DNA of 59,540 nt, counting the filler, from Sphacelaria rigidula (lineage: Eukaryota), in the NCBI GenBank assembly GCA_964200075.2. It is 10 parts of 10 records of this genome, joined end to end, with 100 filler letters (N's around TTAATTAATTAA, not from the genome) between each part and the next. Parts side by side here need not be neighbours in the genome. Positions count along the whole stretch, not along the records: positions 11,931 to 17,794 come from CAXNAA020023880.1; 9 more parts are not named here. The stretch is one strand, 5' to 3'. Made by a program: the position numbers and the translations under genes. Numbering within the stretch: position 1 is the first letter of the stretch; every line of letters begins with the position of its first letter. The notes under the pieces were generated by a model. It saw only the letters and a program-made list of their open reading frames with translations, had not been told where the DNA came from and did not search any database. Below are positions 1 through 59,540 of the stretch, piece after piece.

Positions 1-363
1 TGAAATAAAGCCTAGGGATTGATTCGTCACAAGTCGACTCATCATACTAACATCAAGTGATTTCCAGAAGAATCATTACATGTCCGATCCTTGGATGCTT
101 GGAGATAACCGGCGTCACATCGAATCTGAGTTACTTGGAATCAGGGGGGCGAACAAAAAAGTAGCGAACGACGTTCATTTTTTATTCTCCCATACGAACA
201 TTTGCGCATAGGTGTAAGCCAAACTTTGAACGTTAACCCGGGCGGAAATTATGTTAGAGGGTGCTCGTATATCTCGGAATTGGCTTGTACAATCGAAGTC
301 AAGACACGGAAAAACACAAGTACAAATACTGCGAACCGGTCAAGCTTGCACAGGCGTACACAC

Positions 364-641
364 CTTCGCTCGCTGGAAGAAGACATGGGGGGGGTCGTAT
401 TCCACCGTTTGGCCTTTCGCCTTCCCCTTCCGCCCCTCAGACGGTCTCTTCTCTATGTTAGCTTCCATTTCGTCTCCCCATCCTACAACCGCCCCCGCCT
501 CTCGCGTTCGAATGCCGCTAGTATCCACAATGCCCTCCACGATAGCTAGATAAGCCTTTTTAGCTCTGCGTTCCCGGAAGGCATGGCAGGCGCGCGCTGC
601 GGCGTCGCGGTGAAGTGCCACGCAAAGAACACCGGACGTGG
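364..641 (-). CDS. RPUSD1: RPUSD1-like pseudouridine synthase, exon 3 (gene continues beyond the contig)
   Basis: Splicing completes HQLDF-A-TSGVLCVALHRDAAARACHAFRERRAKKAYLAIVEG (RluA motifs II and IIa). HQLD rather than HRLD is typical of RPUSD1. Phases are consistent and a GTGTGT donor follows. Confidence 0.85.
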
Positions 642-829
642 CTGAGAGGGTATACGGCGCGGCGGAGAGTGGGTGGGGAGTACACCGTTACTTGGGCACA
701 GCGGCGTGGCCTCGAACTACTGGAGTACGTCGTGTAGTCCTTTGATCTGCGAGATACACTACTGTACAAAATACTCGTGTCTTGTTGCTTGTCGATCATT
801 TCATGGCACGTGCGATTCGTTGCGATACA

Positions 830-1176
830 CCCGGCAGAGTCTTCAGGATGTTCCCACCACTTGAGCCAAAATAGTGTGAACCTGGATTTTTTACTTCAAG
901 CTTCAGAGTTGTGACGTCAAATCTTCGAGGGCAGGTGCGAATTTCCCCCCTTTTCCTACAGAGAGGAGGAAGCCTCACCCAACACTTACCCCTCAAGCGG
1001 GCTCGTGATCCATTTACCCGAAGGCTCGGCTAGGTCACCTCGCTGCAGTCATGTGGGGTAGGCGCTTCGAGCGTTCGGAAACTTTGCTCAAGGCAAGTGT
1101 GGGAGTCGAACCCACTAAAACGCCCTGTCAAGTTGACGAAATGCACGCGCCGCCCTGCTCTCATGAGCTTCGGCTC
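830..1176 (-). mobile_element. Degenerate tRNA-derived SINE-like repeat (boundaries approximate)
   Basis: Pol III B-box GGTTCGACTCCC on the minus strand at 1101-1112 with a weak A-box upstream; no intact cloverleaf. Confidence 0.35.
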
Positions 1177-2179
1177 TAGCAGTGGTTATTAATGATAGGA
1201 GCAGTTTTCCTCATTGAGGGGTTCAGGTTTTGGTCTACCTTGTCAACGTGTTTTGAGCGCGTGAGTTTTAACCTACCCGTTGTCGCCAAATATGATGGCC
1301 GTTTCACGAGAATGGTTGTCTCTTAAATCCGCAGCGAGCTGACGAACGGTCAGGTTCCTTTGTGAGAGACAAGACATCGAGCTTGACCTTGTGTTCATGT
1401 GGGCAGCGGACATGAGTGACAGACGTGGGCCGGGTAATCCGACCCCAACCCACAGGATATTCAGACTGGATCTGCATCAGCTGGTATCAAACCAAGCATT
1501 TCGGGCCACTTCTTATGTTACCATGGCACATATTATGCGGGGCGAATAGGTATTGGAACCATGGAACACAGTGATACCTGGTATCAACATTAGATCTCAA
1601 TGAATTTCCAGAAAAAGACATGTCTTCACTCTCGGACTGAAAAAACAGAAGAACTCTACCCTTTTGCTGGCCTTCGAGTTGTTGATTTGCAACCATCTTT
1701 AATTTTTCCAGGTCCTCACAATCCAATCCAGACCGAAAAATCCCCACAATATGCAGATCCCCAGGGGCGTGGAAATTGTAATCGATGCATTATAGTGCAT
1801 ATCTACTTCATCATTTGTTGTAGACGTGACTTTCAAGCGGCGGTGGGTACGGCCACCAGGCCGTATTCGGTGTATTGGGATAACGTGAAACGACATTAGT
1901 CCATGGACAACCGATGAGAAAGCGCGGCGCACTCCAGGTGGGCTACAGGGTTGCACGGAACCTACTCGTTTCTCTTTTTGCTATCGCTCCTGCCACCTAC
2001 ACCGGGCACGTTTTTCGGTCAAGTAGTAGGGCCAGCCTGCTGTGTGCACCGCTAGCTGCAAAGAGAGCACTCCAGAGCGACAACATGGGTCAGCGTGAGA
2101 TTCTTGTGTGTAAGAACTAGCTCGACGTCTTGATGACACGATACCATGTGTAAGAATACGGTTCAATCATGTGACCCAC

Positions 2180-2294
2180 CAAAATCCAACTGGTGCACCC
2201 ACTTGAGGTCCTTGTCGACTAAGGTAGGACACCAATGCCTTATAAGCTTCTGGACGGTCACGTCGAAGTCTCCGTCCATGCGAACATCTATCGG
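2180..2294 (-). CDS. RPUSD1: RPUSD1-like pseudouridine synthase, exon 2
   Basis: CAG acceptor, PIDVRMDGDFDVTVQKLIRHWCPTLVDKDLKWVHQLDF, GTGGGT donor in phase 1; carries the catalytic Asp of HQLD. Confidence 0.85.
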
Positions 2295-2472
2295 CTGAGG
2301 GTCAAGGCCGAAGTTAGGGAAGCAGCGGGCAGTCGATGGGGCGATGGTTTTGATGCTGTGACTCCGGAACATTTGCGCGTTGTCGCAGGTAACTGCTGGC
2401 TTTCAACTTGGAGCGTTTGCATTGTTGACTCTCTTGCCACAAATAAACGCTCCCAACCAGATGGCAGGATAA

Positions 2473-2838
2473 GGCCGTTTCTTCCGGTTCGTATTTTGTT
2501 TGGCTCGTCTTTTCCACTTTTAGGACGTTTGACAAGGTTTTCGACCCCCAAACAGGGAAAATCGCCACCACACGTCTTGGACACTTTGTATCACCCCACC
2601 TTGAAATACCTAGAGACTGTGCAATATATGTTTTCCTCGTATTTTTGTACAAAGGCCGCTCTCGAAATCTCTGACCCAAGCGAATCGGAAAAGGGGGCTA
2701 GGCTCCTCTCGGTGGGGTGATACAAAGTGTCCAAGACGTGTGCTGGCGATTTTCCCTGTTTGGGGGTCGAAAACCTTGTCAAACGTCCTTCAAGTGGAAA
2801 ATACGAGCCAAACAAAATACGAACCGGAAGAAACGGCC
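2473..2838. mobile_element. PIF/Harbinger (Tourist-like) MITE in an RPUSD1 intron
   Basis: About 128-bp TIRs (2473-2600 and 2711-2838) starting GGCCGTTTCTTCCGGTT; flanks TAA and TGA fit a TNA 3-bp target. Confidence 0.8.
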
Positions 2839-3019
2839 TGAGGGATGGTACAGTAGTCAGTCAGCTTCAGAAGTATGCAGAATTATTAATTTCTTAGTTT
2901 CTCGAAGATTTTCCAAATTTGTTTCGCTTGCCACCGCTCATCACAGTGACTGTTGGATTCCAAAAAATAGGTATCTGTAGACATTTTCATCCTTTCGGCA
3001 AGTATTGGAAAAAAATATA

Positions 3020-3700
3020 TCGGCGATTTTCGGGGGTCCCGCGAAAGTGCAACCCCAGATTCTAGCATTTCGGTATTATTTTCGGTGAACCGACTCGATC
3101 TCGATCATATAAGTGAGGACTCAATATATATATATATATATATTTTTTTTCCAATTTCATCCATTCAATGCGCTAAAACCGGAAACCATGTTTCTTGGAC
3201 CATTCACGGTCAATAACACCGTCCTGATAAACGGGGTCTTTACTCCGTGTCACCCCCACAGCACCAACTTGGGCATTGTGATTTGAGCACGGTCTGTTTA
3301 TTTTGCCGATACTACCGGCACTAGCACTTTCGAGTGCTCATGGAAAATGTTATGCAAAAAAAACCCCGAAAGGAGGCCACCCGCAGAAAATGCTTGACTG
3401 AGGTCTGCGCAGTATAGGAGGAAAACACGATCTCGATCGTTTTTGTGAAGAACCGTATGCGTATTAATTTATCTCAATATCTACCGTTTCGTTGCGGAAG
3501 AGCCGGGAAACTGTTTTTATTTGACCAACAATGATCACTGACACCCTCCTGATAAACGGGGTATATAGTCCGTATCACCCCCAAACAACAACTTGGGCAC
3601 TGCAATATGAGCGCGGCCTACCATTTCCCCTAAATCTACCGGTGCTAGCATTTTCAAGTAGTAATGAAGAATAGTACTCGACAAAAACTCAAGGACTACA
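3020..3700 (+). repeat. Dispersed repeat with an internal ~325-bp tandem duplication; related copy at about 48200-48540
   Basis: CCTGATAAACGGG...ACTTGGGCA...CTACCG..GCTAGCA block at about 3222, 3548 and 48383. Confidence 0.7.
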
Positions 3701-4188
3701 ACAACTACGAATTCCGAAGACTTCTGATGCTGACTACTTTTGGCACGAGAGTGGTCAAATGAACCAGGCTTTGAATTACAGTGTTTCGCACACGACCAAA
3801 ACCATTTTCTAGCGGTGTTGACTAGCGACTCGATGAAATGCGTACTTCAGGGTATGGACATACGGAGGTCAAAGTTTGCAGGCCAGTTCAACATTTGTTC
3901 CTCCTGGCCACTTGATTTCGGGTACACCTGCTGCCCAGTCACGTAATTCACGGGCAAAAATGCGCAACAAATATGGTGGATAGCACCCCGGGTGGTATCT
4001 GCTTCGTTCGATGTAGTACGGCACCCTCAAACTCAAAACTTCGGCTGATCATGCCTTCAAGAGGTGATCTATGTATGATACACGTAAATGCATGCCAGCT
4101 TCTCGTAGCCACATCTACAATATCCGATATGCTGAACTCAACCTCCACAGATGGCTCATGCTGACTGAGCAAGAGAACAAGGTCCTAC

Positions 4189-4239
4189 CTTGTTTATGAC
4201 GACGAAATCGTCGTCAAGCGTCAGGAGTTCCAGGGGCAT
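4189..4239 (-). CDS. RPUSD1: RluA-family RNA pseudouridine synthase (RPUSD1-like), exon 1; start may lie further upstream (in-frame ATG at 4362)
   Basis: MPLELLTLDDDFVVINK followed by a GTAGGA donor, phase 0; matches the RluA motif I pattern (D-D-x-h-V-V-N-K-P) once joined to the next exon. Confidence 0.75.
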
Positions 4240-5825
4240 ATCAGCGCATCCTATAGCCCCGCGTAAGTCCCGAGATGTTGCTGCATCTCCAAGGGAGGCG
4301 AGAAAAGTATCTGATGCGCCCTGCGACCGCAAGGGTGCTCTCCGCATAATGCTTTTGATCATGTGCCACTTGGACTAGCCGTGGGATGTCTCCACGTGCC
4401 GGCTTCGCCCGTCTGTACATCCGAGTCATGTTCTATGTTGACGACGAGGGGATGGTTATTTTCCGCTACCCATGCGCTTGAGAACACATCACTTATGCAC
4501 TTATTGGTAGTTTGAAATTACCTTTCAAGAGATGAAGAGTAAAGAGACGATCATTTTTGACCGAAAATCTTAAAAGAGAATCTCACACGGGGCTGTGCTG
4601 TATGAGGGTTTCATCCGGGGAACGAGGGAAGACAACGGGTCTGAAAGTGAATTGAATAAACCAAGTGAGGCAAAAAACGCCTATCAGATTAGTCGAGTCA
4701 GGCACAAGCCGCATCGGGTCTGACCAGACAAGATGCGTGCTCCTTGCTGACGGCGAATAAAAGTAGTAAGAAGGAGGAGGGTTCAACGAAAGCATCCGAA
4801 CCTGATTCTCTCCTGTTACTATTCTCAAGGTTGAGCCAACGCTGCAAGGCTACGAGCATCATCGCAGGGGGGATACACCTGGCAATCTAATACGGGCAAA
4901 CTGTACAGAGGTGGGTTGCGCAAATGTCCCCATAGGCCTGTGCCGGATTTGTTGAAGTGAACAGTACCCCAACAAGCAGTCGTAAGAGGGAGCAGATGCC
5001 CGTCGTCGCCGCCAAGCTGCAATTTAGGCCTGGGTCCGAGACGTATGTATCTTTGAGGAGATGATGCGATTCTGATGTGTTGCTTGTAAAGATGTTCCCG
5101 TCACTCTGATCAGTACGAGGCGAGAGGGGGGTCGGAAGGAATTAACATGTTTGCATCTGTGCTCCGTTGAACTGTCGTTGTACTGTTGTACTCCAAAATC
5201 TCTGCAGCTGTAATGGACGTATATGTGTACGGTCGGTACCGTGTAGCCTCTACCGCACGGTGTGCCTGGCTCGTGAATGGCGTGGCCATCTACAGTATTA
5301 TTCGCATTGCTGGAATCACGGAAGAATGTAACTGCTGATGAGTATTTCACCCCCCCCCCCCCCGCATGCACTAAACGTATTTTCCATATCACCACTGGCC
5401 CATCAGCTAGCTCTCTTAGGCTGACCTCCGCCAAGATACGCTCAATTTTTCGAAATTCCAGCATGCGGTCAGATGAGGGGGGTGATGGCGCAGATGGCGC
5501 AGATGGTCATTTTACCCTCACAGTCAGTAGGCAGGGACAGCACCGCAAAGTACAGGTGAATCATCGTGTTGAGACTATCGACTGCAATGCCGGCCCTCTG
5601 TTACGTTATCTCCATCAAATATGAAGCCAAGCAAAAGAGAAGTAGTCCGCGGCAGCAAGAGAGGAGCAATTGACACGGAAGGCTGGACGGAGAAGCGTAC
5701 AAAAGCTGCTGAGCAAACACACGGAGCAGTAAGCGGCCCAAGCCTACTCCACAGGCCTGCTCCGACCCGCGAGACCTGTGCCCACATCTTCCGTGAAGGA
5801 ACAATCCAGCGCTCGAGTCGACCTT

Positions 5826-5865
<40 letters not shown>

Positions 5866-5965
5866 NNNNNNNNNNNNNNNNNNNNNNNNNNNNNNNNNNN
5901 NNNNNNNNNTTAATTAATTAANNNNNNNNNNNNNNNNNNNNNNNNNNNNNNNNNNNNNNNNNNNN
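5866..5965. other. Artificial contig spacer (also at 11831, 17795, 23759, 29723, 35687, 41651, 47615 and 53578)
   Basis: 100-nt N-TTAATTAATTAA-N linker with stops in all six frames, recurring every ~5964 nt. Confidence 0.99.
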
Positions 5966-8699
5966 GCGTGTGGCGTCGGGCGGGGTGCGGGGTGGGGTGG
6001 GGGGGGGGGGGGATACATAATGTCTCGGAGTTTTTTTTTTGGGGGGGGCACTCTCGGTGAGGTTGGTTTTATTTTTATTTTTCACTGATTGACGGCGTTT
6101 TAGTATGGTAACGACCATTTTTTCACGAGAACGCTCAAACTTTTCACAAATAAATAAAAAATGACGGCTCATTTTTTTTTACTCAGCATACCTCTGTCGT
6201 TCTCCATGCCAAGTTTCGAATCACAATTCTAAAAATTGAGATAAGGCTCAAGAGCAATTTTGATTTCTCCTCAAAACTCCCCGAAAAACACGAAAAACAC
6301 GAAAAAAACGAACAGAAGTACGACAGAGCTGTGTTTTTTATTTCATTATGCACTAGCGGTTCTTCATACCAAATTTCATAGCACAACTCTCAACAGCTGA
6401 GACGCGATATCCAGATTCAGGTCATCTACTGCCTCTGCTCGTAATATACTGAGTTTAGTATGGAAATTCATGTGCGCCATATCTCTAAAAGACTACGAAT
6501 TACGTTAAGTTGAGGGTATCTACCGTTTCCCCGTGCTCCAGGGAAGGTCTACAACCAAAATCGTCACCATCCGCTGAATCGATCGTTCGGCGTTTCATAT
6601 AAAGTTTAGTGTGGACGCTATCTCCGCTAGGTAAAAGAATTACCAGACATGGGGTTTAATCAACGAGAAAACATTGGCCAAGATTTTTGAGCAGATGGGC
6701 ACCTTCCCCTTGATGAGACGACTAATACGATATGCGGATCACGACCCAACTCGTCTGTGTCGTTGATGTATCGCTTCGAGAGCTTAAATCCGTTTTTAGG
6801 CTGGCCGAGCTCGTAAACCTGGTGATGTTTTGGCCTAGAAAGGGGAAGCGGTTTCTGGAGGCAAGACAGCCGTTGTCGCGTGGCAATACGTCGCGAGTAA
6901 CATGCTTGTTTTTCCGGGGATTTTTCGAGGCCCGGGTGCCAATACCCCCGAATGATGTGCGTGAAGAATCCGGAGTGAAAACGGGCTAGGTGGCGTTTCT
7001 TTGCCGTTTTCGCGTTTCTGGCCTTTTTTCGTACCTTTCTTGGGCAAAAAACGAGAAGGTACATTTTTCTAGGCCACAGGCGTTTTTTTAGTACAAATGC
7101 AGGTCAGGAACTGACTTCAAATTTCAAACAAAAGCGCCTCTTTAAACGTGCTGCTCAGTTTTGACCCGACACAAATGTAACATCGTTTTTTTACAGCCGA
7201 TGTCAATACGAAGTAACAAAAGCAGTTGTGATCAGCGGTGAGTAGGATTCTAAAAAATTGGTCAAGAAGGGTCACCCCGGCGTTTTAGTTGCGGGCGATC
7301 CGTCGGATCAAAATAAACACGAAGTATACTTATTGAGAAGGCTTCAGGACACCTTTGCGTTTTCCTGTGGCCGCAGTTTGTTTTTGGCGGAACTTGCATT
7401 TTTATCCAAGAACGATCAAGCCCAGAATGAACTGCCAGTTTTTCTAGACTCGACCGTTCTTGATCGTTCTTGGACAACAAGCAAGTTCAGCCAATAAATG
7501 TATGGGCACTTTCCGCGCGCCGTTACGGGGCTTCCTCGTCCTCAATGAAAAGCCCCATCCTCACTCTTGATGATGGGCTGTTCTTCGCATGTCAGCTACC
7601 ATGACGGCCTGAGAATGACAGGGGAGGTTGCTGGAGTACTCTTCTGTCATAATTAGCCGCATATTCTCCGGTGACATGGCCCCACTCCAAGCTATTTTGT
7701 TTTTTCTGGCGGACGCATGATCAGCCTTTTGCGGAGTTTTCACTTGATTACAGAACAGGACAGAGTGTGAGTTAAAACTCGATTTTTTTCACCCATGGAT
7801 CGCGGGCGTTTAAGCCCTACCATGGTGTGGTCTGCATTGTAAGGCTAGTACTACAGTGCTCGTTGTACTGCCGCCAGGAACAGTGTCAATTTTGTTGGGT
7901 ATTGCCGTGGCGGGATATATATCGTGCAAAAAACGCTCCTCCCTTCTGCAGTGATACGCATCCTTCCTCACCCGGCTGCAAAATATGCGGTGACCGGTCT
8001 GTAGCGCCAGGTATCCGTGCAGATGTGGCAACCTCTCTTCCGAGGGCATCTGCTCCCCCTCTAATCTCAGTGTTTTCGAGGCATTAGGGCATCACAGTCT
8101 CCAACTGACGCCGCGGATGATGAGTTATAATCGCCGTAGAATACCCCTATTGCACTGAAAAGGAGCAGCACTGTTGTTGTCGCATTTTCCCATAACGCAT
8201 TCATCACGCAGTGTGTGAACTCGTGTACGACATATATCGGTGAAGTATCCTGTACTGAATTGTCTCTTTTCTGGAAGGTGCATCCCAGCGATGCGAAGAA
8301 AATCGTACAGCCGAATGTATTTAGAGCATTGGCTAGACATCCCTGGACTTCACGTACATAACTGACGATACGGTATCATACCGTATGCGGTACGGTCGAA
8401 TCAGTCAATACAGCACAGTTTCACGTGTGAGCTGGTGCTTTATTACCGCCAGGAAAAAACATCTAGACAATCTCGCTCTAAGCACCGCCGCCAGGCCGCA
8501 TCGGATACCATGCACGGCAAGCTGCGCAATGATCAAAGTGCCCAAGTGATCGACCACACCGCGCGGCACACTCCGGGGTGGTCGCGGCGCACGACAGCGG
8601 GGAACCTAATTTTTAGTGTTGCTTCGAGCCGTTCCGGTGCTATTATTCTTCAAGAGTATGAAGGCGGTTTACGGAATTTGGTACAATAGCATGCCCGTT

Positions 8700-9004
8700 G
8701 CCCCGGTGGCTCAGTTGGTAACCTCGAAACTTTCTGCCAGTGGGGTCGTGGGTTCGAATCTCGGTGCAGTCACACGATCTGGGATTTTTTCTCACACCAT
8801 GCCCAACAGTGGACAGCGACCATGTCGTGGGTACACAAAAATTGACTTCACGGTCGACGAGGGAAGGGTATACCGCTGAACCCCTCTCGCGATAAAAAAA
8901 TAGGCAAACACCGCAGAAAGAAGATGGAGTACTAAAACAAAAGAAGAAAAAGCTCCTGTGTTGGCATTCCTCCTGTGTGACCCCGGCCGATGCGCCCACA
9001 TATA
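8700..9004 (+). mobile_element. tRNA-derived SINE
   Basis: tRNA-like head with A-box TGGCTCAGTTGG (8707) and B-box GGTTCGAATC (8751); the body recurs reverse-complemented at 41103-41345. Confidence 0.8.
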
Positions 9005-9028
9005 CCGACAGGTGTAGACTCCAAAAAA

Positions 9029-9287
9029 AGAGCGGTGCTACGGTAGGGGTGCACTTGTTGCGCGAACCCTCGGCTTGTTCAGGGGCTGTTAACGGTTCTA
9101 GATGCACAAGAATATAGGTCAGGACATCCCCGTTTGCAAATTCAGTCGGGATATCCCCAGCAAAATGAAGTAGTAATCCTGGGGTACTCTCATATATTTT
9201 CAGAAGTCGTGTTTTGGATGAGATCAAGGGCTTCTAACAATTATAACCTCAGAAACTATTTTTGCACCCCTACCGTAGCATCACTCT
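9029..9287. mobile_element. MITE with 25-bp TIRs
   Basis: AGAGCGGTGCTACGGTAGGGGTGCA versus TGCACCCCTACCGTAGCATCACTCT (2 mismatches); AAA on both flanks. Confidence 0.7.
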
Positions 9288-11215
9288 AAATGGGATGACA
9301 GCACACACACCCGCCGCAGGAGACCTAGTTTAGGCGCTGCTCCGAGCTGATGCAGTGTTAGTCCTCGTCCATAATATAGAGGCAGTTAACAGATTTTGGA
9401 ATTTCTTACACGGCAGTTACGTTTGTATCATGCTTCACGGCGTGAAATGTGCGGAGCTTAGACGGACACGCGTCCGTGGGAGAAGCGTGCTCACACCGAC
9501 AACCTCACAGGTGGAGGCGCCCGGATGGGAAAGGATGCATGCCAGTGCGAAGGGAGGAGACGCTTGTTACAAGAAACATAGCGCGGCGCGGGAATGTACG
9601 ACAGAGTTGGCACTGTGTGCTTCGAGCCGGCAGAACAACGAGAAATGCACTGACTGTACGACTTGAACTATGCCTCGGCAAGGCTCAAACTCCCGTGATC
9701 CATGCGTAAACGTTTGCAAATTGCTCTCTGTCCTTCTCTGAAAACGATTTACGAATAGGTACAAGCTGGTTCACGGTGATCACCCAAAATTGTGTCATCA
9801 GCAACTGCCTATTGCGATACGCACCCAATAGTCACATATATGGTATCATACTGACCGCAATGATAAAACGAAGAGGGTGACATGGCCGGACTTTTGTTCA
9901 AGGCCATAGCGGGGGCGCTATGGACGGAAATATGTCTCAACCAATCAGCGCCCTTGAAACAGTTCCGAGATCGAAATTACAAATCCCAAGCCCAATTTTC
10001 ACCCAATCTCCACATGTTTCGAATCGTAGTAACCGTCATCGGCATGGGAATCTAACGAGAAAAACATATTTTTCAAACGGTCAACACCGGGGTCGAATTA
10101 TACCCAAAACCGTGATGTTTCGGTGATGTCGGGTGTTGGCGTCGTCTATTTTCGAGTGATACGCACGAAATACCCAGGGCGCCTCGTGACGGTGTCCCCT
10201 ATATCTGTCGTAGAAAAGCTCAGATCGTCCTTGAACTTGGCGGTTTTGTAGGCATTGGTGCTCCAAATGGAAAAATTGTATTATTGACAATAGTTCAGGG
10301 TTCATCCGTTCTCTACCGGCTTCCGGGGGTCCTGGTATGAAGACCTCCGGAAGGGGCTACAGAATGCCCTAAAAGGAAAAAAAAGTGATGCGTCCCGGGA
10401 TAGTGCAAGGAACACATGTACAAAGTTCGATGGAGGAAATCGAAAGTCTCAAACAATTTTTCTTGCCTTGACGTAAAATTCACTCCAAAAGACGTTTCTG
10501 TACCAAAACCAAGTAGTTAGGGGTTACACGTTTCAAGCCCACGTCCTCCACAAACGCTCAAACCTTCACGCGGTTATCAGGAGTTAGATCCTGAAACTTT
10601 GCAAAAATATACCTTGTATCATTACGCAACTTCCTGTGGACGAGTTTTTTTTCTACTTCTTGAGTTTTTCACCGTTTTTCGGGGGTCCGACGGGACCCAA
10701 GTCGTTTCACGACGTAGTCTCGATTCTGGAACCCCGGAAAACCGACTCTACGGCTTTTTTTGTTCTTCACTTTTCGCGCACGATTTGTCGCCGCATAATC
10801 CAAGGAAGGGCCCCACAAAATTTCGTCGCAGAACTCGATCAACTGATGCTTGAATTCTCATGTTCACGTCGAAGAAGGCCCAAGAACGCCGTTTTGGTAC
10901 AAAAATCGAATAATTTGCGGTTGGACCGCGGTACGCCAAGGTTTATCGCACAAAAGCGAAAAATGTCACGCCGTTTTGAGGAGTTAGACCCCGAAATTTC
11001 GCACAGCTGTTCTGTAGGTCATTACGCAACTTTGGAACAACAACATTTTTAGATATATTATTCACCGTTCTAGGGCGGTTGATTAGATCGATGTTTTCCC
11101 GACAAAATAGGGACTCCCGAGAAACGGTGAAAAGAGTAAAGAGTGATCAAAGACCACGTTCTTTGGAAGTTGGGTAATGACCCATAGAATATCTGTGCAA
11201 AATTTCAGGGTCTTA

Positions 11216-11830
11216 GGCCGTTTCTTCCGGTTGGCTATTTCACGATATTCTCGGGGAAAAAATACGAGACCGGGGACATTTTACGAGATGGGCGCTCCTG
11301 GCTTGTTTTATTTTTGAAAAAATACGAGACGAGATTGACTTGTATTTTCCTCTCGTTTTTTCATTTGCGGCGCGGCGATATTAGCAACGCCCGCCAGCCC
11401 TGAATATGTTTGTGCCCTTGGACATCCGCGGGGCTCTTCTGATAGCAATGTCGAAAACCTCCAACGCCGTTTACACCCCAGACCAAATTCTACTTCGCCA
11501 TCCCGGCGCACGCGAGATGTCGTAAGGGGCTGATGATCTATTGGCATCGATCGTTCTCTCGAAAACGTGCAGCAAAGACAGTACCCGGCAAAGAGACTAC
11601 AGGATGCTGTTGTCTGTGCTGTCTCATGCTGTGAGTTAGTTGTAGGTGTCAGCTGGCACACAACAGTAGTACGCACGGCTGTAGTGAAAATGATGCGTAC
11701 GGCGTGAGATATGTGGACAACGTGCAATACAGACAATAGCAGGTAGTACTGTACTGTCTGTACTGCCGATTGAACAGTAGGATCCACATGCCATGTTGCA
11801 CCCGACAGTTGCCGAAAATCATTTGGGCTA
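11216..11830 (+). mobile_element. Left end of a second PIF/Harbinger-like element (right end not seen)
   Basis: TTA followed by GGCCGTTTCTTCCGGTT, identical to the terminal 17 bp of the MITE at 2473; the interior differs. Confidence 0.5.
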
Positions 11831-12137
11831 NNNNNNNNNNNNNNNNNNNNNNNNNNNNNNNNNNNNNNNNNNNNTTAATTAATTAANNNNNNNNNNNNNN
11901 NNNNNNNNNNNNNNNNNNNNNNNNNNNNNNAGGGGTGGGTGTGCCTGATGAGCACCGTGCTGACCCAACTCTACCACCACACCACAGCCTGGGCCAAGGG
12001 TAGTAGTGAGAAGGAATCACTCCTTGAAGGTGATTTCGGCCCTACACCCGCCGAAAATACCCTCCCCACGCCGTACCGACAAGACCGGTCATGACCTTCG
12101 TTGGAGGACGGGGAACGGGGGCATTTAGTGTATTTGA

Positions 12138-12528
12138 TAGAGCTTGGAAATGGTTCGTCTGACCATTAACCAGTTGAATGGTTACGTGTAGCGCAATCAT
12201 TAACCAGTAAAATGGTTCATACTGGTTTGGTCATCGAGCGGCGCAGCCGCTAGCCAAAAAGCCTCCCTCGGCAGAGGGGGCCCCGCTGAAGGCGCCACGC
12301 TGGAGGCACGTTTTTACGCGATTTGGCTTCGCTATGACTAAAAAATACGTGAGATTTGGACCATTTTTCAAGCGCTGTATGTAGCATACGTAATCGGTAA
12401 CGGGATACAAAGCCGGTGATGGTAAATAATGGTTTGAAACCATTATCCCAGATTTTCATATAACCATTACCATTATTACCATTATGATAATAATGGCCAG
12501 TTATAACTGGTACCATTTTCGAGCTCGA
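12138..12528. mobile_element. Degenerate hAT-like MITE
   Basis: Imperfect 17-bp TIR (TAGAGCTTGGAAATGGT / ACCATTTTCGAGCTCGA) with many internal AACCA/TGGTT subterminal motifs; TSD not clear. Confidence 0.5.
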
Positions 12529-13125
12529 ATTACTGATGAACACCTTACCAGTCAGTCCTTGGCCCTTGTTTTCAGCTTTGCACCCCAGGTACGCGCACCC
12601 CAGGCGCGTGGAATGGCGCCAAATTTGGCGTCGAAACTTTTTTCACCCACGGTAGCTTCCTTTCACAACTTCCCTTTACCCTTTTAAGCAGTCAGGCCTC
12701 AGAAATCGTAGATTTGGTGGTTCAAACCAGTCGTATGACGCGACACACTGTTGTCTTGTGTGTCTGTTGCATATCTGCACCCCTCCAGCTGGTACTAGAG
12801 CGCACATCGGGCATGCTTTACGGTCGCGCCGACAAGATGAGGAAACTATGTGCAGGTCGCCCTGGAAACATAATTGTTCCCCGACATGTCACTTGCCCCA
12901 GTTTCATGCGGTACGTTCCTCACGATCACGGGACTGACCCAAAGCTGCAGTCATACGGGAAGGAAAAAAAACCCTCGATGAAGACGATAACCCAGATTAC
13001 AACGTCTACACGCCGTTCTGCAACAACAGTGCACACCGCTTTTTTTCAAGCGCGCCCAGCCCACGTTTTCACGACAATATTTCTGCCCTCCTGACCCGCC
13101 CGTGTGTGTGACTTGTTTGCGGTAG

Positions 13126-14025
13126 GGTCGACGCAGCAAGCCAACTTCGTCTGGCACGACGCAGTAGAAAAGGGCCCCTACCATCGCCTTACGGCACATG
13201 TTACCGCCTGCTGCATGTCCGGTTATTAGCTCCCGCTACCGGTGCAACGGCTGCACCAGCCGCACACGGGTCTGAAAGCGGGCCGTCCCCGGATCAACGG
13301 CATAAAAGAATCCGCGGTAGTACTGCGACGAGGGCCCGCACGTTGGTTTGTGATCAGTGCGGAAGCGTTGAAATCGCGGGTGCTCGCCAAAGCGACAGCA
13401 TCGATGGTGAAAGCGGGGTGGCGGGTCTTCTAGCTGTCTGCAAGGGTCCCGGGTGCGGGGTGGCATTTGCGCAATGCCAACGGTGTAATACAGACTACGA
13501 CGGGTGCTGCAGCGCTGCTTGTCAAGCGCTAGCGCTAGCCGCCAGAGATACAACAAATCTGCGCACTGTTCATGGCGAGATCGCCCAACCACCAGGTGCG
13601 GAGCATACCAGTGTGGGAGCGTTTCCCGGGGGTGATCGACGGCGACGCCAACCAGTGCCGGGCTCGCCGTCAGGGCGATCTAGATCAGCGGGCTCCTCTG
13701 TAGACGAAGTACAGATATCGAAGCTTGAACCGCCGAGTTTTTTTAAACATGGGAATGTTCCTCCTTCGTGTGAAGGGTGGGTTGAGGGGATTGACCGCGG
13801 TATTCCATCGCAGGCCGACAAGGGGTCGGAAGCATCTGTAACTGCTGCCCGGGGTGGTGGTGAAGACGGTCGAGGGGTTTCCGCTGCGGCGCGGCGTTTT
13901 TCCACAGGGTTTGGACGAGATGGGTGCAATGGGGACCTTCCGGTCGTAGATTCGGAGGACTACGCGTCGCGGCACTCGATCCCGGAATCGAAGAGCTTGG
14001 CGAAAGTGCGTGAGGCGACCAGCAG
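13126..14025 (+). CDS. Exon encoding a TrhO/YceA-type Cys-rich C-terminal domain, a linker and the N-terminus of a class I O-methyltransferase
   Basis: One open frame from a TAG acceptor (13125; alternative 13229) to a GTGTGG donor. Contains CDQCG...CKGPGCGVAFAQCQRCNTDYDGCCSAAC and ends EDYASRHSIPESKSLAKVREATSR. Confidence 0.75.
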
Positions 14026-14393
14026 GTGTGGTGTCCGGAGGTGACAGTGTTGTCGAGAGGTAACGTTAGTGGGAACAAAACCAATCACTATCAATGATGA
14101 AGTAGATTATTCAAGGGGAGAATATGAGAACTTGCGGGATGCGGGCGTTTCGATTGGTCAAAGCGGGATACCAAAATATTGCATCTTCTGTTTGTCTAGA
14201 TATTTTTTGTCGGTAGTGCTTCCAAGGTGTTGTATGCGTTGTTGGTGTTTTTGGTTACTCGCTGAGATTGGCGAGTCGATGAATTTCACCCGCATTGACT
14301 ATGGCGCAATCCCCCCAACATCCATTTTGTCTCACCTTTGGATAATTTCCCTTTCTTCTGGTACATGCGAAAAACTACACAGCCAACGAGACC

Positions 14394-14757
14394 CAGTCTG
14401 ATTCGTGTGGCTTGGACTTGTCAACGTCACGAGTAGCCACGTTTTCCAATGACTCGCAGGACTCGAGGCAGACTCGTCCTAATATCTCCCGAATGATTCG
14501 TAAGGCTCGAGGTAGACTCGTCCCCGTTCGTTTGGGAGAATTCGTAGGACTCGAGCCCTCTTACTCGTAGCCCTCACTTTTTCGAATGGTTCGCAGTACT
14601 CAAATCCTACCTTTCCGTCCTCATTTTTGTCGAATGATTCGCTGTCCTCGAGTCCTTCCTTCCCGCCCTTATTTTTTGCCGAATGCTTCTGTGCCCTCGA
14701 GTCCTACCTATCGGTCCTCGTATTTTTCGGATAGTTCGCTGAACTCGAGTCAGACTC
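14394..14757. mobile_element. Degenerate MITE with dense GACTCG/CTCGAG subterminal repeats (intronic)
   Basis: Imperfect TIR CAGTCTGATTCGTGT / ACTCGAGTCAGACTC; repeated GAATGATTCG...CTCGAG units inside. Confidence 0.5.
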
Positions 14758-14987
14758 TTCATTTTATTTTCCAAACCTCGACGGACGGGAGGCATGGCGT
14801 CTGACAACTGACCCTTTGGATGTCGCAACAACGGCATGTGGCTTCCACCGCTTTCCTTCAAAAGCCAAACAAGAGAGACGGAGCATAATGCGCCCGCGAT
14901 ATTTATTTTATAGAACTGACGGGTTCAACCCTGTGCTGACAGCGGGGTATGTGCCGCTGCCTGTATTCCTCCGGTGTTTTTGGTCAG

Positions 14988-15056
14988 GGGACAACCGAGG
15001 GCCGCGCACATGGTGTCAGGGCACCTCCAAGGAGAAGTGCTCAAACTTTTAACGAG
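14988..15056 (+). CDS. O-methyltransferase (caffeoyl-CoA OMT/TrmR-like, Methyltransf_3) exon
   Basis: CAG acceptor and GTATGT donor, phase matches the upstream exon; GQPRAAHMVSGHLQGEVLKLLT fits the M-x-S-G-x-x-Q-G-x-x-L motif of this family. Confidence 0.85.
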
Positions 15057-16648
15057 GTATGTATGGCGACGTACATGGGGTATTGGATTTGGCGGGAGGC
15101 AATGACAAGTCGCTTTTTCAGGCACAGTCGTTTTCCTTATTTTTCGCCACACTTTCAAGTCTTCCCCCTTCCTAGCGACAGAGGTGGTTTTGTCCCAGTT
15201 CGGCTACATTCTTACCCATGGTTGACACATTTTATGGATGAGACTACAGTAACTCTAACCCATAACCGGAGGCAAACCTAGAACCCTCAGGCCAGCAGGG
15301 TTCGAAGAGTTCCCTAGGCAAAGTGTGCGGTGGCAGACCTCACACCGTTGCCTGCGGCATCGATTAGGACAAAACTACGTTTCGCCCACGCTGGGAACAC
15401 TGAGGGCTGTCTGCCCCACTAAAGATCCGAATATCGGTGTTCGCACTCAAATCAAATTGAATCATATCAACCATGGGTAAACTGTAGCCGAACAGTTCCG
15501 CTACTGTCGGGACTAGCCCGTGATGTGTGAAGGGATCATCAATCTTTCTCTCCCCCGGCACACGTCTATCATTTTGGTATCATGCATTGATTGGATCATG
15601 ACCATCGGCACTCCCGCACCGCGTCGATTCTCCGGGAATAAACTTCTTCTGCTACCCACGTACTCCCGCTTTGAACACCGGAAATTATATATGCACTTTC
15701 CACAAAAAAATACCTATTGCACATACTTCTTACCGGGATCTATCATCCTAGCTGGTCGCTAGCTATGCCGCTTAGGCCACCAGGGCGCGGCGGCAAACTG
15801 TCACTTGACCAGGTTCTGTGTGTCTTGACATTTGGTTGCAATTCAGTTGGTGACCACCCCCCGCCACCCCCTAAACAAGGTCGCCGAGGGGACTCAACCG
15901 ACACCGTAGCATCGTTCATAACGATGGCGTCACGTTGAGTTTGCCCACCGCTGAGAACATTTTCTTTTGCCTTTGTTTTTACTCAGTCCAGTGGTAGATT
16001 GTCGTGTATGTTCCACACCAAGTCGGCGGGGTCGTGGCTGTTCCCCCAGGACTCACGCCTCTCTTCCCTGTCCGATTATTCTTGGCAGTGAGTATGTCCT
16101 CACAGTTGCTTTCGAGCGCTTTTTACAGGCTGTTGAAAAGGGGCCGAGCACTTGATCGATTTTTTTTCAGGGAAGCCAGGAAAAAAGTCCACAAGTATGC
16201 GTTCGGCTTTGCCTACGCTGTACCTGGATGAAAACCCTCGCTTGTTTGGGTTGCTCTGGAACAACGCAGACAAGGCCCAGGTGTCTTTACTCCCTGGATG
16301 ACAACTAGTCTACACTGCGAGGTAGTGGGAATTTGCAGTACATGCATTAAATTTTCACCCTCTCCCGCCCCCCCCCTCATTTACTTGACCACATAGGTAC
16401 AGCTGTCTGGGTAGTTTCAGCGTGTTTGGCCCTCAGAACCCTAAACCTTTTTCACGAACATTACCCCCTTGCACGTCAGACCTCACTTCAGAACAACATC
16501 TTCGGCTGACCTTCAACGCCAAAAGCCTCGACGCTATCGCAGAGTGGCTCTTCCCTGTTTGCCAGAATGGTCCCCGATGTCGACACATCGTGTCATGGCC
16601 GTGGTTTCCAACCCATGAGTCAGTCACATATATATATACATATATATG

Positions 16649-17190
16649 CAAGGTTGTGTTCTGTAGGGTATGGTTTTCTGTATACCCGGGTATTTTGCCG
16701 GGTATTCACCGTACCTGACAGTTCCGTGACTTCTGTAAGACCTTCACACCGGTACTCGACAGTTCTATAATCTCTGTAAGAGTTTCATACCCTTACCCGA
16801 TAGTTCTGTAATCTATGCAAGAATCCCGTATCGTTACCGGGGGGAGCAGGTGCGCTCTTGATAAGATACCTGATTGCGGGTACGGTTTTCTGTGCAAGCT
16901 CCATACCCTACCCAGCAGTTTCTGTGAGTTTCTGTAAGTCTCCCATACCCTTACCCGACAGTTCAGTGAGTTCTGTACACAATGTTGACCTGTACCCGGA
17001 GCGCGGGTATGCTCTTGAAAAGTACCCGATTGCCGGTACCGATTTCTGTAAGTCTCCCATACCATACCCGACAATTTCTGTAATTTCTGTAAGACTTGAA
17101 CCCAGTACCGGTACCCGACAGTTCTGTGAGCTTTGTAAGCCTCCCATACCTCTACCCGGGGTTAGTGTATTCCGTTATAGATATACCCGA
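16649..17190 (+). repeat. Internally repetitive non-autonomous element (TACCCG/TTCTGT units)
   Basis: Many near-tandem CATACCCTTACCCGACAGTTCTGTGAGTTTCTGTAAG units; starts CAAGG like the hAT MITE at 52734. Confidence 0.65.
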
Positions 17191-19161
17191 TTGCAGGTGT
17201 GAGCACAAGTATATACCTTGAGGAGGCACGGATGCAGGTTCGATCCAAACACATTCTCATGACCTGACGTGTACCTTTCATCGATCAACCCACCCAACTT
17301 CTTCATTCAAAACTGCACACCAACAATAGTTCAATGTTGAACAGTTGTTGAGTTTGGGATCTGACGGGAAAGAAGGTACCGCTGAGTGGAAACACGAAAC
17401 ATGAGCAACCCTGTAGACCGTCAGGATGAATCACCCCTAGACTCGAGTGGACCCCCGATGGGGTTGGCGTCGGTTGGCGATGACGCTGTAAAGCACGCCA
17501 CTCACTGCGTAAGTTAGGCAACCCGGTTACCGGGGTTTTTTTTCGAGCGCTTGCGTTTTTTTTCCCAGTAACCATGATGGTAGTCGAGCTAAATCATGTT
17601 GTGCGGCGTGGGAAAACCTCAACTCCACATATTGGGGATGATCGTACCACGTAGTGGGTCTATGGTGAGACACCCAGGAGGCAGTGTATAAGCCGTGGCT
17701 GTCTCTGGAAGTGGCGATACCACAAAATAAAGCAACTCATTGTAAGCTGTCATCCAAATGCAAGATAATCAGTAGGCTTCGGGCCGAACAATCTNNNNNN
17801 NNNNNNNNNNNNNNNNNNNNNNNNNNNNNNNNNNNNNNTTAATTAATTAANNNNNNNNNNNNNNNNNNNNNNNNNNNNNNNNNNNNNNNNNNNNTTATTT
17901 CTAGTTGAAAAAACGCCAACTAATGCAACCAAATAATCGAAAATCAAATAGGACATCGTTAAGGGCTCGTACAAACAAAACGATACAGACTTATGGGACA
18001 GAGGAAGTATGCACATACGCGTCAATTTCCTTAGTTCTCGTGCTTGGCAACAAAATATTTAATTATAATTCATCGAGTGAAGACGAAGGAACGCACGATC
18101 AACGCGCATACAAAGCATCAAACACACACACGTGAGTGCCGCAACATATATCTGAATGAATATACACAGAGGAAGCACAAAACGCATAAACGGGCATGCA
18201 GAGAACACGCCCAGATATACACACTGTCGGGTTCTCGTCTTTCCCTATGCTCGAGACGTGACAGGAAGTATCAACCCTGCTCCCATGAAGAGCGGTTAGA
18301 TTAACACTATGGTTGAAGCGATTCCAACATGGCAAGCATGAAGTCATGACATTGGTTGCTCCATCTGCAACCACAAAAACGAAACCCTACGGGTTTTTCT
18401 GCATAGAGTTAAGAAAGCTATCGCACGTGTAAGGAACGTGAGCAAAGAATAGACCCGCCCAGCGTCGACAGGTTGCTGAAGAGATAACCCAACTTTGATT
18501 TGATTATAGCACATTCACTGATCCATTCCCGAAGGATCCACGCGTGGTCATTCTCCACAAGGTAGACATACCCTAGGTACACTGAAGGAAAACGCCCGCT
18601 GAAGAAGGAGGAAAGTACAGACGAAAACATATTTATGTGACAAACGGAGAAAACTGAAAAACAAACAAAAACGTTCGTGGAAACAGATTGCGGCTCAGGT
18701 ATTTCGGACTAGGACCACTTGGGCATGAGCTTTCACTCATGAGCCCTACGGAAGCAAAGCATCAATCTGCTAATGCATGACACGGAGATGGAAGAACCAG
18801 TGGAAGGGAGGGAGAGATGGAGAGAGAAGATGAGAGAACAGGGTAGGAGGGAATTACGGAAGCGATAAAGCTCAAGCAGAGAAAAGCATGTACGGTGGCA
18901 CAAGCAGGAAGACCACAAGGCCGCGAGCCAAGGGAAAGCCAGCAACCGATGAGAGAAGACAGGGGTAGACCAGCGTCCGTATTTCAACCCACTTAACCCG
19001 GCTTCCCCCAGTCATATCTTGTCGCGTGAGAGCGGGCAACTCTCTCAATCATTTCCATCCTGAATTCCTCGCGAGCAGTTGCTGTTGTTGTGTCGGCGGT
19101 GGCGGGTCTCTAACTGGCGACTCTAGACGCAGCAGCCTTTCCTTTGTGGCAAAGGTCTGAC

Positions 19162-20212
19162 GGCCGACGTATATACGCCCGCGCAGACAAATAAGAGAGC
19201 CTGCCTCCAGACTAGAACCACTCCCACCTTGCATTTGTGCAGACCCGCCGGTCCAACCAACAGCATTTATTGATCCACCCGTGCACAACAGAGCCGGCAC
19301 TTAATGTTTGAATGCATCCGCGTTCAACAGAGTCGGTATGTAGGGCACGCCACGGCACGCACGCACACCCACAACACAGCTCACACGCACACATACGCAG
19401 ACTAACCACCACCAGCTAGCTGCTAAAGAAACATTAGCAGTAGGGGTATAACAGAAAGGAGACCGCTGCTGATGGACGCTTGGCAGGCAGCCGAGCCAAC
19501 CCGCACTTCCGCATTGCCACCAGGCATAGCGGCAAAATAGTGCCACTCTGCAAACACAGAGCCATTTCAGAGGCAAGAACACGCCGTATCATGCAACGCA
19601 AGGCTTGGCGATCGTGACAGGACGAAAGCCCCATGTGTCCGCCCGGACGAATCGGAGATAACTACTAGGACCAGCAGCATATGCAGTTATCTTCGATGCG
19701 TCCGGGCGGACAGATGGGGCTTTCGTCGTGCCACGATCGCCAAGCCTTGCGTTGCTCGATACGTCGTGTTCTTGCCTCTGAAATGGCTCTGTGCTTGCAG
19801 AGTGGCATTGTTGTGCCGCTATGTCTGATGGCAATGTGGGAGTGCGGGTTGGCTCGGCTGCCTGCCAAGCGTCCATCAGCTCAGCGCTTTCATAATAAGC
19901 AACAGCAGCGGTCTCCATTCTATTATACCCCTGCTGCTAATGTTTCTTTAGCAGCTAGCTGGTGGTGGTTAGTCTGCGTATGTGTGCGTGTGAGCTGTGT
20001 TGCGGGTGTGCGTGCGTGCCGTGGCGTGCCCTTTATGTCTCCTCTGTTCTGCGCGGGTGTGTTCAAATATTGTGTGCCGGCTCTGCTGTGCACGGGGAGA
20101 TTTAAAAACGGTGCTGGTTGAACCGGCGGGTCTGCACAAATACAATGTGGGACTGGTTCTAGTCTGGAGGCAGGCTCTCTTACTTGGCCTGCGCAGGCGT
20201 ATACACGCTGGC
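19162..20212. repeat. Long imperfect inverted repeat (arms about 500 bp, spacer about 21 bp)
   Basis: 19162-19663 is the reverse complement of 19685-20212 with scattered substitutions and indels. Confidence 0.9.
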
Positions 20213-20389
20213 CGAAGGTCTGATTTGAGTTGCCTCCACGTCGCCGCGTCGACTCGAACCCCTTCGCCCCTTTCTCGAGTTCAACGTGCAATTTGTCATT
20301 TGCCCACGTTCTTCGCCGCAGTGCTTAATCATGTGTCTTCAACCTCCACACCATAGATGAACTATTCCCGTTATGCATTTTCTACATGC

Positions 20390-21860
20390 AGGTCCTCCTG
20401 GTGGCGGTTTTCCCGGTGTGTGGGTGGGGCGGCGAGCCACCTCCGGCCTTTGCACGGCTAGCCGTCCAAACATGGCGCGCTTTGGAAGACGTCGTTTGTC
20501 TTGTTGAGAAGTATAACATCAACTACTTCATAAACCGCGCGCGACTTTCCGTATTCATGACTCAACTCGAAGTATTTTCTATACCCGTCGACACCTCGTA
20601 CATTTCAAGCAATGACCAATATTTGGCTACTCTAGCTGCCTTCGTCACTTGTTGCCAGTAAAAAGTAGTATGGGAATATTATCCTGTCGGTCATCGACTA
20701 CGCCTTTCAGCCCCGCCTTGCTCCGGTGGAATAAAGTTGGCGCTTGCGGATGGTCATCCCGACACGTTCTCAGTTGGTCATCTCGAGCACATCTCCGTAC
20801 GAAAGAACCTTGTAACCCGTTTGCTCCTTGCGGCAGAATCCAACCACTTGCACCAAAAGCTTGTGGTGGGCAACACGCAGACCGTCAGAATGAGGACACC
20901 GCGTCCATGTAGCACGTTCATACAGCATAGCTTCCTCCACCTCCGCTTCAGGCAGCCGGGTGTCAAGAGGTAGCTGGGCGCTGGGTCAATCGTAGAGTTG
21001 GGAATTATACTTTCGGAGGCGTTCCCACTTAAGCGCTGATCTGGCGGGGTTGATTTCGATGGGAATATTCGCATCTGCACTGACAGCACTACCGAGGTGG
21101 ACAAACGCGGTTGTTTGCTTTTACTGTTGGCCTGTCGCGTCGACATGCAGTGAGTGCGGTCTCTACGGAGCTGGGTATTAACCACAGGCGCATGGAATCT
21201 GTCCTGCTCCCCGACACCATCGATCCGAACTCCTGGTGGGCCACGACAATCAAGGTCATCATCGTAGCAAGTCCGCCTGGGGACCTCGAGCCCGCGCCAG
21301 GTCTCCGCATACAGCAATACGCACACCGCAAGCCGCACCTTCTCCAGCGGCGCTCTCGTCCAGAGGTTCGCCATCGTCACATTCCGGCGTATCTCGATAT
21401 GACAAGCCTGAAGCGATGACTGGATTTAACGCAAACTGTTGGATGACCACCTCGGCCAAGTCTACGCCGAAGATGTTACACAATAGCGGGGACGCAATGA
21501 ATCCCTGCCCGAGTCCCTAGCAGACGTGGAAACACGCGGATATTTCACCTTCGTTCAGCTGTACCCGAGCTCGCATTTCATCGTAGAGCATACGAACGAT
21601 CTTGACAATCCGCGGCGAGACTCCAACCCGGGTAAGCACTTCGCATCGGAGCGTGCGGTCTACGGAATTGTAGGCCTTCTGTGTGCCAATGAAGCACATG
21701 TTTAGTGGGACAGTACTCAGCCGTCTTAATTCCTGTAGTGGGCGTACCACGAACATCATGTCGATGGTCACTCGTCGGCGCCGAAATCCGCACTGCTCTT
21801 CCGGGAAGAGTTCTGCCTCCTCGCGCAAAACTACAGAGCCTGTTGGCTACGATTTTCAAG
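20390..21860 (-). mobile_element. Degenerate RTE-clade LINE reverse transcriptase fragment
   Basis: KIVANRL...PEEQCGFR...TIDMMFVVR..QE...CFI..QKAYNSVDR...GLGQG..ASPLL.NIF...LLYA; contains stops and frameshifts. Confidence 0.9.
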
Positions 21861-23383
21861 AGAGCTTTACCATGATGTGCCGCGAGGGAGACGCCCCTGC
21901 AACCACCACACCAATCAAGTGCGAGGCAAGTGCTGTACAGGGAGAGAAAGAGACAGACTTACAATCCGTTGACACCACGGACCCGTCTCGGAGCAGAAGG
22001 GGTGGGAAGGGATAAACGTCGCCAAAACCGAAAAGCATTTCGAAACGCACGGTGACATGTGTGCTAAACCCGTGTTAAACTTCGCCATCCCATCCCCGGG
22101 CCAGACGCCTGACTCTTTCACGACTTGGAAAAGAAGAGACACACGGCGGATGGGTAAATAATGGCGTATAAGCACATGCCGGCCGCATGCAAAAAGTGCA
22201 ACGCCGGTTTGGTCGGGTCGGTATTGTCCAATAACAGCACACTCTGGGTGAAGTGCGCGCAACTGTACTTATACCGTAGTATTATCAGTCGCGGTATAAA
22301 ACCCCCGTGCTGCAAATCGTCAGTTTCGACTTTAGGAGTTCCCTACTACAGCGCGTAACCTCTCCATGCAAAATGAAGCGTCTAGGGGCATGCGAAACCG
22401 CAAAACCCCATGCTGTACTGACTGCGCTGCGCTGCGCTGCACTGCACTGACTACACTGCATTATGCACAATGAACGGTAACAGTAACCATGTAAGCAAGC
22501 ACCCGCTTTCCGGGCTTGGAGCGCGCCCCAAGCACGCTATGTTGTACACGCTGCGACTTTCGGTTACGCGTAACCGAGTCGGAGATGGAGTGTATTACGT
22601 TCTTCCTCCACTCGCAGTGCTGCTGGCCTAGACAACAGCTAGTTCTGGTCCATAGATCGGACAGTTTCATTCCGTTCATCAACTAGAAACGATTGTTCGT
22701 GCTGCGAGTCACGTTAATTCTCGCACGTCACTCCCCGCTTGCTGGAAGTGATCCTAAAGTTTGACTTCGACTGCCGTACTCTTAGGCCACATATATTCCA
22801 TGGACACGCAAATGCTGCTGGGTATGTCGTCTATTGCATCGTCCGTGCAGCGACGGAGGATAAAGTGATGGCATGGCAACAACACGCTAGCGAGGAAAAC
22901 TGATCGAAAGGAAAGCGCGTGTCAAAATAAAATTGTGAGGGGCCCAGCTCATGGCTGAGGCATTCATGTGCGTGCCACAAGGCAGCAAAAGATCATCACT
23001 AGTACAATACGGCGCCTCTTATACCGTAGTATGTGTTCATCGCTCACGAACAGTGTGTGTAAAGTGCAATTGGTGCCTATGATGGTGTCTGTAGGCTCGG
23101 GGGACACTACTGAGTGATAGTGTATTACTAGCGTCCGCCACGTATGCTCGGTACGTTACTAATTTCTATCGGATCCATTTGCCAAAATGTGGGAGTGTCA
23201 CCCTTGCACCTCCGTGAAAGATTCGGAAATGGCACGCACAGTTTGATCAATCCTCCGCCTCTTGTACATGCACAGAAGCATGGACGTCAGTACAGACAGC
23301 AGCACGTATATCCAGTTCCAAAAAGGGGTTAAAAATGGTCGCTGAGATGTTAGGCACTACGAAAAAAGACGTTTGTCACGAAC

Positions 23384-23539
23384 CTGTTTGAGCACGGCGC
23401 ACACGATGAGCTCCATCATGACAGTGGTGAAGAACACTTGGTCGCAGGGGTGGTATTGCTGCCGCTGCTGCTGCTCTTGTCGAGGCGGCAGGGACAAGGA
23501 CGGAGAGAGCGGGGGCTGGTCGAGAAGCGCCAGGCGATC
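23384..23539 (-). CDS. Putative isolated exon, unknown protein
   Basis: GC-rich 156-bp open segment between a CAG acceptor and a GTTCGT donor (DRLALLDQPP...ELIVCAVLKQ); no family recognised. Confidence 0.35.
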
Positions 23540-24229
23540 CTGCCGACAATGCACCGAAGCGACAAAAGCGGGGTACAACACGGGACAGAAGACATACTAC
23601 GACTAAATACAAGTTGCTCCCAAATGTCGTTGTACCTCACGACACAAATGGCGTGATGTTACGAAAATAATCATATCGAGGCGAGCGCGGGGGAGGGGGG
23701 GGGGGGAAGCTAGACATTGGTTGCCTGGCTGAGGCGGAGCGACATTACACACCGAACCNNNNNNNNNNNNNNNNNNNNNNNNNNNNNNNNNNNNNNNNNN
23801 NNTTAATTAATTAANNNNNNNNNNNNNNNNNNNNNNNNNNNNNNNNNNNNNNNNNNNNTATGCGGACGCCTTCCGTGGTCACAGGCTAGCAGAAGAAACC
23901 AAAACAAAATAAGATAGATCCAGAGTAAAATGCGAACAGTTACCCGGCTTGCCAGGTAAAATGCGAACACGTCTGTGTACACGATTCGGATGACACAGTT
24001 AGGGATGCGAATCGCTCACAAAACATGAAGTTAAATTTCCCCCAAAAGTGTCACGGCTGTTCCTAATGGACAAATCAAGCTAGACAGTCAGAAACAAACA
24101 ATCCGTCCGGTCGGTTCCAAGGGAACCTCGGAAGACCTCCTGCTCAGATCACACACACTGCCGCAGGTGCATTGCTCATGGTCGACTGATTATTCATTTT
24201 TCAAGCGAAGGTTATTCCGATGCAGATGA

Positions 24230-25080
24230 CTCACCGTGGAAGTGACCATAGACAAAGCCGAATCAAAACAAGGAGTACAACAAAAGCAGTAGAATGCAAT
24301 ACAAAAGCTGGGTGGTACAGTACAGTGCAGTGTTGTCTTATCTCTCCCCCCCGTTGCTTTCCTTCCCTCCTTCAATGAGCACCACGAACGATGAGATCAC
24401 ACGACACCTTTGAAAAGCGTTGAACCTGTGAGCGTCTACCGTGGGTCATCTGGGCCTTGCATACATATTTCAAGTGAAAATTGTGCCAATGCACAACAGA
24501 TTACTCTCCCTGGAGGTGGTCGTATATACATGTACATAGCCGAACAAGGCACAGTACGGTTCAAGACACTCCAGCAAGATGTTGAACAGTACAGGTCAGG
24601 AGAGTTTTGTCTTCTCTCCTGCTACCCTCCTGCGTTCCTTCCCATTGCCCCCATTGTCTATGGCTGTCACCATGGGCCAGATTACGAGAAGCGTTTGAGA
24701 GCGTGAACTCGTCCTGCCCCCAGCTGTGGAAGTGAACCCTTGGGCCTCCACGGTGGGTAATCTGGGTCTTGCATTCATATTTTAAGTCAAAACTATGCCA
24801 ATGCACAACAGATGATTCGCCCTGAAGGTGATCGTATAATGATGGGCGAACCCGAACAACAATACACATGAATACAATACAGGCCAATGCAGTACAGTTC
24901 AGTAGAGTGTTGTCCCCTCCCTCTCCCTCCCTGCGTTCCTTCCCATTGCTCCCGTTACCTATGGGCATCACCATGGACCAGATTACAAGGAACTCTTGGA
25001 GAGTGTGAACTCGTCCTTCCCCCAGCTCTGAAAGTGAACCCTTGTGCCTCCACAGTGGGTAATCTTGGTCCCGTTCATGT
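24230..25080 (+). repeat. Degenerate tandem repeat, about 3 units of 270-300 bp
   Basis: Recurring TTCCTTCCC...GTGAAC...CCAC.GTGGGTAATCT...TGCCAATGCACAACAGAT blocks. Confidence 0.75.
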
Positions 25081-25298
25081 TTCGAGTCACATCTTCAAGG
25101 GTTGGGCGAAAGAGTTATTCGTCCGGAGATGACTTGATTTTAGTGTAATTGATTCGTACCGTACGAATCAATCCTTAGGCTTTGTTTTCAGCGTTGTAAC
25201 CCAGGTACGTACAGCCCAGGCACGTGGAACGGTGCAGAAGTTGCGTGGAGACCTGTTTGAACAGCGGTCGACTTTATTTCTCTCTTTCGAGCAATCAG

Positions 25299-25426
25299 GC
25301 CCAAGAAATCGTGGATTTGGTAATTCGAACCGGCGATGATTCGTCCGAACCATGGAATCATGCCAATTCAGTATATGCGAACACAATACTCAAGCTTCGT
25401 GCCAGCGCAGGGGTTAAGTACATACG
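25299..25426 (+). CDS. Possible upstream exon of the TPR-repeat gene
   Basis: Pyrimidine tract plus CAG acceptor, open frame AQEIVDLV...GVKYIR, GTAGGC donor in phase 2 matching the exon at 27655. Confidence 0.4.
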
Positions 25427-26146
25427 GTAGGCCGCATGTGGCGGTAAAGATGGACTTTGCGCAACCAAGAAACGCAAGAGCACAAGACGGTCACCACGGT
25501 GTTGTCTGTTTCAGTACACACCACGCTCGATGACGTGGGTCCCCAGAGCGACTGGATACACACGCGACAGCGTTTTGCTGTTCATTTTCTCTCGGAGTGC
25601 ATTACACACGGGCATACTTCAACGCACCGGGAAAAGGTACTACGGCTGAGACCTCTCCTCCATTCTTTGCCGCCCCCGTCCCGTTTGTGTGGTTTTAGTT
25701 CATTTGCTCTTGTCGGGGACGGTGGTGTGTCGGGGAGAGTCCATCGATAGGGCGGCTAAATCAGAGACGATCTCGTACCGACCACGAGTGCGATTCGAGC
25801 GCTGTTTATTGCGTTGTGTGCTTCAAACCACAATGCATGTTGTATAAACCTCGCTTTCCGGGAAGGTCCCATGCTCGGCACACCAGGCGGCAATTTGTTT
25901 TCCGCAGAGTTTCAATGAGCGCTGGAAGAGTTGAGAAGGAAGGAAGTTGGCATGCGATGCGTGTCAGGGGTGTGACCGTATATGTGGCACCTGAACAGGG
26001 AGGGTGTCGCTTGAACACATGATTTGCTCGTTTAGATGATGTTGTGATTAATCAAGTGTATCCACATTGGAGAAGAGAAACGAGGATGAGTCGTCTGTAG
26101 TCGGTGAAATTTCGTCGAGCAGTCAGGAAACAATTCGGAAGCTAAC

Positions 26147-26188
<42 letters not shown>

Positions 26189-27654
26189 CAGCGCCAACTC
26201 ATCTGTTCCGTCTCGTTTTGCTTACTCCCACCCCCACCNNNNNNNNNNTGGGGGAAAAGAAAGGGGGAGGGGTGTGTGGTGGGGGGGGAATTTTCGCGGG
26301 GCAGCAAGAAAACAATTCGGGGGCAACCCCCCCCCCCCCCCCCCCCCCGGTCCGCATCCCTGGGAGTGCAACTAGTTATGAAACGGTTCCCGTGTTCCGG
26401 GTATCACCGATCACCAGGCAGGTATCTTGTACGAATCATGAGGGTATCACAGGTTGTTATCAGAGTTTTGGGTATACCTGATTCGGAATACTCAGGTTTG
26501 TCTGAAGAGGCGATGTACTGACAAAACGGAGTGTACAAATCACCTATGTAAATCCTAGTACAAGCAACCTGGGTCGTACAGATCACCATCCAGCAGACTT
26601 GTACCAATCACAAGAGTCATCCAGATCGTTCATCAAGCGATGTGTACAGAGCAACCGGGGTTTTCAGGTCACTAGCCAAGAAATGTATGCTGGTCAAATG
26701 GGCCATACAGAGAATCGATTCACTCGGAGATCGCAAAGGTCTAAGATTGTGCTCTGTAGGGTATACCTGGAGGTGGGGGATTTTTGGTTGGCATACCAAG
26801 TCGTACAGGATGCGTGTCCCGAATATTACGGTATGGTTCGGCAGGGTATCGCGCTCTGTTCCGAACGATCCGTTATGGTCTGGAAGGATATTTATCGATG
26901 AAGAAAACTTTGTGATGAGTCCCCGATTTTTAGCCGGTATGCCCTACAGAACATCACCTTGCAAATGTTATATGGCTGATCGTCGAGCGCGCTTGCGGGC
27001 GCCACCCTTGCTTCATTAAGGCCGGCAGTGTTAACGTCGGTGACTTTCGCCCGGAACGTTTTAACAGACATGTGTCAATTGAGCATAGAGCCATAGCAGC
27101 TGTTGGTTCCTCCTTCATATAGTCACTGGGGCATCAACTTAATGTCACATGTGCCCGGGTTGTTGCAGTCAACCCACGGTATTGTGAGTATCCACCATGT
27201 ACCACGGTCATACAGGTCAGCAGGTGAGGAATACTCGAATACTATTTCTTCTGTAATGGGTCCGGATCATACGGGTGTGGGAAACTGTTTATTGTATACT
27301 CGATTCAGAGTCCGCAGAAAAGAGGCGGCTTTTGGTAAACATTGAATTCAAATCACACGGGTCGACGAGAAGCTGCTGCGTTTGAATGAACCAATGTATT
27401 CAGATGACAATTATGTGATATAGACATGACGCGGTTCTGCAGATCAGTTCTACATTAAAGTGTTTGAAGCGGGTCACACAGCTCGACGCTCGGCAAATAT
27501 CTGTAGGTCAAACAGGTCGTTTACATCTCCATCGGACAAACGTGCACGGGTGACAGCACACCTCGGACCGGTTATCATGCATGCCCCAAATCAGCCGACC
27601 CGAATCTTTCATAATCTGATCCGTCCGACGTGTGAATATATTATCCCGCGGTAG

Positions 27655-27797
27655 AACCGTCGTAGCAAGCGGTCGGCCGGAGGAAGCGGAGGGCTATGTG
27701 AGACGAGCGCTTCAGATCGAGGAGGCTACCTTGAGTCCACACGATATGCGAATGGCCGATACCATTCACCTGCTGGCGCAGTGTATCAAAAAGGCTG
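27655..27797 (+). CDS. TPR-repeat exon (kinesin-light-chain/NB-ARC-TPR type)
   Basis: SGRPEEAEGYVRRALQIEEATLSPHDMRMADTIHLLAQCIKKAG; TAG acceptor, GTGAGG donor. Confidence 0.85.
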
Positions 27798-28064
27798 GTG
27801 AGGACTGCATTAGACTTTCGAATGTTACCCAATGCTTGCCACTTGCGTCGGCGATGGTTCCCGATGATAGAAAATTTCCGTGGAAATACAGCCACTTGAC
27901 TATTGTAGCCGCTTGTATTCACCTCACAAATAGACTCTTGTTTGCTCAGATCGGTGTGAATCCAACGACCGTGACGTCACCACAAAAAAACGCTGATGAG
28001 TAGGCTGTTGTGGAATCAACACATGGGCTCGTATTCACTCAAGCTAGTTCGCATGTGTGGTCAG

Positions 28065-28144
28065 GACGCCCGTCCGATGCAGCGGAGTACTTCCAGCGAG
28101 TCCTGGAGATCAAGGAGCATGTTTTGGGAAAGGACGACGAGCAG
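28065..28144 (+). CDS. TPR-repeat exon
   Basis: In-phase continuation GRPSDAAEYFQRVLEIKEHVLGKDDEQ; CAG acceptor, GT donor (alternative GTAAGG donor about 29 nt downstream). Confidence 0.8.
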
Positions 28145-28522
28145 GTGCGCGTGCGGGTGGAATTGGGATATAGGTAAGGCCTGAGGTTGACTCAAGATCA
28201 AGCTGGGGCGATAAGGTTGCAAATGGATGCCTCTCCCTGGATGGACTGTGCATTTGCAAGGTCGTGCATCCCCGATGGTGTGAGACACGGACGTTGTGTA
28301 TCACTGGTGATGAGCCAAATCTCGAGATGAACGTTCGAAGCAATAACCAGTGCTGTCTAGGCGTGTCACTGGTGAGCGCGACCGTAGAGCAAGGAGCCGC
28401 TACATGAAAGTGGGCTCCGTAGTAACTTGCTCGGTCAAAGGTCGCGTTCGTTCCTTCGGTTTGCTCTGTGTGAACCAGACCTACCCAATCGAGGAACGAT
28501 TTGACTTTTCTCAGGAGTCATT

Positions 28523-28975
28523 TTGCCAGACTTGGCCCACGAGACGCCCTCGAGCAACGAAGGTGGTACCGTAGCGCCCTCCCCCCCCACACCCTCTCCT
28601 CCTGATCCCTTTAGCATCGCAGGTCGTCCCGCATACCAGCAGCATTCCCTAGTCATCAGTACCCGTATTGCACGCAGGTGCCTCTACACCTGTTGCAGCG
28701 TAGACTTTCCCGGCCGGTCGATCCTACTCGACGCGTTCGGGGGAGATTCGTACCGCCGACTCTGCACTTCCGGGGCCGCTGTATGGGGATGACCCGAAAC
28801 TAGTCGCCCTCGACACCCCCGGTACCTACGCTCCGTGGGTTATGAGCCAAATTATTTTTGTACCCAGGCGGTTTTCGGCGGCTCGTTGTCGTCGTACCCG
28901 CCGGCGGCAGTCCTCTTGCATGTCCTCGTATTACGTTTTCAATGTTATTATTTTCCGCAAGTATTCCCTCCCCAT
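28523..28975 (+). mobile_element. Probable degenerate copia-type LTR with PBS and leader
   Basis: GGTTATGAGCC at about 28838, identical to the PBS at 33624; LTR ends are eroded. Confidence 0.4.
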
Positions 28976-29074
28976 GTGCTCCGTCTCGAAAATGATGCGT
29001 TGTCAATGGTCGAACGACTAAGGCAAGCAACAAACAAAACGTCCCCCAGATATGATGAAAATAAGGAGAAAAGG

Positions 29075-29645
29075 AGCGCTGAGACGCAAGGTAGACGAGG
29101 AAAAACACCTGGAGATAAATATACGGGTGGATCAGAGGAGGGATCGGAACGAAATCATATTCACATGGCCCGATGGACGCTGCGAAAAACATGAAATTGC
29201 AATTTTGGGTGGGGGACCTGGACCTGCCAGGAAGAAGAAAGAGATATACCAGTAGTCAAAAGGAGGAGGAAGTAGATGGACAGAACTGCCTATGTGGCAA
29301 GGGAATAGAGAGCAGAAGTCATGTAGTTGCAGAATGGGAACAAAACAAGGAGGAACGGGACGTGCTAAAGGGGGTAATGCGGGACGTGAACGAAGGTGGC
29401 ATGAAATCGTTTGATGCATTAGACAGTAGGAAGACAACGATGGCTATACTAGGAGATAAATGGTGGCCACAGATGGCGAAACAGGACGGGGACAAGATAT
29501 GTAAAATGGTTTGTGTAATGTATGGAAGGAATGTAATGAGCGCCGGAATGTTGGAGGTGTCTCTATTAGGAGTAGGAACGCTACTCCGTCTCGAAAGGGA
29601 TGCGTGGTCAATGGTCACACGACTAAGGCAAGCAACAAATGAGTC
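29075..29645 (+). mobile_element. 3' end of a non-LTR retrotransposon ORF2 (CCHC-type zinc-finger region)
   Basis: KLQFWVGDLDLP.RRKRY...CLCGKGIESRSHVVAE; 5'-truncated and frameshifted; its last ~65 bp recur four more times in the window. Confidence 0.7.
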
Positions 29646-29822
29646 CCCGCCCCCCCCCCCCCCCCCCCCCCACCCCCCCAGCCCCTCCCTCCCCGCCCGC
29701 GATTGCCGCCGCGCTGCCGGGGNNNNNNNNNNNNNNNNNNNNNNNNNNNNNNNNNNNNNNNNNNNNTTAATTAATTAANNNNNNNNNNNNNNNNNNNNNN
29801 NNNNNNNNNNNNNNNNNNNNNN

Positions 29823-32769
29823 GAAGAGCAATGGCCTCACGTCTAATTCGTGGCGGGGCCACAGCGGCACCTACAGCTTCCACAGCAATACCGCCGGCTC
29901 TGACGGCCACGCCGGGGTTGCCGGCCACTTCAACTACCCCTTTGCCGGTTCAAGCGGCTACCGCCATGCCGGCGGCGGGGGCAAACACGTGGCACCAGCG
30001 CCTTGGACATCCCAACGAGCCCACTATGCAGGCGGCGCGGGACATCGCCGAGACTGGTGTTCAGTTTACCGGCTAGCTGACCTCGTGCGAGGTCTGCCAA
30101 ATCAACAAGGACGTCAGACAGCCGATTCGGAACAAGCCGGCTTCAACCGTCATCTCCGAAAGGCTGCAATTGGTCAGCACGGACCTATTGAGACCCGTGA
30201 CGCCCCCGGCGCGTGGGAATTTCAAGTACATGGCCAAGTACTCCGACCACTACAGCAAATTCAAAGCCGTCTACTTCATTTCCACCAACGACGAAGCACT
30301 CACAACTCTCGTCAAATTTGTGCAAGACTTGGCTATGCTGCTGGGACTCCGAATTCAGCACCTACGGGCCGACGGTGGTGGCGAGTTTATCGCCGGCCAC
30401 TACCGCGAGTACCGCAAGACCACCGCGATCGTCCAACAGTTCAGCTCGCCCAATACGCCGGAGCAAAACGGCCTCAGCGAGCACGACGGGCGCACAATCA
30501 TGGACGTGGCCCGGTGCCTTCTCAACGGCGCAGCCCTGCCAAAGTCCCTCTGGGGGGAAATGGCGGCCACTGCGGGTTTTCTCCTGAACCGCCTGCCGAA
30601 CAAGACTATCGGCGGAAACACCCCCTACTACAGGATGTTCGGCAAGCACGCCGATCTATCCTTCCTGCGCACCATCGGGACGCGCGCCTTCGTCCACCAT
30701 GAGGGGCACCTACGCAAGCTAGATCCTAGGGCGCGCGAAGGAGTTCTCATCGGCTACGACAACGACAAGCCTACAACCGGCGCCCGGGGACAAGATTACA
30801 GCGACGACCCAATTTATGAGGACTTCGCGCTGGACAGCAACAGTGCCGATGACAGTATCGACATCATCAACGACAACACCAACGACCGCTTTTTCAACGG
30901 CATCAGCAATTTGGACGCAGCAGACGACTCGAATGATTCACCGCTCGGCTCTACGCGGCAACTACGATCGGCAACATCCTCATCTCCGAAACCCGCGGCT
31001 ACCGCCACAAGAAAGTTTTCTCCCTCCGGCCTAAACCAAGCGCGGGCGCTGCGCCAGCTGGCGCTTGCCGTGGACTTCGCTGCACGCCAAGAGTCGTAGT
31101 CGCTTATGCAACAAGTGAGTCACTACATCGGCGTTGTGGGGCTACACAAGGTCACTACTCCAGGGGCCATCCCTGTACCCAACACCTTCAAGGAGGCGAT
31201 GGCCTCGCCTCATTCTGCGGAATGGCTGACGGCCGCCCGGAAGGAGCACCAGAGCCTCATGGACCTCCAGGTTTTCGAGTTGGTCCCTCCGGAAGCAGTT
31301 CCTCCAGGCCATAACATCATCGGCTCACGCTGGGTGTTCAACGTTAAAACGGATGGGCGATTCAAAGGCAGAGTCGCCGGAACGGGCTGGTCGCAGAGGC
31401 ACGGCATAGACTGCGGCAGCACGTTTGCGCCGGTCTGCCGGGTCGAGAGTCAACGCCTCCTTCTTGCCATCGCCGCTGCCAACGGATGAAGCGTCTCAGC
31501 CATGGACTTCTCAACAGCATTTCTCACCGGGAAGCTCGAGGAAGAACTCTACACGCGGCAGGCGCCGGGGTTCGAAAAGAAGAACTCGCGGGGGCAACCG
31601 TTCATCATGAAGCTGCACAAGTCCATCTATGGGCTGCGGCAGTCACCAAAAGCATGGAACAGCACCATCGACGGCGATCTGCGAGCACTCGGCTTCGAAC
31701 CGACCGTGACCGACGCGTGCGTATACGTCAAGGGCAGCGGAGACGACTACATCATGCTCACTCTGTACATGGACGACCTCCTCATCACGGGACCCAACTC
31801 AGAAATCGTGGCCAAACTCCGGAAAGCACTCATGGACAAGTTTTCTATGACGGATTTTGGCGACGGCACTGAAATCTTGGGGATCGGCATCATCCAGAAC
31901 AAGCAGCTAGGCACCATCAGCATCAGCCAAGGGCCCTACGTAACGTCGCTACCGCAAAAGTGCGGCATGTCCGACTGCAACGCAGTACACACACCCGGAA
32001 TCGGCAACGAGCTTACCGCGGAGCCCAAAGGCAGCGTACCGCTCGACAAGGATGACACTCTCGACTACCAGAGCATCGTGGGGTCCCTCATCTTCCTGTG
32101 CGAGTTTACCCGCGTGGACATCTGCTTCGCAGTGTCACAGGCGGCACGGTTCATGTGCGAGCCAACCTCAGTACACATGGGGGCCGTGAAACGCATTCTG
32201 CGATGCCTGCGCGGCACCCCTGACATTCGCATCACCTACAGCCGGAACAGCAGCTTCGAGCTCACTGGGTTCTGTGACGCCTTTACGGCACGGGCAACCC
32301 GGAGAAGGCTAGGTCTACATCGGGGAGCATCCACTTCCTTGCTGGGGGTGTCATACACTTCTTGGCTAGCGTTCAGAAAATCTCAGCCCAATTTACCACC
32401 GAAGCGGAGATGATTGCCATGAGCTCTTGCGCAAAACAAGGCATTTACCTGTGTGGCATCCTCGGAGAGATCGGATGGAGGACCTTCCGCAGCGCCCGCA
32501 TATTTTGCGACAACAAGGGCACCCTGCAACTCGCGGGACAAGGATCGTACAGCAGCAGGAGCAAACACCTCGCGATCAGGTTCGCCGACCTTCGCGATTG
32601 GATCACCGACGACAAGATTATCATCGACCACGTCTCCACGAAGGGTCAGCTCAGCGACATCCTCACCAAGTTCCTGGCTAGGCCCCCCTTCACGGAGATG
32701 CTTGCGGCCATCCTCAGGGGACCGGACCTCCAGCAGGGCAAGCTACCACGTCACCACTTTTCAACTTGA
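29823..32769 (+). pseudogene. Copia pol: GAG-pre-integrase, integrase, reverse transcriptase, RNase H (disrupted)
   Basis: WHQRLGH; LRADGGGEF; TPEQNG; RWVF...KGR; KSIYGLRQSPKAWN; LYMDDLL; IFCDNKG; RSKH..IR; DILTK; several in-frame stops and frameshifts. Confidence 0.95.
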
Positions 32770-33078
32770 GGAATTCCACAGCTTTTCTTGGTGGTTCTAC
32801 TTTTTTTGTTTGCTTTTCTTAGATTACCAGGATGGTTTAGCTTGGACTACTTACTTAGCGGACTGTATCAACGGTTTCTTTTTTGTGTATGTAGCGTAAC
32901 GACGGCTGCATTATGAGCATACTTTGTTTTTGCTTCGCCTTTCCTCCTTTTCTTCGGACGGTCAGGACATCGGTAATGATATTTGTCAGCGTACCTGTTC
33001 AACCTTCTCTGTAGAAAGCTTCCATCACGGGGACGCACTTCGTAGCATTCATCGATATAGGCTTCCATCGCGGGGGCG

Positions 33079-33623
33079 TGTGAGGACAACAGATTTTGTT
33101 CCCGTTCTCTTATTTCGATAGTCGCTCATATCGGGTAAATAGCAGTACAACTTCCGCATCCTCAGAGGATTGCAACTGTTCTAACATTGTTAGCGGAGCT
33201 TCCGTCTCTGTCGGGTTAATGTAAAGTTCTAGGATTCTCATTACTTTGTTCTAGAGTTCTGTCGGGTTAATGTAAAGCCGTAGGATTCTCATAAGTAAGA
33301 ATATTCTTATGAGAAGATTGTCATAAGTGAGAATATTCTCATAAGTAAGAAGATTCTTATTAGAAGATTCTCATAAGTAAGAAGATTCTCACAAGTAAGA
33401 ACTTAGGCGTAGCGCATTGATCCGAGGGTGCTTGTGGGTTGCCCCCACACCCTCTCACTCTCTTTTTCTTCTCCACTCTCTTCACTGCGATTCTCGGCCA
33501 CATAAGCGCCGATTTCCAACATCAGTCTTTTCGACAAGCAAATGTGCTTTACCGCCACGTCGTGCTGGCTCTGTGCATCTCCTTGAGATATCACGCCACA
33601 TCAAGAACTACCTCGTTCTTTCA
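33079..33623 (+). repeat. LTR (545 bp, TG...CA) with an internal ~18-bp tandem array
   Basis: Preceded by PPT GCGGGGGCG and followed by the PBS; ATTCTCATAAGTAAGAAG repeats at about 33285-33400. Confidence 0.85.
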
Positions 33624-33634
33624 GGTTATGAGCC
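33624..33634 (+). promoter_or_regulatory. Primer-binding site, half-tRNA-iMet type
   Basis: GGTTATGAGCC directly after the LTR's terminal CA, instead of the usual TGG. Confidence 0.8.
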
Positions 33635-33812
33635 TCGATCGTGATCAGCACACCGCATCGACTTTCTTCTAGGTCCGTCACTTCAAGCCGCATCCTCCGA
33701 GGGAGCACCTCCGAGGACCACCGCAATTCTCCGGAGATTTTCGTCTAGAATAATTTCGACGAGATATCATCTCCATCTTCGACTACTTCTAGTTCAACCG
33801 CCAGTGCCTATC

Positions 33813-35686
33813 ATGGGAGAGTCCACTTCGGCGGCTATTCAACTCATCAGGAGTATCAGCAAGTTCGATGGTCACCACTTCGTGCCGTGGCGGAGGACAC
33901 TCCGCGCAACGGCTGACCTTCTTCATCCCGAAATTTCTCGGATTCTGGACGGCGAGCCTCGACCCGCCGTCACCTACGAGCGCAGGACTCTGCAGAGGAC
34001 TGCGACCACCCCAGCCGTCTCAACCCGCAGGACGAGAGGCTCAGGGGGCGACACCGGCGCCAGCGCTGACTCCGGGAGGACCGGAGGAACCGAGGCCAGC
34101 GGAGCTGAGGGCGGCCTGCCCGGCGGGCGCTCCGCGGAAATTCCCGCGTCAACAGTCCCTACCGATGACCTGTTCGCCGATACGACGATCAGCAACGAAA
34201 CAGATCTGGACGCTTGGGATGGTTACAACAGGCAGCTCTTCAGCGTCCTCCTGCTGTCCACCAAGGGAGCGGCCAACAGCTTCGTCAGTAGCCTTGCCGC
34301 GCGCGAGGGCCAAAAGCCAAACGGCCAAGCTGCGTGGATTGCTCTGAACAAGAAATACCTCAATTCTTCGTCACAAAGACGGCGCGTTTTGATGCGGGGT
34401 CTCCAGCAACATCTTATGGCGCCCAATCAAGACCCCGACGAGTACATCCTGGCCATGCATCAAAAGCGGGACGAGCTCAAATAGATCAACGAGCCCGTAT
34501 CGGACGCCCGCATGCAGGACCTCATTCTCGAGGGCTTGACTGGTGAATACGAGACAATTCGCTTTGCGGCGGAGAGGGACCCCGAGATGACGCTCGAAGA
34601 GATCGAAACCACTGCTCGGAACATGTTCGCCAATCCTGTGGCGCGCGGCGAATTGTCGGCGCCATCACGCATAAAAGGGCGCGAGTCCGCTATGACTGCG
34701 ACTCCATCGTTTCGGGCACGTGCGATTACTGCAACAAGCCTGGACACAACAAATCGTCCTATTTCATCCTGCAACGCGATCGCGACGGAGAAGCAACTGG
34801 TGGTGCAGCTACCACAAAACGCATCTCCACGACAACGCCGACTGCATGAAGCAGCAACGGCAAAGGAACGGCGGCTCCAACGGGACCGACGGAGCCGGTC
34901 GCAACGGCGGCGGCAGCAACGGCGGCGGAGGCCGGAATAACAACAACAACAACGGCGGCGGCGGCAGCAGCAACGGCGGCGGAAGCCGGAACCGCAGCAA
35001 CAACAACGGACGCCGGAGTGGCGGAGAATCGACGTCAGGACAGGCCAACACGGCTGTCACCGTGGACTCTACCACTACAGCAACAGCTCCACCCCCGGCT
35101 CACCTCCAGCGGCAGCGGCTACGCCCGCGCCGTCAGCGACGACTACACCATATAACAACCTATCTACCGCTCCCCCGTCCGGCATTGGCTACTCTTTCCT
35201 GGCAGCCAGCTCTCCTACTCCAGACCCAGTCCAGTTAACCATGACGTCGGACTGCGGAGCTTCGTCACACTTCGTTGACAACCACCTTTTCAAGGACATT
35301 GAATCGCGCATGTCCGACTTCGTCCGGCTCGACTCGCCGGTGACGATCGTCGTCGCCGGCACTCTCGCCGGAGTCAGCATGGGCACTCTCACCGTGAGCG
35401 CCATCGACGACCGCGGCACGGCCCACGACATCTACCTGCCGGCCATGAACGTGCCGGGGCTAGGGCGTCACCTGTTCTCGGGAGGTACGCAGCACTCAAG
35501 GGGGTTAACACGGTTGTCGCCAAGCAGTCGTACTTGGACGTCGGACCGTTCAAGATTCCACTTCGAAAAGACATCGACTGTCCCACTATCGAATATGTCG
35601 ATCTCAAGCTAGCCACTACCATCAAGACCCGTGCGGAGGCAGCCTTTCCAACTAGAGTTATCTCTGGACATACTCTTCCGATCGGA
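33813..35686 (+). pseudogene. Copia gag and protease (disrupted)
   Basis: KFDG..F..W; CDYCNKPGH zinc knuckle; WCSYHKTHLHDNADC; protease DCGASSHF; stop at 34482 and frameshifts. Confidence 0.9.
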
Positions 35687-36624
35687 NNNNNNNNNNNNNN
35701 NNNNNNNNNNNNNNNNNNNNNNNNNNNNNNTTAATTAATTAANNNNNNNNNNNNNNNNNNNNNNNNNNNNNNNNNNNNNNNNNNNNGAGCTTTCAACAGG
35801 ATGCGGCGACCGGCGGGCCGCCCGCACTTGTGGCCTTGGATGATAATAATGTCCCCATCACCTTGCCACACAGCCCTTTGTGGTTGGGGTGGGCCGCCAT
35901 TTCCCACTTTGTTGCATGCAACAAATTCTTTTCAAAGGGTATTGGCGTCGCGGCGCACATACATACAGTACAGTGCAGTGCAGTGCAGTGCAGTGCAGTA
36001 CGCCTCTCCGACTGCAGCAGCAGCTGCCGCTGCACACTCCCTTGCAAGTTCTGGGCAGTTATCAGCGACGATATCAGCTGCCTATACACAGCTTGTTCAT
36101 CCTCGCCCACTACATACATGTTGACAGTGCTCTGCAAGTCATCGGCAGAGGGATAGGCAGAATTCATGGCGGTAGCTTATTTCGTCTTTCCAAGGCCCAC
36201 CTGGGTTTAGTGCCTCGTGAAAATGACCATATTGTGACATGTACACTCCTTCCCGGTTTTCCTACGCCATTCTGTGTTAGTGTAATTACTACCTGGTACG
36301 TTTTAGTGTAGACTGGCGACCCATAAAAACTCCTGGGAAACCCCGGGAACGCTAGAATAAATGCAAGTAATACGATAAGCCATGCTCCGAGCACCCTGGC
36401 TTTAGAAACCTGGGGAGGCTCATCTGGGCCAGGGATAGGGCCCCCACACTATATTTGCAGTGATATCACACTCGCCAACAGTCCCCGCGCTGGTCGTTCG
36501 GGTCTGGTCGATAAATTCCGCCTCGCCGTGATTGGGCAGGTCGCTCCCTGACTTATTTTTTTATTATTTCACTCACACATGGTCAACCTTGTGTTAGTGA
36601 GGGGTCGGTCCCATGCAAAGGGTT

Positions 36625-36925
36625 AATAGGGCGAGCACTTGAGTCATTGCTCGTTGTGGAAAAAAATAATAGGGCGAGCACTAGAGTCATTGCTCGTTGT
36701 GGAAAAATATTGATAGAGCGAGCACTCGAGTCATTTCTCGTTGTGGAAAAAATAATAGGGCGAGCACTCGGGTCATCGCTCGTGGTGAAAACAAAATATT
36801 AGGGCGAGCACTTGAGTCATTGCTCGTTGTGGAAAAAATTAATAGGACGAGCACTCGAGTCATTGATGACAGTTGTAAAAAAAAGCAATGACTCGAGCAC
36901 ACGAGTCATTGCTCGTTGTGTATTC
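36625..36925 (+). repeat. Minisatellite-like array, about 7 units of 42-45 bp
   Basis: TAGGGCGAGCACTCGAGTCATTGCTCGTTGTGGAAAAA repeated. Confidence 0.9.
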
Positions 36926-38439
36926 AAAAAACATCCACGAGTGCACTCGTTTCGACGAGTAATGGCTCGTCCGACGTGTGCAAATCTAGCAAGGCATGAT
37001 AAAATGTTGCTACTTTGCCTACAGGCGATGGCTACCGTGCGCTCGTGTGCTTAAATGTGTGTGAGAGTGGCCGACATCCGAGGCCATTGGGACAGAGCGG
37101 GCAAGGAGCAGAAACAAATACACGAACGTCGCAAAGCTCACGAGACTCTCCTGTTTTCGTCAGTGTTTCTCGATCATTTTCTCCAACAATATTTGACAAA
37201 AAATCACCAAAATCATGACAATTTACGAAACAAATTGCCCAGGGGCAGGCAGGGGGCAGGGGACGGGGGACCCTCGGGGGGTGTCACAAGTGTTCAAAAC
37301 TTTTCTCCCGGCAGACTATTGATTATGTAGTGTTTTTTCATCAGCATACGTTTCTGTCGTGTAGTGCTGTCCCTTTCTTGGCCTGCACAAGTCCGCCGCT
37401 CGGTAAAAACATGCCCTCTGCGCTGGTAACCCCTGGAATTAGAAATTGTTTCAGCTCTGCGCTGAAGTGAACCCCATGATTGAATCCCCGCACTATTGTG
37501 TAAATGCCAGCACTTAGCCCGCATACCAAACCGTTGCCCTTTTGGTCAGCAAACTTTAATTTTGTATTTCTTCAACGCGGCTGGAGTAGCCGCCGTGAAC
37601 ATTGGCGCACTACTCGGACACAACGCAGGCAAAATGTGCATCACTCGGCGGCAAGTTTGGGCCGTGCTACCGTTTTCGTGCCTTTTCACGAGAACACCAC
37701 ACTTGAAAGTGTTTTTTTTACTGGAAAAAGCGGTTTCAAGCATCCTTGTGCGGCATATCACTCTGCTCTCTCAACTTTCAGTGCGAAGTTGTAAGGCTGG
37801 TGTTGATCAGTCGATATGTTCACTATCGTTTTCATGCAGTCTAACGTCTTTCTGGCTGTTGTATTACCCCGCGCCACGAAAATACAGGGGTTTGACAGCG
37901 GGTCGCCGCGGCACAGGTACAACGAAATACCACGTATTCTACTATGGTATAATGGTGAGATTGTTGTTGCGGGTTCTCACCATGTTTTGACTCGCAAAAC
38001 CTGTTGTTTTCTGTGCCCCTTTTGACTCTACATGTCACGCGTCCCATCCTCTCGAACAACATACGGACTTCGCCGATGAACTCTGCCGGCAGCAGTCATG
38101 GGTAGCATGCCTCACTTCTTCGAATGATATCGTAAGCACTTGTTTGAGTAAAAACAACTGCACGCATGGCAGTTAGTTCTGTATTCCTTGGCCTGTGGTG
38201 GTTCGGTGCCGTTCTCGTTTGAGTAACGTGAGGTTTTGAGGTTTTATTTCCATGCCAAAGTACCGAAGTCATCGTCCGGCAATGGCGACTGCTGTTCGCG
38301 GGACCCCTGGAAAAAAAGCGGACGGACGACTACCGAAGCGAATAGTATCGGAACACTAGTGGGCGTACTCATTCGTTGCTTGCCTTAGTCGTTTGATCAT
38401 TGACCACGCACCCCTTTCGAGACGGAGCACCGTGTGGGG

Positions 38440-39241
38440 AGGGAGGGGGGAACCAGGACCAAGGTGCCCGGAACAGAACTGGCTGAAGTGTCTGAGGGAC
38501 GATCTCCAAGCTTTCGGAGCCACAGATAGTTAGCTCTACGGACGACAACCGTCAGGCGCTCGGAGTTGACCCCGTCCTTTGGCCATCAGCAGCGAATAAG
38601 GAGAAGGGGGTGCCGTGGCACGCGGGAGTGCTGCAAGGAGCGGAGAGGTTCATGACCTCATGGCAAAAAAACGAGGAAGGAGGCCAGCCGACTGCGTGCG
38701 ATTGGACGTGACACCAACGAAGCCAACGCAGCAATGACGGCGGTCCAGAGAAGGGGGGGTGGGGGGTGAACTTTCCCGATGAGGGGTGTCGTTATGTCAT
38801 GCGGTGCTTGTCTTGATAGGCCTGGTATGCTTGTACGTACGGCTATTTCTCGGGAGGTCGAAGGATAGAACCTTGTGATTCTCAGTTATTTGATGGGTGG
38901 TCTTCGGGCCTTGAGTTTGGCCCGTAGTCTGACCCCATGTATATTTCTACTTAGCCTCGCGCGCCGATTTGGAAAGTCGGGCGCCGTCCCCTGAAGTCCG
39001 AATGGCCACCTGCGGCACCGGATCTTTTGAGGTTTGCCATATTTATTTTCTTCTTCTTTATAATGTATTCCTGTTTTGCTTGTGTTGCATCTGTGGGCTT
39101 TTTCTCCTGGGTCTATGTTTGTTTTTTTGTTTGATTTCCTCATACCTTTTTGTAGGTAGCTAGGCTGTGAACACGGAAGGCGTCCGCATCAGATGCCCAG
39201 TACGGATGTTGTCGTCGTCGTCGTCGACGTTGTTGTTGTTG
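38440..39241 (+). mobile_element. RTE-like LINE 3' fragment with 3' UTR and (GTT/GTC)n tail
   Basis: WLKCLRDDLQAFGAT...W..GVLQGAERFM..W remnant, then a UTR ending CAGATGCCCAGTAC and a microsatellite tail. Confidence 0.65.
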
Positions 39242-39282
39242 TCTTCACATTAAAAACCGTTCCGATATCTGCAGAGTATTCT

Positions 39283-39630
39283 GTACTGGGCATCTGATGC
39301 GGATGACTTCCGTGGTCATCGGCTAACTACCCCAAGCTAGGGTAAAAGAAAAATAATAGAATACATTGGACTCAGAAATAACTCACAGAGACGCGATACA
39401 AAATAAATAAAAGAAATGAAATAAAAATACTAGAAAAAAAATGTGGAAAGAAAAAGGACCACTGCTAGCCCTGTAAGGTTCGATGTCATATGCGACCATT
39501 CGCACTACTGGAGGCAGGACCCATTGGCCCACTTAACACGCGAGGCCAAACAGGAAGAGAGCCAAACTCGACAGCCACGATCACCAACCGAAGCGATACG
39601 AGTCGCAGGGTTCTAACCTTGTACATCTAG
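39283..39630 (-). mobile_element. Second related LINE 3' UTR, tail-to-tail with the previous copy
   Basis: 39283-39331 is the reverse complement of 39155-39207; another copy of this end starts contig 5 (23859). Confidence 0.65.
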
Positions 39631-40517
39631 AGGGACAGCTATGCGTACGAATATACCATTGTAGACATAACAGGAAGAGCACCACATAACAATATACACC
39701 ACCACCCCGTCAGCAGTCGGTAGAAGAGTATTACAAGGAGACCTGATGGGAGTCCTGCCATTTCCACTATTTTCAGTTCGGTACAATCTGGTCACGCATT
39801 CTTCCATTTCCGCCTTCCTCTCCTCAAATCTCCCGTTTGTCGGCTGGCCTCTTCCTCGATCTTGTACCGCGCAAATATCGGAAGGGTTTTTAACGTGAAG
39901 ACGGCAACAACAATGCTATACCAAAAATCGTGCTACCACATGCAGGCTTTCTTGCGACCGAACTGACAACGTGTGTATATCACTGCGTTTACTTGATTAC
40001 ACCGAATGTTACGCTGCTAGGACATTTCGAGGTTACTCACGTTTGACACCCTCCTTGCGTCCTGGTGCAGCTGACAGGTTCACACCGAGCTACCAGCACC
40101 GATCACTATTGGTCTGCCTGGCTGAGAAGTAGACGCCCCCGTAATACTCGCGACCGAGAGCGATTTTTTCCTTCGGGTACCCTCTGTTCCTTGCCCTCCC
40201 TACTGTGCCATGCACGCAGTAGCTCGAGCTAAGCACCTGAGCAGGGTGTACGTCCCTGAGCAACACAAACAGTCGGCGGATTTAATGCCGTTTAACGAAG
40301 ATGCACCGCAGGCTGGCTGCGGCGTAATTATCCCAGTGGTCATATGACATATGACTCATATGCTCACCCACGCCACACCCAACACCGAACCACTCCAGAT
40401 AAACTAGAGAAAAATTGGATTATTTCGTGTTCTTCCCTACTTATCCCCATGACATAAAGTGAGGGCTTGCTCACATTTCTATATGCCACTCCCATCACTG
40501 GAAGGTGGTCTAGGTCA

Positions 40518-40767
40518 GACACTTTCTACGATAGCCCCCCCCCAAAACCAGCCAAAAGGTGTCACGAAAAAAATGGCCATACGGCGCCTGATGTTTGGGT
40601 TCAGGCTGCATGGGGCGCCTCATATTGGCAACATTGGCGAGAACGTACCCACGCGTGGGAATTCCCAGCTGCTCGTTGTGCTCGGCCTTTCCCACTTCGA
40701 CTTACGTGAAGATTTTGCCTCCCAAAACCATGCACTTTTGGGGGGGGGGGCTATCGTAAAAAGTGTC
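40518..40767. mobile_element. MITE with ~30-bp TIRs and a 4-bp TSD (GTCA)
   Basis: GACACTTTCTACGATAGC-polyC-AAAA / TTTT-polyG-CTATCGTAAAAAGTGTC; GTCA on both flanks. Confidence 0.85.
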
Positions 40768-41102
40768 GTCACTAGCATAGCAGTCTTCGCGACCTGCAGC
40801 TTGTCTAATTAATATACTCGTACCGACTGCCGCGCGCTTGTTCGTCGACCTGGCCCGCTACAATTCAGGGGCACACTGCCTTGGCCGACTTGCGGGCACC
40901 ATTATAGTAGATTCGCGCCACTTTTTGCTCTCGGCGTAGCTTCGAGTTTCGCTAGCAAGGCACCTACAACTTTCTTGGGCACACACTGCCCGGGAGGCCG
41001 ACGTTGGGCAGTGTGTGCGTGTGTGTGTGCGTGCGCGCGCGTCGTCATCCCTATATTCTGGACGCCAGTCTATACCATTCGGCATATTATATGTGGGCAT
41101 AT

Positions 41103-41345
41103 TATACGTGGGCGCATCATCAGCCGGGGTCACACAGGAGGGACGTCTCAACAATCGAACATTTTTTGTCTTCTTGTTATAGTTATCTACCTTCCCTCCG
41201 TGGTGTTTGCCTTAATTTTTATTGCGAGAGGGGTTCAGCGATCCCTCGTCGACCGTGAAGTCGAATTTTGTGTAGTACCCACGACAAAAAATGTGATTCT
41301 CTACTGTCGGGTATGGTGTGAGAAAATATCCCAGATTTGACTCCG
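41103..41345 (-). mobile_element. tRNA-derived SINE, body only (same family as 8700-9004)
   Basis: Shared GACTTCACGGTCGACGAGGGA...GCTGAACCCCTCTCGC...CCTGTGTGACCCCGGC. Confidence 0.8.
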
Positions 41346-41882
41346 AAATTATCTTCCCCCCTGTTCCAGAGAACCCAAAGACCAGGATATGAACATCCCC
41401 AAACTCCACTCCTCCACCCCACACAATTACGTTCTCCTTGTCTCAACTCCCTCCCCCCCCCCAACAATAATAAAAAACACACACCCCACCCTACCTATTT
41501 GAATACTTTCTTCCTCCTGCCTTTCCCCTCTCAATTTTGAAACATCACACGTCCAACCCCACCCCACACACAACTTGAAACAGCGGATCATCTATGTTGA
41601 GGATGGAGATTTTCATTGAGGATGAGAACCCGGAGGATTAAAATCTTCGTNNNNNNNNNNNNNNNNNNNNNNNNNNNNNNNNNNNNNNNNNNNNTTAATT
41701 AATTAANNNNNNNNNNNNNNNNNNNNNNNNNNNNNNNNNNNNNNNNNNNNGTGCAAGAGAGATATGCCACTTCAACTCCATATTTTGTATGGACCCCAAA
41801 ATTCAAACTCGGCTGTCAATAGAGAAATGTGACTTAAGGCCCATTTTAGTGTTGAACCCCAAAATTCAAAATCGGCTGTTAT

Positions 41883-42972
41883 ACCTTGGACCTGCTTGGA
41901 CTAACGACGACACAAAAACATTGATTTAGGGAACGTGCAGATCTGGGTTTTAAATTTCGAACTTGAATACAGCCCGTCGATCGGCGCAAGGAACCGAAGG
42001 ATTATGCGGAGACTGGGAGTTTTACCGTTTTTTGTTGCACGCACGCATCGCCTTTCATCGAATACTGGACGAATTTCCGTCAAACAAAGGCTGTCGTGTG
42101 TGGATGATGAGGTATTGCTTGAACAATGCGCGTGGGTGGTGGGTGTCTGTGCGTGTTTTTTCAGGACTGGGTGTGCAGGTGTTGTGCTCCGCTGTTGCAT
42201 CTTATCGGCATCATTACACAGACCTTGGACCTGCTTGGACTAACGGCCACTTCCTCACCCGCCGCATTCCTCAACCTGCGTGCAGATCTATCTATCTGGG
42301 TTACAACTTCTTGCATTTGAATAGTTGAATACAGTCCGTCTTCAGGTTTCGAGCGGTGAATGAAATCAGCCGAAGAGCTAAAACATGTGACATGTTTCGT
42401 CTCATTGTCTCATTGTACTGCAGCACAAACACACTCCGCTCTCATGTGCCGTAGCTTTCACTGTTCTGGGGTGTGTTTAGACCTGACGAAGACGGTTTGG
42501 TCTCCGCTGAGATTGCTTGATTGCTGTATTGTTGATTTCGTCTCTCTGAAACCAAGTTGTTACATCAAGGATCAATCAGGACGCTGTGATTTTGCAACAA
42601 GAGAAGCTGATGCATACTGTATACAGTCCACCTTCAGGTTTTAAAACTAGATTTATGCGGAGACTGGGAGTTTTTCCGTTTTTTGTTACACGCACGCGTC
42701 GCCTTTCATCGAATACTGGGCGGATTTCCGTCAAACAAAGGCTGTCGTGTGTGGATGTCTGTGCGTGTCTTTTCAGGGCTGGGTGTGAAGGTGTTGTGCT
42801 CCGTTGTTGCATCTTGGTCGGTCTCCGATGAGATTGCTTGATGTGCTGTATTGTTGTGTTCGTCTCTTTGTAACGAAGCTGTAACATAAAGCATCAATCA
42901 GGACGCAGTGATTTTGCAACGAGAGAAGCTGATGCATACTGTACACAGTCCATCTTCAGGTTCTAAAACTAG
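41883..42972 (+). repeat. Degenerate local tandem duplications
   Basis: About 42000-42205 repeats at 42652-42815; about 42510-42650 repeats at 42820-42972; ACCTTGGACCTGCTTGGACTAACG occurs twice. Confidence 0.75.
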
Positions 42973-44889
42973 AAAACACTGCAGAACTACCGTGTTGTCT
43001 TGTGTTGAGGGTAGTATTCTGTTCTCCATACACCACTGCAAAAGTATGTTGTTTTGAGTGTACTACCCTGTTCTCCATATAATGGCGTCATGGTTTGAGC
43101 AGTTTTTCAAGAAGTTCTGCTCACTTGTTTCAAGTATTCCGAAAAAAACGAGAGTGTTTTCTGTCACAGAAATTTAATACTGAATCTGGAATGGCCTGAG
43201 ACAACAACCAATTTGAAAATTGGAATATATGGTCAATAGACGCAATAGACGAGAAGTTTACTGCATAAAGTATAGGCCTACTGCAACTATTGCCGGCCGA
43301 CAAAAGTCGCAATAGGCCTATACTTTATGCAGTACGTTTTTTGTCTATTGCAACTCTTGACCATACATTGCCCAAGGTGTGACATTCCGGAGCACGTCCA
43401 TTTCCCTACAGAGTACCTTAGAAGGCATAAGTTAGACCGTACAGAAACCCTTAAAAGATTGGTCATGTAAAATGCTTTCGGAGGGGGGGGGGGGTAGGAT
43501 TTCGCACAACCCCAACACCATGAAAAGTAAGAAGCAGACACATTTGGTGAGTGCACTCATGTTCAGCATGCACCTTCACGGCGCAAGGACGACTACTTCA
43601 GGAGCGGTAACCCTCTTCAAAGTTCGCGGAAACGCAAAGCAACCGTGTCCTGCTCGTTTTTGACAGGTCTTCATTAACCGTGTAAGCGTACTCAGCAACC
43701 ACGAGGCGTTTGTGGCTATCAAGAAGGGACGCGACGGCTTCGCCGAACGTTTGCTCAAAGCATATCTCTTGTCATGGAGAAGGACGCGTGTTTTCGTCTT
43801 TGTTTGATGGAAATATGCAACTAGCTGCTTGCGGCATTGGGGGGTGGGCGCACCCTAACTTTGCAAGCAGCAGAAAAACCCACGATGACGTTCGTCGCGT
43901 GGGGCGTTTTAGGGACGACCGCTCGCGGCCCCAGAGAAATTGTGTGGAGTTTTACATGAATGTAGTTATGCACTGTTTCGGTTGTTCGACAGAAGACGGA
44001 ATGTCCCGAACACGAAGAACATACACACACAAAAAAGACGTGGACGGAATGAGAGGACACTGAACACGCACTGAATGATAGTGTACTGCTGTCGTACCCA
44101 CGGAACTGACAGCATGACCGCAGGTGACCCGTCACTTGTCAACTGCTGTTTCCCATCTGCCAGAATCACAATATTTCTACGAAACAGAACGTTTTCGCTG
44201 AGAAAGGTGCGAGCACTGCGCTCTCTATCATGACACCTACTCCAAAGTCACGAAAACCACACGTACCACGTACCTACCGGAGAACGCCCACGACCGCGTT
44301 TGCTACACGTACCAAAATACCAGGTATATATATATATAATATATATAATAAATATATATACGATAGTTTTATGATACGCACGGCTGCACTGTCTTTTCCA
44401 GGCGGAAGCGTACCCGATCCGTCACGCACTCCAACGTTACTCATGAATGACCCAAAAACGGTGGGAAAAAAAAAAAAACGCATTAGCTAATTCCGATGTT
44501 TCAAAATCGTCACCAAGATACGTACCATCATCAGAAACCAACTAGTCAAAACTCATGCGGTTATACTTGACATTCATGTTATTCGTACTTCTATTCTCAC
44601 ATTAGTCTGATTGATTCCTCGGACCCGTTGTCGGCGGCCCTATATAAGGTACCTCTGAACAGGGTCTTTCACCACATATCACCACCTGCACCTCCAGGGC
44701 ACACGTGAACTCAACGCAGGCGCCCACTGTTTCAACACATGAAAGGTGTCGCCGTTTGGACTATTCTTCTTCACCGTGACAAAACACCGTCACTACAGAG
44801 TGGCAAATCAACGTAGTGGCACCAATAACTCAACCCTTGCCAGAATAGACCTCGAAATACACCAAAACCGCGCGGAACACAAAAACAAG

Positions 44890-44935
<46 letters not shown>

Positions 44936-46699
44936 AACACACACCTGCATCAACTCTGCAAGAGAGCGTAGAAAAACCTCTGCCAAGATGCAAGCGGACA
45001 AAACTGAAACGAGCTTGATCTTGAAAAGGTGGTCAAAGCGACAATCTTGCCATTTCCAACCGCTGGTCGACACAGAGCCGTACACGTGACACCAGAACAT
45101 TAAATTCAAATTCCGCTAGAAAAGCTCGTATGGCTCGTGTTTTCATTCATCTAGGGTCGCGGGGAGGGCGAAAGGAAGCACACGAAATTCCAAGAAAGTA
45201 AATCTTGCCCGTCCCAAGAGAAGGATCGGCCCCGTACCTGCCCCCCCCCACGCACACACATCAATAACGAGCAAGAAGCTCCTCCCCTCAACGTGCGATC
45301 GGCGAAACATTCTCGCGGGCACGGCTGTGCGGCAAGGACCGACTACCAACAAGGGGCAGAACGAATAACACGCACGTACGCAAGACAACACACACCAAAG
45401 GACCGAAAGCCCGGCAAAACAGACCTTTTCGTCTCGCTTTCCATTCCTTAGAGCTTACACACAACATAGATTTTCTCCCTTTCCCGGCAAGCCGAAGAGC
45501 AGGTACTGTCATCTCGGAGTTGTGGATTTTTCGCCACAACCTCGAGTGTATAAAAAACACGCATCGGTCGAAAGGAGTAATCCAACGGATCAGGGCATAC
45601 ACCAAGATGCACCGAGCGCCACAACACACGTACAGGATCCATTTTTCTTTCGTGTTCATGTTGAACAACTGAAATAGGGCAAAAAATAGAGAGTAATATC
45701 AATATTTGCTCCGAGGCAAGCGGCAAATCAGCCACACCTTATCTACCCCTCGTCACACACACTTACTGACCGTTTTTTTATTCGCCTCTAAAAGTCTCCC
45801 ATCACCAAGAGTCAGACACGGCCAGTACTTTGCTGGGAAACTACCGCAGATGACCTAGCACGACAAACACTTCTTGATGGCCAGATCCCGGCAGAAAATG
45901 ACACAACGTCAAATGCCAAAACAAAACAAACCATCACCGACATCACAAATAAAGCAGCTACAAACGCATCATTTGATTTGACGCTGTATCGACTCGGACT
46001 CCTCAGAACATGAAAGCCGCTGCCCAGCTCCTACCCCGTAGATGTTCTTTCTTACGGCGAGCGGCAGTATCCGACACACAAAATCATTCCTGTTGTAGCA
46101 AGCAATCGTTAAATGACCACCCAAGTCACACGGCACTTTACAATACTGATTCCTCTTCCGAGTTAGGCCGATAAAAAAAACACGTCATGTAACTGCCCCC
46201 CCCCCCCGGCGCGCTCTTCCTCCGAGAGAGAGATCGCCTATTTACGATAAACGTTGCGGATACCCCATCGCTGTTGCCCGTGGCCCGCTGACGCCCGCCA
46301 GTCCGTAGTTTTTCAACCTTTTATACAAATTCTGAGTGCTCATCTTTTCCCCATGGTTTGTCGCTCTGTTGATGAGCATCTCCGCTGACGATAAAGGAAC
46401 AAAGTGTCGGCAAAAAGGGGGGGCGAGGGGGGAAGATGAGGAGTGAGGGTCTTCATGTTTGTCACCATCTGGCCTTATGACAAGATGTTTGGATCCTGGT
46501 GGATTTTTATTACTCGCATACATACTTCTCATCTTGTAGTAGAGGAGGGAATGGGGGGGGGGGGGGGGGAGGAAAACACACAAGAAGAAAAGGAGGCAGG
46601 GGAGAAATCAATTGGACAAAAAAAAAGCCTCNNNNNNNNNNGTTGCTGGTCTGGTGTGTTCTGTTGTGTCCTTCATTTCAGCGGAGAGGGGGGCGGGGG

Positions 46700-46742
<43 letters not shown>

Positions 46743-49535
46743 AACCCACTTGAAGGCAATGAGTCACGCGGCCAATCCATTTCAGTCTAGACAAGCCCTA
46801 GCTTGCTGCCTTGGGGTCCACCTCTTTCCTCTGCACATGCATCGAGGTGGATAAAGCAAGGAGTAAACGGAGTGAAGCAAACGGAACACATGAAACATCT
46901 CGACGTCTTCCGTAACCCTGCCGGTGCATGAACACTGCCGTGGTCAATGTATCCTGTCGAAACCTTGGCACGACAGCGGTACACTGTTACATCTATGTGC
47001 CCCTTTGGTAAGACGTCCAACTGCAAGACGGTAATCTCTGGTCGTCCAATCTTCGACCACTTTAACCCATAAGCGTTGGACGGGATTCCTGCTATAGGAA
47101 CGGTCGTGGTCAGTTCGGAACAGTTTTGACAAGAACAAAGTGAGCTGTACATGCGGCGCAGGCGCCTATTTTGTTCAATCTTGGGCTGCCTGGTGAGTGC
47201 AGTCTGCGCGACCACAAGAGAGACGATCGGATCTAGCGCACTGCTGGTACTACAATACCAGAGCATTAAGCAAGTTCGATGGCAACGTTTGGCAGACTGA
47301 TGATAAAGCTCGATTTTATTGTTACGTACTCGCTTTTTGGTTACGTCGTAGTTTTCTCCCTCTTTTTTTTTTTCAGCGAGTTTTTTTCAGTTCTGTTTTG
47401 TCCTGTGTACGTCTATCATGCGACCACCGTTGAATCCCTGGGGGCTCAGTAGAGAGAAAAAAATTGTCAGCCTCGGGAGAGTTGTGGATCAAGCAGCTGC
47501 TAAGATCGCCATATCTCAAAAAGGGAGGGGGGGGGGGGGGGGGGGGGGGGGGATCCGAGAACGGGGGGTGGGGCGGGGGAGGAGGGCGCGCGCCGCCCCC
47601 ACACAGCGGGGGGGNNNNNNNNNNNNNNNNNNNNNNNNNNNNNNNNNNNNNNNNNNNNTTAATTAATTAANNNNNNNNNNNNNNNNNNNNNNNNNNNNNN
47701 NNNNNNNNNNNNNNCATCTACTCTCCATCTCACGAAAACACTGTTTATTGCGACTATTACAGCAGACAAAATATTCCATACTGTACGCAGTACTTTTTTT
47801 ACAATAGAAGATATCGCCATTATCCAGTGTGTGGGAAATAATCCAGTCGTGGCCACAAGGTAGAGATAGCCAAGGTGAATAATGGGCGAACCTCGCTTAA
47901 GGAAACTCGTAGGAAGGGGGGGGAAAAAGGAGAACGAGGACAGAAGAGAGCAAACTGCGAACTAAAAATAAGAAAACGTAAGGCCAACCCGCACAACTAC
48001 AGCCCGGCAGGAAAAAAAAATACAGTAGTGGGCGGTCTAACTAATCATTTTGTGGCATTTTTTTATTTTTTCGTAATTGGCGATTCTCTTGGGCTTTTTA
48101 CGCTTGCCACCCCTTATCACATCGGGGATCTGAAGAAATTGGCATCCGCTCCACATTCCAAGAAGAAAAAATCAAGTGTACACAATATTGAGTGACTTAC
48201 GGGCTGACCGGTCATCGGGGGTCCTTCCACGTTTCAGCCCAGGTTCTTACACTTCTGTATTTTCGGTCGATCGAGCCCGCCCTGATCATATTTCTAAAGA
48301 AGTGTACAGTTTTATTTTTTTGAAATTCTGCCTACTCAGTGCACTAAGGCCGAAAAACTGTGTTTCACGGTCAATAGCACCCTCCTGATAAACGGGCTAC
48401 TTACTCGTTTCGCCCGGTGACACCAACTAACACTGACTTGGGCACTGTGTTTCGAAGATGATCTGTTTCTTTGTACCAAAATCTACCGATGCTAGCAATT
48501 TGAAGTTCTATCGAAGAGTAGTACGCGAGGAAAACCCCAAAACACCCCTATATAGTTAGACCGCCCACTACTGTAGAAGCAAAACGAGAGGCCTCTGCCG
48601 TACGGCTTCAGGTAGCGAGACCGTATATACAACGTCGTGAAAGCATGTGGCGGTTCAGATGTCTACGGACTACACGACCCAAGATATCTGGATACCACGC
48701 GACTCAAGATATCTGCAAGACCACACACTGGGGCAGGAATTCTCACTTACGAGCCCTGCGGGAGCGAGGCACTCGACACCAACATATGTCTGTTCTGTTT
48801 GAAGCGACTTAGTCTGTGAGTTGGAAAACGAGTGAGCTGTGGACAGAGTTTAACTTCAAAGCCAACACTATATTCGGAGACTGGGTAAGCTGCACTTGAC
48901 AGACGACGCCAGCGGTAGATACTTACAAGCTTTTCATGAGATGGCTTGGTGTCGCTCTCTTGTGTTGCTACAGTAGAAGTCATCTCCCGGCCTACTGTCA
49001 ACCCCCACACGACTCCAACCGAGGGGGGAAGGCAATTCCTCACTTGAGAAATAAATAAAAGCAAAATATCACCTACCCGCGCGGCCCCCACGACTTGACG
49101 CATCGAAATACACACGTCCAACCCCACCTGAAGGTCATGGTCTATTGCATATTAAAGGATATACTTTTCCGACCACGCATAAAAGTGCTCGCGACTCAGA
49201 GTCGGGCCCTTCAAAAAGCACGTGGGTTTCCCGACATTCCGTGTAAAAACGTATCTCAACTTTTCCCACCAAACGTGTGCCCATGCCCCGTCCTGTTCAG
49301 CCTTCAGCAAGGTAAACAAGCTGAAGAAAGCTATGCAGATCAATCAAACACTATTTAGTGCCGTGCCAAAGCCTCAACGGCTCTCGAAACATCACAATCC
49401 GTTTCAACAGGGCCAACTAAAGCCTTTTAGGCACACACGTGTCCACACGAATAATCGACTCCAACCGCCGTGAATGTCTCCCCACCCGTACACCCCTGCC
49501 CCTATCCATTCCCCGTCCACCCGAGAACAACCGGG

Positions 49536-50225
49536 TCAGCTCAGTGGCAAAGTCGGGGGTAGCGCCTGCCCCCCCTGCCCCCTGACGGCCATCATTAAGT
49601 CAGTGGCCTTCTTTTTGACTGCCGCGGCGCGCAAGTTCCCATCGACCCTCTGCAGAGCCGCAAGCCCGGCAAATGCCACCGCCTCCTTCAGCTCCAAGCT
49701 CTCTTTCCAGGCAGACGTCGCGAGCACCAGTCCTCCGACAAACGAATCGCCGGCTCCGTTAGCATTGATGCTGCTCCCCTCCCCGGAAGCATACGCCGCG
49801 GCGCGTAACTCTTGACCCACCCACGCCCCCGCCTGCCTGCGCAGAGACCCCACGGCGTTCACCCGCGATTTATCGCTCGTGACGGCCGTGTAGGACCCCT
49901 GCCCACCCAGCGTAATCGTCACGATAGCTACGCCTTTCTCCAAAAACCACTGCGCCAGCGCGCGTAGGCGTTTTTCGGTAGGGGCTGCCGCGTCTCCGTC
50001 CCCGCCCGCTGCCGCGGTCGGCTGCGGTGGGCCGACGATCGCTTCTGCTTCCTCGAGGTTAGCGTGTAGGATGTCGACGTGCTTTAGGGCGGGGCCTAAT
50101 ATGATGGAGTGGCGGGCGGCGGCATCCGCCCCCGGAGACACACCGTTGAGATCCAGGCTTACGAGCGGAGCGTTCGGGAGATCTCGCACAGACTGTAGAA
50201 CGTCCGCAAGGGCTTGTCCTTGAAT
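49536..50225 (-). CDS. PfkB kinase, terminal exon
   Basis: VSLDLN...VDILHANLEEA...VTITLGGQGS...NANGAGDSFVGG (signature 2 with catalytic Asp); TGA stop at 49536. Confidence 0.92.
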   Translation of the reverse strand: MQGQALADVLQSVRDLPNAPLVSLDLNGVSPGADAAARHSIILGPALKHVDILHANLEEAEAIVGPPQPTAAAGGDGDAAAPTEKRLRALAQWFLEKGVAIVTITLGGQGSYTAVTSDKSRVNAVGSLRRQAGAWVGQELRAAAYASGEGSSINANGAGDSFVGGLVLATSAWKESLELKEAVAFAGLAALQRVDGNLRAAAVKKKATDLMMAVRGQGGQALPPTLPLS

Positions 50226-50954
50226 CTGTTAGTTGGGGGCACCGTGAGCCCGGAGAGCAGAGCAGAGCCGAGGAGCAACATGGCGCGGTAGTAGAATGGG
50301 ATATTAAAGCAGAAGGAAACGCGAACATATGGTACGGATACAAGAGCGGCACCGTCGCTTCCCGGTGGTCTGCCTATGTGACACACCAAAAGCCGAGTAT
50401 CAGGGTATGAGGGGAGGGATGTGGGTTCAAATGGCGATAGATGGAACGCACTTTTCAGCAGAATCTATCTGCTTTCCGCCTTTGAAAGCGGGGGGACGTG
50501 AGTAGCAAAGAAGGGTCGACGAGAATGGATGGGGTGCAGCAGTGCTGGTAGTGGTTATCCAATCCTTGCCAACAGAATACCAAGCGGGTACCGGGGAATA
50601 GCGAGAGAGATCGATGGATCCCCTGAAACTACGAACGCGTCCCGAGGAAAGGGAGGTACTCAGAGTATGACGGAAAAGAACACACACACACACTGACACA
50701 CCCAACACACAAAGAATCAGCCACGGGAGCAGAGGAACCACGAAATCATCACACAACCTTGCACAATAGAGTCCCGGGCCGCGCCACTGCACCCAATCCA
50801 TTGACCGGCCAACCCGAAGAAAAGCCGAGCGAAGCTAAACCCAAGCCCCTCACTTCATGCCCCGTCTCGAAAGGAATGCGTGGTCAATGTTCGAGCGACT
50901 AAGGCAAAAAAACGATAAGTACCCCACCCCCCACTTAATTCAACGCGATGGTAC

Positions 50955-51191
50955 CTGCTTCGTGAAGTGGGGGTATCCGTAATGCACGGCAGCCACCGGA
51001 GGTCGCCCAGCCTCAGTCTGTGCGATTTTGTTGAGCGCTTCGAGGATTTCTTCAGCCTGCAGGTGATCGTTTGCGGCTAGGTTGACGAAACACCCTCGCG
51101 CGCCTGACGAAAAAATGGGCAACACGGCCATTGCTGTTTGAACGCTGGAGTCCCTTATTACGTGCGAGCAGTCCACGCCGACAGACGTCAT
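50955..51191 (-). CDS. PfkB kinase, middle exon
   Basis: GVDCSHV...TAMAVLPIFSSGARG...AAN..L...VHYGY; CAG acceptor, GTACCA donor, phase 0. Confidence 0.9.
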
Positions 51192-52285
51192 CTGGGGAAG
51201 GGTGGTAGGTAGGGGGAAGTGGACTCGTCGACAACCGTTGGAAAAAAAGTGCTCCAAACAAGCGATAGAGTTACCATAGTCTATTCTTCAATGGGCAGTT
51301 TTGATAGCTCTGCTTGGTAGGTTCCTCCGCCTGATCACCACCATCCCATTCCTGCGTGTGCATCGAACCCCGCTTCCACTGAACATGTCTTCTGTACGGT
51401 GAGTACACTGCGACATTTCGTGTTTTTTTGGATAATTTTTTAAACTGCTGTGACACGCTGAAACGCGCAGACGCTTCGGTATTCCAACGCTTTGCCTACC
51501 TCATCATCCATATTACCCTCAGGTGCTCATCAAATCCCACCATGACAATATGTATTTTTTGCGTCGTACGTATATTGCCCATGTTGACCTCGCTTTTTGA
51601 ATGTCAACCTTCCTTTTTGTTCAGGTCTTACTCGTTCGGATGGCTCACGACCCGAGGTTCGAGGTTTCCATGGTTTCCCTGTCTTCCCACACGGTGGGCA
51701 CAGCAACCAGCACCTCCACTCGCTTGTCAACGTTGGAAATCACAGAGGTACAGAGTGATGCTATGATAGCCTCCCCTCCAAGCCAACGCAAAACTGCCAC
51801 GAAAACAGTCATACGGCGCATGATAGCTGGGTCCAGACTGCAGGAAACGCCTCACTGGATGGCATTGGCGAAAACGATCCTAACCGTGGGAGTTTCTAGC
51901 TGCTCGGTGTGCTCGGCTTTTGTCGTTCGTGATTCGCATTAAAAAAAAAAATCTCCTTAAAATCAGCCACGTTTCTGGGGGGGGGGGTGCTATCTACAGT
52001 AGTGTACTCGTCCCGCTCTCGCAGGGGAATGAACTCTTGCAGCATGCTGTCATGTTTCCTCCCCAAAAATGGAGAAAACAACAAAAAAAGGCAAAGTGAG
52101 TCCATGTATCGAACCCTTGACCTCAGCAACGGGTATTCTTTGTTCCACCCATCTCAAAAACAGATGGCGGGGCGCACGGCCGGCTGATCATACCACAGTA
52201 TTGTCCACTACACTGCTCCTTCTGGCGCATAGTATTAGACCATACTCGTACAGGTCTACATATCTTGTGTGTGTTCAACACTCGC

Positions 52286-52540
52286 CTGTCTGATCATCTC
52301 ATCCCCGTGAGCATCATACCCCATCTTGGTGACGGCCGACACGCCGGGGACGCCCAGCTCCGCAAGGGCCGTGGATGTCTGAGGGCAAGACCCGCCGGGA
52401 CAGTACTTCGTTTCCTCGAATTCTCGAATCGTTTCGACCCCTCCCTCTCCCTCCCCGGAGCCGCACAGCTGCAGGTCGAGACAGCTGATGCCCGCGCATA
52501 CCACTCTTCCCGTCAGCATTTCCGCTACACCTTGCGCTCC
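52286..52540 (-). CDS. PfkB/ribokinase-family kinase, N-terminal exon of the kinase domain
   Basis: VVCAGISCLDL...PGGSCPQTSTALAELG...KMGYDAHGD (PfkB signature 1 region); phase 0; GCGAGT (GC) donor. Confidence 0.9.
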
Positions 52541-52733
52541 CTGCATGTGCTCGATTACGAGCAAATGGAAGTGCGAAGGAACTGTTCGGTCCTCTTTCAA
52601 TTATTCTGAATTGCTGTTCTATTTTGTAGCTATTCTGCGCAATACAATCAGGTTCAAAACCTCCACTTTCAACAGCGGTACAATGATCCCGAGTCGCCCA
52701 TGTTTTCTGGTCAAGCGCATCGACAAAAAGGGC

Positions 52734-52944
52734 CAAGGGCAGTTCGAGTAGAGTATACTCACTTGCGGGGTATTTTGAAAGTCGTACTTGAAATGAAAGT
52801 ACACAAATTGGGGGTAGGGTTTTAGGGATCGCTTTCCAGTTATTTTTTGGGTACGACTCCTAAGACTCTACCCTAATTTGAGTACCTCAAGTACGTCCAT
52901 CAAAATACCCCGCAATTGAGTATACTCTACTCGACCTGCCCTTG
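52734..52944. mobile_element. hAT-like MITE in the intron between the MIPS and PfkB domains
   Basis: About 45-bp TIRs starting CAAGGGCAG; 8-bp TSD AAAAGGGC / AAAAAGGC (1 mismatch). Confidence 0.85.
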
Positions 52945-53088
52945 AAAAAGGCAAACGAGTCCCCCTCTCGTCCAGCCTGCTGAAGATAACAAAAACGAAT
53001 GCCCCAGCAACTCGGCGTCAACCCACACGTGCTCATGCAGTCGCACAAGATCCAACGACAAATGTGGATGAAAACGCATAACGCGTAC

Positions 53089-53454
53089 CTCTTCCGTCAC
53101 CGAGGCAGATACCGCCTCCGGCATGACTTCCCCTGTCCCAACTGATGAAGCCTCCAGCTCCTCCTCAAGCGCGCGCATCTGTTTGAAGAACCCAGGATCT
53201 ACTCCTTGCGCGCCGCCCTCCGGCACTTTGAAGAGGTAGGCAAGGGCACGGGATACCCGATCTTGCGGGGTGCGTCGGCGCGCGAAGTAGTCGCAGAACA
53301 CGGCCGCGTCGATCATGAGGGGCACGCACAGAGCGCTGTCCATCGCCCGGGTGTAGGTGAGCATGGTGTGTGCGCAGTTCATGAAGCCGAAGGATGTGTA
53401 TTCCACGATGTCGCGTTTTTCGTCGCCCATGAGCGGTGTGTACATCACGCGGAC
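53089..53454 (-). CDS. Myo-inositol-1-phosphate synthase-like C-terminal exon of a MIPS-PfkB fusion (5' part is off the contig)
   Basis: [17 protein letters not shown]...[11 protein letters not shown]...LAYLFKVP...FKQ parallels MIPS YVPYVGDSKRAMDEYTS...DSLLAAP..LD...LSY..KAP...KQ; CAG acceptor, GTACGC donor, phase 0. Confidence 0.85.
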
Positions 53455-54160
53455 CTGTACTTTTCATTTTCCCGTTTTTGGTTATTTCGCGGGAGGGCGC
53501 GGGGGGGGGGGGGGGGGGTTACATTTTTTTTTTTCGTTTATGTGTTGGGCAGTCGCCGGGGCATCCATCTCAGAGAGNNNNNNNNNNNNNNNNNNNNNNN
53601 NNNNNNNNNNNNNNNNNNNNNTTAATTAATTAANNNNNNNNNNNNNNNNNNNNNNNNNNNNNNNNNNNNNNNNNNNNCATGATCCTTCATGTCGTAGTCA
53701 CAAGACCGGTGACCTCGTATCCCTGCAAAGCCGGGAAGGAGCACGCCGGGTTTTATCGACGGACCAGGCTCGCAATCACCAAGCGCGAAGCGCCGTAATG
53801 TGTTCGGCGGGTGGTAAGAGGGGTTTCCTGCATCCTGCTAAAGTTGTTCGGCCCGAATCGTACTAGTTATCCTGCATATGGATTTCAGCCTCGAATGGGT
53901 TTCCTCATTTTCTGGTATCGCCAACTCAGAGACGACCACGGCTTGCCCTGCCTCATGGGTGTCTCACCATGAAAACATAGCCATATGAAGACAGCATGGT
54001 ACAATCATTCTCTCTGCGCGCGCTGAGGTTCTCCATGAAATTGCGCCGAAATGCTTCTCCATCTTCCCCCTTCCGCCGACCTCATTGTTTTGTCGACATC
54101 AATGTTTTCTCCTCTCTGCCTCGATGTTGCTTTTTCCCTGCCCCTCCCGGTCGCTACTCA

Positions 54161-54630
54161 ATGATGAGACACCCATCGAGTAGCGTGGAACCCGTGGCTG
54201 TTTTTGGTCGTGGCGATACCAGAATGTGAAGCAACTCATTGCGGAGGCTGTCATCTATATGCAAGACGCGTAGCACGCGTGTGGCCGAACAATCTTAGCA
54301 GGATGCAGCTTACCCTTCGTGCGACTCGCCGAACACATCACAACGTTTCGCGCTTGGTGATTGATTGCGAGCCTGGTCCGGCGAAAACCCGGTTTGCTCC
54401 ATCCCGGCTTTGACGGGATGCGAGGTCAATGGTCTTGTGACTACGGCATGCAAGATCATGAGTACACCTCTCGGTCGGTACTCCTTCGAGGATTGGCATT
54501 GGTTGGCAACGAGGCTGTAGAACTCGCTACTCACTGCGTAAGTTAGGCAGCCAGTTTCCCGTCTTCTCTCGCCTGCGTTTTTTACGGTACCCATGATGGT
54601 GGTCGAGTTAGATCATGTTGTGCGGGGTGC
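54161..54630 (+). repeat. About 470-bp dispersed repeat; other copies at 53678-53971 (-), 17420-17610 (+) and 17662-17794 (+)
   Basis: Shared ATG.TGAGACACCCA...CCGTGG...GGCGATACCA...GGCCGAACAA and CTCACTGCGTAAGTTAGGCA...CCATGATGGT.GTCGAG.TA.ATCATGTTGTGCGG. Confidence 0.8.
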
Positions 54631-56474
54631 ATTTTTCAGGATCCCGTCCTAGATCGAGAGTGTAACTTTTGATTGAGAATGAGGTTTGAATAGGAACACG
54701 TTACTTTCATCTATCCATTCCCATGCGTGGATGAAACACTGACATTTCCCGATGTTAGGTGTAGCGGTGCCGATTCAGCGGATCATCCACCATACCTGTC
54801 GAAGGATTCATTCAAATGACGTTGCGGAGCACGTGTAGATTTCGAGCGGTTGGTTTCACGAGTAACAATAGGGGACGACCAGTTTGTTGGACCAACGACC
54901 CAAGAGGGGGAATGTGAACATCAAACATTGAAACATTGCTCTCATTCATGAGCCGCGATTTCTCATTTCCAACCCTTTCCAGCCGGCGCTTGATCTTAGT
55001 AGACTGCGTGATAAACCTGATCGCAATGATCGGTATCTCATCAAACGCCCAACAGGCGCTTCTCAAGCAGTTAGTGACGTGACACATCCGACATTTTTTG
55101 TCAGGGCAAGCAGCGCAGAGAGGGGTGTCAATGACCAGCGGTAGCAAGACTTGGTGTTTTGTATGTGCGCAGCACCGCGGAGAACCTTCCCCTACCAAAA
55201 TGTCAGTTACAGAGGGCACTGAAAATAGGTAAGGTTTGGCTCGCAATACTCCGTCGCGTAGGCGAAAACAATGGAAGAGGAGATCACTTCATTCCTTGAG
55301 ACTACGGGCTCGCCCTGCGTGGGGGTATGACGGGTTCAAAACTACCGAAATACAAAGTGAACGTGCCTTGCAACCCTAAGGCACGCCCTGTGCCCCCCTG
55401 TACTGTACTGTACATGAAAACCGCCCTCCCGCGTGACCTCCAGCATGTTCACTGGCATATCCCGTGACAATCGGCGGGATATAGGGTCGATCTATCATCT
55501 ACGCCAGGCGTGCAGTATACCTCACGTGAAGGCCCCCGCTGAACCGACGATACGGCACGCGCTCGACATGCTGCACAAATGCCGATATCTCCGCCAGCGT
55601 GTTTCAGCACGACCGACAGGCAATGCTCGTAGTCATATCTTATTCTGATCTGGAAATATGAAACGGCCTTCATGGGATATCCAGATAGAACAGAGTTGGA
55701 GTCTGCTGAGCTTCTATCCAACAAAACACGGTACCAACGCATCCATGCATACTATACTCCAAAATCGTGTTGCCATGCATGAATGACGACGCTGACCATT
55801 CATTTCATTCATCATGCCATCACCGCTGCACCGCTGGTCACGCTGCCGCCAGTTCCAACCACGGAAGTATGTACGGCCTCTGCAGGCCACTGCATCAGTT
55901 GCAGAAGTGATTTAACGTACATGGACAATTGGTTAGATGGACCGATCTTGTCCTGCTCACTCCCGATATGGTGCGGCTCGTCCTCAGGAAACTTTAGGAC
56001 TCAACTGCCGCGATTATTTTTTCTCATCACCACACCAGGTCGATTTTTCCGACTTTTCAATAGCAAAAGCGCTCAACCCAGTAAAACCAAGCAGGGGGAT
56101 TAAAAAAAACACTCTCAAAATCCCACCAACTTACGGCGTATTCCAGCTGATTTTGGGAAGCTGCAGCGACCAACTTGGCTCTTTTTTATCTTCGAGCGTT
56201 CATGTATGTGTCGCGCCTCACAATCCACCCTGCAGAACACGAAGGAGTCTACACCACAATATTCACACCAAACGCCGCGACTACTCGGGAGGAGTCAACA
56301 GACTACACCCATTACTCTGTCCACACCTCCAAGATCACCCTAAACCAAGTGATTGCACTGAGCTAAATGTTATCACGTGCACCAACGCCAAACGTCGCCA
56401 GAATGATGCATCAAAACCAACGAGCGAACTAGTATACGAAGCATATCCACCATCTTCTCTCGTTGGGGAAAGAT

Positions 56475-56595
56475 TCAATCCGCACGGCGTGTGCGTTGAG
56501 GATGCGCTGCAGCTCTCCTTTTGCCGCAGTGATCGCACTGCCCATTGCACATCTGGGGGGAGTAGTCCTCCCCGAAGTACGCGGCGAGATACTTC
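56475..56595 (-). CDS. RECQ: RecQ helicase terminal exon (end of Zn-binding domain)
   Basis: KYLAAYFGGGLLPQMCNGQCDHCGK...stop; completes the CRR..L..YFG...C...CD.C motif. Confidence 0.88.
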
Positions 56596-58236
56596 CTGAG
56601 CACAACAACAGAGGCGTCAGGAGCGGTGCCTTTGAACAGGAGATCCGGGTCAGTCTCGTGAATTGAAATGCAGAAACGACCAAATCATAGCGTGAAAGAA
56701 ACTAAAACAGTGAAATTGTGGCCCTGCGGCCCCATGCTAACATGAACATTTGCACGCGGAGGAAAATCTCAACGAAAAAAACACGTGTCTCGACTTCATT
56801 CATACCGTCCAAAATGGACGCGGGAAGCTAGAACTTGATCCCTCAAGGATAATGACCTGACTTCTCGGGGGAAAAAAAGCAAGATGATATTCCAGAATCT
56901 CAACCACAATGCCCCTAGTCGGCCGCGGCGAACTACCACCCTCCGCCAAAAGTCAGATCCAAACGCGATTATTTTGATGGGAGAGTGGGTGTACAACTGA
57001 AAGTCTTCGCCTTTCTCGAGTCATGTGAACGAATCGAAAAATCATAGTACACCCAGGGCAGCATGATGTACGGACCAACCACAACGCAGCGCATGCCAAA
57101 TCAGATGGACCTGCAGCACAAGCACCTGTGAAGCTTTCAGGCTTACTGCCTCCGACAAAATAAACCATACAGTACAGTACAATACAGTATACGTGCTCAC
57201 GGCTCGAACGGTAGCTTTTGACTATCTGAAGACGATGCGCTTCGTGTGCCGTGAAATCTGTCAAAAACGGCATGAGCTCGGATTATGCGTCAAGGCGCGC
57301 ACCGAAATGTAAACACGCACGAACGATCCGGAGGTGCACTTCTCGAGTATACAACTGCATACCTCCGCCACCCCTTCTCAAAAACCTCATGCACTCATGT
57401 CAAACAAGGACTGCTGTGCGCTTGTGCTGCCGGGCGTGTATTCGTGTGCGTTGTGGGTGCTCTGTTGGACATTTTTCTTTCTTCATTATGGTGCTTCTGC
57501 CACCAGAACTGAGGTGGTGGACCATCGACTGGTTTTAATTTTGATTTTGATTGATTGATCGTCACACTTTAACTGACCCCCCCGGGGTCCACCCGTGGTC
57601 TCATGACAGACGTACCCAAGAAAGACAAAACTGGAACACTCGCTGAAGAAAAGAAGGAACAGAAAATAAGGAATAAAAAGTCGAACACAACGACATAGTA
57701 GACCAAGACGAAAAAAAAAAATGAGAAAATAATGATAGGAAAAAAGTCAAAAAAAGCAAAGCCATGAACAGCAAATATTCAAACTCCTGCAAACGTGGGC
57801 AAAAACCGTGACCCCGATGAGACCTCAGTACTGGGTGTTGTGAGCTCATCACTTTCACGCATGTCATTCTCGGACGTGATATTTTCCCGATAATGCACGG
57901 CCTTACTTGCAGGGGTACAGAGTTAACCTGCAGAAAACGCCAGGTGGCAACAAAGCACGCACCACACGGCACTGAGAGCCAACGGCAAAATCTGAAGCAG
58001 CTGGTACGAAACTGGGACTTGACTGACATCAGCGGTCGTATCGTGGCGAAATCAATTTTCCCTCGCAAACGAGTCGATAAAACGTGTGCTTACCGGATAA
58101 GCTTTCGATCACACTTTGAACTTGTGACATTTGGCTCCTCATCGAGGGGGGAAATTACGCGTTTTGGGAGGTTAGAAACGGTCAAAATACCTCACTTCAG
58201 AGAATGACAATGGCACTTCGTCGACACGCACGGTAC

Positions 58237-58377
58237 CTTCGACAGACACCTCCCTCCTCACAGTACTCCTGCATCTTTTCCAGCAGTTCGAGCTGTTTGG
58301 CTTTCGCCGCTGATGGCTTCCGCGGACCCTTTCTACCGAACCCCATGATCAGCTGCTTCACCTTGCTCACGTCAGGC
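58237..58377 (-). CDS. RECQ: RecQ helicase exon (RQC Zn-binding helices)
   Basis: DVSKVKQLI...LEKMQEYCEEGGVCRR; phase 2 at both ends, consistent with neighbours. Confidence 0.9.
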
Positions 58378-59123
58378 CTGAGAACAAAACAGCAGTAGCA
58401 TACGTGAACACGTCTGAAGGTAGACTTATGTCTGCTCTCGACAGAGAACAACACGACACTGAAACACTAGCAAGCTGGGCTCGTCCTGCCGAAAATTACA
58501 GGACTGCAAGCCTCGGTGTCTACGGTAGGCCCGCGCTGGATGTCAAAACAAGCAAAGACATACACCGAATAAATTTGGTATGACCAAGATGTGACCGGGA
58601 AGATAACGCACTTATCAGCCAACAGGTGGCATCAGAGTTACGACAGGATACAGGACAAAGGAATTCGAAAACAAACGAGGCAGGGCGCCGTCGAAGATGC
58701 CACACAAGTTGTTCGGGCCCGGTCACCCAATGCAAAATGCTCTGTCGTCCTGGGGGCATGTAAAAAGCTGTTGGCTCCTTGAGCGGCATAACAAAACGCT
58801 CTTCCATAATCCTGGTGGAAGACATCTCGCAGGGTTCGCAGCGCATGAGCGGGGACACAAGCTCGGCTGGAGACGATAGTGGTGCTCTGGTTTGGATGTT
58901 GTCAAGTGCCGTTGCGAACCGGACGTGTAGCACAAGAGAAAATGCGCTGTACTTCATCCGCCGACCCATGACCGACAAAAGCGAATCTTGGTGCAGTATC
59001 GCCAACACAAATAACAAAGTACGCACACATGTATCCCAATATACATGTCCATCTACACCTATGTATCTACGGGACCAAACAATATGTCGGTGCGACCACG
59101 TTACGGCGATGCCATCCTTCTCA

Positions 59124-59540
<417 letters not shown>

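Follow-up and report, generated by a model that had tools for sequence, protein, structure and literature searches.

In the window analysed here, a stretch of 59,540 nt of Sphacelaria rigidula DNA, lies the 5′ part of a nuclear gene from a brown alga that joins a Cys-rich tail derived from the tRNA hydroxylase TrhO to a TrmR-like O-methyltransferase (OMT). Both parts have recognizable homologs, they are translated together across a splice, the catalytic exons of TrhO are missing, and the nearest kin outside brown algae are complete TrhO–OMT fusions. We lean, with modest confidence, toward a reading in which the gene is a truncated descendant of the stramenopile TrhO–TrmR (yceA–trmR) fusion that has lost its hydroxylase, and in which the product would methylate ho5U34 to mo5U34 in the plastid.

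The initial annotation of this locus described a single exon carrying the Cys module, a linker and the start of an OMT, spliced in phase to a second exon. All three peptides it quoted were present in plus-strand open reading frames, at 13112-14044, which contains the whole of the first exon, and at 14920-15105. The sequencing runs X1–X4 are called RNA-like below, as their RNA nature is a guess; X5 is DNA-like. The features of the locus are the following:

12735..12910, + strand: candidate first coding exon, with ATG at 12735, hydrophobic N-terminus MTRHTVVLCVCCISAPLQLVL and GT donor at 12911
13126..14025, + strand: exon A, in ORF 13112-14044, with acceptor AG at 13124-13125 and donor GT at 14026
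13340..13543, + strand: TrhO-type Cys-rich module, placed by hhalign against bacterial TrhO and by the conservation of nine Cys
13544..13954, + strand: low-complexity linker, hypervariable among homologs (family alignment A1)
14026..14987, + strand: intron of 962 nt, GT..AG, with its joint present in X1–X3 and absent in X5
14988..15056, + strand: exon B, (R)GQPRAAHMVSGHLQGEVLKLLT, second piece of the Methyltransf_3 N-terminal region, with donor GTATGT at 15057

Exon A encodes 74 basic low-complexity residues, followed by the nine-Cys module, a linker of variable sequence and the helix that begins the OMT (EDYASRHSIPESKSLAKVREATS). The in-phase splice to exon B was confirmed by one 1887-nt contig lying on 13126-14022 and 14985-15057 in three of three RNA-like runs (X1–X3, all from one study), with 0 other letters across 13126-14022. 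The joint skips 962 nt and has GT..AG ends once the cut is moved by 3, which puts the GT donor at 14026 and the AG acceptor at 14986-14987. It was absent from the DNA-like run X5, where contig 12694-15340 was colinear through the intron. AG|G across the junction reads as Arg, so the frame continues from exon A into exon B, and the end of exon B at 15056, before GTATGT, could be read directly in the sequence as had been proposed. At least 10 homolog predictions break off at the ...REATxR position where exon A meets the intron, or read past it in a wrong frame. In a second species, the 460-aa protein P0025, on a 2022-nt contig, spans this junction into a complete OMT. Exon B was 72–79% identical to P0007, P0021 and P0028 by tblastn and 71% identical to the fusions P0031 and P0034, and it was the only one of 2999 six-frame fragments that matched a profile of brown-alga OMTs (E 9e-9, covering positions 2-25 of the 248 in the profile). 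This transcript-like contig, with the Methyltransf_3 matches of the homologs, upholds the claim that the Cys cluster is co-translated with a TrmR-family OMT.

Exon A contains no in-frame ATG, so at least one exon must lie upstream. The candidate at 12735..12910 has, as counted from the sequence, phase 2, which is compatible with the exon A acceptor. It is the sole plus-strand ATG frame just upstream of exon A (4400-13125 scanned) with a hydropathy of at least 2.0 (10-aa window, threshold 2.0), reaching 2.94, and it falls inside contig 12694-15340, a single-copy DNA contig from run X5. No reads supported this exon, and the RNA-like contig has 29 unplaced nt 5′ of 13126; in X1–X3 there was no cover at 12911-13106, in the intron, at 15067-15262 and in other parts. 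Signal-peptide-like N-termini occur in the brown-alga models P0021 (Scytosiphon) and P0028, P0163 and P0166 (Ectocarpus), where a hydrophobic signal-like segment at the start is followed by GSA|F or GSA|Y. Plastid targeting follows an ASAFAP-type motif rule. From these N-terminal features the product is probably plastid-targeted. P0025 might seem to prove that the N-terminus is short, but we rejected this argument: the protein could begin at an alternative start that was relabelled, since the genomic version, P0026, has V at that place.

No OMT exon beyond exon B was found in the 59.5-kb window, either by tblastn, run with 3 queries and later with 9, or by a profile search of the 2999 fragments, and regular expressions for LEIG, DADK, DN and CxGGxR over its six frames gave nothing usable. 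The local lack of a rhodanese domain and of a SAM-binding motif, noted in the initial annotation as a caveat, agrees with the tblastn and profile searches. The same gap might suggest that the locus is a truncated gene fragment or assembly artefact comprising 5′ exons only, which may not encode a working enzyme. Such an origin would fit with the 10-N scaffold gaps at 26239 and 46632, a copia-type retroelement at ~30.1-32.4 kb, unrelated minus-strand genes for PfkB and inositol-1-phosphate synthase at 49.5-53.5 kb, and the high-copy repeats that flank the gene according to read depths. We nevertheless regard it as improbable: the exons show 0 differences to the spliced 1887-nt contig, which runs on beyond exon B for 888 nt, roughly enough for the remaining OMT and a 3′ UTR (compare P0025), and both exons have open frames and canonical splice sites. 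Together, these observations indicate an intact mRNA. The missing 3′ exons are more simply explained by a long intron or by a scaffolding gap than by a gene fragment. Neither the 888 nt at the 3′ end nor the 29 nt at the 5′ end could be placed within 11931-17794, and the SAM and metal-ligand exons of this gene presumably lie within the 888-nt remainder.

The Cys-rich module has the pattern C-DQ-C-G ... C-x4-C-G-x3-F-x-Q-C-x2-C-x3-Y-x-G-C-C-S-x2-C and is presumably metal-binding. Its Cys spacing had been equated with that of the C-terminal domain of TrhO, and this proved well founded. When a 15-sequence module profile was compared by hhalign with 10 bacterial TrhO proteins (UPF0176_N, Rhodanese and Rhodanese_C were found in all three of these that were scanned), the probability was 98.4% (E 5.5e-15, 47 columns, 47% identity), and nine of nine Cys were common to both. 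Judged by this alignment, the module and the Cys-rich end of the Rhodanese_C domain of TrhO are homologous. The module belongs to the C-terminal region of that protein, with Rhodanese_C present only as its Cys-rich half (Pfam profile positions ~20-66). A Pfam check for Rhodanese_C and Methyltransf_3, which the initial annotation had proposed, gave a divided result: Rhodanese_C (PF12368) stayed below threshold on the window ORF (E 0.0024, 18.6 bits vs. a cut-off of 26.9), while Methyltransf_3 was clear in full-length homologs. Rhodanese_C was detected at E <= 0.01 in 19 of 24 homologs, two of which reached the Pfam cut-off.

Of 28 sequences compared, drawn from brown algae, fusion proteins and bacterial TrhO, every one carried all nine Cys; in all 15 aligned brown-alga-type sequences these Cys were kept strictly while the linker drifted. 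In alignment A1 no column of the linker is conserved, and the invariant columns are grouped in the Cys module and at the start of the OMT. That the Cys are invariant and the adjoining linker is hypervariable is an argument for selection acting on the module. An AlphaFold2 model of the module (mean pLDDT 76.3) had, among the five Foldseek matches listed, a sole match with Z >= 2, which was to C-terminal residues 244-292 of B. subtilis TrhO (9j5o_A; Z 4.1, rmsd 2.5 Å, 49 residues). The Foldseek search itself returned nothing at E <= 0.001 (top match 9j5o_A, E 3.0), and the best hit of a PDB sequence-profile search with the module was a zinc finger (E 0.055). A homolog search with the Cys region of P0025 alone yielded one protein from one candidate; with the window ORF as query at longer lengths, 0 of 8000 candidates scored, and no full-length protein of this alga was recovered.

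The central claim of the initial annotation, a single-chain U34 hydroxylase/methylase, did not survive. Using five complete fusions as tblastn queries, we found no UPF0176_N or rhodanese exons on either strand of the window, and none of the 24 homologs had a Pfam match to UPF0176_N (PF17773) or to Rhodanese (PF00581). Neither the window nor any full-length brown-alga homolog holds both catalytic halves in one polypeptide; lacking catalytic TrhO domains, the product is, on this evidence, not a single-chain hydroxylase/methylase. The homologs supply full-length products without a rhodanese domain, the finding that the annotation itself had named as contrary to its claim, and the transcript contig of this gene reaches only 29 nt upstream of exon A. 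Rhodanese exons lying unseen farther upstream would still make the gene bifunctional. Complete fusions do exist in relatives, exon A lacks a start codon and the contig ends close to it, all of which would accommodate this arrangement, but we consider it highly improbable. In the brown-alga homolog models, the N-terminus that immediately precedes the Cys module or linker resembles a signal peptide, and positions ~340-4374 are taken up by a pseudouridine-synthase gene on the opposite strand. In TrhO, module and rhodanese domain are connected by the FVFDxRxGE part of Rhodanese_C, to which the 74 residues ahead of the module in exon A bear no relation. No CxGGxR motif, described by Sakai et al. 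2019 (PMC6599085) as the active-site loop in TrhO's rhodanese domain, stands in a plausible context in the window; one CxGGxR-like site at 19996 is a chance match, out of context.

TrhO (YceA/YbfQ; PDB 9j5o with tRNA-Ala; 4f67) thus has the nine-Cys C-terminal module in common with the window gene, with the qualification that 4f67 lacks the module and that the alignment shows a Cys-poorer version in B. subtilis TrhO. The window gene and its homologs differ from TrhO in lacking UPF0176_N and the rhodanese active-site loop, and the brown-alga protein is therefore not expected to carry out hydroxylase chemistry.

The end of exon A and exon B align to Methyltransf_3 from position 3 in homologs, which places them in the N-terminal helix region of this family. 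In homologs that continue past exon B (three of 24), Methyltransf_3 (PF01596) was matched at E 1e-43 to 5e-46. Full-length brown-alga homologs aligned to SynOMT keep the LDIGTFTGYS, DADK and DNVLF motifs, and both the SAM-binding and the D...DN metal-ligand motifs are present in P0007, P0021, P0024 and P0025. TrmR (YrrM) of Bacillus subtilis, a tRNA ho5U34 O-methyltransferase (PDB 5zw3; PMC6158493), belongs to the same Pfam family, and its D...DN motif is kept in the homologs of the window gene. The motifs of the homologs appear equivalent to the Mg ligands given for TrmR in that report, Asp133, Asp159 and Asn160. TrmR differs in having no Cys module, presequence or linker. Its sequence is also not the closest: P0021 scored 55.0 bits against TrmR 5zw3 and 57.5 bits against 6jcl, vs. 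101.8 bits for SynOMT (3cbg), 98.9 for 2hnk and 95.8 for human COMTD1 (2avd). By sequence, the OMT is therefore nearer to small-molecule or unassigned class I OMTs. NCBIfam gave no TrmR-type match, only weak generic methyltransferase matches far below their cut-offs.

These scores leave some room, although we think it rather unlikely, for a repurposed small-molecule OMT that acts on a catechol, phenolic or other metabolite after loss of the hydroxylase, with the Cys module as a structural relic or serving another interaction. The class I cation-dependent OMTs (SynOMT 3cbg, Leptospira 2hnk, human COMTD1 2avd, plant CCoAOMT) are the best solved-structure matches, with the plant CCoAOMTs at 70–86 bits, and their known substrates are small molecules; they are stand-alone proteins of ~220–250 aa, none with a TrhO-derived module. 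ESM Atlas neighbours were generic Methyltransf_3 clusters, all at 0.89 and so under 0.9, and the hydroxylase partner in brown algae is hypothetical. The module is absent from the Ectocarpus (5) and Cladosiphon models, so that it is either dispensable there or the models are wrong. An Ectocarpus copy is annotated as caffeoyl-CoA O-methyltransferase, but annotation names are labels only. Against a small-molecule role stand the strict retention of the nine Cys described above and the tree position of the OMT, which a supported branch places together with OMTs fused to complete TrhO.

That branch was obtained from a tree of 66 OMT domains, in which seven brown-alga, six fusion and two other sequences were separated from 51 stand-alone OMTs (SH-aLRT 95); it was a quick IQ-TREE run with stand-alone OMTs limited to >=253 aa, which left out TrmR-sized enzymes. 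The best matches outside brown algae were complete proteins with UPF0176_N, Rhodanese, in some cases Rhodanese_C, and Methyltransf_3, namely P0031 (219 bits), P0032, P0034, P0041 and P0131. A 785-aa complete fusion clustered with a Chattonella subsalsa entry (the cluster of P0031). P0031 and P0021 were colinear by BLASTP, with 48% identity in the Cys module and 39% in the OMT (E 2e-59). In the stramenopile yceA(trhO)–trmR fusions, as in the brown-alga gene, a Cys module (CDQCG...GCCS..C) precedes a linker and then an OMT, and the OMTs of P0031/P0145, P0032 and P0131 are 39–44% identical to those of brown algae, with a common AHMVSGHLQG / EIGTFTGYS signature. Both the grouping with TrhO-fused OMTs and this colinearity therefore point to the stramenopile TrhO–TrmR fusion lineage. 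Compared with the fusions, the window gene and its brown-alga homologs lack ~450 N-terminal residues, corresponding to the extra N-domain of the fusions, UPF0176_N, the rhodanese CTGGIRC and the first half of Rhodanese_C. They also have a much longer, low-complexity linker and a 30–70-residue insert near the OMT C-terminus.

The Rosetta-stone reasoning of the initial annotation is sound, because complete TrhO–OMT fusions in related protists are the nearest relatives of this OMT. The fusion idea is not new: according to Sakai et al. 2019 (PMC6599085), fusions of yceA and trmR occur in Phytophthora sojae, P. ramorum and Phaeodactylum tricornutum. The authors used such fusions to identify TrhO and treated the OMT half as trmR.

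Under the favored reading, the gene would descend from a stramenopile TrhO–TrmR fusion through loss of UPF0176_N and the rhodanese CxGGxR. Its product would comprise a presequence, the nine-Cys module that ends Rhodanese_C, a disordered linker and a class I OMT dependent on cations and SAM. By analogy with Bacillus TrmR, we infer that the enzyme would work in the plastid and convert 5-hydroxyuridine at tRNA position 34 to 5-methoxyuridine. The retained Cys module may, with bound metal, dock tRNA or a separate hydroxylase, and hydroxylation would be supplied by another gene. If there is no such hydroxylase, ho5U would be absent and the proposed substrate would not exist.

Wobble modifications of the xo5U type are regarded as bacterial. 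From eukaryotic trhO homologs and the stramenopile yceA–trmR fusions, Sakai et al. 2019 (PMC6599085) inferred that xo5U is possible in eukaryotes; we found no experimental follow-up of this proposal in the literature searched, and no paper there on TSTD2 together with COMTD1. According to a chloroplast review, the modification that plastid tRNA-Pro, Ala and Val carry at U34 has yet to be identified, and a review (PMC8877259) that reports xo5U derivatives as not found in Chlamydomonas speaks against the favored reading. As a tentative extension, less probable than that reading itself, ochrophytes including brown algae might place mo5U on plastid wobble U34 as the missing family-box modification. 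The nine-Cys TrhO end could then be a portable metal-bound module for tRNA docking or hand-off, which brown algae kept with the methylase once the hydroxylase had been separated from it or replaced. If so, the module would serve the pathway and not hydroxylation chemistry as such.

The brown-alga variant leaves the general picture unchanged. It indicates that the Cys-rich end of Rhodanese_C can persist on a methylase alone under apparent selection, which suggests a unit that binds tRNA or a partner and not a part of the hydroxylase active site. The gene offers a compact construct for this module idea and a reason to seek ho5U and mo5U in ochrophyte plastid tRNA. In the fusion lineages P0034 and P0041, hydroxylase and OMT are kept and the Cys-rich part is missing, so the module is not obligatory for the coupled pathway.

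The window DNA is eukaryotic, and the peptides quoted in the initial annotation, which proposed a TrhO-like Cys-rich domain fused to an O-methyltransferase (OMT) at 13126–15056, were located in two open reading frames on the plus strand. The first frame has no in-frame ATG, which implies at least one coding exon upstream.

Frames and candidate exon of the TrhO–OMT-related gene
12735 (ATG) to GT donor 12911, plus strand: candidate first exon, phase 2, fitting the frame; N-terminus MTRHTVVLCVCCISAPLQLVL; single-copy DNA, zero read support
13112–14044, plus strand: open reading frame of 310 codons, stop to stop, containing CDQCG...CKGPGCGVAFAQCQRCNTDYDGCCSAAC, a long low-complexity stretch, then EDYASRHSIPESKSLAKVREATS
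14920–15105, plus strand: open reading frame containing AHMVSGHLQGEVLKLLT

Contigs from sequencing runs X1, X2, X3 and X5 were placed on 11931–17794. Runs X1–X4, from a single study, were guessed to be RNA (share 0.13–0.17), four further runs were DNA-like, and none is recorded as RNA. In each of X1–X3, a single 1887-nt contig covered 13126–14022 and 14985–15057 with zero differing letters. The contig joint skips 962 nt and, after shifting the cut by 3 nt, has GT..AG ends (donor at 14026, acceptor AG at 14986–14987). This joint was absent from X5, in which one contig (12694–15340) ran continuously through the intron. As read from the sequence, the AG at the 3′ end of exon A (13126–14025) and the first G of exon B (14988–15056) form an arginine codon that keeps the frame, and exon B ends at 15056, followed by GTATGT. 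The contigs, all from one study, show that a spliced exon A–exon B form exists, as distinct from its expression level or transcript ends; the boundaries and phase first proposed were exact. The spliced mRNA encodes a nine-Cys module of the TrhO type and, in the same frame, an OMT of the TrmR family. The remaining 29 nt 5′ of 13126 and 888 nt 3′ of exon B in the 1887-nt contig match nowhere in 11931–17794.

Homologs were collected by phmmer against 1.84 billion representative proteins, which gave 24 matches at E ≤ 0.001. Against Pfam Rhodanese_C, the window frame itself scored below the cut-off (E = 0.0024, 18.6 bits against 26.9, profile positions 37–66), whereas 19 of the 24 homologs matched at E ≤ 0.01, two of them reaching the cut-off. 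Prokaryotic genomes were pattern-scanned for the module, using an alignment of 15 sequences; of 148 candidate stretches, 111 were confirmed, and 80 loci were kept. All ten bacterial loci translated from these 80 read as textbook TrhO (MYCTGGIRCEKA..., FVFDxRxGE..., CHQCG...GCHLLFIQC..C...Y.GCCS.ACQ), and UPF0176_N, Rhodanese and Rhodanese_C scored well above threshold in all three bacterial TrhO scanned. Profile–profile comparison of the algal module with the ten bacterial TrhO gave a probability of 98.4% (E = 5.5e-15, 47 columns, 47% identity), the match mapping to the ~47 positions that close the Rhodanese_C region. The nine cysteines were invariant across 28 aligned sequences (15 of the brown-alga type, three eukaryotic fusions and ten bacterial). 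Homology to the C-terminal module of TrhO is established, as the initial annotation had proposed from the Cys spacing. An AlphaFold2 model of the module, of moderate confidence (mean pLDDT 76.3, pTM 0.55), had zero significant Foldseek matches. The top row (9j5o_A, E = 3.0) came from a structure of B. subtilis TrhO with bound tRNA-Ala, matched in its C-terminal part, and in VIA-align it was the sole row of five with Z ≥ 2 (Z 4.1, rmsd 2.5 Å, 49 residues, chain residues 244–292). Our literature search found no paper on the metal or role of this Cys-rich module.

The catalytic domains of the hydroxylase are absent from the window and from the homologs. None of the 24 homologs had a Rhodanese or UPF0176_N Pfam match, and tblastn of five complete TrhO–OMT fusions against both window strands matched only the Cys module and the start of the OMT. 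The proposal of a single-chain hydroxylase/methylase is therefore contradicted in the homologs and improbable for the window gene. In TrhO an FVFDxRxGE segment precedes the Cys module, whereas the window gene has 74 unrelated basic residues instead. In NCBI gene models of the homologs, the N-terminus is hydrophobic and resembles a signal peptide, with GSA|F or GSA|Y after it (...LLLTLALLPWQGSAYAL... in Scytosiphon P0021; ...LLLAEVAWQGSAFRPFGG... in Ectocarpus P0028, P0163 and P0166), which we take to be the heterokont plastid-import motif.

The methyltransferase was followed through the three of 24 homologs that extend beyond exon B, namely P0021 from Scytosiphon promiscuus (660 aa), P0007 from Pylaiella littoralis (partial, 666 aa) and P0024 from Nemacystus decipiens (478 aa), all with Methyltransf_3 (Pfam, E = 1e-43 to 5e-46). 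P0025, a 460-aa protein on a 2022-nt contig, reads across the position where genomic forms stop or leave frame. Since it crosses the exon A/B position, it represents the spliced product in a second species, with the Cys module and a complete OMT in one frame. Against solved structures, the P0021 OMT scored 101.8 bits with SynOMT (3cbg), 98.9 with 2hnk, 96.9 with 3tr6, 95.8 with human COMTD1 (2avd), 57.5 with 6jcl and 55.0 with B. subtilis TrmR (5zw3). This greater closeness to small-molecule OMTs than to TrmR counts against a tRNA substrate. Aligned with SynOMT, P0021 shows a glycine-rich SAM motif together with DADK and DN motifs, which by motif position would correspond to the Mg ligands given for TrmR in PMC6158493 (Asp133, Asp159, Asn160). 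Human COMTD1 ranks within the top four solved structures for this OMT, which has relatives fused to TrhO. Humans also have a TrhO homolog, TSTD2. No paper found in our search mentions TSTD2 and COMTD1 together, and we treat the parallel as a lead only.

A search with P0025 gave 426 proteins at E ≤ 1e-5 among 8000 candidates scored (120 listed; 253–805 aa), and among the matches listed the best after brown algae were complete fusions. P0031 (785 aa, 219 bits) combines UPF0176_N, Rhodanese, Rhodanese_C and Methyltransf_3; P0032 (733 aa) and P0131 (777 aa) are also complete, and P0033 is a 440-aa fragment with Rhodanese_C and Methyltransf_3. P0034 (755 aa) and P0041 (718 aa), the latter with two entries named 'UPF0176 protein' among its 15 cluster members, are complete fusions too, joining UPF0176_N and Rhodanese to the OMT, with a Rhodanese_C region lacking the Cys-rich part (NYVFNDRMAE..., then a Cys-free linker). 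All complete fusions have an extra conserved N-terminal region ahead of UPF0176_N, unnamed by Pfam. One entry in the P0031 cluster is assigned by its label to the raphidophyte Chattonella subsalsa. P0031 and P0021 are colinear over the Cys module (48% over 29 residues) and OMT (39% over 283 residues, E = 2e-59), and the first ~480 residues of P0031 have no counterpart in P0021. Eukaryotic fusions and brown algae share CDQCG, where bacterial TrhO has CHQCG. A quick, unrooted IQ-TREE search used 66 OMT domains (seven brown-algal, six fusion and 53 stand-alone, taking every second row of 106), with OMTs below 253 aa, including TrmR, left out and long-branch warnings for P0131 and P0108. Brown algae formed one branch (SH-aLRT 99), and a branch with support 95 placed them together with the six fusions and two 'stand-alone' rows, opposite 51 stand-alone OMTs. 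The brown-alga family is either derived from complete TrhO–OMT fusions or their sister group, and we regard its architecture and ancestry as firm.

Sakai et al. 2019 (PMC6599085) describe yceA–trmR fusions in stramenopiles as a clue to identifying TrhO, so the Rosetta-stone argument of the initial annotation was already in print for this group, and the window gene is a new, shortened variant of that published fusion. The same text suggests xo5U-type modifications in eukaryotes from their trhO homologs. A chloroplast review (PMC8877259) describes U34 as bearing an unidentified modification in the plastid tRNAs for Pro, Ala and Val and states that Chlamydomonas yielded no xo5U derivatives; a 2026 paper (PMC12860351) includes mo5U among modifications detected in Synechocystis RNA. 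Our search found no report of ho5U or mo5U in algal organelles. The brown-alga enzyme would be imported into the plastid, where its OMT, with SAM and a divalent cation, may convert ho5U34 to mo5U34, the Cys module docking on the tRNA or on a separate hydroxylase. That partner is putative only, which weighs against a tRNA function, as do the two fusion lineages without the Cys-rich part (P0034, P0041) and the gene models of Ectocarpus spp. (P0027, P0028, P0163, P0164, P0166) and Cladosiphon okamuranus (P0030), which have presequence, linker and OMT without the nine-Cys module. The module is kept in Pylaiella, Scytosiphon and Nemacystus, and its lack in those models reflects either lineage-specific loss, alternative splicing or modelling error. 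Relative to each rival, we consider the predicted tRNA function somewhat better than an even bet. What this gene chiefly adds is a hint that the Cys-rich end of Rhodanese_C can be separated as a module, one linked to the pathway rather than to catalysis by the hydroxylase.

No further OMT exon was found downstream of 15056 by tblastn with three and then nine queries, and a brown-alga OMT profile of 248 positions, searched over all 2999 six-frame fragments (≥8 aa), recovered exon B only (E = 9e-9; next best E > 7). High-copy repeats lie downstream of the gene. The most economical explanation would be an intron of great length or an error in scaffolding, rather than a dead gene. Runs of 10 N at 26239–26248 and 46632–46641 look like scaffold gaps and may explain the missing 3′ exons. 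Paired 44-N runs every ~5964 bases (5866–53677) look like imposed masks. In X5, summed contig depth reached 2.7 million at 11931–12714 and 16635–17794, compared with ~24 over the single-copy gene, and repeat-type joints were numerous; the gene sits within high-copy repeats. A 374-nt skip from 12118 to 12493, with 11 other letters between, was present in X1, X2 and X3. Other features of the window are as follows; the kinase and synthase exons are unrelated to the OMT gene.

Other coding features of the window
340–687, minus strand: RluA-type pseudouridine synthase exon (PseudoU_synth_2, E = 2.2e-7)
4156–4374, minus strand: RluA-type pseudouridine synthase exon, reading ...LELLTLDDDFVVINKVGP, zero Pfam matches
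30077–32413, plus strand: copia-type (Ty1/copia) retroelement with rve and RVT_2
30077–31099, plus strand: integrase core rve (E = 1.7e-6, below cut-off) and retroviral SH3-like domain
31490–32413, plus strand: RVT_2 (E = 3.4e-42)
49536–50228, minus strand: PfkB-family carbohydrate kinase exon (E = 8.6e-14)
52927–53463, minus strand: myo-inositol-1-phosphate synthase exon (E = 1.9e-5, just under cut-off)

What the first reader, a model, noticed from the sequence alone, without database searches (positions are those of the whole stretch)
49536..53454. Myo-inositol-1-phosphate synthase fused in frame to a complete PfkB sugar kinase
Seen: four minus-strand exons (53089-53454, 52286-52540, 50955-51191, 49536-50225) splice in phase 0 with no stop between a MIPS-like C-terminus and a full ribokinase-fold domain. 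The MIPS Lys/Asp/Lys motif residues (GDEK, DS, FKVP) and the kinase GAGD Asp are retained, while the PfkB GGxxxN motif reads GGSCPQ. Known: canonical eukaryotic MIPS/INO1 is a stand-alone enzyme, and plant and archaeal myo-inositol kinases belong to the PfkB family. Inference: a bifunctional protein that either combines de novo and salvage routes to inositol-3-phosphate or channels a sugar phosphate into a cyclitol/osmolyte pathway. The divergent MIPS (RDIVEY versus RAMDEY) suggests a specialised paralogue. I cannot tell whether this fusion has been described.
Basis: partly seen in the sequence, partly recalled or inferred. Interest (0 to 1): 0.85.

Follow-up and report, generated by a model that had tools for sequence, protein, structure and literature searches.

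The report
Inositol-phosphate synthase fused to sugar kinase
A brown-alga gene really does splice the end of its inositol-phosphate synthase onto a complete sugar-kinase domain; the same fusion is shared by brown algae, diatoms and their relatives, yet what the kinase half phosphorylates is unknown.

Summary
The four minus-strand exons (53089-53454, 52286-52540, 50955-51191, 49536-50225) join in frame into 515 codons plus a stop. In three runs that behave like RNA, one abundant contig per run joins exactly these exons. A DNA-like run keeps all three introns. The contigs continue upstream into more MIPS coding sequence that is not in the window, because the window is a chain of about 5.9-kb pieces and this piece ends at 53577.

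The fusion is not peculiar to this genome. 23 of the 120 listed relatives of the MIPS exon also carry PfkB. They include Ectocarpus (759 aa, named only "Myo-inositol-1-phosphate synthase"), Chrysoparadoxa, Phaeothamnion and, by cluster look-up, the diatom Cylindrotheca.

Catalytic motifs of both halves are kept. The kinase belongs to a PfkB subfamily found here only in red algae and ochrophytes. Its nearest solved relatives are E. coli YdjH and ribokinases, so its substrate cannot be read from homology. Six literature searches found no description of the fusion.

Verdict: a real, conserved, uncharacterised bifunctional architecture that is already on record in databases. Moderate interest.

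The parts
53089..53454 (-). Last MIPS exon (122 aa). It holds the end of the Inos-1-P_synth insert, the C-terminal part of NAD_binding_5 (motifs GDEK, MDS, FKVP) and about 22 aa of acidic/Ser-rich linker.
   Evidence: Pfam. Relatives at E 8e-61 to 1e-39. 92-96% identity to P0005/P0010/P0021 over its first 100 aa. Covered by spliced contigs.
52541..53088 (-). The 'fusion' intron (548 nt, GT..AG) between the MIPS exon and the first PfkB exon. If unspliced, the frame would run on to a stop at 52927-52929.
   Evidence: Joint 52539|53088 (cut +1), skipping 548 nt, in X1, X3 and X8 and absent from X5. Borders. Read-through ORF 52927-53463.
52734..52944 (.). MITE-like repeat inside the fusion intron. 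It has 58-nt terminal inverted repeats, 91% complementary. The read-through stop lies inside it.
   Evidence: the repeat finder. Summed word depth up to 124,979 in X5 against about 25 in flanking bins.
52286..52540 (-). Exon holding the end of the linker and the PfkB N-terminus. It contains an in-frame Met (MLTG, 52508-52519), the first strand with the conserved Asp (CLDL, 52472-52483) and the GG motif read as GGSCPQ (52379-52396).
   Evidence: Pfam PfkB positions 3-70, E 0.024. Alignment. Motif coordinates. Contigs.
51192..52285 (-). Intron 2, 1094 nt, GC..AG.
   Evidence: Joint 51191|52286 with ends CT..GC on the + strand. Donor GCGAGT. A low-depth contig (8.28 against 205 in X1) covers 51190-51879 of it.
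50955..51191 (-). Middle PfkB exon (79 aa), ending in the subfamily motif GYPH (50967-50978).
   Evidence: Alignment to fused relatives without gaps at the junctions. Motif. Contigs.
50226..50954 (-). Intron 3, 729 nt, GT..AG. It contains a (GT)n-rich stretch.
   Evidence: Joint 50225|50955. Very high summed depth in the bin 50800-50939. Sequence read.
49536..50225 (-). Last exon (229 aa plus stop at 49536-49538), the PfkB C-terminal two thirds. Motifs: DLNG (50142-50153), NxxE as NLEE (50049-50060), GxGD as GAGD (49746-49757).
   Evidence: Pfam PfkB E 8.5e-14. Motifs. Contigs.
49400..49535 (-). Start of the 3' untranslated region. The contigs run about 880 nt further beyond the stretch that was laid.
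   Evidence: Contig pieces cover 49400-50225 and the records go on (record positions 2822 to 3702 in X1).

Best explanation
This is the 3' two thirds of a brown-alga gene for a single two-domain protein of roughly 830-900 aa. The N-terminal half is a eukaryote-type myo-inositol-3-phosphate synthase (MIPS/INO1: glucose-6-phosphate to inositol-3-phosphate, NAD-dependent). A flexible, poorly conserved linker joins it to a complete, apparently active, nucleotide-dependent PfkB (ribokinase-fold) kinase.

Shown here:
- The exons are spliced into one frame in the dominant transcript.
- The same architecture is conserved in brown algae, Chrysoparadoxa, Phaeothamnion and diatoms.
- The catalytic motifs of both halves are kept.

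Inferred:
- The MIPS half is the alga's working inositol-phosphate synthase.
- The kinase half acts in the same pathway. Most likely it phosphorylates free myo-inositol (salvage to inositol monophosphate, as plant and archaeal PfkB inositol kinases do) or the MIPS product itself (inositol monophosphate to bisphosphate). Either way, one polypeptide would control entry into soluble inositol-phosphate metabolism.
- The substrate is a guess from the fusion logic, not from similarity.
For: One transcript and one frame:
- In each of X1, X3 and X8 a single contig at depth 148-205 joins all four exons at the predicted borders. The DNA-like run X5 has none of the joints.
- The contig's loose end beyond 53456 reads on, by my hand translation of the 30 letters, as ..APWEEDINHE. 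These are the residues that precede this exon in P0005, P0010 and P0021.
- The spliced model (515 aa) aligns end to end with P0005, P0010 and P0021 with no gap at any junction.

Conservation of the fusion:
- 23 of the 120 listed relatives carry PfkB together with the MIPS match. They include Ectocarpus siliculosus, Choristocarpus, Discosporangium, Chrysoparadoxa and Phaeothamnion. Cylindrotheca closterium (1040 aa) was found by cluster look-up.
- MIPS is the only partner seen twice or more among 24 longer kinase relatives scanned: 5 of 24 have MIPS, 1 has AAA_33 and the rest have PfkB only or nothing.

MIPS half:
- The family profile A1 hits eukaryotic MIPS structures at E 4e-94 to 3e-81.
- P0005 passes both Pfam cut-offs (219 and 79.7 bits).
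- Columns matching the motifs listed in PMC8287684 (passage read) are invariant in the 18 fused proteins: NHLGNND, GQTK, K309/K313, K340, D366-S367, K403.

Kinase half:
- The N-terminal Asp, GG and N..E are invariant in the 18 fused proteins. GAGD is invariant in the 18 stand-alone relatives, stands in the consensus of the fused set, and is in the window.
- The small second residue of GxGD fits nucleotide-dependent rather than pyrophosphate-dependent members (PMC5931981, passages read).
- The AF2 model of the stand-alone relative P0123 has pLDDT 92 and aligns to E. coli ribokinase at Z 33.7, rmsd 2.7, 304 residues.

Pathway logic: archaeal and plant inositol kinases are ribokinase-family enzymes (PMC5931981; PMC6900528 and its reference list).
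Against: - The upstream ~330 codons of MIPS are not in the window. Full length is inferred from relatives and from the length of the contigs.
- The runs are 'RNA' only by the tool's guess. X1 and X8 may be the same data. Contigs hide rare isoforms.
- A minor MIPS-only form cannot be excluded. Possible routes are intron retention (depth 2.8 against 148 across the donor in X3) or a kinase-only form starting at the in-frame Met at 52517-52519.
- PMC6742357 reports Saccharina INO1 reading frames of about 536 and 595 codons, judging from their names (384-1991 and 333-2118). These are shorter than a fusion, so MIPS-only transcripts or truncated contigs may exist in kelps.
- Nothing ties the kinase to inositol except the fusion. 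The best solved match is YdjH (E 7.5e-28), then ribokinases. NCBIfam finds no equivalog near its cut-off: ribokinase 66.6 bits against 299.65, IolC 45.7 against 300.
- The position that is Asn in GGxxxN is Gln in the whole subfamily.
- The kinase half evolves much faster than the MIPS tail: 67-68% against 92-96% identity to the same three proteins.
Confidence: 0.6

Rival explanations
1. The fusion is real, but the kinase half works on a sugar or polyol outside inositol metabolism (a ribokinase- or YdjH-like activity), or is mainly regulatory or structural. In that case the fusion reflects co-expression or an accident that became fixed, not a shared pathway.
For: - The nearest solved relatives are YdjH and ribokinases.
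- Fold scores are tied at Z 30-34 across ribokinase, pseudouridine, adenosine and KDG kinases.
- Stand-alone members of the same subfamily exist in Galdieria, Porphyridium, Fibrocapsa, Seminavis and Amphora, so the kinase has a life of its own.
- The kinase half diverges fast.
Against: - The fusion is kept across brown algae, Chrysoparadoxa, Phaeothamnion and diatoms.
- The catalytic Asp, GG and NxxE are conserved.
- MIPS is the only recurrent partner of this subfamily.
Confidence: 0.27
2. The MIPS-like half is a specialised paralogue that cyclises another sugar phosphate, supplied by the kinase half, into a different cyclitol.
For: - The C-terminal exon alone is only weakly like canonical MIPS structures (E 7.9e-5).
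- Ser is replaced by Ala in the SGQT motif (read against the motifs in PMC8287684).
- Diatoms hold both a stand-alone form and a fused form (Cylindrotheca P0079 and P0274).
Against: - All Lys and Asp positions listed for MIPS are invariant.
- The whole domain hits eukaryotic MIPS at E 4e-94.
- The brown-alga gene is the one treated as INO1 in the literature. Only Ec-26_005440 is named as the Ectocarpus homologue of both Saccharina copies (PMC6742357).
- I did not search any brown-alga genome for a second MIPS.
Confidence: 0.08
3. These are two adjacent genes. MIPS would end by reading into the intron (stop at 52927) and the kinase would start at its own ATG (52517-52519). The in-frame splice would then be chance.
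For: - An in-frame Met precedes the first kinase strand in brown algae.
- One low-depth unspliced contig crosses the donor in X3 (depth 2.8).
- Saccharina INO1 reading frames in PMC6742357 look shorter than a fusion.
Against: - The dominant contig in all three RNA-like runs is spliced across this intron, at the same depth as the rest of the gene. The joint is absent from the DNA-like run.
- The Met is not kept in Chrysoparadoxa or Phaeothamnion, which are fused all the same.
- 23 of the 120 listed relatives are fused.
Confidence: 0.04

Closest known systems
Ectocarpus siliculosus predicted protein P0021 (759 aa, named 'Myo-inositol-1-phosphate synthase'). PMC6742357 cites the Ectocarpus INO1 as Ec-26_005440 / CBN77493.1. 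That P0021 is this record is my assumption, made from the name and species.
   Same: Same MIPS-linker-PfkB architecture (Pfam). 92% identity over the MIPS tail and 68% over the kinase domain. Aligns across every exon junction. Probably the orthologue.
   Different: The Ectocarpus model lacks the N-terminal ~60 residues seen in P0005. Its annotation names only the MIPS half. No function has been tested for either protein.
Canonical eukaryotic MIPS / INO1 (yeast 1JKF, C. elegans 1VKO, 9M53)
   Same: Same family. The profile hits at E 4e-94 to 3e-81 over about 380 residues. Motifs NHLGNND, GQTK, K..K, D(S/E)K and DS are kept (motif list from PMC8287684).
   Different: The canonical enzymes are stand-alone proteins of 513-537 aa (lengths). 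This one has no long N-terminal arm (the match starts near residue 20 of P0005 against 60-70 of the structures), reads AGQT for SGQT and DEKRDIVEY for DSK(R/V)AMDEY, and carries a ~370-aa kinase at its C-terminus.
E. coli YdjH (3H49/3IN1) and ribokinases (1RK2, 3RY7, human 5BYC)
   Same: Same PfkB fold and catalytic motifs. YdjH is the best solved sequence match over the whole domain (E 7.5e-28). E. coli ribokinase scores Z 33.7 and YdjH Z 32.8 against the model of the relative P0123.
   Different: Only about 20% identity. The algal subfamily has its own motifs (GGS[AC]PQ, FGYPH, DxNG) and about 60 extra residues. No substrate can be carried over.
PfkB-type myo-inositol kinases: Thermococcus kodakarensis MI3K (4XF7), Thermotoga TM0415, maize lpa3 MIK
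   Same: Ribokinase-family enzymes that make inositol monophosphate (PMC5931981 passages; PMC6900528 passage and reference list). They would fit functionally beside MIPS.
   Different: No chain named inositol kinase appears among the best 60 of 72 profile matches or the 50 fold rows shown. The window has NANGAGD, not the RxGRGD of the pyrophosphate-dependent TM0415 type. I could not obtain plant MIK sequences for a direct comparison.

Membership tests
MIPS (inositol-3-phosphate synthase; Pfam NAD_binding_5 + Inos-1-P_synth) | Significant match to both Pfam models | tested here: met
   The window exon alone scores Inos-1-P_synth 24.7 bits (cut-off 27) and NAD_binding_5 14 bits (cut-off 25), both under the cut-offs because only the tail is present. 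The near-identical relative P0005 scores 219.2 and 79.7 bits. The family profile hits MIPS structures at E 4e-94.
MIPS (inositol-3-phosphate synthase; Pfam NAD_binding_5 + Inos-1-P_synth) | Conserved active-site motifs and lysines (yeast S323-T326, K369, K373, K412, K489; motifs YNHLGNNDG, FRSKEISKS, DSKVAMDEY, HNVCEDSLL, as listed in PMC8287684) | tested here: met
   In the window: GDEK, MDS and FKVP. In 18 fused relatives these columns are invariant: N290-D296, Q265-T266-K267, K309, K313, K340, D366-S367 and K403, aligned to yeast 1JKF. Ser323 is Ala here. The match of K403 to yeast K489 rests on the Pfam alignment range, not on a residue-level alignment.
MIPS (inositol-3-phosphate synthase; Pfam NAD_binding_5 + Inos-1-P_synth) | N-terminal NAD-binding GxGGxNG and the rest of the Rossmann domain | not testable with these tools
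   This part lies outside the window; the piece ends at 53577. It is present in relatives (GFGGGNG in P0005).
MIPS (inositol-3-phosphate synthase; Pfam NAD_binding_5 + Inos-1-P_synth) | Converts glucose-6-phosphate to inositol-3-phosphate | not testable with these tools
   Needs an enzyme assay or yeast ino1 complementation.
PfkB / ribokinase family | Pfam PF00294 above the cut-off and a ribokinase fold | tested here: met
   The last exon scores 52 bits against a cut-off of 25.8. P0021 scores 92 bits over profile positions 5-290. The model of the relative P0123 (48% identical to the window's kinase) has pLDDT 92.1 and Z 33.7 to 1RK2.
PfkB / ribokinase family | Catalytic and cofactor motifs: N-terminal Asp, GG, NxxE, GxGD | tested here: met
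   In the window: CLDL, GGSCPQ, NLEE and GAGD. D466, G495-G496, N664 and E667 are invariant in the 18 fused proteins. G314-A315-G316-D317 are invariant in the 18 stand-alone relatives. The Asn of GGxxxN is Gln throughout the subfamily.
myo-Inositol kinase (PfkB-type MIK / MI3K) | Closest sequence or fold relative is a characterised inositol kinase | tested here: inconclusive
   No chain named inositol kinase appears among the best 60 of 72 profile matches or among the 50 rows of the fold comparison, where all PfkB enzymes are tied at Z 30-34.
myo-Inositol kinase (PfkB-type MIK / MI3K) | Phosphorylates myo-inositol | not testable with these tools
   Needs a kinase assay with product identification.
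Pyrophosphate-dependent ribokinase-family kinases (TM0415 type) | RxGRGD motif in place of GxGD (PMC5931981) | tested here: not met
   The window reads NANGAGD. The subfamily consensus is NAxGAGD.

The most novel reading that the evidence does not exclude
The kinase half may define a new substrate specificity in a PfkB subfamily found here only in red algae and ochrophytes (motifs GGS[AC]PQ / FGYPH / DxNG). On this reading it phosphorylates the MIPS product, or free inositol, on the same polypeptide. Ochrophyte algae would then start a lipid-independent route to inositol polyphosphates with one bifunctional enzyme, a step for which no dedicated fused enzyme is known.
Probability: 0.25. Interest if true: 0.65.

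Novelty: new variant of a known kind. Interest (0 to 1): 0.45.

Why it matters
MIPS is the only de novo route to inositol and is regarded as a stand-alone enzyme. This work points to a fusion to a catalytically intact kinase, kept across brown algae, diatoms and related classes, that has gone unremarked behind the annotation "myo-inositol-1-phosphate synthase".

It gives a concrete and cheap experiment: express the protein and test the kinase on inositol, inositol monophosphates and common sugars. The result would assign a function to an uncharacterised algal PfkB subfamily. It could also show how these ecologically dominant algae feed inositol phosphates, phosphoinositides or cyclitol solutes.

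Studies that use INO1 as a marker in brown algae (for example the female-specific copy in Saccharina, PMC6742357) would need to take the second domain into account.

Tried and rejected
- Whole-genome look-up: none is held for this window, so I could not fetch the upstream MIPS exons or look for a second MIPS gene.
- Earlier findings of this scan: nothing on record.
- The look-up of sequencing runs listed no holder on record as RNA. The RNA nature of X1, X3 and X8 is the tool's guess, which I accept because the introns are precisely removed there and not in X5.
- Substrate by homology:
  - NCBIfam: no model near its cut-off.
  - ESM Atlas: only generic bacterial PfkB clusters.
  - PDB by sequence with the last exon: only weak ribokinase hits.
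  - PDB by profile: YdjH and ribokinases.
  - Foldseek and VIA-align: all PfkB enzymes tied.
  - No inositol kinase was listed in any of these. This is an absence in truncated lists, not evidence against that activity.
- Other fusion partners of the kinase subfamily: 24 longer relatives were scanned. Only MIPS recurs (5 of 24), and one has AAA_33/Zeta_toxin.
- Prokaryote gene neighbourhoods: the scan with P0058 found no relative. The scan with alignment A3 gave one weak locus at 28% identity (L001), which was not examined further. So the 'Myxococcota' MIPS has no counterpart in the species-representative genomes, and no operon context could be used.
- A second search for long kinase relatives added no new taxa (7 hits).
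- MIPS tree (FastTree; 94 of the 338 proteins then held, with rows having under 330 aa of MIPS region dropped):
  - 56 stand-alone forms make one clade (support 99) and the fused forms lie outside it.
  - 12 rows that I labelled 'alone' sit among the fused rows. Many of them are longer than the ~473-aa stand-alone forms and may be cut models. P0026 was mislabelled by my length rule, since it does carry PfkB.
  - I draw no conclusion on one origin against several: the tree needs at least 5 changes by its starred branches.
- Literature: six searches found no paper describing a MIPS-PfkB fusion. Subscription journals, and supplements such as S1 File of PMC6742357, were not seen.

Full report
**What the window is.** The 59,540-base window is not one continuous stretch. 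It is ten pieces of about 5.86 kb joined by N44-TTAATTAATTAA-N44 spacers. The finding lies in the piece 47715-53577. The MIPS-like exon begins only about 120 nt from that piece's end, so every upstream MIPS exon is missing. No whole genome is held.

**The observation.**
Their borders are AG/GT, AG/GC, AG/GT and AG.
- Pfam places the end of Inos-1-P_synth (E 2.7e-5, 24.7 bits, just under the cut-off of 27) and the end of NAD_binding_5 (E 0.034) on exon 53089-53454. It places PfkB on exon 52286-52540 (positions 3-70, E 0.024) and on the last exon (E 8.5e-14).
- The middle exon has no Pfam hit of its own, but it aligns to the kinase part of relatives.

**Is the splice real?**
- A run search returned eight holders. 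Four of them were laid on 49400-53570.
- Runs X1, X3 and X8 hold 0.56-0.58 of the sampled words and are RNA only by the tool's guess. X1 and X8 may be one data set.
- Each of these three runs gives one contig (3702, 3611 and 3656 nt; depth 205, 148 and 204). The contig covers 49400-50225, 50955-51191, 52286-52539 and 53088-53456. Its joints skip 729, 1094 and 548 nt, with GT..AG, GC..AG and GT..AG ends on the minus strand.
- Run X5 holds 0.96 of the words at depth about 25. It covers the introns and shows none of these joints, so the joined form is not in the DNA.
- The contigs run 1046-1136 nt further upstream. My hand translation of the 30 loose letters printed for X1 continues the frame as ..APWEEDINHE, the residues that precede this exon in P0005, P0010 and P0021.
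- Unspliced cover across the fusion donor is one 153-nt contig in X3, at depth 2.8 against 148.5. Contigs hide rare forms, so minor MIPS-only or kinase-only isoforms are not excluded, but the dominant transcript is the fusion.

**Is it conserved?**
- With the MIPS exon as query and only longer proteins searched, 336 proteins scored E <= 0.001 and 120 were listed. Of those 120, 23 carry PfkB in their precomputed Pfam column.
- The fused relatives include:
  - Ectocarpus siliculosus (759 aa, named only "Myo-inositol-1-phosphate synthase");
  - two EukProt models of 827 and 896 aa;
  - partial models from Choristocarpus and Discosporangium;
  - Chrysoparadoxa (822 aa) and Phaeothamnion (857 aa);
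  - several forms of about 1000 aa, whose cluster includes Cylindrotheca closterium (1040 aa).
- The window's spliced model aligns with the brown-alga proteins without a gap at any exon junction.
- The linker differs in length and sequence between taxa. The Met in front of the kinase is not kept in Chrysoparadoxa or Phaeothamnion.
- The window therefore comes from a brown alga and the gene is probably the orthologue of the Ectocarpus one.

**The MIPS half.**
- A profile of 18 fused proteins hits eukaryotic MIPS structures at E 4e-94 to 3e-81, and archaeal-type structures far more weakly.
- The motifs and lysines listed for yeast MIPS in PMC8287684 (one passage read) have invariant counterparts in the 18 proteins (alignment to 1JKF). 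Ser is replaced by Ala in SGQT.
That wording is shared by the stand-alone ~473-aa forms of Nitzschia, Cylindrotheca and Amphora (consensus DEKRDVVEY).
- In a FastTree of 94 MIPS regions, 56 stand-alone forms are one clade (support 99) and the fused forms lie outside it. Diatoms thus have both kinds.
- For brown algae I saw only the fused kind. PMC6742357 (passages read) names Ec-26_005440 / CBN77493.1 as the Ectocarpus homologue of both Saccharina INO1 copies and treats them simply as INO1.
- I could not search a brown-alga genome for another MIPS gene.

**The kinase half.**
- The last exon finds only 176 proteins at E <= 0.001 among 1.84 billion representatives.
- Many of these share the motifs FGYPH, D(L/V/I)NG and GAGD at fixed spacing.
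- A profile of 18 stand-alone members (A2) gives scores above 260 bits only for:
  - algae: Galdieria (3 species), Fibrocapsa, Seminavis, Amphora and Octactis (Porphyridium P0147 was part of the query alignment);
  - unnamed metagenome proteins.
- Scores then fall to 112 bits or less for further proteins, the named ones among them bacterial PfkB.
- The N-terminal Asp, GG, NxxE and GxGD are conserved. The Asn of GGxxxN is Gln in the whole subfamily.
- GAGD, with its small second residue, is the nucleotide-dependent form and not the RxGRGD of pyrophosphate-dependent members (PMC5931981).
- The nearest solved chain is E. coli YdjH (E 7.5e-28, full length), followed by ribokinases.
- An AlphaFold model of the Fibrocapsa relative P0123 (pLDDT 92.1) matches ribokinases, YdjH, pseudouridine, adenosine and KDG kinases at Z 30-34, which are all tied.
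- NCBIfam and the Atlas add nothing specific.
- The kinase half is 67-68% identical to P0005, P0010 and P0021, while the MIPS tail is 92-96% identical to the same proteins.
- The substrate therefore cannot be read from similarity. The only pointer is that MIPS is the one recurrent fusion partner (5 of 24 longer relatives).

**How it most likely works.**
- Shown: one polypeptide with an intact-looking MIPS and an intact-looking ATP-type PfkB kinase, joined by a flexible linker.
- Inferred: the MIPS half makes inositol-3-phosphate from glucose-6-phosphate.
- Inferred: the kinase half acts on the same pool. It either re-phosphorylates free inositol, as the ribokinase-family inositol kinases of Thermococcus and maize do (PMC5931981; PMC6900528 reference list), or adds a second phosphate to the MIPS product.
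- My rough odds:
  - inositol-pathway kinase: about 0.6;
  - unrelated sugar kinase or regulatory domain: 0.27;
  - a different cyclitol synthase: 0.08;
  - two separate genes: 0.04.

**Novelty.** The architecture is on record in public protein sets with Pfam domains attached, so the sequence fact is not new. Six full-text searches found no paper that mentions it, and the one brown-alga paper on INO1 that I read does not, in the passages seen. I rate it a new variant of a known kind. It is real, conserved and untested, of moderate interest, and easy to test.

Noticed in passing
whole window; spacers at 5866-5965, 11831-11930, 17795-17894, 23759-23858, 29723-29822, 35687-35786, 41651-41750, 47615-47714, 53578-53677: The window is a chain of ten pieces of about 5.86 kb, joined by N44-TTAATTAATTAA-N44 spacers. 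Features must not be read across these points. Two further 10-N gaps lie at 26239-26248 and 46632-46641.
   Followed up: partly
window 52734-52944: A MITE-like element lies inside the fusion intron. It has 58-nt terminal inverted repeats (91% complementary) with 95 nt between them. Summed word depth in the DNA-like run X5 reaches about 125,000 against about 25 nearby, so it looks like a very abundant repeat family. The stop that would end an unspliced MIPS frame (52927) lies within it. No other copy of its terminal 16-mer is in the window.
   Followed up: partly
window 51192-52285: Intron 2 of the gene is a GC-AG intron, confirmed by the spliced contigs. A separate low-depth contig (8.28 against 205 in X1) covers 51190-51879 of this intron. 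It may be unspliced precursor.
   Followed up: no
window 50800-50939: The bin inside intron 3 that holds a (GT)n-rich stretch has a huge summed depth in all runs: about 22,000 in the RNA-like runs and about 90,000 in X5. It is probably a simple repeat shared with many loci.
   Followed up: no
P0114 residues 926-985; also P0088, P0110 and P0106 (diatom-type fused proteins): The ~1000-aa forms carry an insert of about 100-150 aa after the GAGD motif of the kinase. It has a weak HMG-box match (21.6 bits against a cut-off of 25.4; PF00505 is precomputed for P0088 and P0110). A DNA-binding-like box inside a metabolic kinase is odd.
   Followed up: partly
P0010 residues 1-70: One brown-alga-like model has an N-terminal extension of about 60 aa with a hydrophobic start. 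This might be a targeting signal or a gene-model artefact. The window cannot address it.
   Followed up: no
window about 53683-53870 and 54280-54460 (next piece): By eye, two copies of an element of about 180 nt lie in opposite orientation in the neighbouring piece. They are probably another repeat family.
   Followed up: no
literature: PMC6742357: Saccharina latissima has two INO1 copies, 95% and 74% identical to the Ectocarpus gene. One of them is expressed only in females (passages read). The reading frames implied by their names are shorter than a fusion, so it is worth checking whether those transcripts include the kinase half.
   Followed up: no
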